Assembly: GCA_023920165.1 (NCBI GenBank)
Contig: CP089277.1
Location: 4,278,001-4,342,000, forward strand
Length of the DNA: 64,000 bases
Reading direction: 5' to 3'
DNA from: Curvularia clavata
Taxonomy: Eukaryota
The position numbers and the translations under genes are program-made. Of this stretch, positions 1 through 64,000 are shown in pieces (positions within the stretch are counted from its first letter, which is position 1; every line of letters starts with the position of its first letter). The notes under the pieces were generated by a model. It was not told the origin of the DNA, ran no database searches, and worked only from the letters and a program-made list of their open reading frames with translations.

Positions 1-749
1 TAGCCGATTATATAGAGGTGATGGTCGGCTTCGTGGGTCAGAATCGAGAGCTCATCCAGACTAGAGATATCGCATCCATTGTCATCGGATCCATCCAAGG
101 CTATACGTTCGCACCTTGAAAAGGGACGGCTCGGGTGCTGCGTTTGAGATGATACTGTTCTACAACGCCACGACTGAGAGAGTAATCAAAGGTGTGTCGA
201 GAGGTAATTCCCCTACAAGCAGAGTATCTGAGAGGAAGCAAGAGAAGGAAAGACAACCTACGGCGAGGCTCTAGATTCCGTGTTTTGTGATGCGGCTCGA
301 AAGCGATTCGGTTGCGAATTCGACCTGGTCAGCGATTGGTGTTGGGCTGTTTGCGGACAATTGAGGTGTGACCGCCTGCAAGCGGTTGCCTGAGATTCTC
401 GAATCCATTCTCGCTTGACGTCTTGGATGGGTTCCATCACTAAGCGCCAGCAGATAGTGCAGGATAGGAAGGCAAACATGACATAGTGTGGTTCAAAGAA
501 TTAGGTATCTGCAGTCCTTTATTGCTTATCTACTATCTCCTACAGAGCGCACAGCTATGACTTCAACGTAGTCCCTCGAAGCGTCCAGTTGCCTTATTTA
601 GATCACAGGGTAAATCGGGTCGATGATAGGTATCCCACTAGTTTACACGTCGCAATATAGGATCTCGGTGCGTCCCTGACGTCCTTTATTGTTGGTTCTT
701 TGAATCATGATAAAGCATAGCTCTGCCCAGCTATACCACGAAGTCTTTC

Positions 750-1843
750 CCAACGCAGAACCCTGTCTCTGAACACACCAATCCGTCCTCGTACATGGGC
801 AACTGATGAATGGGCTCGATAACCTGGCTGGGTACCTCCAGCTCACCGGCATACTGGATCAAAACCAGGCCAGTTGCCTACGTCCTCCGCTATGGCTTTG
901 GCTTGCTTTCGCTTGGCAGGATGAGCCCGCTGCACATGGCTCTTGATCTGGCTGGGCAAAACGCCATGTTGGCACTCTCTGCACACGGCCAACGCGTACT
1001 CGACCAAATGCTCAAAATGCTAGCCTCGAACGCTGCTCTCTGCCATAATTACACGACGGTTGCAATAACGATAAATTTCACAATATCGTCTGCAAACCAT
1101 AAATGAAAGTGGGCTTCGTTGGCCTATAGACACGGCTTTATGTCTCGTGTTATGGGCGCGTATCTGCTTTTCGTGGTGGCTGGTCGTTATCTGGGAACGC
1201 CTCCAAACCTGGCTGGGGTATCGTGACGTCACGACCGAGCTTCGCAACAAGGGCAGCATTTCGGTCCTGACTTTTCAGGCCTTTAGCCCATGTGATATAT
1301 GTGCAAAAGCTGAGGTCTGTTTAGTGAGACATGATGAGGACGGCTGTAGCCGAGAGTTTTCATTGTATGCTCCGAGACTGCTGATTGGCTTTAAAATGAA
1401 GTCTTATAAGGTTGGAACTGGTCATAATATATCTAAGAAGCGCGGCACCACCTTTGGCTTGTCCCACTGCGACTGCGGTTTGTGATAGCGCACCACCGTC
1501 ATCACCTGCCCGTTCATGACGAAGACGTTGCGGTGCTGCAGCCGCCGCCCGTTACCGTACCGCATTGTCATCGCCTCCTGCAGCGGGATCGCGAACCGGT
1601 CGTCGCGCCGCGCCACCCACACCAGCTCCTCCAAAGCTTCTGCTCCGCCTCGGCGACCACGTCCTGCGCCATCTTGTGGAACCGGGCGATATGTATCGGG
1701 CGCCCGTTCAAGTAGAAAGATGCTCTTGTCGGTCGACCAGTACGCGTTGCTCCTGTAGAAATCTTGGCGGTTGGATCAAAGGAGGGTAGAATACAGGCAC
1801 GGGGGGCTTTCTGGGATGATCGAAGAACGATCTGAAGCGGCAT
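750..1843 (-). pseudogene. Degraded fragment of a fungal telomere-linked RecQ-helicase-type (TLH-like) gene
   Basis: Broken minus-strand ORFs in different frames. 1422-1634 encodes ...HRNVFVMNGQVMTVVRYHKPQSQWDKPKVVPRFL, 1568-1843 encodes FYLNGRPIHIARFHKMAQDVVAEAEQKLW, and 1020-1259 contains RHKAVSIG. These resemble the non-helicase region of fungal telomere-associated RecQ-like proteins (recognised from memory). Boundaries approximate. Confidence 0.45.
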
Positions 1844-2424
1844 AATTGTCAGATGTTAACTACGTCGTGAGGTGGTTTTAGCGCATTGGTCAGAGAGGGT
1901 CCTCTAAGGCACATCATAGATAGCAGCAACGCGTCGCTAGCTAAACAGTGGGTCATATTTCATGAGTTAGATAGCAAGCATAGTCAACCCCATTTCCACG
2001 AGAAAGCAATTCAAGACCAGGCTGTTGAGACATCAGATCAAAGGTGGGATGAGATGTCGTCTCTGCAAAAGTAAGCAGTTCGGTGTGGTGAGGGACTCGG
2101 TGGTGCGACACGTTACATGTATTGTATTTTTCGTTCTAATGTCATCTCCAGATCGATTGTTGATATGATTACGTCTCTTATGGCTGCTAGTTCAGCAGTA
2201 TCTCATCGCGTGGACCGCAACCGAATGGGAAGATTATCCCATCGGGCAACAGCTATCTAGAACTTCTAGACATTCATTCAATTGTATCGTTAATCGTTTG
2301 AGCTGTGCGATAAAATTTATGTTAGCACTAGTATCTTAAGTTCTCATCGACCGGAATGACCAGCAGAATATATGATGAAGTATCGAAACTGATAGAGAGA
2401 AATGCTGATAAACAACACGCTCTC

Positions 2425-3373
2425 TTATGTTAGGCGAGAGAGAAAAGATGTCAGTAGACGTACATTCTGAGACTCGAATATGTTGAAGTGGTGAGTGTTC
2501 GTGTCCACGGCGACCTTGATGAAACTGGGGAAATTACTATCCCAACCTAGCAGTGTCTCGTGACGGAATCGATCTACGAAACACGGCATTTTCGAATCTG
2601 TATCAGTTGGTATGGCCTGAGCGCATCTGATCAGAGCTGCTGGGGGTAATTCGATGTAGCGTTCCAAAGTAGAGGTGCCATGCTCGAAGCTTTGCATTTT
2701 GACATCTTCCCAGCCCTTACATAGGGGCTTGTATAGGATCCTGCCGTTTGCTACCATGAAGGTCTTGCCACCCGCGCTACAACGTATAGTTTTGCCTTCC
2801 AAAGCAGACGCAGTCCATGGAGGTAGTTCCCATTTGTCTAAAAGGACATCGTAATTCTCAAATGACTTACGGACGAGTTCCGGAAGGTGTTGAAAGTTAG
2901 GATCTGGGGCGTGAGGTGGCAGCTTACTCATTGGGGTGTGATACGGAGAGTCAACAAGCAAGATGCCGGCGACAGAGAAGGTAGGATTTGTGATAGCCGT
3001 TAATTTGTGAGCAATCGTGAGCGCGAGATAACCCCCGAGCGACCATCCTGCGACATATGAGTGAGTGCTTCAATCTACGGTGTACGGTACCATTTTTTGT
3101 TCACATACCTCCGAGCAAGATCGAACCTCGAATTCCTGCCGTTTCAATCAATTTTATGTAGTGCTCGGCAATCTCGCCAAACCCGCCCTTCCACGGCGTG
3201 CTTTTATCAAAGTGTGGGTCATGAATAGCCCAGACATCGCGGTTCAAGCTGCCCAAGCGGAAATAACTAAAGGTCGTGCCACTAGAGTCGTGAATGAGTA
3301 CCAGCGGAGTCGGTCGTTGGAATGAGCAGAGCGAGCCGGTTTGTATCCTCAATGGATTGTCTTCACTCTCCAT
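2425..3373 (-). CDS. kk1J: Type II (editing) thioesterase, alpha/beta-hydrolase; 2 exons (3373-3109, 3047-2425), ~295 aa
   Basis: Exon 1 has PLVLIHDSSG. Intron GTATGT(3108)...CAG(3048). Splicing creates the nucleophile motif GWSLGG, followed by LLVDSP and a C-terminal HHFNIF. Confidence 0.85.
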
Positions 3374-4092
3374 TCTCCTTATTTTGCAACTTCTGATACC
3401 CTCAATGAGAAACAGGGCAATTTGTTATGAGAGGAGAGAGTCTGTCTCTTTCTCCTTACTAGATTCCCCCACTTTCCGTTGTTGGGTCACGTGGCTTAGA
3501 TTAGGCGGGGCCGCGAGGTAAGGACAAGAGTCGGCTGGATCCTAAGTTCAGGCATAGCGTGCTTTATATGGAGGATTTGCAGACTTGTCCTCGCATCACG
3601 CGGCTCATTTACCACAATCGCGTCATCAGTGGTTATGGCGTCTCCGTCACCGTCATTCTAGGCAGTCGGCCAAATAAGCATAATCACTCAAATGGAGCTT
3701 ATCACTTAGTTCTTGGTCACTTGCTCAAAAGCGCGGTGATATACTAGATCCTGGTCATAGATTCTTTATTATGAGTCTACATGTCGTACGATAGGCTACT
3801 AACCTGATGTATGGTCGGCTCCATGCCAAGTCGGATGTTAAGTGTTGCATCTCCTCACCAGCAGGCAGGCCACTTTGGCTCCATCTTAGCACGGACCCTG
3901 GTAGTGCTTGATAGTCCCCGCTTACAATTTTGCTCTATAAGTACTAACGTGTTGAACATTCAAAGTGCTTCAAATCGCAAAACATTCATGCATCTTCGCT
4001 TTTATTGATCTGGTAACCCTGTAGGAAATGCATTGTTGAAAATACTTCATACTTCCAAATACCACCCTCACAGAATTACCAAAATCAACACG

Positions 4093-5028
4093 ATGACGAA
4101 AAGGGAAAGCAACACTCTAGCGGTGCTCGGATGCGGTATGGTTTCTCTTGTATCATTATTAGATCTGGCTAACAGACTGTTAGGTGCGCTTGGCACCGCC
4201 ATTCTCTCAGGCATACTTGCTTCTATGGCAGATAAGACAGCCGATGATTCGGGTCGCCTGTTTACGAATTTCACTGCCTGTGTGCGTCGCAAAGAGACCG
4301 GTGCTGCTGTTAGTGATAAGATCAGTTCGCACGCCAATGCACACAAAGTCGAGATATTGAACAAGGAAAATCTACGGGGCGTCAAGCAAGCAGATGCTGT
4401 TCTTTTAGCCTGCCAAACGCACCTATACAAAGCTCTATTCGACGAGCCAGGGATGCGAGAGGCACTGAAGAAGAAACTGATCATCAGCGTGCTGGCTGGT
4501 GTTACCACAGCACAACTCGAAGCAGCGCTGGGGAATGGTGAGGATTACTTTGTAATCCGAGCTATGCCAAATATCGCATGTTTTGTACGAGATTCTGCAA
4601 CCGTCATCGAGAAGCCTCAGCGAACTTTCCCAGAGGCATTGCTTCACGTCACCGACACCGTCTTCAAAGCCGTGGGCAGCGTCTTTTACATCCAACCATC
4701 TGCCTATGACATATGTACTGCTCTCTGTGGTTCATCACCCGCATTTCTTGCAGTATTTATTGACTCTATGGTGGATGGTGCGGTAGCCATGGGGCTAAGT
4801 CACAAGGACGCAGTCGACATGGCGGCCTGCACAATGAGGGGAGCTGCCAGTTTGATGCTAGAGAGCGGCAATCCTTGGACGATACGACACCAGGTGGCGT
4901 CACCTGGAGGCTCGACCATGCAGGGTCTGCTGGCACTTGAACAAGGAAATGTGAGATCAATCATCTCCAACGCGTTGATGGTCGCGGCGAAAGAAGCAAA
5001 AAAGCTGGGGTCGAAAGAAAACGCGTAG
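4093..5028 (+). CDS. kk1I: Pyrroline-5-carboxylate reductase family protein (probable P6C to L-pipecolate reductase); intron 4136-4183, ~295 aa
   Basis: Removing the 48-nt GTATGG...CTAAC...TAG intron restores the Rossmann motif LGCGALG. ProC motifs ISVLAG, IRAMPN, TALCGSSPAF and VASPGGSTMQGL are present. Confidence 0.9.
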   Translation: MTKRESNTLAVLGCGMVSLVSLLDLANRLLGALGTAILSGILASMADKTADDSGRLFTNFTACVRRKETGAAVSDKISSHANAHKVEILNKENLRGVKQADAVLLACQTHLYKALFDEPGMREALKKKLIISVLAGVTTAQLEAALGNGEDYFVIRAMPNIACFVRDSATVIEKPQRTFPEALLHVTDTVFKAVGSVFYIQPSAYDICTALCGSSPAFLAVFIDSMVDGAVAMGLSHKDAVDMAACTMRGAASLMLESGNPWTIRHQVASPGGSTMQGLLALEQGNVRSIISNALMVAAKEAKKLGSKENA

Positions 5029-5826
5029 GAAGAGCGTAGAATTCGTAAAAAGCACAGGCTGTTGGCAGCACTTTTGCATTTCCGTCCAGTACTCTGATCA
5101 GGTAACGACAGTTACGAACCAAACTTTTGTTTCTCTCAGCCACATACCTACTCGTGAAACCTTACATCAAGACCGCTCATGTAGTCAGGCGGAAAAATGC
5201 CTTCTGTACAGCCACTAACGACTAACAACTAACACACCGTGTAGAAGCTCTATCCAAGGTACCATGGCTCCGTGACGCCTTGGACAAAGATCTTTAGAAA
5301 CCTACGCTGTCATTCGCCTGATAAACTGTCCTTAGTGTCATCAACCCGGTTGCGGCTACACTCCAAGAAACAAAGACGCTTCTAGAAGCATGCGCCATGG
5401 CTTTAGTGGCTTCAGCCTCTTCGGTGGCACCTTTGTACCTGCATTGGCAGCACGGACCATCGTCCCACCAGTCATGGTCCGAACTTACGTTCACTACCCA
5501 ACCATCCCGACCTGACTAGTGAAATCCCAAGGAGACGATATTAGTAACTCTGTGGTGACAAGGCTCAAGACGACGGCGGGTCGCCTTTCGGGAGTAGGTA
5601 GCAGGCACGGGGGGGCCACATCATGTTATATATGCCGTTCCCCTTCGTAGGACTAACCCCATCTCAGCCACATCGCATCACCACTCGCTGAAGAAAACCC
5701 AGCACGATAAGAGAATCAGGACAGGTGACCTCAACCGTGATCCCACTATCAATCTTTTTCTTTAGCCAATTGGCTGGACTAGCCCATCGCGAGTTGTTCG
5801 CCCGGAAAAACGCCCGTTCGCCTGCG

Positions 5827-6873
5827 ATGAAGCTCACCGTTTTCAGTGCGAAACCCTACGATATCGAATACCTGGGTGGCATCGCTACTAAGCGAAACCC
5901 CTCGCCTGCAATTGAGATCAACTTCCTGCATGTCCCGCTCTCCAGCAAGACGGCCGCGTTCGCCAACGGCGCTGATGCCGTCTGCGTCTTCGTTCACGAT
6001 GTGCTTGACGCCAACGTCCTCCGCGAACTATACGCCGCCGGCGTGCGCGCCATTCTCTTCCGCTGCTCAGGGTATAACAATATTGACCTAAGGGAGGCTG
6101 AGCACTTAGGCTTCTTCGTCGCCAACGTCCCTTCGTACTCGCCGGAGGCAGTCGCCGAGTTCGCAGTCGCGCTCATCCAAACACTTAACCGGAAGACGCA
6201 CCGGGCATACAACCGCGTGCGGGACGGCAATTTTAACCTCGACGGCCTACTCGGACGAACACTACACGGCAAGACAGTCGGCATTGTAGGGTCAGGCCGG
6301 ATCGGACTCGCCATGGCGCAGATCGTGCAGGGCTTCGGATGCAAGCTGTTGGCATACGATCCTCGGCCTACAGAAGCCTTCAAGAAGTACGGCGAATACG
6401 TGGACCTCGATACGCTGCTGTCACAATGCGACATTGTAAGCTTACACTGCCCGCTGATGGACTCGACGCAGCACATCATCAACGACACAACTGTCAGCAA
6501 AATGAAGCGCGGCGCGATGCTCGTCAACACGTCGCGTGGCGGGCTGATCGACACGCAGAGCGTGATGAAGGCGCTGAAGAGCAAGCGTCTGGGCGGGCTA
6601 GCCCTCGACGTTTACGAGGGCGAGCACGCGCTCTTCTACAAAGACCATTCGGGTGACATCATCCATGACGATTTGCTCATGCGCCTCACCACGTTTCACA
6701 ACGTCGTTGTGTCTGGCCACCAGGCATATTTCACTGAAGAGGCACTCACAGAAATTGCGGAGTGTACGCTGAGGAATCTGGATGATTGGGCGAAGGGAGT
6801 GCCAACGGCGAATGCACTGGTGCAGGGCAGGAATTCGAATGGGAGGAGGGAGCGGGGGTTGGCGCGGCTCTGA
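5827..6873 (+). CDS. kk1H: NAD-dependent D-lactate dehydrogenase (D-2-hydroxyacid dehydrogenase, LdhA-like), intronless, ~348 aa
   Basis: Start MKLTVFSAKPYD; motifs VPSYSPEAVAE, GKTVGIVGSGRIG, SLHCPL, LVNTSRGGLID, ALDVYEGE and catalytic GHQAYFT. Confidence 0.92.
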   Translation: MKLTVFSAKPYDIEYLGGIATKRNPSPAIEINFLHVPLSSKTAAFANGADAVCVFVHDVLDANVLRELYAAGVRAILFRCSGYNNIDLREAEHLGFFVANVPSYSPEAVAEFAVALIQTLNRKTHRAYNRVRDGNFNLDGLLGRTLHGKTVGIVGSGRIGLAMAQIVQGFGCKLLAYDPRPTEAFKKYGEYVDLDTLLSQCDIVSLHCPLMDSTQHIINDTTVSKMKRGAMLVNTSRGGLIDTQSVMKALKSKRLGGLALDVYEGEHALFYKDHSGDIIHDDLLMRLTTFHNVVVSGHQAYFTEEALTEIAECTLRNLDDWAKGVPTANALVQGRNSNGRRERGLARL

Positions 6874-6959
6874 GGGAAGGAAGGACAGATACTGGACAGG
6901 GAAATCGCCGGAGCAACACATTCTTGACTCTTAGCGTTCTAGACAAACATTTTTGTATC

Positions 6960-7410
6960 ACCTTTTAAGCTCACTTTAGTTTAGCTATAACTAGGCTACT
7001 CGTATATATATAGAGACCAATAATAGACTATACGTCAGCTTAATAAGACTCTAATCTACATCGATGAAACCTACAACTCTGACATCTTTTATGGATTTAT
7101 AATTTTCGCCTTTACTTTATCTTGCAAAACTCTAAGCAAAAGCAGAGATGAAGTAAAAAGATAAAACATTGTTTGAAACGCTACTAGTTGATAGTATTAT
7201 TAGTTATATACTGTAAAAGTATTTTGAAACTATGTAATAAGGCGCCGTTGAACCCGGCTCTGTGTTTTATATACAGTATAACTAGTGACTAACTACATAT
7301 ATAATCATAATTTAAGTTTCTGCATAGTTACCCTAATATTGCTAGTTAGTCAGTCTAAGTAAGTACCAGAATAGGAAGTAGTAGTTGATCCCCAACCGAC
7401 GGAAATTTAA
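6960..7410. other. AT/TpA-rich tract, possibly a RIP-degraded repeat, between the convergent kk1H and kk1G 3' ends
   Basis: Abrupt drop in GC, abundant TA/TAG/CTA, no ORF. Confidence 0.4.
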
Positions 7411-7464
7411 CTCTACATGTTACAGAGAAGGGATCTAGAGACAGCAAGAAAAAAGAGGGCGTTT

Positions 7465-10400
7465 TCAGCGATCGAGGGCCTGGGCTTGACACTACATTTA
7501 ATTAGCATCTTTAAAAAATGATTCGTGACTAAGAGTTGAAATACCATCTGCCAGTACACGCCCTTTTTCCGGAGCAGTGTCTGATGATCCCCCTTCTCTA
7601 GCACCTTTCCACTGCCCAGTACAAAGATAACATCCGCCTTCTGAATTGTAGCCAGCCTATGGGCAACAATTATGACGGTTCGGTCACCTTCGCCTGCAGC
7701 TCGCTCGATAGCTTCCTGGACGTATTTCTCGCTCTCTGAATCTAGCGAGCTGGTTGCTTCATCGAGGAGTAGGATTTTCGGTTTACGCAACAGCGCCCTG
7801 GCAAGAGAGATTCGCTGTTTTTGACCACCCGAGAGAGACATTCCTTTCGGTCCCAAGCGCGTCTCGTAGCCTTCTGGAAGCGAGGTGATGAAGTCATGAA
7901 TTTGCGCATCACGGCAGGCCTGTTTGATGTCGTCGTCGGATGCAGACTCTACACTCAGAGATATGTTTTCTCGAATGCTGCCTTGGTAGAGCGTGGGCTC
8001 TTGGCTCACCAGGCTCATTTGTTTCCGGTACTCTGCCGGGCTGAACGTGGTGATGTCTTGCCCGTTGTATAGAATATGGCCCGAACTCGCATCGTAGAAG
8101 CGTTCGAGAAGAGACAGTGTTGTTGATTTACCAGAGCCGCTACTGCCTACTAACGCAGCAACCTGACCCGGTAGAATTTGCAGATTGAGGTTGGAAAGAA
8201 CAGGCACGTCTCGGGACTGGTATTTGAAGGAGACATGTTGAAATTCAATGCCCACTCCCTCATCTGAGTGTGGAAGAGGCGAGTAAGATGATGGATCCGT
8301 CGATGTTGGCCGCATGCTAAGGATTCGGTTTGCAGCGCCTGTCGCTTGAGCCATGCTTGGGGTAAAAGAGAACCAGATTCCTGCTGCCGTAGCGCCTTGA
8401 ATGATGGCCATGTAGACAATGAAGAACTGAACAAGATCATATTCACGAGATGCAAGAAGTTTTCCGCCGTACCAGAAGGTCAGAGACATACATGCAAGCT
8501 CAAGACTGTCACTTGCAGCGAAAATAATGGTACCATATTTTGCCTTGGCCAAAGCTTCCACAACGTGGCCCTTGAGCAACTTGTCGTAGCGGCTTCTAAT
8601 CATCGGCTCCATGAGCAGACTTAGCACAGTGCGGAAACCCGCCACCGCTTCTGTAGCAAACTGGCTGCTGTCCTCGAAAACTTTTGCGTTCTCAGCCTCG
8701 AGTTGTATCTCGAGACGCGTGCGCACGTGTCCGGCACCAAGAATGAGAGGCAAGGCAGCAAATAAACCAACAAGGGAAAGCTTCCAGCCGTAAACGAAGG
8801 CGATAATTGTACATCCGAGAAGGTTGGTGCAGGCAATGAGCGCCATGCTCATCTCCATCGACAACAACTGCTGGACCTGTTGACTGTCCGAGCTCAGTCT
8901 TGACGTAAGGGAGCCTGGGCTGTGAACTTTATCGTCAAAAAAGAGGATTGGTTTCCGGATCATGTTGCTGAGGTATTCTGATCGATACGTGCGTGTTAAT
9001 TCGACAGAAATTAGATGTGAGGCAGCACCAAGCAGATAGTACGACAGTCCAACCCCACCCGCAAGTACGCCGAACATGCCTGCCCAGAAGTTGCCTTGTT
9101 TGACGAGCTCGGGACTTGTAAGTGTGAAGACGTTGATAATCCTTGCGAAAATGTACGCTTGGAGTGGGTAGACTGCGCCGGCTCCGAGTATGCCTATGCA
9201 GCAAACGCTGTAGAGGATCCAATGGTGACGTTGCTCTACAACAAGTCGACCGAGACTGTGAAATAGACCTACATTTTGATATGTTGAATCTTCTTTAGAA
9301 GCATGTCCCTCGAATCCGCTACTAGCGATATCCTCCTTAGTGTCGTTCATTTTGATGTTCTCTAAGCTTGAGCTGTGAGAATCGTCGTCTTCAGCGTCCA
9401 TTTCTAGCTCTTGGGCATGAACTAAGCCGTAATAGACCCCATCTCCGTTTTTCAGCAGCTCTTCGTGCGTGCCCTGCTCGACCAGCTGGCCCTGCCGTAA
9501 GACGACTATGCTGTCCGCCCGTTTGATTGTGGATAGGCGATGTGCGATGACAATCGTGGTACGGTTCTTAGAAACACGATCAAGCGCTTCCTGAACAATT
9601 CGCTCCGTTCTGACATCGATGGCACTCGTTGCCTCGTCTAGAATGAGAATCGGCGGTCGTTTGATGATACTCCTGGCAATGGCGATACGTTGACGCTGGC
9701 CACCAGAAAGTTTGATGCCGCTCTCGCCCACAAGCGTGTCCAACCCTTGTGGGAGCCGCGAGATGAACTCCTCCGCGCACGCCTCGCGACACGCCTCATC
9801 GACCATTATCTTCTTTTCATCTTTGGACAGTCCTTCATAATGGGTCCCGCAGAGTCCAAACACAATATTGTTGTATATTGTATCATTGAACAAGAAAGGC
9901 TCCTGCTGGACCATGCCGATTTGCGAACGCCACCATCTCACATCCACATTACGAAGATTTGTTCTGCCAACACTCAACGAGCCAGTGCAAGTATTTGGCC
10001 CGAGATCTTGTTTTGGTCCTTCTTCTTCCCCAGCCTTCCCCTTTTTGGATTTCTTGTTTGTATTGTCATAGCCTGCTTCTATTGGGCTGGAGGCCATAGT
10101 GGATGATGAAGGAATCTCTGTCTCGTCGATTTTCTTAGCAGTAGCTGTTGTGCCGAGAAGGTCGTACCATCGCTGGATAAGGCCAACAATCGTGCTTTTC
10201 CCGGACCCCTAAGTACGAAAGTACACGGTCAACGTCTGTTTCATGTGGGATTATATACTGGGCTCACTTACCGATGGACCTACAATGGCAGTGACTTTGC
10301 CAGCAGTAATTGTCAAATCAAGTCCCTTAAGAATTGGGACGCCCGGCCGGCTCGGGTACGAAAAGGCAACATTGATGAAAGTGATATTAGCATTACCTGT

Positions 10401-11748
10401 AACCTCGGGCTCTTTGACACCAGATGTATCGGGGAACGAAGTGTCGATTGTGACAAAGAGCTCGGTCGCAGCAGTCGCGGCTTTTGCGATAGAAACAATC
10501 GGAGACGCGACTCGCCCAATATTCATTACGGCCATCATGACTGAGAAGAGCACGACGGTGATGTCGCCGACGCTTGAGATTCTCCCTTTTGTATATTCCT
10601 TGATTCCGAACCAGAAGGTAATACCGAAGATACCGTACATGGCCACCATAGCCGGGGACATGGTCAAGCCCATTAACGGCGCAGCTCTTTTCTCATTGCT
10701 TGCGGCTTTGGAGAGCATGACTCCGTGCTGCTTAGCAAGTCTCGACTCGGTGCCAAAGGCGACAATCATCCTAATGGAGGAGAACATTTCATACGCCATA
10801 GCCGATGCTTCCTCTTGGAACTTGTCGGTGATCTGGTGGATCCGGAGAAAGGGCGGGAACATGGCGCCGTATACGATCAGGATGAAAGGGAGACCCGTCG
10901 AGGCGATCAGCGTCAACTTCCACCCTTTTACGAACGCCACCACGTATAGTCCGACGGTGAAGGCAAGAGACTGGAACAGGGTTGCAAAATGCTGCGAGAT
11001 GGCAAGCTGGACGATATTCGATGACGTCGTGATGCGATTGGCAACCTTGCCGGGACTGACGGTGTCGATAACGCTCACTGGCTGGGCGAAGAGTGCACGC
11101 AAGTATGCCAGGCGAAGCGCAGCCGATATTCTCATACCGCTGATCCGAATTGCGAGCTGCCTCGATTGTCAATCTGTTATAGAGTGAAACAGAGAAAGTT
11201 GCACGTACCATGGAAATGTACGACATGGCAAACTTGCCTATGAAGAGGTAGAGGATATAGAGGGCTAGTTTGTTAATCTCTGCCTCGAATTCATGTCGGG
11301 TGACATTTGATCCTGGGATGAAGTAGTTTGTAAAATTTCCTACGAGGTTGCCTGTGGTGATTTAGCAAGGATTACTAGCTGGAATATCCTAGAGCATACC
11401 AAAGACAATGTTCATCAGCGGCATCGCAGTACCTGCTCCAATAGACGTAAAGCAACATAGTGAAATTAAAAAGTAGTCAAGCTTTGTCCCATATGAAAAG
11501 ACACGCTGGCTGCCGTTAGCTGGTGTTCTCGCGATACGCAGGGGGTAGCTACACACAAGGTAATTCTTGAAAGAAGCCTGCGGGGCTCCTTTAGTCTCTG
11601 GAGCATCGGTCTCGACTTGTTGGACTGCCGGGCTCTCGTCATAGCCCGCGATATTTGCATTCGCGTGTGTGAGTGTCTGCGCATTGTGTTCTGCCCTCGC
11701 TGCTTCTTCAGAGCGCGAGCGCAGCGGCGGCAGCTCGATAGCACTCAT
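7465..11748 (-). CDS. kk1G: Full-size ABCB/MDR (P-glycoprotein-type) exporter, TMD-NBD-TMD-NBD; 6 exons (11748-11557, 11505-11400, 11351-11209, 11156-10272, 10208-7545, 7491-7465), ~1338 aa
   Basis: Walker A motifs GPSGSGKST (split by intron 10271-10209) and GSSGSGKST. Signatures LSGGQRQR and LSGGQKQR. Walker B LILDEATS and LLLDEATS. H-loops IAHRLST and VAHRLAT. All five introns are GT-AG, and the C-terminus is CQAQALDR*. Confidence 0.92.
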
Positions 11749-13586
11749 AATAGATGGATAAGGCGAAGGAAAGCAGGCAGAGTGAGAGAGGCTATCATAA
11801 AGAAGACACGCAACTGCCAGGCAGGACACTGACTGCGTGTGCAGGATCGGGAGCGTAAAGCAGGAGACAAAGCTTAGGGCATCGATCGCGGAGCGTTGGT
11901 CTGTGCTGACTATGAATTCTCCGGCCACCACCGCCGCCACCCTACCATAAAGGCAGGCATACATGCACGCATAAAGACAAGAAGAATGAGAGGGAGGCGA
12001 TCAGTTATCGTAGCGTGTTTAATGGGCCTGAGAACGGGTCTAATATCCAATGAGAAAAGATGATAAGTCGGCCTCACCATTGTGGTTGACTCTCCAGTAC
12101 TGATAGTACGTACATAGTAAGCTTACCTGTGAACTGAGGCGCCTCGCCATTGTTTATCTTGCTCCATCCCTCCATTGCCTCTTTCCCTTTCCCTTTCCCT
12201 GCGCGCCTCTCAAGTTTCGGCTCTTGGCCAGCTCGCCTACAGGGAAGTGCTGTGTCTTCTTTCTTGAACTACCTCTCCCGACAGACAGGCAAATTGAACG
12301 TCTTGAGAATGGTTCAGCTGCATACCATCTTTGCTTACTGCTGGGAAGTGTGAGAGAGAAATGCGCTTCCTTTTCTGCCGGAGACCGGCTAAGCCCATGG
12401 GGGTGTCTTTCATAACATACGCTACAGCGACGGCCTGCGATGATCGGCCGCGGGTGCGCAGACGCAGGCAGAAGCTGAAGCAAGCTCAGGTCGTGCTTGT
12501 TCATCCGCCGCTGCTGCAAAGCATCAATGTCATGTGTCGACTTTGAGAAGTTACTGTTCTCATGATACGACTTACGCAGAGGACACTCAAGCTTGGTAGT
12601 GTAGGCTGAAACCTTTTTATATTAATTAAGAATATGATCGCATAATCTTCGATGCTGATCCGCAACACCTAATTAAACAGCAATAACTCACTGTTGACCC
12701 TGACGATGTACTGCAGCCTACCCGGAACCAATAAGGGGGCCCACTTTGACAACTTGGAACGAGCCGACGACGCTGGAAGGAGTGGGAGAAATAGGAAGCT
12801 CGACACTTCTCCTTGCCATATCAGATTGAATCATGACCGCTTCGTGACGACCCGGTGCGGTGATCCATCAACGCTCTGAGCGAACTTGCAAGCGAGACAA
12901 CTCGGCTCAGGAGCTACCCTGTCCAACTGCTCGAGAAGAAATGAGACCAGGCAAATGTTTTGGAATGGCAGGATCTAATTACGCCGACCCTGGAAATACA
13001 GAAGAGTCAAGGCAACGTCTGAAACATCATTCGCTCCACCAATATCCAACCACACTACTAACGTGTCAAATCACTCTACCAGCACCTGAATGATAATACA
13101 AACATAACGATACGTCCCAAGATAGCAAATTCCAAGTCAAGTGACTGATGAAAAAGAGAAACGTCTAAAATCTGAGGCAAAAATGGACGCACACGCTCGT
13201 CAGACAGCGCCAGTGCTCGCCCCGAATGTCGTAGGGTGGTGGACAGACGCCGTACTTCCAAACATAAATTCTATGAGCCACGACTTTTCTCCTTTTTACG
13301 TCTCTTCTCAAAGATTTTCTGATATAAGCCATGAATATGGCAAGTCTTATTCTTTCATCACTATATTGATCTACCCATCGCCGGAGCGTCACGGAAGTAG
13401 GAACCGGGTTCATGTACAAGGGGTGTTACAACAGCACGGCAAAAACGCACATTGCCGTCTCATGTATCAGTTGTATATCTGTGCGTCTGAGTGCCACGTC
13501 TGTGGTTGTATGCATACACGTTTTTTTGAATAGTAAAGCTCCTCTGTTCATGCGATGGAAGCCTATGATGTACTCCTGTTCTCCTC

Positions 13587-14945
13587 TTAGTCAAAGCACA
13601 TTGTCTTGATCATGGCGAGTACAGCGTCTCGACGGGCGTCTTGGTTGAGTGCGTTGGACCTCGACAGCAGAGTGGTGAGGAGGGCACTTAGGTTGGGGAG
13701 CTGTTTGCCTGGTCATTGTTTTGAAATGCAAGTCACGACACGCGAGGTAAACGTACACTGTCCTGGAGTCTCCGCCTCTCTTCCACGTCCTGCCTCAGTC
13801 TAGACTGCTCGTCCAGGAGGCCGCCCATGACGATTTTGTCGTCCGTTGAGTTCATTGAGCGCTGTGTAATGTACGAATCTAGCTCGGAGAGAAAGATGTC
13901 TTCGGCACCTTGGGTAACCTGCTCTTGCAACCCGCGTCGCTCCCACTCCGACCAGTCTTTGGCCGCATTGTGCAGTGTGCTCAACAGCCGCGACAGTCGC
14001 CGATTGCGGCTCAGTCGCTGCTCTTGGAACGATGGGCTGGTGCATTCAAGCTTTTGTGTATAGTGCGCCTCGATGACGTCATCGAGAGAGCCGAAGCCCA
14101 TGGCGAAGGCTTGGTCCCTCATGTAGCGCACACGATCTTGGAGCGGAGCATTTGCATCTATGCCCCATTGAACGTTTGCATGTGACATGGAGGCAGAATA
14201 ATTGGATAAACGTAGGAGAGATTCTTCATGCGGCCGCGGCCAATCACTGCTGTCAGGCGTGCAGAAAGCGTCCATGTCTAACTCCGCTGGGACGACAGAA
14301 GTAAAACACAATGGTGCAGTAGCTAGACTAACTTGCGATTCGGGCGTCATGTTCTCATTACAGGGCGACTTGTTTAGCGGGAAGGCCGCGCCTAAGGTGT
14401 TGGAATGAACAGACGCAGCTTGGCGCATGGTTTCCAGGTCATGTGGAGGACAACCATTACCAACGGAAGGTGATGGCGCTGATAAACTAAGCAAAGAACG
14501 TAACTAGCAACAGCATTTTGTACTTACTCATCAGGAAATCAAACGCCATGGCCTGGTCATCTTGCACTGCTGGCACCAAGCACATGGAATCTGCCAAGCT
14601 GGTTGCCGCAACCGACACCGGCGTGGAGGTGGATGTTTGGACCCTGGCAGGTTCCCCAACTTGCTTCTCAGGCTCTTTCAATCTTTCCCGTAGCACTTCC
14701 AGCTTTGTTTTTAAACGGCGATCTGTTGAAAACCCGATCAGTTGCTGTGTCCAGTCCCACCTAGCGCTGTGCTGATGAGGCTTTAGCTATGGGATGTACA
14801 TACGATGTGTTCTCTGGGCGACACGATTATGTACCGTCTTCTCGCTCGCGTTGGGACACTTGGTGCTGTCGGCTATAGGACGATTGTGTCCAGCCGAAGG
14901 ACGCTCCTCATTGTCCGGGACGGCTATAGTCTCGACAGAGGTCAT
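13587..14945 (-). CDS. kk1F: Cluster-specific bZIP-type transcription factor; 4 exons (14945-14804, 14722-14528, 14478-13757, 13700-13587), ~390 aa
   Basis: The spliced basic region and zipper read HNRVAQRTHHRRLKTKLEVLRERLKE. The C-terminal region GFGSLDDVIEAHYT...SRNRRLSRLL...WSEWERRG is typical of fungal secondary-metabolite cluster bZIPs. Introns are GT-AG. Confidence 0.8.
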
Positions 14946-15669
14946 GGAGAAAGAAACAGAGCTATCTACGTACACTTTTCGGATAAGAATACAAACTATG
15001 TAGCGACAGTCAAAGATATTTGATGGAGCGATTGAGCCTAAGATATGCCAGGAGGGAACGTCATTCCCTGAGAACATCCAGCTCACTGGGGGCCTGAAGA
15101 GGTTTGTTAGACATAGCAGGCGGTAGATGCAACACGGGGCTAAAAGACATGAGTGGCGAACCAGGGTCTGTATCTGGAAGCCATGAGGCGCTTTCGGCGC
15201 TTTCGACCTGAGCAGTGGGCCAGCGCACTCCATGGTCAAATGCAGTTGCATCCCGCGACGCGTATGAACGCAGCTGGACCCTTGCTGGCAGATCGGCGTT
15301 GCTGCCTGTACGGGTGAAGCGAGGAACAGGATTCCTATGTGGTTGCACAGCTGTATGGCTTTGTTCCTGCATTGCACTCTTCTCGCCAGGCACATCAGCC
15401 GGAGTTGGTGTTGCTAACTGTAAGAGTGAAGCCGCAATATCAAATAGGTATTGACTGTGCCTACGTGCCAGGACATCAGTGGCGTCTGACCCGACCGGGG
15501 CTGTAAAGGCAGATCCGGCGGAAGATTGCATTCCCGCGCGGAGGAGCTTGCTCTGCGCGCGCATGCACCGGCTGGCCTAATCCAGCAGGGGAGATACCTA
15601 TTAGGGCAAGGGTTGGTGCACCACCGAAAACGAGCCCCTTTGTATTGTGTCTGTGCGCGTGGTGCGCGG

Positions 15670-16190
15670 ATTTGCATAACGCGCACCCCCACCTATTTGC
15701 TCCACACGGAACCCAGACGCTCCAACCACTTGATGTGATGCTGTTCAAACCTCTATCCACAGCATACTCAAATGAGCTCACAACATTCCTCCACGAGTCC
15801 CAAATTACGTCAGGGATCAATAAGAAGGATTTCTTCCGCCTATTCTGAAAGGCGTGGGTGAATACCTCCACTGAAAAGCTCATACTCAAGCCCTTTGATG
15901 CAACGGATATCTCACCCCTCCAACCCAACATTATCCTTGGCCGCTTCAGAGAAACAACCTCTGGTAGTTCAGTGGAAGTGAGACCTCTACTTCGGTGTGC
16001 AGCCACGAAAATTGGCTCAAAATAGCGACTCTGTTGGTTGTCAAAGAAGGGAGTGGTGACCAGCAGTTGCGAATAGAGGAGATCAGAAAGAAAACTCATC
16101 TTGCTATCTATACTTCCAGTGAAGATTGGAGGGCGACTGTTGAGCCTTATTGTAGGCAGAACTTGGAGATTTTACGTGAATGCTTCTAGA
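15670..16190 (+). mobile_element. pogo/Fot1-type (Tc1/mariner superfamily, DDE_1) transposase remnant
   Basis: LFAPHGTQTLQPLDVMLFKPLSTAY...KKDFFRLF*KAW...FDATDISPLQP resembles the Fot1 PHxTxxLQPLDV motif. In-frame TGA at 15846-15848. Confidence 0.8.
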
Positions 16191-16342
16191 GTTAAAAATG
16201 TTTACGGATTCTTTAGAGCCTAAGACCACTTCCAGAAGCCTTACTAATATCTAATTAAAGTTTTACAAGTTCCATATGAGGCTGATCGTGCAGTTATAAG
16301 CGAGTACGCGAGCATTAGGAACTTCCGCTGGAAAGAGCGCCT

Positions 16343-16697
16343 TGTTACAAGTAACAAGAAGGATTCTCTCCTTGACGCAAGGTGACGAGGTTGGAGGCCA
16401 ACCACGACCACGTCAGAAGGTAATGGCTGTCGCGGGGCTTGGAGTCACGTGACGTGCCATCCCGCCAAGACAAGACATCCCGCCAAGCTTGGGATGGCGA
16501 TATCTTCTCTTATACAGATTGATACTTAGTTATTCTATCTTCCAATAGAATTGGTTTGTCTATCTTTGGTTATATCCATATTCCATCCGAATCGCCAGAC
16601 AACTACCTCACGGTATACTTCGCAGATACTGCCTTCGCCCTAACCCGGACAGAGGCTAGGTAAGTATATTCCCGCTAACGTAGGACCCCGTGTAACA
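16343..16697. mobile_element. Solo LTR (355 bp) with perfect 5-bp target-site duplication
   Basis: Begins TGTTACA and ends TGTAACA, flanked on both sides by CGCCT (16338-16342 and 16698-16702). Confidence 0.8.
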
Positions 16698-17789
16698 CGC
16701 CTGCAGCCATGCGATTCCATAATCTGCTATCCACAACTGCTCCTTGTGTCTATCCTAGACAAACATCACTTAAAGTCACACAAGAAGCTTATTTCTTAGC
16801 TAATTAGCTCGTTATAATCTCCAGTTCCTTCAATACATATAAAGGCTTCTTGGAAACTATAGAGTTCGGACATGATATGCGCGCACTACCAGCTTGTCAT
16901 GCATATATTTAGCTTTGCATTGCTAGATTTACTGTTCCGAACTTAGGCCCCTGCATTTCGGGCTTCGGGGTTTAATTCTATAATCCTAGCCTATATTGCA
17001 CTGCGATATCTAAATTATGTAAAAGCATCCGCCAAGTAGGAGTACGCAGATCTAGACTATGAATAGACCTATAGTCCCTTGTATTCGCCTCCTAACTTGA
17101 CTAGTATTTTTTTTAATGCAACGTCGTGTGACGGGAGGATTACTCCCTATGAGGGACATTGCGTCGCCCTTTCGAGATCAGCGCCACTAGCAAATTTACG
17201 GACTTAACTCGGACGAGTGCCAAGCATAGAGTATGTGGCATGACGCCTTTAGTTATGCGAACCAACCAATAAAGGACCCTAACCCATGTGTACCACTAAA
17301 AACATTAGTGGGACGTTGAGTATTGGATGCATAATTTATTTGCATCATGAAGGAGCACTAATGATCTTGTAATGGGCGGGCCCTCGGGGGCCTAGCATGC
17401 AGCTACTCATGCCAACCATTTAGCCAAAAAGGCTGTAACAAGACTACAAGCTTGTCTTGAAGTCAAGGTAGTTGCGTACATGTACTCGATCTGCTTGGCA
17501 AAGCCAAGCCACACACATATGGGCGTAGCCCCTTACAGATCTTACTACAGGGGAGAACTGCATGACAGTTGTGGGGGCTACATTATAATTAATTAAATAG
17601 ATTGCATCTTATGATACCCGCGCTTTTAAGCCCGCGGAAGCCCCTGAGCCGCTCTACGATTGGTTGAGTCAGAAAAAACCCACTGCTCTATGGCAGTTCT
17701 CTGCAATACTAGTAGTGTAACGGTCTGGAGCACTCGTAAAGACATGGGCCATTCTCACTACTCACAAGCGAAGTCCAACTCAGTCATAC

Positions 17790-17945
17790 GAGACCAGAGT
17801 CGGACAGGATCCAAACATGGGTCGGACAAGGCCCCGACTAGAGTTGAACAAGATCCAGACATCAATATGACGTGGTCCCGACCCAAGTCGGACCAAACCC
17901 AGACAAGAGCCAGACCCGATTCGGACCCGACCCAGTCGGGTTAGT
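17790..17945. repeat. Cluster of short CCGAC/GTCGG(AC) direct and inverted motifs, possibly the subterminal repeats of a DNA transposon
   Basis: Repeated gtcggac, cccgac and gacccga units in about 150 bp. Similar motifs recur at ~18800-18820, beyond the second solo LTR. Confidence 0.45.
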
Positions 17946-17953
17946 CAGCCACC

Positions 17954-18646
17954 TGTTACAAGTAACAGATAAAAGGATTCTCTCCCCTGTTGATGGCGAG
18001 TGGTTGAGGGAAACCACTCGGGATCATGTCAGCGGCAATGATCCACGTGGGGCTGGGTCACGTGATTGCCATCCCGCCAAGACGAACCATCCGTGGGATG
18101 GCAGGACGCCTTGACAGGGCAGCTATCACAACCATCATTGACATCCTTAGGATGTAAGGGATGGAAAGGATGGCAGGATGGAACACGACGGGTATAAGAA
18201 TGGGTTAGATTTCGTTATTACACTCGTTGTGATCAACTCTTCATTGTACTTTCTTACAAGCTCTTTACTTAACAAGATTGATACTTTGTCATTTATTGCA
18301 CGCGTGGGTGCGATCAAATCGATCTGTATTGTGTCTGCTATCTACCATCTTCATTTATGTGTGGTGTATAGCTATTGCTTTTTCTTGTTGAGGCAGTGCA
18401 TCCTTGCTGTCGTCACAGTGGCTTGTTGCTTCAGCTCAGCTGAAGTCATTGCTTCTGCAGCCTTGCCCCGACTGCGACATCATTCTATCGCAATATAGGA
18501 TTAATTTTCTTTACCTTGGTTACTAGTATCCTATATACCTCGTTTACACTAGGACTTCCTGACAATCTCGCGGATTATCGCTTACATGCTGACTCACCTT
18601 AACCCGGACTGAGCAATAGAGAAGTATAGCCAAACCCCGTGTAACA
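17954..18646. mobile_element. Second solo LTR (693 bp) related to 16343-16697
   Basis: TGTTACAAGTAACA...CCCCGTGTAACA ends. Shares aaggattctctcc, gtcacgtga, gccatcccgccaagac and taacccggac blocks with the first copy. Flanks CCACC/CCATC are a target-site duplication with one C-to-T change. Confidence 0.72.
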
Positions 18647-20649
18647 CCATCCTGGCATGGGCTGATATAAAACGGCTAAGTCACACTGTAGTAAATAGGC
18701 AGATTTTTGATATTCTTCCGTACAAGGCCTATAGGTGGCAGTTCGGAATCTAAGGCCTTTTGTGATCACACGCACTCCCATATGCCTCTGAGTGATCCTA
18801 CGTCCGATACAGATCCGACTGGTCTTGCCTGCGCCGTTACAAGTAGATCCTTATGCTACATATTCGTTTAGCTAACTATTAAATTGCGAGCATAACCTTC
18901 TAACTCCTAAGAACAGTCAACAATACTACTCTAATAGCTACATTGTCTATAGCCCTAATATATTCTCAGTATGCCAAGTATTAGACAGATAGACTTCAGG
19001 CGAAGCGGCGAGATTTGATCTCCTAAGCCAGCTGTAACGGGCTAGTGCCCTTGGGTCTTATTCCTCGATGGGATCTCGGGTCGTCTCACAGAATTCGGGT
19101 GCTCAGTAGCACCCGGATTCTGCCCACATTGTCTGAACAGCGCTCAGACGCCGGACCTAGTCGGCCCGATTGTTGCTCAGGCAACTAGTATTGTATATAG
19201 ATAGTCATGCAGTCTAGGAGCTTAGCTCCCTATCGAATTCAATCTCTTGTATACCAAAGCGATTGCTCTACGGAGCGTAGCCCCTTACACGAGCATGAAT
19301 ATACACTATTAGCGCGAGGTGTGAGGTTTAAGAATGTCATATACAATAGTTTAGAGAGCTCCTGCTTAATTCAAGTGCGTAATCACGATTAGTCTCACGT
19401 TTGGATAGAGGTAGAGTAGTTAATTACTTTTAGTATCTTCGTATAACATATTTACTATAACCCGAAAGAAGCAGTCAAGCTATGTTTGCCCTAGGCTCCA
19501 ATAGTTCATTTGCAGGACATAGTCCATTATCCACTCCAAATTTCGTAAAAGGATCCTCAGTTATCATTCCACCTCTCAAGTGGTGGATTGTTACAAGGGG
19601 TTGGGCTATACTTCTCTAGTCTCGATCCAGGTGTTAAGAGTGGGATCTTGAGTGGAAGTAATATAAGACTTCTGGTGTCAAGACTCTTGGGTTGGTTTTC
19701 GCGGATGAAGTAACAGGGTGCAATGAACAGTAACTAGCAAGTAGAATGTCTGTATTGTACTTGTACCCAAAACTTAAGTTGAATACGTCGAGCCATAAGG
19801 GCTCAATGCCTGATGCTATATACTGAGGCTTCATACGAGATGCTCTATTGCTCTGTTGCGCCAAGCTGTACAGATCACAGAGAAAGTCACGTAATTCGTG
19901 TGGCATGGTAGAAGGATTGTGGCGCAGCGTCTTAGGCCACGATCCTCCAAACTGCTTATTGGTCTATGCGTGTAAGCGTTTGCAAGGATCGTAGCATAGT
20001 TTTGCAGGGTCCGGGTGCTCGGGTCACACCCGGATTTTCTCCGTAGCCAATCAGAAGTGTGTGCGCTAACCGCCTCGGCCAGCGTCGTGACAGCACGCCC
20101 CTCTCCAGGGCGGAGCTCCGCCGATGCGCTTATCTAGGTTTATTAGCGTAACGGCGGTGGAAGTTATAATCTCCTAGGCATTCTCTGGGTAGTTAGCAGG
20201 TACCTTAGTAGGGTCTCCATAACCTAACTATTTCACTAGGTATTTTAGTCGCACCCGTCGGGAATAACCAAAAGCTGTACTTTTAGGCTAAAATAGCCTG
20301 TGATACACCAATGTATGCCTAAGGGCCTGTTCGATTCAGCAATATGTTGGAGGCCTATCGCCCACTCAGGCAGGTGATCAGCAGGCATATATGACCGATA
20401 TGAGAATGATCGTCGCGTTCGGTAGCTAGCAGAATTTTGATGGATGCCGAGCTCCGAGGTACTGCTAACAAAATAAGTAACATGCTTCATAGTGCAGCGA
20501 CGGCGCCGGGAGCGGCGCGGCTTTCTCAGTTCAGCGATATACTGGGAACTCTGATGGAGAGCAGGACTTCCAGCATCTCGACCCGTACCGAGCTATCGCG
20601 GCGCTGCGCCTATCTTGATACCCCGCCCTGAGTTGACGTTGTTGTAACC

Positions 20650-21990
20650 ATCGCCATGAATGAAGAAGAGGAGAATGGCGAGCGCCTAAGCTCTCTGATC
20701 CTTGACACCGGGGTGGTCACGGCCGCAGCTGTGATGGCTGAGGTCCGCGAACAGCAGCGAGCTGATAACACAGGCTTGCGCGCGAACGATGATGACTGGG
20801 TGCACGGTAGGCAGTGGTGAGCTGCCTCAACGACCCAGACCAGCTGTACTGCGATAGTCGGCTTCGCACACCTACCTTTGAAGCGCTGGTGAGGTGGCTC
20901 AAGGATCATGGATTTACGGGTGGCAGGCTCGTGAGCGCGGAGGAGAAGGTGTTGGTCTTTTTGTATATCTGCGGGTAGAGTAGCGGTTACCGAAATGCAA
21001 AATATCGCTCAGAACATTCACTGGCGACTATCAGTCAGTAAGCTTGCTGTCTATCCTCGCAGTTGGTAGGGGTTTGCTTACAAAACGAAAGACTTTCCAC
21101 CAGGTGCTAGACCTGCTACCTGATTTTGGTGTCGAGGTTATCAGAAAATCAGCAGAGACACCGCCAGCGATCACCCGGGACCCCTACCCGCAGTCCATTC
21201 GCGAACTGCGTAGGCGCTCTTGACGGCACTCATCTGCCAACTCACCGTATCGCAATAGGCATTGCAGCATGAGCATGAATGTGTAAGCGGCGGTAGGTCT
21301 CAGGATGCGATTCACCTACGTTCCAGCAGGCTGGGAGGGCTCTGCTCATGACGGCAGGGTGATGAACGACCGACGCGCAGTATCGCGGCCTCAAGCCACC
21401 ACCGAGATGCTATTACCTTGCTGACGCTGGTTACAGGGACACATCTTCCATGCGGCTCACGGCTTATCACGGCGTCCGGTACCGTCTCCAGGCGGTGAGG
21501 CAAGCAGGCAGGAGGCCTAAGGATAAGTTTGAGCTCTTCAACTCCAGGCACAGCTCGCGGAGGATGGTGGTGGAGCGTACATTCGGCGTCTCCAAGCGAC
21601 GCTGGGGGAATCTATGATCGCGCGCCTGCATTCGACCTTCGAACGCAGGTAAAGCTGGTGTACGCGCTCGCCGCGGCGCACAAATTCGTCGCCGTTGCGG
21701 AGGACGTTGATGGAGATCACGACTTCGAGGATCTTGAGCCAGCTCCCGGTAAAGCTGGAGATGCTACTTCGGCTCGCAAGGAATCCGTAGAGGTGGGAGA
21801 AGCGGGAGGAAGGGCAGACGAGCCGCTGCTCGATACGGCGGTGGCGGAGGAGATAGCATCGAGCATGGAGCTGGGGCGTGATGGTACCGCTGAAGAGCTC
21901 TGGCGTGCGCACCAGACATATAATCGAGCAACTTTCTGTTGGCTTTACCTCACCTACCTATCGATTGATGGTTTCCAGCGCCTCGCGTAG
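20650..21990 (+). mobile_element. PIF/Harbinger (DDE_Tnp_4) transposase pseudogene
   Basis: Motifs lie in order across shifting frames: VSAEEKVLVFLYI (~20930), FANCVGALDGTH (21198), AGWEGSAHD (~21326), YYLADAGY (21411), ELFNSRHSSRRMVVERTFG..KRRW (21531). Frameshifts and stops are present. A possible left end TAA-GGGCCTGTTCGATT lies at 20320-20336. Confidence 0.85.
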
Positions 21991-22288
21991 ATGCGGCTAG
22001 CCCTAGTCGGGTAAGACCTGTGAATGTTCCTCTGTAACTACCATGAACCAGCTCGACAGCTGCACCACCAAAATCGACAGGAAATAGGTGCGCGTATGGA
22101 AACAGGCTGAAATAGGTAGGTTAACCCTATCGCCAGCGAGTGCAATCAAAAAGATTGGTCTAGTTCCATGGACATTTGAACGTTTCCCATTTATCTATGT
22201 ACCCATCCGTGCAGTCCACTAGCGCTGCCAACACTTCGCACATTGCCTCCAGTAACAAACTATCGTGAAATATCTAGATAGATGCAAG

Positions 22289-25279
22289 TCAAGATGGGAA
22301 AGCTGCTAATCTGCCGCTCAAACAGGCGCGAAGCGACTGAATGCTAGCCTTAAGCGCCTGGCGCTCTTCAGCTGCAGTGTGTGATGGCGACGACTGGTTA
22401 ATGTGGTTATTCTCATTCAACCACTGCTCCAGCGCATCGATGAGACTTGAAAGCTGAAATGCGACAGGCTGAACAGTGCCTGCCTGGTGTCGTGCAATCC
22501 AGAGCAGCTCGTCTAAGATCTCAGGGATGGCGCATTCGTCCCACAGCATACCGCCTTCCATCAAGCAGGGTTCTGGTGTGAAGCTGGCATGTATGGCCCG
22601 CAGGCCAGGCGGAATGAACAGAACATCGTCTTCCTCTAGGGCGATCAAGCGCCCTTTGCCTCGAGGCGACCATTTGCATCCTTCATCTGCGAAGCGCCGC
22701 CAGTCCTCTGCATCCAGGTCTGCAGCGATGGCATAAATCTTGAGACCATCGAGGCAACGCACCCAACTCCCGCCAAAGAGATTGGCATGTGAGCTTGAAA
22801 ATGCGTCGGCAAAGCTGAGCACGTCGAATCCGAGGAGGCTCTCGAGATTGCTAGATGGAGAATGTTCGGTCCTGCCAATTGTGCCTGCGACGCGAGATGC
22901 GAGTGTCGAGAGCAGCTGGAAGCGCTCGAGTCGGGTCAAGAGCGGCTCATCTGCGCGAGCCAGACAGCGAAGGTTAACAGCATTGCTCACGGAGGCAGTA
23001 TTGTCAGACAGACTCGTGCCAGCCTCCGTAACAGTCAAAGCCGTAGAGCAATACTCGGCCATGCTCATCGATCGACTAATGCCTGTAATGCTGTCTTGAA
23101 CCTCAATATGCTGCTCCGGAAAGCGCTGCCACAGCATATCCACGTATCTGTCAACCTCATACATACCGCTGTCCTGGAACTTTTGCTTGATAACAACAGG
23201 CCGCCGGAAAACGTGGTTGCTGTCAGCATACTGGTGGAATGTGTCCCAGTCCAGACACCAAATGTCAGCGCTGTCTGATGATGCGGAGGAAGTGGCGCCC
23301 ATGTGATATTCTGGCTCCACGTAGACACTGGCCCATCGTTGTGGACTTAACCAGTCAAGCTGCAGTTGAGCGTAGTGTCTGACGTCAGGTGTTGAGTTGA
23401 GCTGGCTCAGTACTTGAGTGAGTTGGTGAGTTCTGATATCGAGATGGGCTTGCAGATTTTGAAGCGGAGTGGGTGACTGGAGTGAGTCGCTGTCGTCGCT
23501 ATCGCTTGATCGCGACAAGGTAGGAGCCATTGTGTTCACACTCTCTCTTTGATGAATTGAGTGCGTTGATTGTAACTCCACTGTCCTCTCCACGCTCGTA
23601 CCCGTTCGCGATGCACGCAGGGCACCTTCTTGGCTGTGCGCTTTTGGTCCCGCGTTCTCTACCTCTCGATTCGTATTCGTATTTCCCGCCTGATCTAGAG
23701 CTGCTTTGTCCTGCACTTGCTCCTCATTTGTTTTGGTATTCTCTGCTTCTTTTTCTCTGCGTCCTCCTTCCTCCCCCGCCCTGTGCTTTGGCGTTCCCGG
23801 GCCCGCCACTCCTGCAACAACATCTTCACCATCCGAAATTTCTTCGTGATTTCTTTGCGCCTCCAGGGCATGTACGTCCAGCATCTCCTCCAGCTGGCTG
23901 TCAACATCCATATCCGTCTCCATACCCTTCCCCAAGTCCCTCGCTCTCCTGTCCCGCTGTGACTGTACTTCTCCTGCCCGCTCTTCGTTGATCTGCTTGT
24001 CCTGTTCTCTTACCATACAGTGACTGCGCCTCATAACCACACGCCCTATCCCTATACCATCGGTACGATTGTGTGCCGTCCCAAGCTCACTGCTTATGGC
24101 GGATGTTATCTCAACTTCAGGATGCGCATGTTCCACATCTTGGTCTGGCGTTTCCCCCCGAGCGCTCCCTCCTCCCACGGCTATTGTTTGGAGAAATAGA
24201 TTGCAGTCAGAGACTTCGTTGAGGGGCTCGTTGCTGTGTTCGTTGTGAATATGCCTCGTATGAAGACTCTCGGCTGCTGTGTCTAGCTCTGGCTGTATGG
24301 ACTGGGACAGTTTGTTACTACGAATGGGCGCAGTACTTGCTTTCTCGCCGTCAGCGTCGCGTTGTTGGCAAGCCTGGACATGACTCAATGAACCTGGAAA
24401 CATCAGACGAAGCGGCTCTGCTGCTGACAATTTGATGTGCTTCGCTGGCCGAGGGGACACATCGACAACGTCTTCATCATTGTCATCGTTTCCATCAGGG
24501 TCGTAGGGGCCGACCGAGGGTACGACCATACCATAGCGATCTCGCTTCAAACCGAGTGTGTTGATCGGAGTCCCATTCATGCCCTGCGCCGCTTCCTTGA
24601 CCGCCTGACGTGCCGCAGCCGAAGTGGCGTTGGCACGAGCCCAGTCGAGAGCAGCCACGATGTCGGTACGCTCAACAGGTGAGCGCGAGTCCTGAACTTT
24701 GGAAGCGGCAGAGTGTTCACCGATTCGGAGGGCCTTGTTGTTGCCATGCAGCACACGCAGTTCGTGGCGCACCAGCATCCTGGAATTCAGCAGCTCAACG
24801 GCGTCGTCCCAGCTAGGTATCAGCACGGCAAGGTCGTGCACCTGACGCAGCAGCGGCAGCGGCAGGACATGCCAGCCGTAGTACTCGAAGCATCGAGGCC
24901 CCCAGGCGGCAATGATGCCCGACTGATGTTGCAAACGCTGGCTCTCGCGGTCACGCATGTTCTTGCCTCGCTGCGCCAGGCGGTCAAAGTCGCCCCAGCG
25001 CTCGCGCTCGGCACCTGCATCGTTACGGCCGGCGTTGGGGCCCAGGACGGAGAGGAAGGCAGCAGCAATGTTGGCCGTAAACTTGTCGTTGGCGAGGATC
25101 TTGTCGCGATAGACTTTCTGGAGCTGGCTACGTTCATGCGCGCTGCAACAGGTGCGGGCATCTCGATGGAAGCTGGCGGCGAAGTTGATGGCCGCTGCGG
25201 CCAAGGCGGGAGACGAGATGGCATGCGCTGAGAGGATATCGGAACTCGTGACCGCGGCATGGCGCTCTTGTAACGCCAT
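22289..25279 (-). CDS. kk1D: ~996-aa protein of unknown function: low-complexity charged middle and C-terminal JmjC/cupin-like domain with atypical metal motif
   Basis: Single long ORF with ATG at 25279 (MALQERH). C-terminus FRRPVVIK...FSSSHANLFGGSWVRCLDGLKIY...LEEDDVLFIPPGLRAIHASFTPEPCLMEGGMLWD follows the JmjC double-stranded beta-helix pattern. Symbol assigned by position in the cluster. Confidence 0.75.
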   Translation of the reverse strand: MALQERHAAVTSSDILSAHAISSPALAAAAINFAASFHRDARTCCSAHERSQLQKVYRDKILANDKFTANIAAAFLSVLGPNAGRNDAGAERERWGDFDRLAQRGKNMRDRESQRLQHQSGIIAAWGPRCFEYYGWHVLPLPLLRQVHDLAVLIPSWDDAVELLNSRMLVRHELRVLHGNNKALRIGEHSAASKVQDSRSPVERTDIVAALDWARANATSAAARQAVKEAAQGMNGTPINTLGLKRDRYGMVVPSVGPYDPDGNDDNDEDVVDVSPRPAKHIKLSAAEPLRLMFPGSLSHVQACQQRDADGEKASTAPIRSNKLSQSIQPELDTAAESLHTRHIHNEHSNEPLNEVSDCNLFLQTIAVGGGSARGETPDQDVEHAHPEVEITSAISSELGTAHNRTDGIGIGRVVMRRSHCMVREQDKQINEERAGEVQSQRDRRARDLGKGMETDMDVDSQLEEMLDVHALEAQRNHEEISDGEDVVAGVAGPGTPKHRAGEEGGRREKEAENTKTNEEQVQDKAALDQAGNTNTNREVENAGPKAHSQEGALRASRTGTSVERTVELQSTHSIHQRESVNTMAPTLSRSSDSDDSDSLQSPTPLQNLQAHLDIRTHQLTQVLSQLNSTPDVRHYAQLQLDWLSPQRWASVYVEPEYHMGATSSASSDSADIWCLDWDTFHQYADSNHVFRRPVVIKQKFQDSGMYEVDRYVDMLWQRFPEQHIEVQDSITGISRSMSMAEYCSTALTVTEAGTSLSDNTASVSNAVNLRCLARADEPLLTRLERFQLLSTLASRVAGTIGRTEHSPSSNLESLLGFDVLSFADAFSSSHANLFGGSWVRCLDGLKIYAIAADLDAEDWRRFADEGCKWSPRGKGRLIALEEDDVLFIPPGLRAIHASFTPEPCLMEGGMLWDECAIPEILDELLWIARHQAGTVQPVAFQLSSLIDALEQWLNENNHINQSSPSHTAAEERQALKASIQSLRACLSGRLAAFPS

Positions 25280-26690
25280 GTTGATTATCCGTGGCGGAAG
25301 AACCGAGAGCGAGAGCGATAGGCGCAATCGTGGTAATTACAAATGGCATACGAGTAAGAGGACGGAAGGAGGCTTATTAGCGCGAGAGTCCCAGTTCGGC
25401 CCGTGTCTAACGCATCAGCTTTAGTTTTACAAAAAAGGGTTTGTGTAAGGACGTTATTGGCGAAGGATGCTGCAGTACAGGCACGCGGGCGGCGAGAGCG
25501 GCAACCAGCAACAATTTCCAATAAGGCAGGTAACAAACAATATAACTTATAGTTGGGACAGTAATTGTACTTCTGAGAAAAATTTTGCTTGATAAAGTGC
25601 TTGCTATGAGTATAATGAATTTAAAAGCGAATTGATGGTTGTTACGATCACTCAAAGGAACTCCTACGATATTCAAAACGCTGACCCGATGGCAGTCAGC
25701 AGTCACGTGATTACTTAGTGCTCTTGGCACAACTGAGCAACACTGAGCAGCACGACACTCATTAGTATATAATCTTGGGCAATGAGCTCCTACACCCCAT
25801 TGTTTTCAACTTCGTCAATCAACCTCGTATCTAGTCTAAGGATTAGTACTTGACTCTCAACTTCTCGTGTTATTACATCGATCTACCAATCGTGCTAACA
25901 CAGCCCATCTGTCCATCGCACTCATTCATTCCCGAGAATCAGCCCCTAGGTCGTCTAAGGATAAACCTCACAATGGGACCCTTCAAATTTCAAAACTAGC
26001 CGCTTTTCCCAAAGTCCTATCAACTTACGAATTATTTCTAACTTATTTCCTTTGCTTTCTATTCACTAATCAATTTCTCATGAAGTGTGATCAGAATTTA
26101 GATTCACGGTAACAACACAAGGCCCAATGTAGATTTTGGCCACAATAGAGCTAAATTGTAGGCCTAAGAAGTGTAGAAAGTGAGGAGAAGCAGAATTCCT
26201 CTTACTTTGCCTTCTAGAGTAGAGTGTAGGCTAAAATTGGTGGGCAGAATCTCCATTGAAAGCATCAAACGTAGCCAAAACTACCGGGAAGTGTGATAGG
26301 CTGGAGCCCAGTAGGTTAATTCTCGATGAAATCCCGGTCACGTGCGTAAGCACATGGCTCGCGACTGTACGCGTCTGAACGACGCTCAGGCGAAACCCCT
26401 ATATCCCGGCCGAAGGTTAATCCGAGCTGTCACCGATTTACCTTCAGTACCCTACTAGTCCATAGCTCTTTTCTCTATCGGATACAATCTCTAGTACACC
26501 TGTGCAATAGCTCTCTGAGCGTAGCCTCTTACAGGAAGATGGCAACGAGGAGGAAGGAAAGTATGGTAAGGAAACGAGCACAAGACGTAGAACACAGCCG
26601 CTCAACTGACGAAACTAAATGCGTCAATGTTTTGTGATTTGGAAATCGTGACGCTCGATAAGGTGCAGATGCTTAAGTGCCAAACTGCGA

Positions 26691-28562
26691 TTAATAATCT
26701 ACTTCAAGCACATTCCTAATAAGCGTAAGCATGGCTGTTACCTTTTCCTCCTCCAACCTTCTACCAATCAATTGGAGGCCGACTAGGGCATTCTCGTGAT
26801 TCTCTGGCTTCTCATCTGGCATGCAGTCAGTCTCGATTATACAACATCACGAGTCCGTGTCACCTTACAGTAATCCATCGCCTCCTTATCTTTCACAGAC
26901 ATGGGCGTCCAGCTCGGCGGCACGGCGTCTTTCTCCAGATCGACCCGGGTGACTGGGAAAACGCCCGTGGTCAGATCTAGTAGGGCAGAGAGATCGCCAA
27001 AGTGCCATGGCCAGCCGCTGCCGTGACGGCTGGCCGGAAATGGCGTCGATGGCATGATCAGCCCATCGATAGGGCGACTCGTGCCCGTTCGCCCTTTGGT
27101 TGCTTGCCACTTCTCTAGGAACTTTTGCGCAAGCAACGCCTTCTTGTGCTGATTTTTCCATGTCTCACTTACGGTTGAGGCTTTGATTTGCGAGCTGTGG
27201 CCGAGCCAGTATTCTACTGTAGGTGGCAGGGGCTCGCCCGTGGCATCGGTGTCGCGCTGAAACTCGGCACCCCCATCCGCAGTGAACATCTTGTTCATGA
27301 TATCATTTACTTCTTTTCCTTCTGTGAGATTGAAGTTAATGACAGCATGCCCTGCTTGCTTTAACTTTTTCCTGGTTATGTCCATTGCACGACGCAATGG
27401 TGGTCGTCAACAAGTTAGTCTAGCCTGCGCAACGAGAAGTATGAGGAGTTCTTACGACGGGCCTACATGGCCATCACCTAGAGCAAAACCGAAACACAAC
27501 TTCTTCGGTAAGACCTCTTCCTCCGCCCGCCATGGGAGTGGCAGACTCTGGGGATCCCAAAGCCAGGGCTGCTGGGCAGCTAGACTCGACATGAACAAGC
27601 GAATATCTTCCGGCACACGGCACATGGGTCCAGCACATGATCTGACCGCTTCCTGTCCGAGCAAGGTGTTCTGCACATGTTGATATGACACTCTTCCGTG
27701 GGATGGTCTTAGCCCATACAGCCCGGTGAATGAGCATGGTATGCGAAGGCTGCCACCGATGTCTGTGCCCACACCGAGGAAGCTGGCACAGAACGTGACC
27801 AGTGCTGCTTCTCCGCCTGATGAGCCTCCTGTGGTCAACTCCCGATTGCGGGGGTTGAGTGTGCGTCCAAAGATGTTGTTGAATGACTCGCCCATCATTA
27901 GCGTGATAGGAACATTGGACTTGACATAGATGATTGCCCCAGCCTTGACCAGGAGCTTGACGAGAGTTGAGTCTGCCGTTGCTGGCTTGCTGGCATAGCT
28001 GCAGTAGCCGATGGTGGAGTCGAAGCCTGGCTTGTGAGTCAGCTGACATGACGTTCTTGCCGTGTAATTTTTTGCTGAGCTGATCGTTACCTTTGACATT
28101 GAACTGGTCTTTTAAGCTGTTCTGATGGTTAGCTGTTGGCTTCACGTGTTACTGAAGGCCGGAATACCTGATTGGTAATCCATGGAGTGGGCCTACGGTC
28201 TTTCCTTCTTTTTCAAAATACGCGTCAAGCTCCTTCGCTCTTGCTATAGCTTGATCAAAGCAGATCTCTGTTACACAATTCAACAATTGTTGAGCCACGA
28301 CAGCTCGCTTGCACACAGCAGTCGTGACCTCTACGGCCGTCCATTCGCCAGTGGAGATCTTGGCCGTTACATCCGATGCAGTCGCCGCTGTTAGTTGCAG
28401 CTCTCGATTGGTGAACATTCCCGATTTGGTTGGGAAGTCTTGAACAAAGGTTACTTCGGGAGCTGGATGCAACGACTTCGGAATTTTCCATTCTGAAGGG
28501 ATTTTGGATTCACGCTGCTGCTGTTTCTCCGATGCAACTGTCTTCCATGTGGGTTCAGTCAT
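26691..28562 (-). CDS. kk1C: Amidase-signature family enzyme (acetamidase/FAAH-like); exons ~28562-28168, 28116-28091, 28026-27456, 27404-26869, 26815-26691; intron 3 acceptor non-canonical
   Basis: GPLHGLPISLKD (catalytic Lys), KSNVP, GGSSGGEAA, GTDIGGSLRIP (Ser-cisSer), and C-terminal VGLQLIGRRLEEE. Includes a 26-nt micro-exon. The expected acceptor of intron 3 reads CG, not AG. Confidence 0.82.
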
Positions 28563-30139
28563 GGCGCCTGATCTTTGTTGTGGTTGTGTTTAGACGATGG
28601 CTGGTTACCAATGACTTACCTATGTCAGTTTGACTTGATACCCAGGCACTTATAATGCTTAGCTGTTTGGGCAATTTACCTAATCGTACCGAGCGCGGCA
28701 CTTCCACTCAAAGAAAAATTGGGACACGTTACAGTCACTAGCAATGCGGCTTCACCCTTGCAGGCAGTAACACCAACTCTTTGTTGATAGCTGACTACCT
28801 AGTTAAACTGTGTGTTTAGTGTCCTGTTCGGGCACTTTATGAGGAGTTAAGGTGATTATGTCATCTAAAGTGTTTGAATGATATTGTCACCCCGGTGCGA
28901 ACAGTTCTGACACCCCCGTGGCTCAACAGCTAGCGCTAAAACATTTACAGAAGGTGAGGCTAAGCAGCTGTTGTGTTGGGACGAAGACGCAATGCCTGCA
29001 GAAATTGACGTACATTGGCAAGAGGAGAGGAGAGTGCGATGCAGGAACAGAGCCTGCCAAACTCGTATGCGCGCCATCCTATCAACGATATTACTGTCCC
29101 ACGTGCAGCTTCAACTGGGGCCACATCGTCGAAATGATTCCACTCAGCTGCCGATGACATCGCCCAGATGATATTCAGCAATTCCCAGCATCCAACAACC
29201 ATTCTGGAGCCTAAATGCGGGTGTGCAAGTTATGTTGAGCAAGACCTGTTTAGCGGCCGACTGGGTAGAGCTGAGATTGAGTCGGCATCTTTTGAGTTTT
29301 CATTGAGAGGGTTGCGTACGGCTTCGCCGAGGGCGTGTAGATCCATCAGACTGGAGTAGGCCGGGATGCAGTCGACCAGGGCAAGGCGGTCAAATCGGGA
29401 AAGGGTTTTGCATCAGGCACGGGAGCTTTGACCATCGACTCCGGCGTGCTGGTCTGTGAGCTAAGAAATGCTCACTACTCGCCTCTCCGAACTTCCGCAT
29501 AGACGCCTGGCCCCCACCGTTCGAACTCAATTCTGGCTAGCGCTACTGTCATCGCTTTTAGTGCCAGCGGACAGCGTAACATGTCCACGGGCAAAGGGTG
29601 CGAATTTATCCGCTTTCCCATCTCGCAGCATGGAAACGAGGAGAGAGACGTGTATTGTCGTAGACCATCTGTTCACAAAATATTCTCTTCTGCGGTCATG
29701 ACGTGTCAGATATCCGAATGTATCTGATGTACGGGTGGCCTAATTCTAACAATTCACCATCGGTTGCATAGTACATGAAGTTTCATGGCAAAGTCTGACT
29801 AAAGATATGGTGAATTATTCTCCACAGATATGCTATGCTCGCCCACAGGATTTTGTGCAACAAAACCAACCAACCAAACCACTGTTCATTCTTCGGGAAA
29901 GGGCTGATCCTTAGGGAATTTGTCTGAGAAAGATCGCTCGTATTGTCAGCTTGATCAAACATCTTTTGATGTGGCAACATTCTTGGATTCCTTAGTAAAA
30001 CTTGTTTTACCCTCTTAACACCTTGCCACACCTCACGTTTCGATCCATAACGACAAAGAGCGATACACATCGAATAGAAGGTAGGTGACTAACTACGAAG
30101 ACAGCAGCCATCCTGGGATACTCCACGAATATTGTAACT

Positions 30140-32730
30140 ATGGCCAGCGACATCAATACTCATCCGGAGGGAGCGACCAAGTTTTGGCAACAACACTTTG
30201 ACGGCTTAAATGCCTCTGTGTTTCCTGCTCTGTCCTCCCATTTGACTGTCCCGCGTCCCAACGCGCAGACAGCACATCGCATTTCCTATTCAGCCTTGGC
30301 GAAGCAAAAATGGGAAAACACCAGCCTTTGCCGAGCTGCGCTCGCAATACTGCTTGCCCGCTATTCGAATGCATCTGAAGCACTCTTCGGCGTCTTGGTA
30401 GAACAGTCTCTCCAGTCCAACGGTGAACAGGCATCGACAGAGGAATCACCACAAAGCATCCTCCCCATCCGCATCCGACTTGACCTTGAGGAAGCTGGGT
30501 TGAGCCTTTTGCAAGCTATCAATACCCTAGATGCATCCCTGCGCGAGTACAAGCATATCGGTCTTGACGCCATTCGTGGCACGGGGGAGTACGGGTCTGC
30601 CGGATGCGAGTTCCAGACAGTACTTGCTGTCACTACTGGAAAGACGCCACGAACGCATAGACTCGCGTCTTGCACTGATCGCGCCCTTTTGCTCGATTGC
30701 CGAATGGACGACGATTCGGCCACACTTCTCGCACGCTATGATCCCAGTGTGATTGATGACCTCCAGGTCGCCCGTTTTGTAAAACAGCTCGGGCACGTGA
30801 TTGAGCAATTGCGTGTCCAGGCAGTCGATCTACCTCTCTGGGAACTTGATATTGTCACGCAAGAAGATAGCGCAGAGATTCAAAAATGGAACTCGCAGCA
30901 ACTCCAATTCAGCCAGGAATGCATACACGACGTGTTCGCCAACAGGGTGGCTGATACGCCGCAGAAAATCGCCATATCCGCCTGGAACGGCGAGCTAACG
31001 TTTGCTGAACTTGACAGCTTCTCCTCATGCCTCGCCCAGCACATCCAATCGCTTGACTTGGGCGATGCAAAAGCGATACCGCTTTGCTTCGAGAAGTCAA
31101 AATGGGCTATCGTCGGGATGCTCGGTGTGCTCAAGGCTGGCCGAGCATTCACACTGATTGACCCATCTAACCCGCCCGCTAGGGCTCGTCAAATCTGTCG
31201 ACAAACAGCCGCCACCATTTCCATCGCGTCTCCATACCAGTGCGATATGATGCGCGCCCTGGTGCCCGACTGCATCGTGGTCGACGACGACTTTTTCAAG
31301 TCATTGGCGTTTGATGCAGGTCAATTCCAGCCTACGGCAACGCCGCAGACATTGGCCTACATCCTCTTCACTTCTGGCAGTACCGGAGAGCCAAAAGGCA
31401 GTATGATGGAGCATCACGGATTTGTGTCTTGCTGTCTCAAATTTGGTGCGGCGCTGGGCATCAACAACAACACACGCGCTCTTCAATTTGCCTCTTATGC
31501 TTTCGGTGCTTGCCTGCTAGAGATTTTGACCACCCTAATGCACGGCGGCACGGTCTGCATCCCATCTGATGATGAACGCATAAATGATGCACCCGGGTTT
31601 ATCAGACGCGCAAACGTTAACTGGGCAATTCTCACTCCTTCTTTCATTGGCGCCATCCAGCCCACCACCGTGCCTAACCTCAAGACGCTGGTATTGGTGG
31701 GAGAAGCCATGCCGTCAGACATACGCGATGTCTGGGCCTCGCACGTTCAGCTTAAAAATGCCTATGGCCAGAGCGAGAGCGCAACGATCTGTAGCGTAAC
31801 GGAAGTCACTCCCGCGACGGTGGAGGCGCACAATATCGGTCACGCTGTGGGCGCCCGATTCTGGATTACCGACCCCAATAATCCCAACAAACTTGCGCCA
31901 ATCGGTTGCGTAGGCGAGCTGCTTGTTGAAAGCCCTGGCATCGCGCGTGGATATCTGATTCCTCTGCCAGCGGACGCAACACCTTTCATTGACACGCTTC
32001 CTGATTGGTACCCAAGGACGCAGCCGCTCGACAACTTCAAGTTCTACAGAACTGGCGATCTTGTCTGCTACCGATCCGACGGCACCGTGGTGTATCTGGG
32101 GCGACGAGACTCGCAGATTAAGATCCGAGGACAGCGCGTCGAAATCGGCGAAGTAGAAACATGCTTGCGACAACAGCTTCCCAGTCAACTGGTACCAGTT
32201 GTCGAAGCTGTCAGTCTGTCGGGCATGTCCAAGAGCATGACGCTGGTTGCCTTTCTGGTTGGCGAAAACACCATTCTCGAAGAGGACGTCTACGTTTTGG
32301 AGGGCAGTGCCGCGCAGCGCATTAGTTCGAAACTGCGACAGATTGTACCCGGGTACTGCATTCCGTCTCACTATATTCGCATCAACCATCTTCCCACCAC
32401 CGCTACTGGAAAGTGTGATCGGAAAGCACTTCGAGCCATCGGTACCAAATTGCTTAGGGAAGCCGTGGAGGGCATGGCGTCACAGGAGGAACAGGAGAGT
32501 GCTTCGTTGACGACCGAAGGGATTACACTGGAACGCATCTGGTTCCAGAGCCTGGGTCTCAAGCCCAACTCCACGAGACAAAAATCTAACTTCTTCAATC
32601 TGGGCGGCGACTCCATTGCGGCAATCCGGATGGTGAACATGGCACGGGCAGCAGGCTTGTTGCTGAGCATCTCGGACATCTTTCAGAACCCGTCACTGGC
32701 GGGGCTCATGAATGTGATGCAGCAGAGCTC
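30140..32730 (+). other. NRPS module 1: truncated N-terminal C, hydroxy-acid-type A, T (predicted D-lactate)
   Basis: The N-terminal C fragment lacks HHxxxDG. The A4 region reads FASYAFGACLLE, with Gly at 31505 in place of the amine-binding Asp. T motif GGDS at 32603. Confidence 0.85.
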
Positions 32731-35700
32731 GACTGCACAAGATGCTATTCCCGCCACCGAGTACAGCGGGCCGGTCGAGCAGTCGTTTGCACAGGGCCGT
32801 TTGTGGTTCTTGGATCAGCTTACGACCGGCGCATCGTGGTACCTAATGCCACTTGCGGTCCGCATCCACGGGCCGCTCCGCGTACAAGCCCTTTCCAGCG
32901 CCCTGCATGCTTTGGAGCAGCGCCACGAGACGCTACGAACGACGTTCGAGCAGCAAGACGGTATAGGCGTGCAGATTGTCCACCCAAGCAGCAAGAGGGA
33001 GCTGCGCGTCATCGATGTGTCGGATAAGCAGAACGGCGGCTACGAGCAGGTGTTGAAGCGAGAGCAGACAACACCCATCGACTTGGCCAAAGAGCCTGGA
33101 TGGAGAGCCGTGCTGCTACGAGTGGGCGACGATGAGCACATGCTCTCGATTGTCATCCACCACATCATATACGACGGTTGGTCGCTGGGCGTACTGCGTG
33201 AGGAACTCGGCGACCTATATGCGGCGGCGCTGCGAGGTCCCGATCCACTCGCACACATGACCCCGCTCCCGATCCAGTACCGCGACTTCTCCGTTTGGCA
33301 GAAGCAGCCACAGCAAGTGGCGCAGCACCAACAACAGCTCGCGTACTGGACAAAGCAGCTTCAAGACAGCGCGCCTGCAGAGCTGCTTACCGACTTCCCC
33401 CGCCCTGCCGAGTTGTCTGGCCGTGCCGGCGAGGTTCGTTTCACTATCCAAGGCAGTGTCTTCGACAGCCTGCTCGCTTTTCGTCGCGTCCACCAGACGA
33501 CATCATTTGCAGTGCTACTAGCCGTCTTCCGTGCTGCCCACTACCGTCTCACCGGCGCAGAAGACGCCACAATCGGCACGCCCATCGCTAATCGTACTCG
33601 TGCTGAGGTCGAGAAACTCATTGGTTTCTTTGTCAACACGCAGTGTATGCGCATTGCTGTCGCCGACGATGACACGTTCGCATCGCTCGTCAGTCAAGTC
33701 TGGTCCGTCGCGACTGCCGCATTCGAGCATCAGGATGTCCCCTTTGAGCGTATCGTGTCGGCGCTCCTGCCCGGCGCCAGAGACACATCTCGCAACCCGC
33801 TGGCCCAGCTCTTGTTTGCGCTCCATCTGCAGCAGGACCTCGACAAGATCAATCTCGAGGGCTTGGCCTGCGAGACTGTACCTACGCCAATGGCGACTCG
33901 TTTTGACGTCGAGTTCCATCTCTTCCAGGAAGACGACAGACTGAACGGCGTCGTCAACTTCTCCACGGACCTCTTCGAGCCCCAGACCATCCACAGCCTG
34001 GTCTCTGTCTTTCAGGAGATCCTGCGCCGCGGCCTCGACCAACCACAGGTGCCTATTGCGCATCTCCAGCTGACTGATGGGCTTGGAGAGCTTCGCAATG
34101 CCGGCCTGCTGGACATTAAGAGGACCGACTACCCGCGCGAGGCGAGCGTTGTGGACATGTTCCAAAAGCAGGTAGCCGCTTGTCCTAACGCGCCTGCCGT
34201 CAAAGACTCGACCTCGCAGCTCACGTATGCTCAGCTGGATCAGGAGTCTGACAAGGTAGCCGCTTGGCTGCGCAAACGAAACCTTCCAGCCGAGACCTTG
34301 ATTGCGCTGCTAGCACCTCGATCCTGTGACTCCGTGGCTGCCTTCCTCGGTATTCTCAAGGCCAATCTGGCCTATCTCCCTCTGGACGTTAATGTCCCCG
34401 CTGCTCGTATCGAGGCAATCCTGTCAACCGTAGCAGGCCACAAACTCGTCTTGCTCGGACGAGATGTGCCCCTGCTAGATACGCAGCTGGCCGACCTCGA
34501 GCTTGTCCGTATCGGCGAGGCGCTGCGTGGCTCGAGTTCAGGAAGTGTCGCCGCCGACAAGGCTATTCGACCTACAGCAACAAGCCTGGCCTACGTTATC
34601 TTCACCTCTGGATCTACTGGCCAGCCAAAGGGTATCATGGTTCCTCATCGCAGCTTGGTCAACGTGATCACGCAGCGACCTGCCTATGGAAATGTCGCTC
34701 ACATGACAAATCTCGCCTTTGATCCCTCCCTGTTCGAAATGTGCACGGCCTTGTTCAATGGCAATACGTTGATTTGCATCGACACATTGGTAGCACTTGA
34801 TGCCACTCAACTTCCTACCATCTTCAAGCAGGAAGCGATTCGCGTCGCAATGATGACGCCGGCCTTGCTCACCAGACTCCTAGCCCAGGCTACCGACGCA
34901 CTGCGTGAACTAGAGGCAATCTATGTTCTGGGAGATCGATTCCCTCCGAAAGATGCTGCCAGAGCAGGTGAGTTTGTCAGAACGGCCGTGTACAATGCCT
35001 ACGGACCGAGTGAGAACTCTATCTGCACAACTCTCTTCCATGCTGCCACTGGCGCCATGTGCACCAATGGTGTGCCTGTTGGCCGAGTAATCAACAACTC
35101 GGGCGTATATGTTATGGATCCAAAGCAGTCGCTTGTTTCCTACGGCGTCATGGGTGAGCTTGTCGTCGTTGGCGAAGGACTTGCAATTGGATACACCAAG
35201 CCAGAACTCAACGAAGGCCGCTTTCTGACGCTTGCAATTGACGGAAAGCCTGTAAGAGCGTTTCGCACCGGAGATCGTGTTCGATATCGGCCGACAGACG
35301 GTCAACTGGAGTTTTTTGGCCGCATGGACTTCCAAATCAAGATTCGAGGTCATCGTGTCGAGTTGGCTGAAGTGGAACGAGTTTTGAACAGGCACCCTGC
35401 CATCAAAGACGCCATCACACTGCTGAGGCAGCACGGCTCCTCAGCACAAGACACAGAGCTTGTCAGTTTTATTGTGCTAGGAGAGCAGAAGCATGTTAAG
35501 CCCCATCGAAACGCCACTGACCATGGCGGAATGGAAATTGAGCAATTGGACCAAAAGTTAGAAGCAAGCCTGCGTACCATGATGCAGGCTACGCTGCCCT
35601 CCTACATGGTTCCCTCGAGAATCATCGTGCTAGGCCACATGCCGCTCGACAAGAATGGAAAGGTTGACCGACGAGGGTTGACAGGACTGACGCTGAGCCC

Positions 35701-38700
35701 AGTCATGGAAACAAGCTCGCGTGTTGTCGTGACAGCACGGAACGAGATCGAGGCTGTACTGTGCGAAGAGTTTGCTAACATCCTTGGTGTTGAAATTGGC
35801 GTCACTGATAACTTCTTCGACCTCGGCGGACATTCACTCATGGCTACTACTCTCGCTGCTCGCCTCGCTCGCCGTCTTAATGCTAGCATTTCCGTCAAGG
35901 ATGTCTTCGACCAGCCCATTGTCGCTGATCTCGCCGCCACAATCAAGCGAGGCTCGACTCCTCACAATGCAATCCCTCCATCTAAATACTCTGGGCCGGT
36001 TGAACAGTCCTTCGCACAAGGTCGCCTCTGGTTTCTGGACCAACTGAACCTTGGGGCTGCTTGGTATCATATGCCTCTTGCAGTGCGTTTGCGCGGACCT
36101 CTCCATCTTGAGGCACTCACTGCAGCGCTGCATGCCCTTGAGGAGCGCCACGAGACGTTACGGACAGTATTTGAGGAACAGGATGGTGTGGGCATGCAGA
36201 TCGTCCGGCCAAGCAGCAAGACGCCGCTGCGAATAATCGACGTGTCCACTAAAGAGCAAGGTTACGCCGAGTTGCTCAAGCAGGAGCAAACAACACCATT
36301 CGATCTAGCCACAGAGTTAGGGTGGAGGATCGCACTGCTGAGGCAAGGGGAGGATGACCATATTCTGTCGATTGTCATCCACCACATCATCTCTGACGGT
36401 TGGTCTCTCGATATCTTGTGCGAGGAACTTGGTCAGTTCTATGCCGCTGCGCTCCGTGGCCAGGACCCCTTAGCCCAAATAAGCCCTCTGCCTATCCAGT
36501 ATCGCGATTTCTCTCTGTGGCAGAAGCAGCCTGAGCAAGTTGCTGAGCACCACCGGCAACTCGAGTACTGGACCACCCAGCTCGAGGACAGCGTACCTGC
36601 AGAGCTTCTAACCGATCTTCCTCGACCAATCATACAATCCGGCAAGGCAGGCGTCATCCCGATAACCGTCGACGGCCCTGTATATGAGAATCTACGGGCC
36701 TTCTCTCGAACTCATCAAACAACCGCTTTTGCGGTACTGTTGGCAGCCTTTCGAGCAACTCATTACCGGCTCTCTGGGGTCGCAGACGCCACCATCGGCA
36801 CACCAATTGCCAACCGTAATCGACCTGAACTGGAGAATATGATAGGCTTTTTCGTAAATGCCCAATGTATGCGTATTACTGTCGAAGAAGACGATACTTT
36901 TGAGACACTCGTCCGCCAGGTCCGATCTACGGCAACTGCCGCCTTTGCCAACCAAGATGTACCCTTTGAGCATATCGTCTCAGCCCTTATGCCTGACTCA
37001 CGCGATACATCGCGAAATCCGCTAGTGCAGCTCATGTTCGCACTCCACGCGTACAAAGATCTCGGCAAGATTGAGCTTGAAGGTTATGTTGCAGAGCCTG
37101 TGCATACGACTCTGTCAACCCGCTTCGATCTCGAATTCCACTTGTTCCAGGAGACGAGTCACCTCAGCGGCTATGTACTGTATGCAACAGACTTGTTCGA
37201 GCCTGAGAGCATTGAAGGGATGGTTTCCATTTTCAAGGAAGTCCTCGCTCGAGCTCTTGACCAACCCCAAACGCCACTGGCGCTTCTACCGCTCACCGAT
37301 GGGGTGGCTGAGCTTCGTAGGAGGGGGCTGCTTGAGATTGAAAGGCCTAGCTACCCTCGCGAGTCGAGCGTTGTCGACGTCTTCCGTAGCCAGGTAGCGG
37401 CTTCTCCCAACGCAACCGCTGTGAAGGACTCGATTTCACAAATCACTTACGCTCAGCTAGATGAGCAATCTGACAAGGTCGCTGCTTGGCTACACCAGCG
37501 TAACCTTCCAACTGAAACTTTGGTTGCTGTGCTAGCGCCTCGATCTTGTCAAACAGTTGTGGCCTTCTTTGGTATTCTGAAGGCCAACCTAGCATATCTT
37601 CCCCTAGACGTCAATGTTCCGGCAGCTCGCATCAAGGCCATTCTCTCGGAAGTCTCTGGCCACATACTTGTCTTACTCGGATCTCATGTTTCTGCTCCCA
37701 AGATTGAGCTCGCTGATGTCGAATTCGTCAAAATTGACAATACAGTCGAGCACAACTTGCCGGGTCGCATTGGATCTGCTCCATCTGCCACGAGCCTCGC
37801 CTACGTTATTTTCACATCTGGATCGACTGGCAAGCCCAAAGGTGTTAAGGTAGAGCACCGCGGTATTGTCCGCCTCGTTAAAGAGAGCAATGTAGTAGCA
37901 AGAATGCCACAAGCTGCGCGCGTTGCTCACTTGTCAAACATTGCCTTTGACGCGGCTACGTGGGAATTATATGCTGCGTTGCTCAACGGCGGCACCCTCG
38001 TCTGTATCAACTATTTAACCACCCTGGATAGTAAAGAACTCGAAGCCGTATTTGAGCAGGAAAAGATCCAAGCGACTATGCTTCCACCTGCACTGCTCAA
38101 ACAGTGCTTGGTTAACATTCCCGCAGCTATCGGCGCACTAGAAGTGGTCCTTGCCGCTGGTGACCGTTTCGATCGACGCGATGCTGCAGCCACGCAGGCT
38201 CTTGTTGGAGCAGGCGTGTATAACGCCTATGGACCGACGGAGAATACAACACTCAGCACTATCTACAATGTCGTTCAGGGCGATGCCAATGTGAATGGCG
38301 TCCCGATTGGACGCCCTGTCAGCAACTCTGGCGCCTACATCATGAATATGAATCAGGAGCTCGTTCCTATCGGCGTCATGGGCGAGCTTGTTGTAGTAGG
38401 AGACGGTGTCGCCCGAGGATACACCGACCCAGCCTTGGACGTCAACCGCTTCGTCAACGTCACTATTGAAGGTCAAACCTTGAGGGCTTACAGAACTGGT
38501 GACCGTGCCCGCTACAGGCCCAAAGACGCACAGATTGAATTTTTTGGCCGAATGGATCAACAGGTCAAGATTCGAGGCCATCGTATTGAGCCAGCTGAGG
38601 TCGAGCATGCGTTACTCAACAATGACTTGCTTCAAGACGCTGCAGTCGTTATTCGAAAGCAACAAGATGATGAGCTAGAGATGGTTGCTTTTGTAGAAGT

Positions 38701-41700
38701 AAAGAGTAATGAGTCAATCGAACAAGAGACAAGCAACCAGGTAGAAGACTGGAGCGCTCAATTCGAGAGCAACGTCTACGCCGAAATCGAGGCAATCGAT
38801 GCCTCTGCTGTCGGTAACGACTTTATGGGTTGGACTTCTATGTACGACGGTAGCGCGATCGACAAGGCTGAGATGCAGGAATGGCTCGATGATACCATGC
38901 AGACAATACTTGATAGCCGACCAGCCGGCCATGTTCTTGAAATCGGCACTGGTACGGGTATGATCCTCTTTAATCTTGGTGAAGGGTTACAAAGCTATGT
39001 CGGTCTTGAACCATCTACTTCGGCGGCTGCGTTTGTTAATCGTAGGATTCAGACGCTTCCCGCTTTCGCGGGTAAAGCTGAGGTTCACGTGGGTACAGCG
39101 ACAGATATCAGCCAACTTCAAGATCTCCGCCCGGACGTAGTGGTTATCAACTCGGTGGCTCAGTACTTCCCATCGCCTGAGTACTTGGCTGAAGTCGTGC
39201 ACAATCTGGCCCAAATTCCTGGCGTCAAGCGTTTGTTCTTTGGAGACATGCGATCTTACGCCATCAACGACCAGTTTCTTGCAGCTAGGGCTCTGCACAA
39301 GCTGGGCGGACGAGCTACGAAGACTGATATGCGAAGCAAGATGGTCGAGCTGGAAAACTCTGAAGAAGAATTGCTCGTCGACCCTACCTTCTTCACCAAC
39401 CTAATGACCAAGCTTCCGGACCAAGTCGAGCATGTTGAGATTCTGCCAAAACGTATGCAGGCTACCAATGAACTCAGCGCCTATCGTTATGCAGCTGTGG
39501 TGCACATTCGCGATCCATCGAGACGAGCTCAGACCGTGCATGCCATTGAATCGAGCGCATGGATCGACTTCAGCAAATCTCAGATGGACCGCAAGGCCAT
39601 CATCAGTCTTCTCAAAAGCTCGGTAAACACTGAAGCTGTTGCTATCGGCAATATCCCCTACAGCAAGACTATCATAGCGCGACATGTCGTCCAATTGCTT
39701 GACGGAGACAATGCAGACGAGGACGTTGCGCAAGATAAACTTGATAAGCCCACCTGGATCTCCGCAGTTCGCTCCAAGGCCGAACACTGCCCATCACTAT
39801 CGGCCCTCGACCTTGTACAGCTTGGTGAGGAGGCAGGCTTCCATGTGGAGCTTAGCTGGGCTCGACAGCGATCTCATCACGGAGCAATCGACGCAGTCTT
39901 TCACCATTACCAGCCCGCTCGAGAAGGAAGCCGTGTTCTGTTTCAGTTTCCGACGGATACGTACCGGCGTCAGTCCGGTCCGCTTACAAACCGACCATTG
40001 CAGCGACTTCAGAGCCGGCGTATTGAAACAAAGGTTAGAGAAAAGCTGCGGGCCGTTTTGCCTTCATACATGATTCCATCGCTCATCGTGCTGGTCGACC
40101 AAATGCCCCTGAACCCCAACGGCAAAGTGGATAGGAAGGCATTAGAACGACGAGCCCGGGCAGTGCTACGGGTCGAAAAACCAGCTTCCGAACGTGTTGG
40201 TGCCCGTAATGAGACCGAGGCTGTACTTTGTGAGGAGTTTACCGACGTTCTCGGACTTGAGGTTGGTATTACGGATAACTTCTTCGACCTCGGTGGGCAC
40301 TCGCTTATGGCGACAAAACTCGCAGCCCGTATCAGTCGACGCCTTGACGCCCGCGTCTCTGTTAAAGATGTCTTTGATCAGCCTGTCATTGCTGACCTCG
40401 CCACCTCCATTCGCCGTGGTTCGACCCCTCACAATCCTATCACCCCAACCGAGTACTCTGGTCCAGTAGAGCAATCGTTTGCTCAAAGCCGTCTCTGGTT
40501 CTTAGACCAGTTGAATCTCGGTGCATCTCTATATCTCATGCCTCTTGCGTTGCGTTTGCGTGGACCTCTCCGCATTGATGCTCTCACAGCTGCGCTCTTC
40601 GCATTGGAACAGCGACACGAGACTCTCCGAACCGTCTTCAAGGAGCAAGATGGCGTAGGCATCCAAATCATTCAACCTAGCCACAAGAAGAAGCTCAGAG
40701 TCATTGATGTACCTGCGGGCGACTTTTCTGAGGCACTACATCACGAACGCACTGCCCCATTTGATCTCGCATCAGAGCCGGGCTTCAGAGTCGCACTTCT
40801 TCAGCTTGAGCCTTCTGATCATGTGCTGTCTATCGTCATGCATCATATCATCTACGATGGCTGGTCTATCGACATTTTGTGTCAAGAACTGGGCCAGTTC
40901 TACGCTGCTGCAATCCAGGGCCAAGATCCATTGGGAGAAGTGAGCCCGCTCCCAATTCAATACCGTGACTTCTCTGTCTGGCAGAAGCAACCTGAGCAGG
41001 TCGCCGAGCATGAGCGGCAGCTTGCGTACTGGGTCGATCAGTTGGCCGACAGTGCTCCTGCTGAGTTCCTTGCCGATCTCCCACGCCCACCCGTCTTGTC
41101 TGGTGATGCCGGACTGGTCCACCTCACTATCGAAGGCCCCATATATGACCGCCTGAAAGCCTTTTGTCGAGTGCACCAGACTACAACTTTTGCAGTGCTA
41201 CTAGCAGCCTTCCGCGCAACGCACTATCGTCTTACAGGTGCCGAAGATGCTACTGTTGGCACACCAATCGCCAACCGTAACCGGCCAGAGCTTGAAAACT
41301 TGGTCGGATTCTTCGTCAATACTCAGTGTATGAGAATCATTGTTGGAGCTGATGACACGTTTGAGCAGCTAGTGCGCCAGGTTCGATCTACAGCAACAGC
41401 TGCCTTTACAAACCAAGACGTTCCTTTTGAACGCATCGTGTCAACACTCCTGCCAGGCTCTCGCGATACCGCCCGCAACCCACTGGCACAGCTCATGTTT
41501 GCTGTCCATTCTCTCAAGGACCTTGGCAAAATTCAGTTCCAGGGCCTTGTGGGCGAGACGATTCCCACGGCTTCTTTCACTCGATTCGACGTCGAGTTCC
41601 ATTTGTTTCAGGAAGTCGGTCGTCTCAGCGGAAATGTGCTCTTCTCGACTGATCTATTCGAGCCGGAGACAATCCAGGGCATGGTCTCTGTGTTCATGGA

Positions 41701-44700
41701 GATCTTGCGCGGAGCTCTTGACCAGCCTCAGATCCCCATTGCCGTCCTACCGCTCACAAACGGCCTCACGGAGCTTCGCGACAGAGGCCTGTTTGAAATT
41801 GAGCAGCCTCAATATCCCCGCAACTCGAGCGTTGTCGACGTTTTCCGCGCTCAGGTCGTTGCTTGCCCAGATGCAATCGCTGTGAAAGATTCGACGTCGC
41901 AGCTCACCTACGCCCAACTTGACAAGCAGTCCGATGAGGTGGCTGTATGGCTACATCAACGAAATTTGCCAGCAGAATCCCTTGTTGGCGTGCTAGCACC
42001 CAGATCATGCCAGACTATCATTACCTTCCTCGGTATTCTGAAGGCCAACCTAGCGTATCTCCCGCTAGACGTCAACGTCCCGGCAGCCCGTATTCAGGCA
42101 ATCTTATCGTCCGTTGCAGGGAAGAAAATCCTCCTGCTTGGTTCTGATCAGTCTCAGCCGGAAATTCGGCTTGATGACGTCGAATTCGTACGAATCAATG
42201 AAACGATGGACCACAGCATGGCGAAGGATAATACTACCCGCTCTGGACCCTCAGCTACAAGCCTTGCTTATGTTATATTCACTTCCGGATCCACTGGCCA
42301 GCCGAAGGGCGTCAAGGTGGAACACCGCGGTATTGTTCGCCTCGTCAAGAACAGCAACGTGGTAGCAAAGATGCCAGAAGCGGCATGTGTTGCACACCTC
42401 TCAAATCTTGCGTTTGACGCCGCGACATGGGAAATCTACGTTGCGCTCTTGAACGGTGGCTCGCTCATCTGTATCGACTACTTCACCACGCTAGACAGCA
42501 TGGTCCTCGAAGCCGTTTTCGAGCGAGAAAAGATCCGTGCAGCCATGTTCCCACCAGCGCTTCTGAAACAATGCCTACTCAATATCCCTACGACCATTAG
42601 CGCGCTAGATGTTATTCTCGCTGCTGGTGACCGATTTGATAGGCGCGACGCTATTGCGGCGCAGGCGCTTGTTGGAGGTGGTGTATACAATGCCTACGGT
42701 CCTACGGAAAATACTACGCTTAGCACAATATACAACGTTGTGAATAGCGATCCAAACGTCAACGGTATTCCAATCGGACTTCCTGTCAGCAACTCTGGCG
42801 TGTATATCATGGATCCCAACCAGCAGCCTGTCCCGTTGGGCGTCATGGGAGAGCTTGTTGTGGTTGGCGATGGTGTAGCCCGAGGTTATACTGATCCAGC
42901 TCTTGATGTTGATCGTTTCATCAAGGTTGAAATCGATGGCCAGATGGTACGAGCCTACCGCACTGGTGACCGTGTTCGACATCGACCCAAGGACGGTCAA
43001 ATTGAGTTCTTTGGCCGAATGGATCACCAAGTCAAGATCCGAGGACATCGTGTCGAATTGGCTGAGGTAGAGCACGTCATCCTAGATAACAGCTTAGTTC
43101 AGGACGCTGCAGTCATTGTCCACAAGCAAGCTGACCAGGAGATCGAAATGATCGCATTTGCTGTAGTCCGGGGCGATAACGATAGCAAGCACCCAGAGAA
43201 GGATATCCTGGATCAAGTGAAGGTCTTGCTTCCATCATACATGGTACCAGCTCAAATGGTGCTGCTTAACAGCATGCCTCTCAACGCCAACGGCAAGGTC
43301 GATCGCAAAGAGCTTGCTAAGAGGGCGGAGACTGTGCCGCGAAGCGAGATGGCATACGTCGCTCCAGAGAGGATTCCGCCTCGCAATGAAATCGAAACAA
43401 TTCTTTGCGAAGAATACGCCGAGGTCCTTGGCGTCGAGGTTGGTGTCATGGACAACTTTTTCGATCTTGGAGGGCACTCTCTCATGGCGACCAAGCTTGC
43501 AGCCCGTGCCACTCGTCGACTTGATGCAAAATTGTCCGTTAAGGACATTTTTGATTATCCAATTTTAGCCAACCTTGCAGCAGCGGTTCAACGAGGCTCG
43601 ACTCCACATAATGCGATTCTCGCAACCACATACTCCGGACCAGTTGAACAATCATTCGCCCAGGGGCGCCTGTGGTTCTTGGACCAGCTTAATGTTGGCT
43701 CGAATTGGTACCTTCAGCCAATTGCCATACGCATACATGGATCACTCAATATTAACGCGCTCACTACCGCGCTGCATGCCCTAGAACAACGTCACGAGAC
43801 GTTGCGCACCACTTTTGAGGAAGAGGACGGCGTTGGTATGCAGGTCGTCCAAGAATATGAACCGATGGAGCTCAGGATAATGGATATTGCTACCGATTAC
43901 GATGGCGATTATACAGAAGCGTTGAAGGGAGAGCAGACGACCCCCTTCGATCTAGAGTCGGAGCCAGGATGGAGGGTATCGCTGCTCCGTATGAACGACA
44001 ACGATCACATCTTGTCTCTGGTTCTACATCACATCATCTCCGATGGATGGTCTGTCGACGTTCTACGCCAGGAGTTGAAGCAATTCTATGCCGCTGCACT
44101 CCAAGGCCTGGATCCTCTGTCAGGGGTTGATCCACTCCCCATCCAGTATCGCGACTTCTCTCTCTGGCAAAAGCAGCCAGAGCAAGTTGCTGAGCACGAA
44201 CGACAGCTCAAGTACTGGGTTGAGCAGTTGGCTGACAATTCCCCTGCTACGCTTCTTGCGGACCGGCCACGTCCATCTGTGCTGTCGGGCCAGGCCGGCT
44301 CGGTCCCGCTCTCTATCGAAGGTCAGATCTATGAGAAGCTTCAGGCCTTCTGCCGAGCTCATCAAACGACCTCCTTTTCCGTTTTGCTCGCTGCCTTCCG
44401 AGCTGCTCACTTCCGCCTGACGGGTGTTGACGACGCGACGATTGGCATACCGATCGCCAATCGTAACCGACCTGAGCTAGAGCACCTCATCGGCTTTTTC
44501 GTTAACCGGCAGTGTATGCGGATCACGGTTGGGGAAGATGATACGTTCGAATCTCTTATCCGCCAGGTTCACTCAACAGCCACTGCAGCGTATGCTAATC
44601 AAGACGTGCCGTTCGAGCGAATCGTATCATCCCTTCTTTCTGGCTCAAGAGACACATCTCGTAATCCACTCGTCCAGCTAGTATTCGCCGTTCACTCCCA

Positions 44701-47700
44701 GAAGAACCTTGGCAAGTTCGAGTTGCAAGACTTGACATCTGAGCCAGTTGCTGGGGCTATCTCTACTCGATTCGATGCGGAATTTCATCTATTCCAGGAA
44801 GAAGAGAGGTTGAACGGTGTTGTGTATTATGCAACCGATCTGTTCGATGCGGAGACTATCCAAGGGGTGGTGTCTGTTTTCCAAGAAATCTTACGTCGCG
44901 GCCTCAACCATCCACGAACGCCGATCGCAGCTCTGTCGCTTACGGACGGGCTGGATAATCTTCGCAAGATGAATCTGGTTGACTTCAAGCGGACTGACTA
45001 TCCCCGCGACTCTAGCATGGTCGACATTTTCCGCGAGCAAGTCGCTACCTATCCGGACGTGATTGCTGTCAAGGACTCGACTTTACAGCTGACCTACGCG
45101 CAACTTGATCAACAATCCGATGAGATAGCCACCTGGTTGCGAAACCAAAAAATGGCGCCAGAAACTCTGGTGGGTGTCCTCGCTCCACGATCGTGCCAGA
45201 CTATCGTAGCCTTCCTTGGTGTCCTCAAGGCGAACCTAGCCTATCTACCTCTCGATGTCAATGCCCCGATGGCCCGCATTGAGAAAATCATGTCTTCTGT
45301 GCCAGGTAGCAAGCTGCTTCTCCTAGGTTCTGATGTGCCTGCCCAGGAGATCCAGCTGCAGAATGTTGAGTTGGTGCGTATCGAAGACACTCTCGGTCAC
45401 GCTGCCTCTGCCGGTACAGCGACAACAGAACCCTCTCCAACCAGCCTAGCGTACGTCATATTCACATCTGGATCGACGGGTAAGCCAAAGGGTGTGATGG
45501 TCGAGCATCGAAGCGTCATTCGCCTCGTGAGAAAAGAAAGCAATTCCATGTCCAAGATGCCTTCCGGAGCTCGCGTTGCGCACTTGACTAACATCGCCTT
45601 CGACGTCTCAGCATGGGAGGTATATGCTACGCTTCTCAACGGAGGGACTCTGGTCTGTGTCGATTATTTTACTTCGTTCGATGCTAAAGCCCTCGGTCTG
45701 CTGTTCGAGCGGGAGCAGATTACTGCGGCTATGATCACGCCTACGTTACTCAAGCAGTGCATCACTATTGTACCAGAAGCTCTCCGCAAGTTGTCCGTTC
45801 TGTACACCGGTGGCGATCGCTTTGATAGGCGCGATGCTATCGCGACAAAAGCGCTTGTCAAGGGCCCAGTTTACAATGCATGGGGCCCTACAGAAACGAC
45901 AATCGTCAGCACAATCTATGAGCTTGCCGATGACGATCAGTTCACCAATGGTGTGCCTATCGGAAAGGCCGTGAGCAATTCTTGGGCCTATGTCATGGAC
46001 CTCAATCAACAACTCATTCCAGTTGGTGTCATGGGAGAAGCTGTCGTTATTGGAGACGGCCTTGCCCGAGGATATACAGATCCCGCCCTGGACTGCAACC
46101 GCTTTGTGCATATCACTATCGATGGCAAACGCGTGCGCGCCTATCGAACTGGTGACCGCGCGCGTTATCGACCTAAAGATGGCGAAATCGAATTTTTTGG
46201 GCGTATGGACCGACAGCTCAAGATTCGTGGTCATCGTATTGAGCCCGCCGAGATTGAGCATGCCATGCTTGGCTACAATGACGTCGTTGATGTAGCCATT
46301 GTCACTCGCCATCAAGATGGTGCAGGCTTAGAAATGGTTGCCTTTGTTACAGCTCACACTAACAAGTCTATCGAACGCAATGAAGCCACCAATCAAGTGG
46401 CTGGATGGGGGGACCACTTCGAATCGAGTACATATGCAGAGCTCGACACCCTTGTCCAGTCTGATGTTGGCAAGGACTTTGTCGGCTGGACGAACATGTA
46501 TGATGGCGGTGCGATCGATCAGGCCGAGATGCAGTCATGGCTTGACGATACCATACAGACGATTGTTGATGGCCAGCCTGCTGGTCATGTCCTTGAGATC
46601 GGTACTGGTACTGGTATGATCATGTTTGGTCTCGGGAAACAGGGACTGCAAAGCTACGTCGGCCTTGAGCCCTCAACCTCGGCCACTGCGTACGTCAACA
46701 GGAAGATCAAGACCGTTCCAATGGTAGCTGGCAAAGCCAAGGTATATGTCGGCACTGCAACGGAGGCGGCTCAACTCAAGGGACTCCATCCAGAAGTTGT
46801 CGTCATCAATTCTGTGGCTCAATACTTCCCTACGCCAGAGTATCTCCTCGAGGTCGTCGGTATCCTCGCTCAGATACCAGGTGTCAAACGCTTGTTCTTT
46901 GGAGACATACGATCCTATGCTACTAACAGGCAATTCCTTGCAGCCAGAGCCTTTCATATGCTAGGGTCCAACGCGAAGAAACATGACATCCGCCAGAAAA
47001 TGGCTGAGTTGGATGAATTCGAAGAAGAGTTGATTGTCGATCCCTCTTTCTTCACTGGTCTGGTCAGCCGACTACCAGGCCAGGTCAAGCATGTGGAGAT
47101 TCTTCCAAAACAAATGATCGCTACAAACGAGCTCAGCGCGTATCGTTATGCAGCCGTTGTTCATCTAGCTCTTCCCGAAGAGCAGCACATAGCGAAAATC
47201 GAAAAGGGCGCCTGGGTCGACTTTACAGCCACCAAGATGGATCGAAGCGCTCTTGTTCATCATCTGAAGAGCTCGTCAAACGCTGAAACTGTAGCTATCA
47301 GCAACATTCCATTCAGCAAAACTAATTTCGATTGTCATCTTCTCGCCTCTCTGGATGAGGACGAAGAACACTCGCTCGACGGATCCGCCTGGATCAAAAC
47401 TATTCATTCCAGCGCCGAACAGTGTCCATCGCTATCCGCAACTGATCTCGTTGAGATCGCTAAAGAGGTGGGCTTCCGTGTCGAGCTCAGCTGGGCTCGG
47501 CAAAAGTCTCAGAAGGGTGCACTTGACGCTATCTTCCACCAATACCAATCTCCCAAAGAAGGTAGCCGTGTTCTAATACAATTCCCGACTGACGACCAGG
47601 GTCAATCGATAGAGTCTCTTACGAACCGACCGTTACAGCGAGTTCAGAGCCGCCGGATTGAAACACAGATTCGTGAGCGACTACAGGCTATGCTACCATC

Positions 47701-50700
47701 ATACATGATTCCAGCTCGGATCGTGGTGCTAGATGAGATGCCAGTCAATGCCAACGGCAAAGTCGACCGCAAGGAGCTGACGCGCAGGGCGAAGGTGGTC
47801 CCGAGAATAGAAACAGCTGCGGAGCGTATTCAACCCCGAAATGAAGTCGAAGCGGTTCTGTGCGAAGAATTCAGTGAAGTCCTCGGCGTCGAAGTTGGTG
47901 TCACGGACAACTTCTTCGATCTTGGTGGACACTCGCTCATGGCTACGAAGCTGGCTGCACGTACTGGGCGCCGACTTGATGCAAAGGTGTCTGTCAAAGA
48001 CGTTTTCGACCACCCAGTACTAGCGGATCTTGCCGCTGCTATCCAGCGAGGCTCGACTCCCCACTCGGCGATCGTTACTACTGAGTACTCTGGACCTGTA
48101 GAGCATTCATATGCCCAGGGCCGCCTTTGGTTCCTTGAACAACTCAATTTCAAGGCAACGTGGTATCTCCTACCGCTTGCGGTGCGGATTCGTGGGCCAC
48201 TCAATATCAAGGCCCTTACCACGGCGTTACATGCGCTAGAGCAGCGACATGAGACTTTAAGAACAACATTCATTGAGCAGGATGGTGTGGGCAAGCAAGC
48301 CGTTCAGCCATTTCAGCCGAAGGAACTCGAAATCGTCGACATAGCGGCCGACCACCAGGGCGACTACCTTAAAGTGCTACGTGACGAGCAGACTACCATG
48401 TTCAATCTTGCAACTGAGCCTGGTTGGAGGGTGACCTTACACAGAGTGGATCAAAACACGCATAATCTTTCCATCGTCATGCACCACATCATTTCGGACG
48501 GCTGGTCAGTCGATGTTCTGCGCCACGAGCTGAGGCAGTTCTATGCTGCTGCCCTCCGGGGTCAGGATCCCCTCGCGCATATCAGCCCGCTCCCAATTCA
48601 ATACCGCGACTTCTCGCTCTGGCAAAAGCAACCAGACCAGATCAACGAACATGCAAAACAACTTGAGTACTGGATCAAGCAGCTGGCAGACAGCTCCCCA
48701 GCTGAGCTCCCAACCGATTTACCTCGCCCGGCCGTACTGTCAGGGAAAGCTGGCGAAGTGGCCCTTTCTGTCAAGGGCCCGCTATATGAGCGTCTGCAAG
48801 CTTTCTGCAAGACTCATCAGACAACTGCCTTCGCCACACTCCTAGCAGCCTTCCGTGCAACGCATTATCGCCTTACAGGAGCCGAAGACGCTACCATCGG
48901 CACACCTATCGCCAACCGCAACAGGCCCGAATTAGAGAACCTGATTGGCTTCTTCGTGAATGCTCAGTGTATGCGCATTACTATCGACGGAGACGACACT
49001 TTCGAGAGTCTTATACGTCAGGTCCGAGCAACTGCTACGGCTGCCTTCGCGAATCAAGATGTCCCCTTTGAACGCATCGTGTCTACCATGCAATCTACCT
49101 CACGAGACACGTCAAGGAATCCGCTTGTACAGCTCATGTTCGCCCTCCACTCTCAACAGGACCTCGGAAAAATCCAACTTGAAGGCTGCGAAACGGAGCC
49201 TATTCCTCGAGCTGTACGCACTCGCTTCGATCTCGAGTTCCATCTCTACCAAGAGCAAGGGAGCCTAGGCGGCATTGTGTACTTTGCCACCGATTTGTTT
49301 GAGCCTGAGAGCATTGAGGGGATGGTTTCCATTTTCAAGGAAGTCCTCGCTCGAGCTCTTGACCAACCCCGAACGCCACTGGCGCTTCTACCGCTCACCG
49401 ATGGGGTGGCTGAGCTTCGCAGAAGAGGGCTGCTCGAGATTGAAAGGCTCAGCTATCCCCGCGACTCGAGCGTTGTCGACGTTTTCCGCGCTCAGGTCGT
49501 TGCTTGCCCAGATGCAATCGCTGTGAAAGATTCGACGTCGCAGCTCACCTACGCCCAACTTGACAAGCAGTCCGATGAGGTGGCTGTATGGCTACATCAA
49601 CGAAATTTGCCAGCAGAATCCCTTGTTGGCGTGCTAGCACCCAGATCATGCCAGACTATCATTACCTTCCTCGGTATTCTGAAGGCCAACCTAGCATATC
49701 TCCCGCTAGACGTCAACGTCCCATCTGCTCGTATCGAGGCGATCCTCTCGGCAGTCCCTGGCCATAAGTTGGTCCTCCTTAGTGCTGACGTCCCCGGTCC
49801 AGAGGCTCCACTTGTCAACGTAGAGCTAGTGCGGATCGACGACATCTTACGCCAAAACATCCACGCTTCGAATGCAGGGCCTCTAGCAAACTATCCCTCA
49901 GCAACTAGTCTTGCCTACGTCATGTTTACATCTGGATCTACAGGCAAGCCCAAGGGTGTTATGGTTGAGCATCGAAGCATTGTACGCTTGGTAAAGGAAA
50001 CCAACCTAGTCCCAGCAGCAAAGGCAGTTTCCTTAGTAGCTCATATCTCTAATCTTGCTTTTGATGCTGCAACTTGGGAGATATACGCTGCGCTCCTAAA
50101 TGGCGGAACTACCGTTTGCATTGATCATATCACTGTGTTGGATCCTACTAAACTCGCTCTCGTCTTCTCAAGCGAGAAGATCAAAGCTGCGTTCTTCTCA
50201 ACTGCTTTGCTCAAGCAGCGGCTCTACGAAGAACCATCTACTATCACTGGACTCGATCTTTTGTATGCTGGCGGTGAGAGAATGAGGCCTCAAGACGCTC
50301 TTAAGACGCGAGAGCTAGTTCGTGGTAGCTTCTGCCACGTCTATGGGCCGACAGAAAATACAACATTCAGCACTATCTATCCTATGGGGGCAGAAGAACG
50401 CTGCGTCAACGGACTACCTATTGGCCGCGCAGTCAGCCATTCAGGCGCAGTGATCATGGATGCTAATCAGCGCCTCGTGCCGTTAGGGGTGATGGGCGAG
50501 CTTGTTGTTACAGGAGATGGTATCGCCCGAGGATACACCGACCCAGCCTTGGACGTCAACCGCTTCGTCAACGTCACTATTGAAGGTCAAACCTTGAGGG
50601 CTTACAGAACTGGCGACCGTGCCCGCTACAGGCCTAAAGACGCACAGATTGAATTTTTTGGCCGAATGGATCAACAGGTCAAGATTCGAGGCCATCGTAT

Positions 50701-53700
50701 TGAGCCAGCTGAGGTCGAGCATGCGTTGCTCAACAATGACTTGCTTCAAGACGCTGCAGTCGTTATTCGAAAGCAACAAGATGATGAGCTAGAGATGGTT
50801 GCTTTTGTAGAACTAAAGAGCAATGAGTCAATCGAACAAGAGACAAGCAACCAGGTAGAAGACTGGAGCGCTCAATTCGAGAGCAACGTCTACGCCGAAA
50901 TCGAGGCAATCGATGCCTCTGCTGTCGGTAACGACTTTATGGGTTGGACTTCTATGTACGACGGTAGCGCGATCGACAAGGCTGAGATGCAGGAATGGCT
51001 CGATGATACCATGCAGACAATACTTGATAGCCGACCAGCCGGCCATGTTCTTGAAATCGGCACTGGTACGGGTATGATCCTCTTTAATCTTGGTGAAGGG
51101 TTACAAAGCTATGTCGGTCTTGAACCATCTACTTCGGCGGCTGCGTTTGTTAATCGTAGGATTCAGACGCTTCCCGCTTTCGCGGGTAAAGCTGAGGTTC
51201 ACGTGGGTACAGCGACAGATATCAGCCAACTTCAAGATCTCCGCCCGGATGTAGTGGTTATCAACTCGGTGGCTCAGTACTTCCCATCGTCTGAGTACTT
51301 ATCTAAGGTTTTGTACACATTGGCTCGTATTCCAGGAGTCAGGCGTCTCTTTTTCGGCGATATGCGATCTTTGGCTATTAACAGGCAGTTCCTTGCAGCT
51401 CGCGCCTTACACAACATAGGTAGTAAGGCTACTAAGAGCGCCATTCGAAGCAAGATGGTCGAGCTGGAAAACTCTGAAGAAGAATTGCTCGTCGACCCAA
51501 CGTTCTTCACGAACCTAGCGACCGAGCTTCCAGAGGTTGAGCACGTCGAGATCTTGCCAAAACGAATGATGGCCACCAACGAACTTAGCGCATACCGATA
51601 CGCGGCGGTTGTTCATATTCGAGACCCAGCAAGGCAGGCGCAGACGGTGCACACCATTGATCCTACCGCTTGGATCGATTTTAGCGCATCTCAAATGAAT
51701 CGCACTGTGCTTGCCAACCTCTTGCAAAACTCAGCAGATGCTGCAGCTATCGCTGTCAGCAACATCCCATACAGCAAGACGATCTTGGCGCGCCACATTG
51801 TTCAGTCGCTTGATGACGATCTCACAGACAGCGATGATCCACAAGATAAGCTTGAAGGAGCTGCTTGGATGTCTGCTATCCGGTCCAATATCAAAACCTG
51901 TGCATCGCTGTCCGCCTTCGACCTTGCGCAGCTTGCCCAGGAGACAGGATTCCGTGTGGAGCTTAGTTGGGCAAGGCAACGAACCCATCACGGAGCTTTA
52001 GACGCTGTTTTCCATCACTACAAGTCTAACCAGGATGGTGGTCGTGTCCTTGTGCAGTTCCCGACTGATAATCGACCTCGTCTATCAGGGCAACTCACAA
52101 ACCAACCGCTGCAGCGGCTGCAGAGTCGACGATTCGAGACACAGATTCGAGACCAGCTCAGCTCTTTACTTCCATCTTACATGATCCCGTCGTTTATCGT
52201 GATGGTCGATGAGATGCCCTTGAATGCCAATGGCAAGGTAGACAGGAAAGCCCTAGAGCGAAGGGCTCGCATGGTTCAGAAAGTTGAAAAGCCAGCTTCC
52301 GAGCGAGTCGGTGCACGTAACGAGATCGAAGCCGCGCTGTGCGAAGTATTCGTAGATCTACTCGGCACTGAGGTCAGCATTACTGACAACTTCTTTAACC
52401 TTGGCGGTCATTCGCTCATGGCCACAAAACTGGCTGCTCGAATTAGCAGACGCCTTGACGCGCGCATCTCTGTCAAGGATGTGTTTGACTACCCTGTTCT
52501 CGCTGACCTTGCGGGCGCCGTTCAGCGAGGCTCAACTCCACACAACCCAATTGTCGCGACGCCCTACTCAGGGCCCGTCGAGCAGTCCTTTGCTCAGGGC
52601 CGCCTGTGGTTCTTAGACCAGCTTAACGCCGGTTCGCTGTGGTACATCCAGCCAATCGCCGTACGCGTACGCGGTTCGCTCAATATTGGTGCGCTGACTA
52701 CAGCACTCAATGCGCTTGAGAAGCGCCACGAACCGTTGCGCACGACTTTCGAAGAGCATGAAGGCATTGGTGTGCAAGTCGTTCAACCGCATCAGCCAAA
52801 GAAGCTTAGAATTGTCGATACCGTGGCTGACTATCAGGGTGACTTCATCACGGCTCTACGGAAGGAGCAACAGACTCTTTTCAATCTCGCGACCGAGCCA
52901 GGCTGGAGAGTGTCTCTGCTACGCATTGGGGAGGACGACAACATTCTCTCCATCGTCATGCACCACATTGTTTCAGACGGTTGGTCTGTTGACATCTTGC
53001 GTCAAGATCTAAAACTATTCTATGCCGCCGCTCTCAAGGGCCAGGAGCCGCAAGTAGACGCGCTCCCAATCCAGTATCGTGACTTTGCCTTCTGGCAGAA
53101 ACAGCCGGAGCAGGTAGCTGAGCACCAGCGACAACTCGACTACTGGATTGAACAATTGAAGGACAGCACGCCTGCCGAGCTTATCACCGATTTTCCGCGG
53201 CCAGAGGTGCTGTCTGGCACTGCTGGCATCGTACAGCTTGCCGTGGACGGCCAAGTCTACGAGGGTCTCCGGGCTTTCTGCAGAATTCATCAAACAACGT
53301 CCTTCGTAGTACTTCTTACAGCCTTTAGAGCTGCCCATTACCGTCTAACAGGCACCGAGGACGCGACAATCGGTTCTCCCATCGCCAACCGGAATCGGCC
53401 CGAACTGGAGAGCCTCATTGGCTTCTTCGTCAATACCCAGTGTATGCGCATTATGGTCGGAGAGGACGACACATTCGAACGATTGGTACAGCAGGTCCGA
53501 TCAACGACAACAGCTGCATTTGCTAACCAGGACGTTCCCTTCGAACGAATCGTTTCATCTGTCCAGTCCACCTCAAGAGATGCCTCCCGAAACCCTTTGG
53601 TGCAGCTCATGTTTGCACTTCATTCACAGCAGGGTATCGGCCTGATGGAACTCGAAGGTGTTGAGACAGAGCCAATTGCAAGAGATGTATCGACGCGCTT

Positions 53701-56700
53701 CGACATTGAATTCCATCTTTACCAGAAGGAAGAGAGCTTGCACGGTGTTATCCACTTTGCTGCCGACTTGTTCGAGCCTGAGACTATCCAAGGCTTAGTC
53801 TCCGTCTTCCAGGAAATCCTTCGTGGAGGACTCGAGACACCTCGAATGCCAATCAGCGTCCTACCTCTTGATAACAACATCCCGGAGCTTCTCGTCGGTA
53901 TGCTCGATGTCGACACTCCAGAGTATCCTCGCGATTCAAGCGTGGTTGATGTGTTCCGCACCCAAGTTGCTGCCAGCCCGGATGCGATCGCCGTTAAAGA
54001 TTCAACTTCGCAGCTCACCTATGCTCAGCTTGATGAAGAATCCAACAAAGTGGCTACATGGTTGAGTCAAAGGCAGCTGGCTCCCGAAACACTGGTAGGC
54101 GTCCTTGCGCCTAGATCGTGTCAAACAATTGTTACATTCTTTGGTATTCTGAAGGCCAACCTGGCGTATCTCCCGCTAGACGTCAACGTCCCATCTGCTC
54201 GTATCGAGGCGATCCTCTCGGCAGTCCCTGGCCATAAGTTGGTCCTCCTTAGTGCTGACGTCCCCGGTCCAGAGGCTCCACTTGTCAACGTAGAGCTAGT
54301 GCGGATCGACGACATCTTACGCCAAAACATCCACGCTTCGAATGCAGAGCCTCTAGCAAACTATCCCTTAGCAACTAGTCTTGCCTACGTCATGTTTACA
54401 TCTGGATCTACAGGCAAGCCTAAGGGTGTTATGGTTGAGCATCGAAGCATTGTACGCTTGGTAAAGGAAACCAACCTAGTCCCAGCAGCAAAGGCAGTTT
54501 CCTTAGTAGCTCATATCTCTAATCTTGCTTTTGATGCTGCAACTTGGGAGATATACGCTGCGCTCCTAAATGGCGGAACTACCGTTTGCATTGATCATAT
54601 TACTGTGTTGGATCCTACTAAACTCGCTCTCGTCTTCTCAAGCGAGAAGATCAAAGCTGCGTTCTTCTCAACTGCTTTGCTCAAGCAGCGGCTCTACGAA
54701 GAACCATCTACTATCACTGGACTCGATCTTTTGTATGCTGGCGGTGAGAGAATGAGGCCTCAAGACGCTCTTAAGACGCGAGAACTAGTTCGTGGTAGCT
54801 TCTGCCACGTCTATGGGCCGACAGAAAATACAACATTCAGCACTATCTATCCTATGGGGGCAGAAGAACGCTGCGTCAACGGACTACCTATTGGCCGCGC
54901 AGTCAGCCATTCAGGCGCAGTGATCATGGATGCTAATCAGCGCCTCGTGCCGTTAGGGGTGATGGGCGAGCTTGTTGTTACAGGAGACGGTGTCGCCCGA
55001 GGATACACCGACCCCGCTCTGAATCGTGATCGCTTCGTGGAAGTCAATGTCCACGGTCAGGTTCTGAGGGCATATCGCACAGGCGATCAAGCCCGCTATC
55101 GACCCAAAGATGGCCAGATTGAGTTCTCCGGGCGTATGGACAGACAACTGAAAATTCGAGGCCATCGTATCGAGCCAGCTGAGGTCGAGCACGCCATACT
55201 TAGCCACGACGATATTCGAAACGCAGTTGTGGTTACTCGACAACAAGAAGGCCAAGATCTGGAAATGGTCGCTTTCGTCTCTACTCCCAACGATCAAACC
55301 GTAGAATACGACGAAGCTAGGAATCAAGTTGAGGACTGGGGGGCTCAATTCGAGAGCAACGTTTACGCCGAGATCGAGGAGATCGACTCCTCTGCCGTTG
55401 GCAATGACTTCATGGGCTGGACATCCATGTACGACGGTACTGCGATCGATAAAGCAGAGATGCAGGAATGGCTCGACGATACTATGAGAACCCTCCATGA
55501 CGGCCGAGAACCTGGCCACGTCCTCGAAGTTGGTACAGGCACGGGCATGATCCTATTCAATCTCGGCAAGGGCCTGCAGAGCTACGTCGGCCTCGAGCCG
55601 TCGACTTCGGCAGCTGCATTCGTCAATCGCAAGATTGAGACTATCTCATCATTGGCGGGTAAGGCTAAAGTTGAGATTGGCACAGCAACCGACGTAGGCC
55701 AGCTCAAGAACCTCCACTCCGATTTGGTCGTTATTAATTCGGTAGCTCAATATTTCCCTTCCCCCGAGTATCTAGTCGAAGCAGTAACTGCTCTAGCCCA
55801 CATCCCAGGTGTAAAACGCTTGTTCTTCGGCGACATGCGATCCTACGCTATGAATAAGCAGTTCCTGGTTGCTAGGGCTCTCCATACGCTAGGAGCCAAG
55901 GCAAACAAGGACGATGTTCGCAGGAAGATGGTGGAGCTAGAGGAATTCGAAGAGGAACTACTCGTGGATCCAGCCTTCTTCACAGGCCTCGCAAACTGGC
56001 TGTCAGAAGTCGAACATGTCGAGATTCTACCCAAACAGATGACAGCTACCAACGAGCTGAGCTCATACCGTTATGCAGCCGTCGTACACCTACGGCTTCC
56101 AGGCCAGGAGGCACAACCAGTCGTGACAGTCAATCAAGATGCCTGGGTTGACTTCGGAGGATCCAAGATGGATCGACACGCTCTTCTTCGCCACCTACAA
56201 AGCTCACCAAAGGCCGAAACTGTAGCCATCAGCAACATCCCCTATAGCAAGACGATTTATGAGCGCCATGTCCTCGCATCTTTGGATGACGATGAAGTCG
56301 AGGACTCGTTAGATGGGTCAGCATGGCTATCGGATGTTCGCTCTACCGCCGAACAGTGCGCGTCACTCTCCGGAGTCGACTTAGTTCAAATCGCCAAGGA
56401 GGCCGGCTTCCGCGTGGAGCTCAGCTGGGCGCGACAGAGGTCTCAGAAGGGTGGAATCGACGCGGTCTTCCACCACTACGAGTCAGTGCACGATGGAGCT
56501 CGCGTCATGGTCAAGTTCCCGACAGATGATCAAGGCCGAGCGCTCGATTCGCTTGCGAACAGGCCGCTGCAACGACTCCAGAGTCGACGAATCGAGGTGC
56601 AAATTCGGGAGCGGCTACAAGCTGTACTGCCGTCCTATATGATGCCAGTCCGCATTGTAGTCTTGGACGAGATGCCTATGAATGCGAACGGCAAGGTTGA

Positions 56701-59700
56701 CAGAAAAGTGCTTACCCGCAGAGCTAAGATGATTTCGAGGGTCGAGACAACCGCTGAACGCGTTGGGCCTCGCAACGACATAGAGGCTCTCCTCTGTGAG
56801 GAGTTTGCTGAAGTGCTTGGTGTCGAGGTTGGCATTAATGACAACTTCTTCGATCTTGGCGGACACTCTCTCATGGCCACGAAGCTTGCAGCTCGTAGTA
56901 GCCGTCGCTTCGATGCGAAGGTCTCTGTCAAAGACGTGTTTGATCATCCTATCCTAGCGGACCTAGCAGCTGCGATTCAGCGAGGCTCAACTCCACACAA
57001 CCCCATCCTCGCAACACAATATAGCGGGCCTGTGGAGCAGTCTTTCGCTCAGGGTCGGCTGTGGTTCCTTGAACAGCTGAACGTCAGTTCAACATGGTAT
57101 CTGCAACCAATCGCAGTGCGTATGCGCGGACCGCTTAAGATTGAGGCGCTCGCGGCGGCGTTACACGCTCTGGAGGAGCGTCACGAAACCCTGCGAACGA
57201 CGTTTGAAGAGCACGACGGCATTGGTATGCAGGTTGTTCAGCCACATCGCCCCAAAGAACTCAGAGTGATTGATGTACAAGCTGAGCATGATGGCGATTA
57301 TACTCAGGCTCTGCGCACAGAGCAAACAACTCCGTTCAATTTAGAAACGGAACCAGGATGGAGGGTATCGGTGTTTCGCCTGAACGAAGATGACAACATC
57401 CTCTCTATAGTGATGCACCATATCATCTCTGATGGTTGGTCGTTCGATATCCTGCGTAAGGAGATCAGAGAGTTTTACAACGCCGTGCTCAAGGGCAAGG
57501 ACCCCTTGGCGCAAATGAGTCCCTTGCATATCCAATATCGCGACTTTTCCGTTTGGCAAAAGCAGCTGAATCAGATCACCGAGCATAAACGGCAGCTTGA
57601 TTACTGGACGAAGAACCTAGCCGACAATACTCCAGCCGAGCTCCCAACCGATCTGCCTCGGCCAGCCGTTCTATCCGGTAAGGCTGGAGTCATCCAGCTC
57701 TCTATTACAGGTCCAGTCTATGATCGTCTCCGCGCGTTCTGCCGAGTCCACCAGACCACCTTATTCGCGGTGCTCCTCACTGTATTTCGAGCCACCCACT
57801 ATCGCCTCACTGGAGCAGAGGATGCTACGATTGGTACGCCTATCGCTAATCGTAACAGACCAGAGCTTGAGAACTTGATCGGGTTTTTTGTTAACACTCA
57901 GTGCATGCGGATTACCGTAGAAGAGGAGGACACGTTCGAGACACTCATCCACCAGGTTCGGACTACAACTACAGCCGCTTTCGCCAACCAAGACGTACCT
58001 TTTGAGCGAATTGTGTCAGCCCTACTCCCAGGCTCCCGAGACACGTCCCGCAACCCGCTCTCTCAGATCATGTTTGCCGTACATTCTCAGGAAAACATCA
58101 GCAAGATCGAACTAGACGGCCTAGAGAGCGAGGCCATTTCACGAGCCACATCAACTCGTTTCGATCTAGAGTTCCATCTTTTCCAGGAAGAGAAGGGCCT
58201 AGGCGGCATTGTATTGTTTGCAGCAGATCTGTTCGAGCCGGAGACGATCGACAGCCTCGTCTTCGTCTTCCAAGAGATCCTCCGCCAGAGTCTCGAGACA
58301 CCCAAGACTCCAATTGCGGTCTTGCCTCTTACCAATGGTATTGCGCAGCTTCGCAGCATGTGTGTGCTAGATATTGAGAAGACCGCCTACCCTCAAGACT
58401 CTAGCGTCATCGATATCTTCCGCCAGCAGGTTGCTGCCCGCCCGGATGCCACGGCCGTCACAGATTCTACCTCTCAGCTCACCTACGCACAGCTGGATCT
58501 CCACTCTGACGAGCTAGCCAACTGGCTGCGTCAGAAGAAGATGGCACCCGAGACTTTGGTGGGTGTGCTAGCACCACGGTCTTGTCAAACGATCGTTACC
58601 TTTCTTGGTATTTTAAAGGCAAGCTTAGCCTATCTACCGCTAGACGTCAAAGTGCCGGTTGCCCGCATAGAGGCCATTTTGTCATCCATTTCAGGGCAGA
58701 AACTGATTCTGCTTGGGCAGGACGTACCTGTCCCAGAAATCCAGCTCCCAGACGTCGATGTCGTACCAATCAGTGAAATCTTAGGCAGCTCTGTCCCTTC
58801 TCGTGCTACAGATAAGAGTGTAGGGCCATTGGCAAGAAATCTTGCGTATGTTCTGTTCACATCTGGATCCACAGGCAAGCCCAAGGGTGTCATGATCGAG
58901 CACCGCAGTATTGTGCGCCTTGTCAAAGAGACGAATCTTATCTCTAAGCTACCAAGCGCGCCTCGCACGGCACATCTCACCAATCTCGTCTTTGACAACT
59001 CTGCATGGGAAATTTACTCCACCCTTCTCAACGGGGGAACGCTAGTCTGCATCGACTATACCACCGTTCTGGATAGCAAAGCCCTCGAAACCGTGTTCAG
59101 GGAGCAACGCATTCAGACATCTCTGATGCCTCCTGCGCTACTTAAAGAGTGCTTAGCCAACATGCCTACTATGTTCGATGACGTAGAGGTGCTCTACGCG
59201 CTTGGAGATCGATTCGACAAACAGGATGCCATGAAAGCGCGCTCGATAGTCAAGACCGCCGTCTACAACGCCTATGGTCCCACGGAAAACACGGTCATCA
59301 GTACTATCTACGAGATTGCTAAGGACGATTCGTTCGTGAACGGTGTTCCCATCGGTCGGAGCATCAGCAACTCCGGAGCCTTCATCATGGACTCCCGGCA
59401 ACAGCTCGTCCCCGTTGGCGTGCTAGGCGAGCTCGTCGTTTCTGGCGATGGCCTTGCGAGAGGATATACTGATCCCACACTGGATGTAAATCGCTTCGTT
59501 GAGGTGACTGTTGATGGCCAACAGGTTAGAGTATACCGGACCGGTGATCGCGTACGCTTCCGTCCAAAGGATGGTCAGATTGAATTTTTTAGTCGCATGG
59601 ATCAGCAAGTCAAGATTCGAGGCCATCGTATCGAGCCGGCTGAGGTAGAGCACGTTATTCTCACCAACAACATTATCCGCGATGCGGCTGTTGCAATCCG

Positions 59701-62700
59701 GCGACCTGAGGGTCAAGAACCAGAAATGGTTGCTTTCGTCACTACCCATGAAAATACTTCTATTGAGAAGCAGTCAGTCGAGGAATTCACAGCACGGATC
59801 GAGAATGAGGTCCGTCGCTGGATCAAGACCTTACTTCCGCTCTACATGGTTCCTACACAGATTGTTGTACTGGATCGAATGCCTGTCAATGCTAACGGTA
59901 AGGTTGACAGGAAAAAGCTCGCGCAAAGAGCACAAACCCTACAGAAGAGCGAGGCAGGTTCCCTTCCTTCCGTAAGAGTTCCTCCCACCAACGACATGGA
60001 GAGGGTATTGTGCGAAGAGTTTGCCGACGTTCTCGGCGTGGAGGTCGGCATTACCGACAACTTCTTCGACTTTGGAGGACACTCACTCATGGCAACCAAG
60101 CTCGCAGCGCGTATTAGTCGCCGCGTGAACGCCCGAGTATCTGTCAAGAGCGTTTTCGACCACCCCGTCCTTGTTGACCTTGCATCCACTATTAAACAAG
60201 ACTCAATCATGCACAAACCTATCCCACAGACTGCCTACACCGGGCCCGTGGAACAGTCCTTTGCCCAAGGCCGTCTCTGGTTCTTAGACCAGCTTAACTT
60301 CGGTGCCTCGTGGTACCTCATGCCTCTCGCGCTACGCTTGCAAGGATCCCTTCACGTCAAGTCCCTCACTACTGCGTTGTTTGCACTAGAACAGCGTCAT
60401 GAGACCCTGAGAACAACATTTGAGGAACAAGATGGCGTCGGCATCCAAATTGTACACCCTGCCAACAAGAAGGACCTTAGAATCCTGGACGTATCTAAAG
60501 AGCAAAACGGCGACTATGCTAAAGTCCTGCACAAGGAGCGCACGCTCCCTATTGATCTGACTTCAGAGCCAGGTTGGAGGGTATCGCTCATTCGCTTGAG
60601 CGAAGACGATCATATCCTCTCCATCGTCATGCATCATATTATCTCAGATGGATGGTCCGTGGATGTTCTGCGCCAAGAGCTGAAGCAATTCTATACTGCT
60701 GCGCTCAAGGGCCAAGATCCTCTGGCGCAGATTGACGCTCTGCCAATCCAATACCGCGACTTCTCATTGTGGCAGAAGTTGCCAGATCAAGTTGCTGAGC
60801 ACCAACGACAGCTCGAGTACTGGACCGAGCAGTTGGCAGATAACACTCCAGCCGAGCTCCTGACCGATCTACCCCGGCCGGACGTCCTATCTGGCAAGGC
60901 TGGAGCCGTACAACTCACTATCGATGGTCCGGTGTTCGATCAGCTCCAGGCGTTCTGCCGAGCACATCAGACAACAATGTTCACGGTTCTGCTGGCAGTC
61001 TTCCGAACAACTCATTACCGCTTGACAGGCGCTACTGACGCCACTATCGGCACCCCGATTGCCAACCGTAACAGGCCGGAACTTGAAAGATTGGTGGGCT
61101 TCTTCGTCAATACTCAATGTATCAGGATCACGGTAGACGTGGAGGATACATTTGAAGCATTGGTACAACAAGTCCATTCTACGTCGACGACAGCCTTTGC
61201 CAATCAGGATGTTCCGTTCGAGCGAATCGTGTCCACAATTCTACCAGGCTCGCGAGACGCCTCCCGGAATCCTCTTGCTCAACTCATGTTTGCCGTCCAT
61301 TCTCAGAGGGATATCAGTAAATTCCAGCTTGAAGGGCTAGACACGAAGCCTATCCCCACGGCTGCATCCACTCGCTTTGACATTGAGTTTCATATGTTTC
61401 AGCAGGCAGAACGCCTTTCTGGAAGGGTTCTTTTCGCAGAGGATCTGTTCGAGCTAGAGACTATCCAAGGAATGGTTGTAATCTTCAAAGAGATTCTCCG
61501 AAGAGGCCTTGAAACGCCACAGACCCCGCTTGCGGTTCTCCCACTCACTGATGGGCTGGCAGATCTTCGCAGTCATGGCCTGCTTGAGATTGAGAGGCCA
61601 GAGTATCCGCGCGACTCAAGTGTGATCGACGTTTTCCGTGCTCAGGTTGCCGCATGCCCTGACGCGACTGCGGTCAAAGACTCCACCTCACAGCTTACCT
61701 ACAGTCAACTCGACGACCAATCTGATAAGATCACTGCCTGGCTTCTCCAACGCAAAATTCCAGCTGAGAGTTTGGTTGCTGTATACGCTCCAAGAACGTG
61801 CCAAACCATCGTTACATTCTTTGGTATTCTCAAGGCTAATCTAGCCTACCTTCCATTGGATACCAATGTCCCAGCCGCCCGTATTGAGGCAATCCTATCA
61901 ACCATATCTGGTCACAAGCTAGTACTGCTTGGGTCTCAAGTCTCCGCTCCTGCGGTAGAATTGAAGGACGTCGAATATGTTTGGATTGATGAAGCCATGG
62001 CTGAGACTGTTCGTACATGCACCAGCCCCGAACCCTCTGCCACAAGTCTTGCATACGTCATCTTCACATCCGGATCTACAGGCCTACCCAAGGGCGTCAA
62101 GGTCGAGCACCGTGGTGTCGTACGTCTCGTCAAGCAGAGTAATGTGGTAGCAAAGATGCCTCAGGCAGCACGCGTTGCCCATCTATCAAACATCGCTTTC
62201 GATGCTGCCACGTGGGAGATCTATGCTGCGCTCCTTAACGGCGGCTCTCTCATATGTATTGACTATTTCACTACATTGGATAGCAAGGAGCTTGAAGCCG
62301 TGTTTGCACGAGAAAAAATCCAAGCGGCCATGCTTCCGCCGGCGCTGCTCAAGCAGTGTTTGGTCAATATCCCTGCGACTATCAGCGCCTTAGACGTGGT
62401 ACTTGCAGCGGGCGACCGTTTCGACAGGCGCGACGCGGCGGCGACACAAGCGCTCGTCGGAGGCGGTGTCTACAACGCGTACGGCCCTACCGAGAACACG
62501 ACTCTCAGTACCATCTACAATGTGGTCAAAGGCGACGCCAACGTCAACGGAGTTCCAATCGGTCGCCCTGTTAGCAACTCAGGTGCCTACATCATGGATC
62601 CCAATCAACAGCTGGTCCCCATGGGTGTTATGGGAGAGCTTATCGTGGTAGGAGACGGAGTCGCTCGGGGATATACCGATTCAGCACTAGATGTCAATCG

Positions 62701-64000
62701 TTTCATTGAGATCGCGATTGATGGTGATCAGGCGGTGCGCGCCTATCGAACAGGTGACCGCGCTCGTTACCGACCTAAAGACGGTCAAATCGAGTTCTTC
62801 GGCCGCATGGACCAACAAATCAAGATTCGTGGCCATCGTATTGAGCCAGCCGAAGTGGAGCACGCCGTACTTGATAACAGTATGGTGCAAGATGCTGCCG
62901 TAATTACTCGCAAGCAAGATCAGGAACTAGAGATGATCGCTTTTGTTACTACGCGTAGTGATGAGAAAATTGACAACGACGAAGCCAGCAACCAAGTCGA
63001 AGATTGGGGTAACCAGTTTGAGAGTAACATATATGCTGAGATCGAGGAGATCGACTCCTCTGCCGTTGGCAAAGACTTCATGGGCTGGACGTCCATGTAC
63101 GACGGTAGTGCTATCGACAAAGACGAAATGCAGGAGTGGCTAGACGACACTATGAGCACACTGCTCGACGGTCGACAACCAGGCCACGTACTCGAAATCG
63201 GTACTGGTACTGGCATGATCTTGTTCAACCTAGCTGAGAGGGTGGGATTGGAGAGCTACGTAGGCCTCGATCCCTCGGAGAAGGCAACCTCATTCGTTAA
63301 TCAGGTCATCAAGTCTCGCCCATCTCTGGCAGGCAAGGCTGAGGTTCACGTCGGCACAGCAACAGATGTGGCTCGAATGCGAGATCTTCACCCCGAAGTG
63401 GTGGTTGTCAATTCGGTAGCTCAATACTTCCCATCGCCTGAGTATCTGGCCGATGTCGTTCGCGCTTTGGTTCGCATTCCAGGCGTGAAACGACTCTTCT
63501 TCGGCGACATACGATCCTACGCTACTAATGATCATTTCCTTGCAGCCAGAGCCCTACACAAGCTAGGAGGAAAGGTTACTAGGGATACTGTGCGAAGCAA
63601 AATGACTGAGCTCGAAGACTACGAGGAGGAACTGCTTGTCGACCCAACATTCTTCACCAGTCTAACGGCCGAGCTTCAAGGCCAGGTCGAACACGTTGAG
63701 ATCCTACCTAAGCGTATGCAGGCCACCAACGAACTCAGCGCATACCGATACGCGGCTATAGTCTACATCCGTGATCCACAACGAGCGCAGACTGTGCAAA
63801 CGGTCAAATCGAACACCTGGATTGATTTCAGCACCTCTCAAATGGACCGCAGTGCGCTCGTCAGTCTCTTACAGAGCTCAGATGCTGAAGTTATCGCTGT
63901 CAGCAATATTCCCTACAGCAAGACGATCGTGGCGCGGCATATCGTTGAGTCACTCAGTGCAGAGGATTCACAAGAGATGCTGGACGGCCCTGCTTGGATC
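30140..64000 (+). CDS. kk1B: Giant multimodular NRPS (cyclodepsipeptide synthetase), at least 11,287 aa, 3'-truncated by the window; partial C-A-T / C-A-T / C-A-MT-T / C-A-T / C-A-MT-T / C-A-MT-T / C-A-MT-T / C-A-T / C-A-MT...
   Basis: ATG at 30140 (MASDINTHPEG). The same frame carries every motif checked and ends in frame at 64000 (...LDGPAWI). Repeated HHII(S/Y)DG-type C motifs, FTSGSTG.PKG, YGP(T/S)E, RTGD and KIRGHR A motifs, VLE(I/V)GTGTG MT motifs, and GG(D/H)S T motifs. Confidence 0.95.
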   Translation, partial: MASDINTHPEGATKFWQQHFDGLNASVFPALSSHLTVPRPNAQTAHRISYSALAKQKWENTSLCRAALAILLARYSNASEALFGVLVEQSLQSNGEQASTEESPQSILPIRIRLDLEEAGLSLLQAINTLDASLREYKHIGLDAIRGTGEYGSAGCEFQTVLAVTTGKTPRTHRLASCTDRALLLDCRMDDDSATLLARYDPSVIDDLQVARFVKQLGHVIEQLRVQAVDLPLWELDIVTQEDSAEIQKWNSQQLQFSQECIHDVFANRVADTPQKIAISAWNGELTFAELDSFSSCLAQHIQSLDLGDAKAIPLCFEKSKWAIVGMLGVLKAGRAFTLIDPSNPPARARQICRQTAATISIASPYQCDMMRALVPDCIVVDDDFFKSLAFDAGQFQPTATPQTLAYILFTSGSTGEPKGSMMEHHGFVSCCLKFGAALGINNNTRALQFASYAFGACLLEILTTLMHGGTVCIPSDDERINDAPGFIRRANVNWAILTPSFIGAIQPTTVPNLKTLVLVGEAMPSDIRDVWASHVQLKNAYGQSESATICSVTEVTPATVEAHNIGHAVGARFWITDPNNPNKLAPIGCVGELLVESPGIARGYLIPLPADATPFIDTLPDWYPRTQPLDNFKFYRTGDLVCYRSDGTVVYLGRRDSQIKIRGQRVEIGEVETCLRQQLPSQLVPVVEAVSLSGMSKSMTLVAFLVGENTILEEDVYVLEGSAAQRISSKLRQIVPGYCIPSHYIRINHLPTTATGKCDRKALRAIGTKLLREAVEGMASQEEQESASLTTEGITLERIWFQSLGLKPNSTRQKSNFFNLGGDSIAAIRMVNMARAAGLLLSISDIFQNPSLAGLMNVMQQSSTAQDAIPATEYSGPVEQSFAQGRLWFLDQLTTGASWYLMPLAVRIHGPLRVQALSSALHALEQRHETLRTTFEQQDGIGVQIVHPSSKRELRVIDVSDKQNGGYEQVLKREQTTPIDLAKEPGWRAVLLRVGDDEHMLSIVIHHIIYDGWSLGVLREELGDLYAAALRGPDPLAHMTPLPIQYRDFSVWQKQPQQVAQHQQQLAYWTKQLQDSAPAELLTDFPRPAELSGRAGEVRFTIQGSVFDSLLAFRRVHQTTSFAVLLAVFRAAHYRLTGAEDATIGTPIANRTRAEVEKLIGFFVNTQCMRIAVADDDTFASLVSQVWSVATAAFEHQDVPFERIVSALLPGARDTSRNPLAQLLFALHLQQDLDKINLEGLACETVPTPMATRFDVEFHLFQEDDRLNGVVNFSTDLFEPQTIHSLVSVFQEILRRGLDQPQVPIAHLQLTDGLGELRNAGLLDIKRTDYPREASVVDMFQKQVAACPNAPAVKDSTSQLTYAQLDQESDKVAAWLRKRNLPAETLIALLAPRSCDSVAAFLGILKANLAYLPLDVNVPAARIEAILSTVAGHKLVLLGRDVPLLDTQLADLELVRIGEALRGSSSGSVAADKAIRPTATSLAYVIFTSGSTGQPKGIMVPHRSLVNVITQRPAYGNVAHMTNLAFDPSLFEMCTALFNGNTLICIDTLVALDATQLPTIFKQEAIRVAMMTPALLTRLLAQATDALRELEAIYVLGDRFPPKDAARAGEFVRTAVYNAYGPSENSICTTLFHAATGAMCTNGVPVGRVINNSGVYVMDPKQSLVSYGVMGELVVVGEGLAIGYTKPELNEGRFLTLAIDGKPVRAFRTGDRVRYRPTDGQLEFFGRMDFQIKIRGHRVELAEVERVLNRHPAIKDAITLLRQHGSSAQDTELVSFIVLGEQKHVKPHRNATDHGGMEIEQLDQKLEASLRTMMQATLPSYMVPSRIIVLGHMPLDKNGKVDRRGLTGLTLSPVMETSSRVVVTARNEIEAVLCEEFANILGVEIGVTDNFFDLGGHSLMATTLAARLARRLNASISVKDVFDQPIVADLAATIKRGSTPHNAIPPSKYSGPVEQSFAQGRLWFLDQLNLGAAWYHMPLAVRLRGPLHLEALTAALHALEERHETLRTVFEEQDGVGMQIVRPSSKTPLRIIDVSTKEQGYAELLKQEQTTPFDLATELGWRIALLRQGEDDHILSIVIHHIISDGWSLDILCEELGQFYAAALRGQDPLAQISPLPIQYRDFSLWQKQPEQVAEHHRQLEYWTTQLEDSVPAELLTDLPRPIIQSGKAGVIPITVDGPVYENLRAFSRTHQTTAFAVLLAAFRATHYRLSGVADATIGTPIANRNRPELENMIGFFVNAQCMRITVEEDDTFETLVRQVRSTATAAFANQDVPFEHIVSALMPDSRDTSRNPLVQLMFALHAYKDLGKIELEGYVAEPVHTTLSTRFDLEFHLFQETSHLSGYVLYATDLFEPESIEGMVSIFKEVLARALDQPQTPLALLPLTDGVAELRRRGLLEIERPSYPRESSVVDVFRSQVAASPNATAVKDSISQITYAQLDEQSDKVAAWLHQRNLPTETLVAVLAPRSCQTVVAFFGILKANLAYLPLDVNVPAARIKAILSEVSGHILVLLGSHVSAPKIELADVEFVKIDNTVEHNLPGRIGSAPSATSLAYVIFTSGSTGKPKGVKVEHRGIVRLVKESNVVARMPQAARVAHLSNIAFDAATWELYAALLNGGTLVCINYLTTLDSKELEAVFEQEKIQATMLPPALLKQCLVNIPAAIGALEVVLAAGDRFDRRDAAATQALVGAGVYNAYGPTENTTLSTIYNVVQGDANVNGVPIGRPVSNSGAYIMNMNQELVPIGVMGELVVVGDGVARGYTDPALDVNRFVNVTIEGQTLRAYRTGDRARYRPKDAQIEFFGRMDQQVKIRGHRIEPAEVEHALLNNDLLQDAAVVIRKQQDDELEMVAFVEVKSNESIEQETSNQVEDWSAQFESNVYAEIEAIDASAVGNDFMGWTSMYDGSAIDKAEMQEWLDDTMQTILDSRPAGHVLEIGTGTGMILFNLGEGLQSYVGLEPSTSAAAFVNRRIQTLPAFAGKAEVHVGTATDISQLQDLRPDVVVINSVAQYFPSPEYLAEVVHNLAQIPGVKRLFFGDMRSYAINDQFLAARALHKLGGRATKTDMRSKMVELENSEEELLVDPTFFTNLMTKLPDQVEHVEILPKRMQATNELSAYRYAAVVHIRDPSRRAQTVHAIESSAWIDFSKSQMDRKAIISLLKSSVNTEAVAIGNIPYSKTIIARHVVQLLDGDNADEDVAQDKLDKPTWISAVRSKAEHCPSLSALDLVQLGEEAGFHVELSWARQRSHHGAIDAVFHHYQPAREGSRVLFQFPTDTYRRQSGPLTNRPLQRLQSRRIETKVREKLRAVLPSYMIPSLIVLVDQMPLNPNGKVDRKALERRARAVLRVEKPASERVGARNETEAVLCEEFTDVLGLEVGITDNFFDLGGHSLMATKLAARISRRLDARVSVKDVFDQPVIADLATSIRRGSTPHNPITPTEYSGPVEQSFAQSRLWFLDQLNLGASLYLMPLALRLRGPLRIDALTAALFALEQRHETLRTVFKEQDGVGIQIIQPSHKKKLRVIDVPAGDFSEALHHERTAPFDLASEPGFRVALLQLEPSDHVLSIVMHHIIYDGWSIDILCQELGQFYAAAIQGQDPLGEVSPLPIQYRDFSVWQKQPEQVAEHERQLAYWVDQLADSAPAEFLADLPRPPVLSGDAGLVHLTIEGPIYDRLKAFCRVHQTTTFAVLLAAFRATHYRLTGAEDATVGTPIANRNRPELENLVGFFVNTQCMRIIVGADDTFEQLVRQVRSTATAAFTNQDVPFERIVSTLLPGSRDTARNPLAQLMFAVHSLKDLGKIQFQGLVGETIPTASFTRFDVEFHLFQEVGRLSGNVLFSTDLFEPETIQGMVSVFMEILRGALDQPQIPIAVLPLTNGLTELRDRGLFEIEQPQYPRNSSVVDVFRAQVVACPDAIAVKDSTSQLTYAQLDKQSDEVAVWLHQRNLPAESLVGVLAPRSCQTIITFLGILKANLAYLPLDVNVPAARIQAILSSVAGKKILLLGSDQSQPEIRLDDVEFVRINETMDHSMAKDNTTRSGPSATSLAYVIFTSGSTGQPKGVKVEHRGIVRLVKNSNVVAKMPEAACVAHLSNLAFDAATWEIYVALLNGGSLICIDYFTTLDSMVLEAVFEREKIRAAMFPPALLKQCLLNIPTTISALDVILAAGDRFDRRDAIAAQALVGGGVYNAYGPTENTTLSTIYNVVNSDPNVNGIPIGLPVSNSGVYIMDPNQQPVPLGVMGELVVVGDGVARGYTDPALDVDRFIKVEIDGQMVRAYRTGDRVRHRPKDGQIEFFGRMDHQVKIRGHRVELAEVEHVILDNSLVQDAAVIVHKQADQEIEMIAFAVVRGDNDSKHPEKDILDQVKVLLPSYMVPAQMVLLNSMPLNANGKVDRKELAKRAETVPRSEMAYVAPERIPPRNEIETILCEEYAEVLGVEVGVMDNFFDLGGHSLMATKLAARATRRLDAKLSVKDIFDYPILANLAAAVQRGSTPHNAILATTYSGPVEQSFAQGRLWFLDQLNVGSNWYLQPIAIRIHGSLNINALTTALHALEQRHETLRTTFEEEDGVGMQVVQEYEPMELRIMDIATDYDGDYTEALKGEQTTPFDLESEPGWRVSLLRMNDNDHILSLVLHHIISDGWSVDVLRQELKQFYAAALQGLDPLSGVDPLPIQYRDFSLWQKQPEQVAEHERQLKYWVEQLADNSPATLLADRPRPSVLSGQAGSVPLSIEGQIYEKLQAFCRAHQTTSFSVLLAAFRAAHFRLTGVDDATIGIPIANRNRPELEHLIGFFVNRQCMRITVGEDDTFESLIRQVHSTATAAYANQDVPFERIVSSLLSGSRDTSRNPLVQLVFAVHSQKNLGKFELQDLTSEPVAGAISTRFDAEFHLFQEEERLNGVVYYATDLFDAETIQGVVSVFQEILRRGLNHPRTPIAALSLTDGLDNLRKMNLVDFKRTDYPRDSSMVDIFREQVATYPDVIAVKDSTLQLTYAQLDQQSDEIATWLRNQKMAPETLVGVLAPRSCQTIVAFLGVLKANLAYLPLDVNAPMARIEKIMSSVPGSKLLLLGSDVPAQEIQLQNVELVRIEDTLGHAASAGTATTEPSPTSLAYVIFTSGSTGKPKGVMVEHRSVIRLVRKESNSMSKMPSGARVAHLTNIAFDVSAWEVYATLLNGGTLVCVDYFTSFDAKALGLLFEREQITAAMITPTLLKQCITIVPEALRKLSVLYTGGDRFDRRDAIATKALVKGPVYNAWGPTETTIVSTIYELADDDQFTNGVPIGKAVSNSWAYVMDLNQQLIPVGVMGEAVVIGDGLARGYTDPALDCNRFVHITIDGKRVRAYRTGDRARYRPKDGEIEFFGRMDRQLKIRGHRIEPAEIEHAMLGYNDVVDVAIVTRHQDGAGLEMVAFVTAHTNKSIERNEATNQVAGWGDHFESSTYAELDTLVQSDVGKDFVGWTNMYDGGAIDQAEMQSWLDDTIQTIVDGQPAGHVLEIGTGTGMIMFGLGKQGLQSYVGLEPSTSATAYVNRKIKTVPMVAGKAKVYVGTATEAAQLKGLHPEVVVINSVAQYFPTPEYLLEVVGILAQIPGVKRLFFGDIRSYATNRQFLAARAFHMLGSNAKKHDIRQKMAELDEFEEELIVDPSFFTGLVSRLPGQVKHVEILPKQMIATNELSAYRYAAVVHLALPEEQHIAKIEKGAWVDFTATKMDRSALVHHLKSSSNAETVAISNIPFSKTNFDCHLLASLDEDEEHSLDGSAWIKTIHSSAEQCPSLSATDLVEIAKEVGFRVELSWARQKSQKGALDAIFHQYQSPKEGSRVLIQFPTDDQGQSIESLTNRPLQRVQSRRIETQIRERLQAMLPSYMIPARIVVLDEMPVNANGKVDRKELTRRAKVVPRIETAAERIQPRNEVEAVLCEEFSEVLGVEVGVTDNFFDLGGHSLMATKLAARTGRRLDAKVSVKDVFDHPVLADLAAAIQRGSTPHSAIVTTEYSGPVEHSYAQGRLWFLEQLNFKATWYLLPLAVRIRGPLNIKALTTALHALEQRHETLRTTFIEQDGVGKQAVQPFQPKELEIVDIAADHQGDYLKVLRDEQTTMFNLATEPGWRVTLHRVDQNTHNLSIVMHHIISDGWSVDVLRHELRQFYAAALRGQDPLAHISPLPIQYRDFSLWQKQPDQINEHAKQLEYWIKQLADSSPAELPTDLPRPAVLSGKAGEVALSVKGPLYERLQAFCKTHQTTAFATLLAAFRATHYRLTGAEDATIGTPIANRNRPELENLIGFFVNAQCMRITIDGDDTFESLIRQVRATATAAFANQDVPFERIVSTMQSTSRDTSRNPLVQLMFALHSQQDLGKIQLEGCETEPIPRAVRTRFDLEFHLYQEQGSLGGIVYFATDLFEPESIEGMVSIFKEVLARALDQPRTPLALLPLTDGVAELRRRGLLEIERLSYPRDSSVVDVFRAQVVACPDAIAVKDSTSQLTYAQLDKQSDEVAVWLHQRNLPAESLVGVLAPRSCQTIITFLGILKANLAYLPLDVNVPSARIEAILSAVPGHKLVLLSADVPGPEAPLVNVELVRIDDILRQNIHASNAGPLANYPSATSLAYVMFTSGSTGKPKGVMVEHRSIVRLVKETNLVPAAKAVSLVAHISNLAFDAATWEIYAALLNGGTTVCIDHITVLDPTKLALVFSSEKIKAAFFSTALLKQRLYEEPSTITGLDLLYAGGERMRPQDALKTRELVRGSFCHVYGPTENTTFSTIYPMGAEERCVNGLPIGRAVSHSGAVIMDANQRLVPLGVMGELVVTGDGIARGYTDPALDVNRFVNVTIEGQTLRAYRTGDRARYRPKDAQIEFFGRMDQQVKIRGHRIEPAEVEHALLNNDLLQDAAVVIRKQQDDELEMVAFVELKSNESIEQETSNQVEDWSAQFESNVYAEIEAIDASAVGNDFMGWTSMYDGSAIDKAEMQEWLDDTMQTILDSRPAGHVLEIGTGTGMILFNLGEGLQSYVGLEPSTSAAAFVNRRIQTLPAFAGKAEVHVGTATDISQLQDLRPDVVVINSVAQYFPSSEYLSKVLYTLARIPGVRRLFFGDMRSLAINRQFLAARALHNIGSKATKSAIRSKMVELENSEEELLVDPTFFTNLATELPEVEHVEILPKRMMATNELSAYRYAAVVHIRDPARQAQTVHTIDPTAWIDFSASQMNRTVLANLLQNSADAAAIAVSNIPYSKTILARHIVQSLDDDLTDSDDPQDKLEGAAWMSAIRSNIKTCASLSAFDLAQLAQETGFRVELSWARQRTHHGALDAVFHHYKSNQDGGRVLVQFPTDNRPRLSGQLTNQPLQRLQSRRFETQIRDQLSSLLPSYMIPSFIVMVDEMPLNANGKVDRKALERRARMVQKVEKPASERVGARNEIEAALCEVFVDLLGTEVSITDNFFNLGGHSLMATKLAARISRRLDARISVKDVFDYPVLADLAGAVQRGSTPHNPIVATPYSGPVEQSFAQGRLWFLDQLNAGSLWYIQPIAVRVRGSLNIGALTTALNALEKRHEPLRTTFEEHEGIGVQVVQPHQPKKLRIVDTVADYQGDFITALRKEQQTLFNLATEPGWRVSLLRIGEDDNILSIVMHHIVSDGWSVDILRQDLKLFYAAALKGQEPQVDALPIQYRDFAFWQKQPEQVAEHQRQLDYWIEQLKDSTPAELITDFPRPEVLSGTAGIVQLAVDGQVYEGLRAFCRIHQTTSFVVLLTAFRAAHYRLTGTEDATIGSPIANRNRPELESLIGFFVNTQCMRIMVGEDDTFERLVQQVRSTTTAAFANQDVPFERIVSSVQSTSRDASRNPLVQLMFALHSQQGIGLMELEGVETEPIARDVSTRFDIEFHLYQKEESLHGVIHFAADLFEPETIQGLVSVFQEILRGGLETPRMPISVLPLDNNIPELLVGMLDVDTPEYPRDSSVVDVFRTQVAASPDAIAVKDSTSQLTYAQLDEESNKVATWLSQRQLAPETLVGVLAPRSCQTIVTFFGILKANLAYLPLDVNVPSARIEAILSAVPGHKLVLLSADVPGPEAPLVNVELVRIDDILRQNIHASNAEPLANYPLATSLAYVMFTSGSTGKPKGVMVEHRSIVRLVKETNLVPAAKAVSLVAHISNLAFDAATWEIYAALLNGGTTVCIDHITVLDPTKLALVFSSEKIKAAFFSTALLKQRLYEEPSTITGLDLLYAGGERMRPQDALKTRELVRGSFCHVYGPTENTTFSTIYPMGAEERCVNGLPIGRAVSHSGAVIMDANQRLVPLGVMGELVVTGDGVARGYTDPALNRDRFVEVNVHGQVLRAYRTGDQARYRPKDGQIEFSGRMDRQLKIRGHRIEPAEVEHAILSHDDIRNAVVVTRQQEGQDLEMVAFVSTPNDQTVEYDEARNQVEDWGAQFESNVYAEIEEIDSSAVGNDFMGWTSMYDGTAIDKAEMQEWLDDTMRTLHDGREPGHVLEVGTGTGMILFNLGKGLQSYVGLEPSTSAAAFVNRKIETISSLAGKAKVEIGTATDVGQLKNLHSDLVVINSVAQYFPSPEYLVEAVTALAHIPGVKRLFFGDMRSYAMNKQFLVARALHTLGAKANKDDVRRKMVELEEFEEELLVDPAFFTGLANWLSEVEHVEILPKQMTATNELSSYRYAAVVHLRLPGQEAQPVVTVNQDAWVDFGGSKMDRHALLRHLQSSPKAETVAISNIPYSKTIYERHVLASLDDDEVEDSLDGSAWLSDVRSTAEQCASLSGVDLVQIAKEAGFRVELSWARQRSQKGGIDAVFHHYESVHDGARVMVKFPTDDQGRALDSLANRPLQRLQSRRIEVQIRERLQAVLPSYMMPVRIVVLDEMPMNANGKVDRKVLTRRAKMISRVETTAERVGPRNDIEALLCEEFAEVLGVEVGINDNFFDLGGHSLMATKLAARSSRRFDAKVSVKDVFDHPILADLAAAIQRGSTPHNPILATQYSGPVEQSFAQGRLWFLEQLNVSSTWYLQPIAVRMRGPLKIEALAAALHALEERHETLRTTFEEHDGIGMQVVQPHRPKELRVIDVQAEHDGDYTQALRTEQTTPFNLETEPGWRVSVFRLNEDDNILSIVMHHIISDGWSFDILRKEIREFYNAVLKGKDPLAQMSPLHIQYRDFSVWQKQLNQITEHKRQLDYWTKNLADNTPAELPTDLPRPAVLSGKAGVIQLSITGPVYDRLRAFCRVHQTTLFAVLLTVFRATHYRLTGAEDATIGTPIANRNRPELENLIGFFVNTQCMRITVEEEDTFETLIHQVRTTTTAAFANQDVPFERIVSALLPGSRDTSRNPLSQIMFAVHSQENISKIELDGLESEAISRATSTRFDLEFHLFQEEKGLGGIVLFAADLFEPETIDSLVFVFQEILRQSLETPKTPIAVLPLTNGIAQLRSMCVLDIEKTAYPQDSSVIDIFRQQVAARPDATAVTDSTSQLTYAQLDLHSDELANWLRQKKMAPETLVGVLAPRSCQTIVTFLGILKASLAYLPLDVKVPVARIEAILSSISGQKLILLGQDVPVPEIQLPDVDVVPISEILGSSVPSRATDKSVGPLARNLAYVLFTSGSTGKPKGVMIEHRSIVRLVKETNLISKLPSAPRTAHLTNLVFDNSAWEIYSTLLNGGTLVCIDYTTVLDSKALETVFREQRIQTSLMPPALLKECLANMPTMFDDVEVLYALGDRFDKQDAMKARSIVKTAVYNAYGPTENTVISTIYEIAKDDSFVNGVPIGRSISNSGAFIMDSRQQLVPVGVLGELVVSGDGLARGYTDPTLDVNRFVEVTVDGQQVRVYRTGDRVRFRPKDGQIEFFSRMDQQVKIRGHRIEPAEVEHVILTNNIIRDAAVAIRRPEGQEPEMVAFVTTHENTSIEKQSVEEFTARIENEVRRWIKTLLPLYMVPTQIVVLDRMPVNANGKVDRKKLAQRAQTLQKSEAGSLPSVRVPPTNDMERVLCEEFADVLGVEVGITDNFFDFGGHSLMATKLAARISRRVNARVSVKSVFDHPVLVDLASTIKQDSIMHKPIPQTAYTGPVEQSFAQGRLWFLDQLNFGASWYLMPLALRLQGSLHVKSLTTALFALEQRHETLRTTFEEQDGVGIQIVHPANKKDLRILDVSKEQNGDYAKVLHKERTLPIDLTSEPGWRVSLIRLSEDDHILSIVMHHIISDGWSVDVLRQELKQFYTAALKGQDPLAQIDALPIQYRDFSLWQKLPDQVAEHQRQLEYWTEQLADNTPAELLTDLPRPDVLSGKAGAVQLTIDGPVFDQLQAFCRAHQTTMFTVLLAVFRTTHYRLTGATDATIGTPIANRNRPELERLVGFFVNTQCIRITVDVEDTFEALVQQVHSTSTTAFANQDVPFERIVSTILPGSRDASRNPLAQLMFAVHSQRDISKFQLEGLDTKPIPTAASTRFDIEFHMFQQAERLSGRVLFAEDLFELETIQGMVVIFKEILRRGLETPQTPLAVLPLTDGLADLRSHGLLEIERPEYPRDSSVIDVFRAQVAACPDATAVKDSTSQLTYSQLDDQSDKITAWLLQRKIPAESLVAVYAPRTCQTIVTFFGILKANLAYLPLDTNVPAARIEAILSTISGHKLVLLGSQVSAPAVELKDVEYVWIDEAMAETVRTCTSPEPSATSLAYVIFTSGSTGLPKGVKVEHRGVVRLVKQSNVVAKMPQAARVAHLSNIAFDAATWEIYAALLNGGSLICIDYFTTLDSKELEAVFAREKIQAAMLPPALLKQCLVNIPATISALDVVLAAGDRFDRRDAAATQALVGGGVYNAYGPTENTTLSTIYNVVKGDANVNGVPIGRPVSNSGAYIMDPNQQLVPMGVMGELIVVGDGVARGYTDSALDVNRFIEIAIDGDQAVRAYRTGDRARYRPKDGQIEFFGRMDQQIKIRGHRIEPAEVEHAVLDNSMVQDAAVITRKQDQELEMIAFVTTRSDEKIDNDEASNQVEDWGNQFESNIYAEIEEIDSSAVGKDFMGWTSMYDGSAIDKDEMQEWLDDTMSTLLDGRQPGHVLEIGTGTGMILFNLAERVGLESYVGLDPSEKATSFVNQVIKSRPSLAGKAEVHVGTATDVARMRDLHPEVVVVNSVAQYFPSPEYLADVVRALVRIPGVKRLFFGDIRSYATNDHFLAARALHKLGGKVTRDTVRSKMTELEDYEEELLVDPTFFTSLTAELQGQVEHVEILPKRMQATNELSAYRYAAIVYIRDPQRAQTVQTVKSNTWIDFSTSQMDRSALVSLLQSSDAEVIAVSNIPYSKTIVARHIVESLSAEDSQEMLDGPAWI
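32760..35960 (+). other. NRPS module 2: C-A-T (predicted pipecolate)
   Basis: HHIIYDG at ~33158; A4 NLAFDPSLFE; GGHS at 35825; no MT. Substrate inferred from colinearity with KK-1 and the P5CR gene. Confidence 0.8.
35985..40425 (+). other. NRPS module 3: C-A-MT-T (predicted N-MeVal)
   Basis: Approximate code DAWMLAATLK; MT SAM motif VLEIGTGTG at ~38933; GGHS at 40292. Confidence 0.8.
40450..43600 (+). other. NRPS module 4: C-A-T (predicted Val)
   Basis: Same approximate code DAWMLAATLK as modules 3 and 9; no MT; GGHS at 43469. Confidence 0.8.
43630..48060 (+). other. NRPS module 5: C-A-MT-T (predicted N-MeAsp by colinearity)
   Basis: Distinct pocket FDVSAWE / LYTGGD / NAWGPTETTIV; MT motif at ~46589; GGHS at 47924. 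Confidence 0.75.
49464..49722 (+). repeat. Near-identical intragenic repeat of 41823-42081 (module 4; offset 7641)
   Basis: Direct comparison shows one mismatch by eye (ctagcGtatc vs ctagcAtatc). Confidence 0.9.
49674..50520 (+). repeat. Near-identical intragenic repeat, copy 1 (copy 2 at 54144-54990; offset 4470)
   Basis: Direct base comparison shows about five mismatches over ~820 bp in the core tract. Confidence 0.9.
50523..51300 (+). repeat. Near-identical intragenic repeat of 38409-39186 (module 3; offset 12114)
   Basis: Direct base comparison. The antisense shadow ORFs 38714-38932 and 50828-51046 are identical. Confidence 0.9.
52565..56990 (+). other. NRPS module 7: C-A-MT-T (predicted N-MeIle by colinearity)
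   Basis: Same pocket as module 6; MT motif VLEVGTGTG at ~55520; GGHS at 56858. Confidence 0.78.
57020..60200 (+). other. NRPS module 8: C-A-T (predicted Gly by colinearity)
   Basis: Pocket FDNSAWE / LYALGD / NAYGPTENTVI; no MT; GGHS at 60074. Confidence 0.75.
60235..64000 (+). other. NRPS module 9: C-A-MT (truncated by window; predicted N-MeVal)
   Basis: Val-type code as in modules 3 and 4; MT motif VLEIGTGTG at ~63188. Confidence 0.78.

What the first reader, a model, noticed from the sequence alone, without database searches (positions are those of the whole stretch)
49674..50520. Natural A-domain specificity-core swap: module 6 carries module 7's pocket inside a Val-module chassis
Seen: 49674-50520 is near-identical to 54144-54990 (module 7), about 5 mismatches in ~820 bp. 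The sequence just upstream (49464-49722) is copied from Val module 4, and just downstream (50523-51300) from Val module 3. The junctions fall in conserved motifs: A2 (GILKANLAYLPLDVNVP) and A6 (GELVVTGDG.ARGYTDP). These bracket all the variable specificity-code residues. Known: A-subdomain recombination is a recognised route of NRPS diversification. Inference: a recent gene conversion reprogrammed module 6 from a Val-type pocket to the module-7 (Ile-type) pocket without touching the C, MT or T interfaces. That is a ready-made natural template for fungal NRPS engineering.
Basis: partly seen in the sequence, partly recalled or inferred. Interest (0 to 1): 0.85.

Follow-up and report, generated by a model that had tools for sequence, protein, structure and literature searches.

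The report
Patchwork adenylation domain in KK-1-type synthetase
One module of a giant fungal peptide-making enzyme gene has had about two kilobases overwritten with near-exact copies from three sister modules, giving modules 6 and 7 the same substrate pocket; this kind of recombination is already known, and whether it changed the peptide is untested.

Summary
Window 49674-50520 differs from 54144-54990 at 8 of 847 bases.

Module 6 of a KK-1-type NRPS (ORF 30140 to the window end) is a mosaic over 49296-51300. It carries tracts from module 3, module 4, module 7 and module 3 again, plus a short module-3 patch at 51446-51517.

It is not a misassembly. In two public runs the tract contigs have about twice the single-copy depth. 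Single-copy contigs bridge three of the five junctions, and both alleles appear at several sites.

The M4/M7 and M7/M3 junctions lie in the longest exact identity islands between those donors. This points to homology-driven gene conversion or template switching. Module 6 is the recipient by parsimony.

A6 and A7 share the pocket code DAWFYGVTF. The three other Val modules carry DAWMLAATL.

"Reprogramming to Ile" is unproven. The reference kk1B could not be compared, and the nearest characterised pocket is a destruxin-type MeVal module. The tracts also cover the C-A linker and the first part of the methyltransferase.

This is a new member of a known kind. Interest is moderate.

The parts
30140..64000 (+). 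KK-1-type NRPS gene (kk1B-like). Open frame of 11,286 codons running off the window. Nine A domains are visible. N-methyltransferase inserts sit in modules 3, 5, 6, 7 and 9.
   Evidence: module order and MT positions match kk1B as described in PMC10512319
48107..49390 (+). Condensation domain of module 6. It is native (64-67% identical to every other module) up to about 49295.
   Evidence: Pfam PF00668; identity matrix
49296..49448 (+). Tract M3a: end of the C domain plus C-A linker, copied from module 3 (37194-37346). 7 differences in 153, all transitions. It is more diverged than the other tracts.
   Evidence: Fisher p=0.001 against the other tracts
49456..49722 (+). Tract M4: C-A linker and A1-A2 region, copied from module 4 (41815-42081). 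2 differences in 267.
   Evidence: contig depth about 2x in runs X1 and X2
49697..50544 (+). Tract M7: A2-to-A6 core holding all nine pocket-code positions, the same as module 7 (54167-55014). 7 differences in 848. Two of them (50518, 50522) are private to module 6. Amino-acid changes are G/E, S/L and I/V only.
   Evidence: about 2x depth
50512..51300 (+). Tract M3b: A6-A8 motifs and the first part of the methyltransferase including the SAM motif, copied from module 3 (38398-39186). 9 differences in 789.
   Evidence: about 2x depth, and both alleles at 50614 and 50635 in X2
51446..51517 (+). Short module-3-like patch (39332-39403). 53 identical bases are followed by 3 differences to 51517 (51499, 51502, 51511). 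It sits inside otherwise native methyltransferase sequence.
51301..52579 (+). Native remainder of module 6: rest of the MT, A9-A10 (AMP-binding_C 52133-52237) and the carrier domain (52334-52522).
54167..55014 (+). Module 7 copy of the shared A2-A6 core (presumed donor).
38398..39186 (+). Module 3 copy of tract M3b (presumed donor). Module 3 also holds 37194-37346 (M3a) and 39332-39403 (the patch).
41815..42081 (+). Module 4 copy of tract M4 (presumed donor).

Best explanation
Module 6 of this KK-1-type synthetase gene is a real patchwork made by homology-driven, non-reciprocal recombination between the gene's own repeated modules. This means ectopic gene conversion, or a single break repair that switched templates. 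About 2 kb of module 6, from the end of its C domain to the first part of its methyltransferase, was overwritten. The order is module 3, module 4, module 7, module 3. The donor copies stayed intact.

As a result A6 carries the same substrate pocket as A7 and differs from the other Val modules 3, 4 and 9. Modules 6 and 7 should therefore load the same residue. If the ancestral gene made KK-1 (MeVal at position 6, MeIle at position 7), the predicted product is a congener with the same residue at both positions. Most likely that is MeIle-MeIle, 14 Da heavier.

Shown: the mosaic, that it is real in the reads, the junctions in identity islands, and the identical pockets. Inferred: module 6 as recipient, one event or several, and any change of product.
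For: Mosaic: sliding windows and tract lists and the base-by-base alignment. 5 of the 6 high-identity tracts among all module pairs involve module 6.

Not selection: third-codon identity is 0.98-0.99 in three tracts and 0.88 in M3a, against 0.36-0.43 background.

Real DNA:
- In X1 the single-copy contigs have depth 92.5 and 95.5. The tract contigs have 152.7, 174.2, 162.7 and 167.7.
- In X2 the single-copy contigs have 48.3-51.9. The tract contigs have 86.2-105.9.
- Single-copy contigs with 0 differences run 48000-49348 (X1, X2), 49390-49493 (X2) and 51260-51475 (X2). They bridge 3 of the 5 junctions.
- At 50614 and 50635, X2 shows both alleles at about 1x each.
- A run filed under another organism label (X3) has contigs 49259-49419, 50286-50613 and 50681-51463 across junctions, with 1, 3 and 6 differences.

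Mechanism: the M4/M7 junction lies in the longest exact M4-M7 identity run of the whole module alignment (29 nt, 49694-49722). The M7/M3 junction lies in the longest M3-M7 run (33 nt, 50512-50544). Tracts M4, M7 and M3b are equally diverged (Fisher p=1.0 and 0.62).

Recipient: every position of module 6 has one donor and the tracts tile without overlap. That is automatic if module 6 received them. It needs coincidences if module 6 donated them.

Pocket: M6 = M7 = DAWFYGVTF, and M3 = M4 = M9 = DAWMLAATL. The 3 amino-acid differences between the cores lie off the code positions. KK-1 has Val at positions 3, 4, 6 and 9 and Ile at 7 (PMC10512319, passages). The frame is intact.
Against: The direction of the M6/M7 tract is not shown by any outgroup. 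No orthologue was found in 3 protein-database searches (best identities 65%, 60% and 72%) or in 2 metagenome scans (none, and best 60%).

The pieces bridging the M4/M7 and M7/M3b junctions are not among the 32 contig pieces printed; 128 were not shown. The order of the tracts at those two joints therefore rests on depth and on elimination.

X1 or X2 may be the data the window was assembled from, so they do not stand as a second strain.

The pocket may not be 'Ile-type'. Module 5 of two destruxin-type synthetases reads DAWFYGGTF and DAWFYGVSF. In DetxA/DtxS1 that module loads Val (PMC8233208, passages).

The cluster's kk1I, kk1H and kk1D frames have exactly the published lengths. The organism may therefore be the KK-1 species itself. 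If the reference gene has the same mosaic, the product is unchanged.

M3a is significantly older than the other tracts, so not everything came from one event.
Confidence: 0.55

Rival explanations
1. The recombination is real but product-neutral. The shared pocket accepts both Val and Ile. Which residue ends up at positions 6 and 7 is set elsewhere, for example by the acceptor site of the C domain. The KK-1 producer has the same mosaic and still makes MeVal6-MeIle7.
For: The cluster genes upstream have the same order as kk1C-kk1J. kk1I, kk1H and kk1D have exactly the published lengths of 311, 348 and 996 aa (Table 1 of PMC10512319). The window may therefore come from the KK-1 species. The nearest characterised pocket is a MeVal module. 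The reference draft assembly split the gene into three ORFs, which near-identical internal repeats could cause. Five minor compounds 14 Da lighter are reported.
Against: Three other Val modules in the same enzyme use a different code that is identical among them. Intergenic distances differ from Table 2 of the paper by +91 to -837 bp (my arithmetic), so the window is not the deposited sequence. The paper attributes the ORF split to gene prediction, and says PacBio confirmed the assembly (data not shown).
Confidence: 0.22
2. The direction is reversed for the core. Module 6 originally had the DAWFYGVTF pocket as a Val pocket and donated it to module 7. Position 7, not position 6, is then the reprogrammed one (Ile to Val, 14 Da lighter).
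For: The code is 8 of 9 the same as the MeVal module of destruxin-type synthetases. Conversion end points would gather at the same conserved motifs in either direction.
Against: Module 6 is the hub of all five tracts. Under this reading the ends of the M4 and M3b tracts would have to coincide, within 26 and 33 nt, with the ends of an independent M6->M7 event. In run X5 (2-5% diverged) the contig carrying module 7's own upstream sequence runs on about 90 nt into this core. This is a weak hint that the core belongs to module 7 in a relative.
Confidence: 0.15
3. Assembly artefact: a chimeric path or collapsed repeat, with module 6 in reality having its own unique A domain.
For: Short-read assemblers can jump between modules at shared motifs. 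All four runs laid are contigs, not raw reads.
Against: Tract contigs sit at about 2x single-copy depth in two runs. Single-copy contigs bridge three junctions. Two alleles appear at about 1x each at 50614 and 50635. The copies differ by about 1%, which a reused path would not give.
Confidence: 0.03
4. Recent duplication of whole modules, or protein-level convergence, explains the identity instead of conversion.
For: Fungal NRPS modules do arise by tandem duplication (PMC2823734, passages).
Against: The C domain, the rest of the MT and the T domain of module 6 are only 56-76% identical to every other module. Three different donors abut one another. Synonymous sites are identical.
Confidence: 0.01

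Closest known systems
kk1B, the KK-1 synthetase of Curvularia clavata BAUA-2787 (GenBank LC371755 / BBC83957.1; PMC10512319)
   Same: No introns. A starter A-T module is followed by C-A-(MT)-T modules, with MT in modules 3, 5, 6, 7 and 9. The neighbours are an amidase, a ~996-aa protein with no Pfam match, an ABC transporter, a D-2-hydroxyacid dehydrogenase, a P5C reductase and a thioesterase, in the same order. Three ORF lengths are identical.
   Different: Intergenic spacing differs by +91 to -837 bp from the published table. The reference sequence could not be fetched, so identity, and whether the mosaic is present there, are unknown.
Natural Acore subdomain swaps in bacterial NRPSs (Baunach et al. 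2021, PMC8097286; includes the microcystin and hormaomycin cases cited there)
   Same: A stretch of the A core is closer to another module than to its own flanks. The breakpoints lie among the conserved A motifs. A long part of the core is exchanged, not just the pocket (passages).
   Different: [quoted passage not shown] Here the linker (tracts M3a and M4) and the A7-A8 hinge plus the MT start (tract M3b) are also replaced. Three donors from the same gene tile one module. The host is a fungus. No product change is documented here.
Engineered subdomain swaps (Kries 2015; Crusemann 2013; Meyer 2016; known to me only as cited in PMC8097286)
   Same: The specificity-bearing part of the A core is exchanged while the rest of the module is kept.
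   Different: This is natural rather than designed. The exchanged unit (A2 to A6, about 275 residues) is larger than the conservative pocket-only designs described there.
Module 5 (N-Me-Val) of destruxin-type synthetases DtxS1/DetxA (PMC8233208)
   Same: Same clade of MT-bearing A domains (60-63% identity to the A6/A7 core). 8 of 9 pocket residues are the same in P0147 and P0142.
   Different: P0147 and P0142 are homologues assigned by architecture (6 A domains, MT in modules 5 and 6), not the assayed enzymes. Position 322 or 330 differs.

Membership tests
KK-1-type NRPS (kk1B orthologue) | Ten modules with MT domains in modules 3, 5, 6, 7 and 9 | tested here: met
   Nine modules are visible before the window ends. 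SAM motifs lie at 38933, 46589, 51047, 55520 and 63188, that is in modules 3, 5, 6, 7 and 9. The tenth module lies outside the window.
KK-1-type NRPS (kk1B orthologue) | Cluster neighbours kk1C to kk1J | tested here: met
   Pfam finds amidase, ABC transporter, 2-hydroxyacid dehydrogenase, P5C reductase and thioesterase in the published order. First-Met lengths of 311, 348 and 996 aa equal Table 1 of the paper. kk1E and kk1F were not identified.
KK-1-type NRPS (kk1B orthologue) | High sequence identity to BBC83957.1 | not testable with these tools
   No hit above 72% identity in 3 protein searches. No listed hit exceeded 8000 aa in the search that allowed up to 17,500 aa.
KK-1-type NRPS (kk1B orthologue) | Product is KK-1 | not testable with these tools
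   This needs chemistry on this strain.
Ectopic (intragenic) gene conversion | Sharp-edged tracts of near-identity, including synonymous sites, in a background of diverged paralogues | tested here: met
Ectopic (intragenic) gene conversion | Non-reciprocal: the donor copy is kept in its own context | tested here: met
   Modules 3, 4 and 7 keep the tracts within their own flanks. Both copies are present in the reads at about 2x depth.
Ectopic (intragenic) gene conversion | End points in stretches of shared identity | tested here: met
   The longest M4/M7 run (29 nt) and the longest M3/M7 run (33 nt) hold two junctions. The M3a/M4 junction (49449-49455) does not lie in a long run.
Ectopic (intragenic) gene conversion | Known direction, from an unconverted orthologue | not testable with these tools
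   No orthologue was retrieved.
Natural Acore subdomain swap (sensu Baunach 2021) | Exchange confined to the A core, with native C-A linker and Asub kept | tested here: not met
   Tract M7 alone fits. Tracts M3a and M4 replace the linker, and M3b replaces A6-A8 and the MT start. Overall it works like such a swap but is wider.
Natural Acore subdomain swap (sensu Baunach 2021) | The swap goes with a changed residue in the product | not testable with these tools
   There is no chemistry for this strain and no reference alignment.
Repeat-induced point mutation acting on the tracts | Only C:G to T:A transitions in duplicated DNA, with a CpA bias | tested here: inconclusive
   22 of 23 distinct differences are transitions. 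In the three young tracts, 7 of 15 transitions are at CpA/TpG and 5 at CpG (contexts read by me). There is no outgroup to give direction.

The most novel reading that the evidence does not exclude
The KK-1 producer itself carries this mosaic. Two modules with identical A cores (272 of 274 core residues the same, all nine code residues the same) would then install different residues, MeVal at position 6 and MeIle at position 7. Residue choice at these positions would be set outside the A core, by C-domain gating or by the module's other parts. This would be a natural, ready-made test of the disputed gatekeeping role of C domains.
Probability: 0.15. Interest if true: 0.8.

Novelty: new member of a known kind. 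Interest (0 to 1): 0.5.

Why it matters
Recombination inside A domains is thought to be the main natural route to new nonribosomal peptides, and it guides enzyme engineering. The documented cases are almost all bacterial (PMC8097286). This is a fungal case readable base by base. It has three donors within one gene, junctions at the A2 and A6 motifs in the longest identity islands, and an intact reading frame. Its family has a known product and a working heterologous expression system in Aspergillus oryzae (PMC5900794, PMC13197311).

One alignment with the reference gene and one LC-MS run would decide between two outcomes. Either this is a natural Val-to-Ile (or Ile-to-Val) reprogramming with usable breakpoints, or it is evidence that identical A cores can yield different residues.

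Tried and rejected
1. The whole genome of the window is not held, so I could not look for other copies or the contig's context.

2. Three protein-database searches found no orthologue. The mosaic against longer proteins gave at best 65% identity. Modules 6-7 against proteins of 5500-17500 aa gave at best 60%, and no listed hit was over 8000 aa. The native C6 region against 858-2730 aa gave at best 72%. No outgroup was obtained.

3. Two metagenome scans also failed. The C6 query gave no relative among 61 pattern matches. The A6/A7 core query gave 73 loci, the best 60% identical. The loci were not used further.

4. Earlier findings of this scan held nothing by place, by sequence or by words.

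5. Mapping the published BAUA-2787 kk1B primers (Supplementary Table S1 of PMC13197311) onto the window would have sampled the reference sequence inside the mosaic.

6. Run X5 (a lineage 2-5% diverged) has tract contigs at depth 11.3-12.8 against 6.2-8.7 for single-copy pieces. The cover is too low to say whether it carries the mosaic.

8. A literature search for KK-1 congeners by residue names found nothing relevant among 3 papers. The two KK-1 papers I searched for module, adenylation, substrate and specificity terms do not report A-domain specificity predictions in the passages shown. Their figures, and the supplements of PMC10512319, were not seen.

9. A megablast self-comparison printed nothing. 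I replaced it with the codon-aligned scan.
Full report
WHAT IS IN THE WINDOW

The window holds one uninterrupted frame from 30140 to its end: 11,286 codons with no stop. Motif mapping shows a starter A-T module followed by eight C-A-(MT)-T modules. SAM-binding motifs lie in modules 3, 5, 6, 7 and 9.

Upstream, on the expected strands, Pfam finds an amidase, an ABC transporter, a D-2-hydroxyacid dehydrogenase, a pyrroline-5-carboxylate reductase and a thioesterase. There is also a ~1000-residue frame with no Pfam match. This is the gene order of the KK-1 cluster of Curvularia clavata BAUA-2787 (PMC10512319, sections 21 and 22 read).

The first-Met lengths of three frames are 311, 348 and 996 aa, exactly those of kk1I, kk1H and kk1D in that paper's Table 1. 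Intergenic distances differ from the paper's Table 2 by +91 to -837 bp (my arithmetic). I take the window to be the kk1B orthologue of the same or a sister species, not the deposited sequence.

KK-1 is D-Lac / Pip / MeVal / Val / MeAsp / MeVal / MeIle / Gly / MeVal / OMeTyr. Modules 3, 4, 6 and 9 should therefore load Val, and module 7 should load Ile.

THE OBSERVATION

49674-50520 and 54144-54990 differ at 8 of 847 positions. The edges are sharp: 98-100% identity inside and 70-75% just outside.

A codon-guided alignment of modules 2-9, scanned in 90-nt windows and for tracts of at least 93% identity, shows that module 6 is a mosaic:
- 49296-49448 matches module 3, with 7 differences in 153.
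- 49456-49722 matches module 4, with 2 in 267.
- 49697-50544 matches module 7, with 7 in 848. Two of these are private to module 6.
- 50512-51300 matches module 3 again, with 9 in 789.
- A 53-nt perfect module-3 patch starts at 51446.

Of the six tracts found among all module pairs, five involve module 6. The sixth is an 84-nt methyltransferase motif shared by modules 7 and 9. Elsewhere the modules are 50-76% identical.

Third-codon identity is 258/261, 246/251 and 79/80 in the three young tracts and 44/50 in the first. The background is 0.36-0.43. Protein-level constraint therefore cannot be the cause.

IS IT AN ASSEMBLY ARTEFACT?

No whole genome is held. All four runs laid are Logan contigs, so the evidence is word depth and which contigs bridge what.

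Depth:
- In X1, contigs over the unique parts have depth 92.5 and 95.5. Contigs 49464-49695, 49697-50130, 50132-50541 and 50515-51289 have 152.7, 174.2, 162.7 and 167.7.
- In X2 (same organism label, another study) the figures are 48.3-51.9 against 86.2-105.9.
- Each tract is therefore present about twice in the reads, as the mosaic requires. A chimeric path through single-copy sequence would not give this.

Bridging contigs:
- Single-copy contigs without any difference run 48000-49348 (both runs), 49390-49493 (X2) and 51260-51475 (X2). They bridge three of the five junctions.
- The pieces over the M4/M7 and M7/M3b joints are not among the 32 printed; 128 were not shown. Those two joints rest on elimination. 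Each 2x tract has one copy continuing into its own module, and the other copy must join its neighbour.

Alleles and a further sample:
- At 50614 and 50635, X2 shows both alleles at about 1x each. At 49951 and 51250 the two runs show different alleles.
- A low-depth run filed under another organism label (X3) matches the window in the unique parts, with 1 difference in about 1,870 bases of the pieces shown. Its contigs 49259-49419, 50286-50613 and 50681-51463 lie across junctions.
- X1 or X2 may be the window's own source, so they test the assembly and not a second strain.

I put misassembly at about 3%.

MECHANISM

Two junctions fall exactly where the two donors are most alike. The 29-nt run at 49694-49722 is the longest exact match between modules 4 and 7 in the whole module alignment. 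The 33-nt run at 50512-50544 is the longest between modules 3 and 7. These runs encode the A2 and A6 core motifs. This is the signature of homology-dependent recombination.

The donors keep their copies, so the exchange is non-reciprocal.

The M4, M7 and M3b tracts are equally diverged (0.7-1.1%; Fisher p=1.0 and 0.62). The first module-3 tract is older (4.6%, p=0.001). Two readings fit:
- One repair event copied in turn from modules 4, 7 and 3, switching template at the identity islands. Such switching is described for yeast break repair; I recall this and did not check it here.
- Several conversions occurred close in time.

In either case they came on top of an earlier module-3 conversion.

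Module 6 as the recipient is a parsimony argument. A recipient is tiled by its most recent donors automatically. A donor would have to give three non-overlapping pieces to three modules.

CONSEQUENCE FOR THE ENZYME

Pfam places the C domain at 48107-49390, AMP-binding at 49484-50536, the methyltransferase core at 50990-51334, AMP-binding_C at 52133-52237 and the carrier domain at 52334-52522. The overwritten stretch therefore includes the end of the C domain, the C-A linker, the whole A core, the A7-A8 hinge and the SAM-binding start of the MT.

Reading the nine pocket positions by alignment gives these codes (the position numbering is recalled from the GrsA convention):
- DAWMLAATL for modules 3, 4 and 9
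- DAWFYGVTF for modules 6 and 7
- different codes for modules 2, 5 and 8

The two cores differ by G/E, S/L and I/V only, none at a code position. Modules 6 and 7 should thus select alike.

IS THE POCKET 'ILE-TYPE'?

That label comes only from KK-1's residue 7. I read the codes of two destruxin-type synthetases from the database hits, P0147 and P0142. Each has six A domains, an extra domain after module 2, and MT in modules 5 and 6.

Their module 5 reads DAWFYGGTF and DAWFYGVSF, 8 of 9 the same as A6/A7. Its core is the closest of their domains to A6/A7, at 60-63%. For DetxA/DtxS1, A1-A6 are stated to take beta-Ala, HIC, Pro, Ile, Val and Ala, with MT in modules 5 and 6 (PMC8233208, passages).

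The nearest characterised pocket is therefore a MeVal pocket. The Ile module of those enzymes belongs to another clade (about 28% identity) and tells nothing. The shared KK pocket is a beta-branched aliphatic pocket. Whether it prefers Val, Ile or both is open.

WHAT COULD NOT BE DONE

Three protein searches and two metagenome scans gave no orthologue.

The supplement of PMC13197311 lists primers designed on BAUA-2787 kk1B.

The more diverged run X5 has tract contigs at 11.3-12.8 against 6.2-8.7 for unique pieces. Its module-7 contig stops about 90 nt into the core. This is compatible with the mosaic being present there too, but the cover is too low to say.

COMPARISON WITH WHAT IS KNOWN

Baunach et al. 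2021 (PMC8097286, passages) show that partial A-core replacement by recombination is widespread in bacterial NRPSs. The breakpoints are spread among the conserved motifs, usually a long part of the core is exchanged, and the C-A linker and Asub are kept.

For fungi, Bushley and Turgeon 2010 (PMC2823734, passages) list recombination or gene conversion of modules within one gene as a likely mechanism. They document it at the level of domain phylogeny.

The present case works like those swaps but is wider: the linker and the hinge/MT start are also replaced. It also has three intragenic donors and is fungal. I file it as a new member of a known kind.

My searches for a description of this mosaic (and term searches inside the three KK-1 papers) found none. 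Figures and most supplements were not seen.

VERDICT

The recombination reading is strongly supported. Module 6 as recipient is likely. The claim of Val-to-Ile reprogramming is plausible but unproven, and the claim that the C, MT and T interfaces are untouched is wrong for the C-A and MT parts.

My odds:
- about 0.85 that this is real intragenic conversion with module 6 as recipient
- about 0.45 that the product differs from KK-1 at position 6
- about 0.2 that the product is unchanged
- about 0.15 that module 7 was the recipient

Noticed in passing
49296-51300 against 37194-39186, 41815-42081 and 54167-55014: 22 of the 23 distinct differences between module 6 and its donors are transitions; the only transversion is at 50813. 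In the three young tracts, 7 of 15 transitions sit at CpA/TpG and 5 at CpG. For comparison, 151 of 214 changes in the X5 contigs are transitions. This could be light repeat-induced point mutation or deamination acting on the new repeats. If so, the ~1% divergence cannot date the event.
   Followed up: partly
49696, 50518, 50522: Three bases private to module 6 sit exactly at the M4/M7 and M7/M3b junctions. 50522 makes Ile instead of Val in the A6 motif. They may be remnants of the original module 6, heteroduplex repair scars, or later mutations.
   Followed up: no
window 2425-28589: The rest of the KK-1 cluster lies upstream in reverse order: thioesterase, P5C reductase, D-2-hydroxyacid dehydrogenase, ABC transporter, a ~996-aa protein with no Pfam match, and an amidase. 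Three ORF lengths equal the published ones, but intergenic distances differ by +91 to -837 bp from the published table. kk1E and kk1F were not located.
   Followed up: partly
window 16200-22200: About 6 kb between the presumed kk1F region and kk1D has only short frames of 132-163 aa (20610-21008, 21499-21990, 21538-21957). The one frame scanned (21499-21990) had no Pfam match. The published cluster has only the 77-aa kk1E here. I did not examine it for repeats or transposon remains.
   Followed up: no
P0147 and P0142 (database proteins), module 5: Destruxin-type synthetases carry a pocket code 8 of 9 the same as KK modules 6 and 7, in an MT-bearing module said to load Val. All KK modules 2-9 are 48-63% identical to their modules 5 and 6 but only about 23-35% to their modules 1-4. 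The KK modules therefore belong to one MT-associated A-domain clade.
   Followed up: partly
55364-55447 and 63032-63115: An 84-nt stretch of the methyltransferases of modules 7 and 9 is 93% identical (6 differences). It is the only high-identity tract that does not involve module 6. It may be a strongly conserved motif or an old small conversion.
   Followed up: no
runs X3, X4, X7: Runs filed under a different organism label hold this fungal gene almost unchanged at low depth. The same fungus seems to be present in samples of another organism. I did not pursue which.
   Followed up: no
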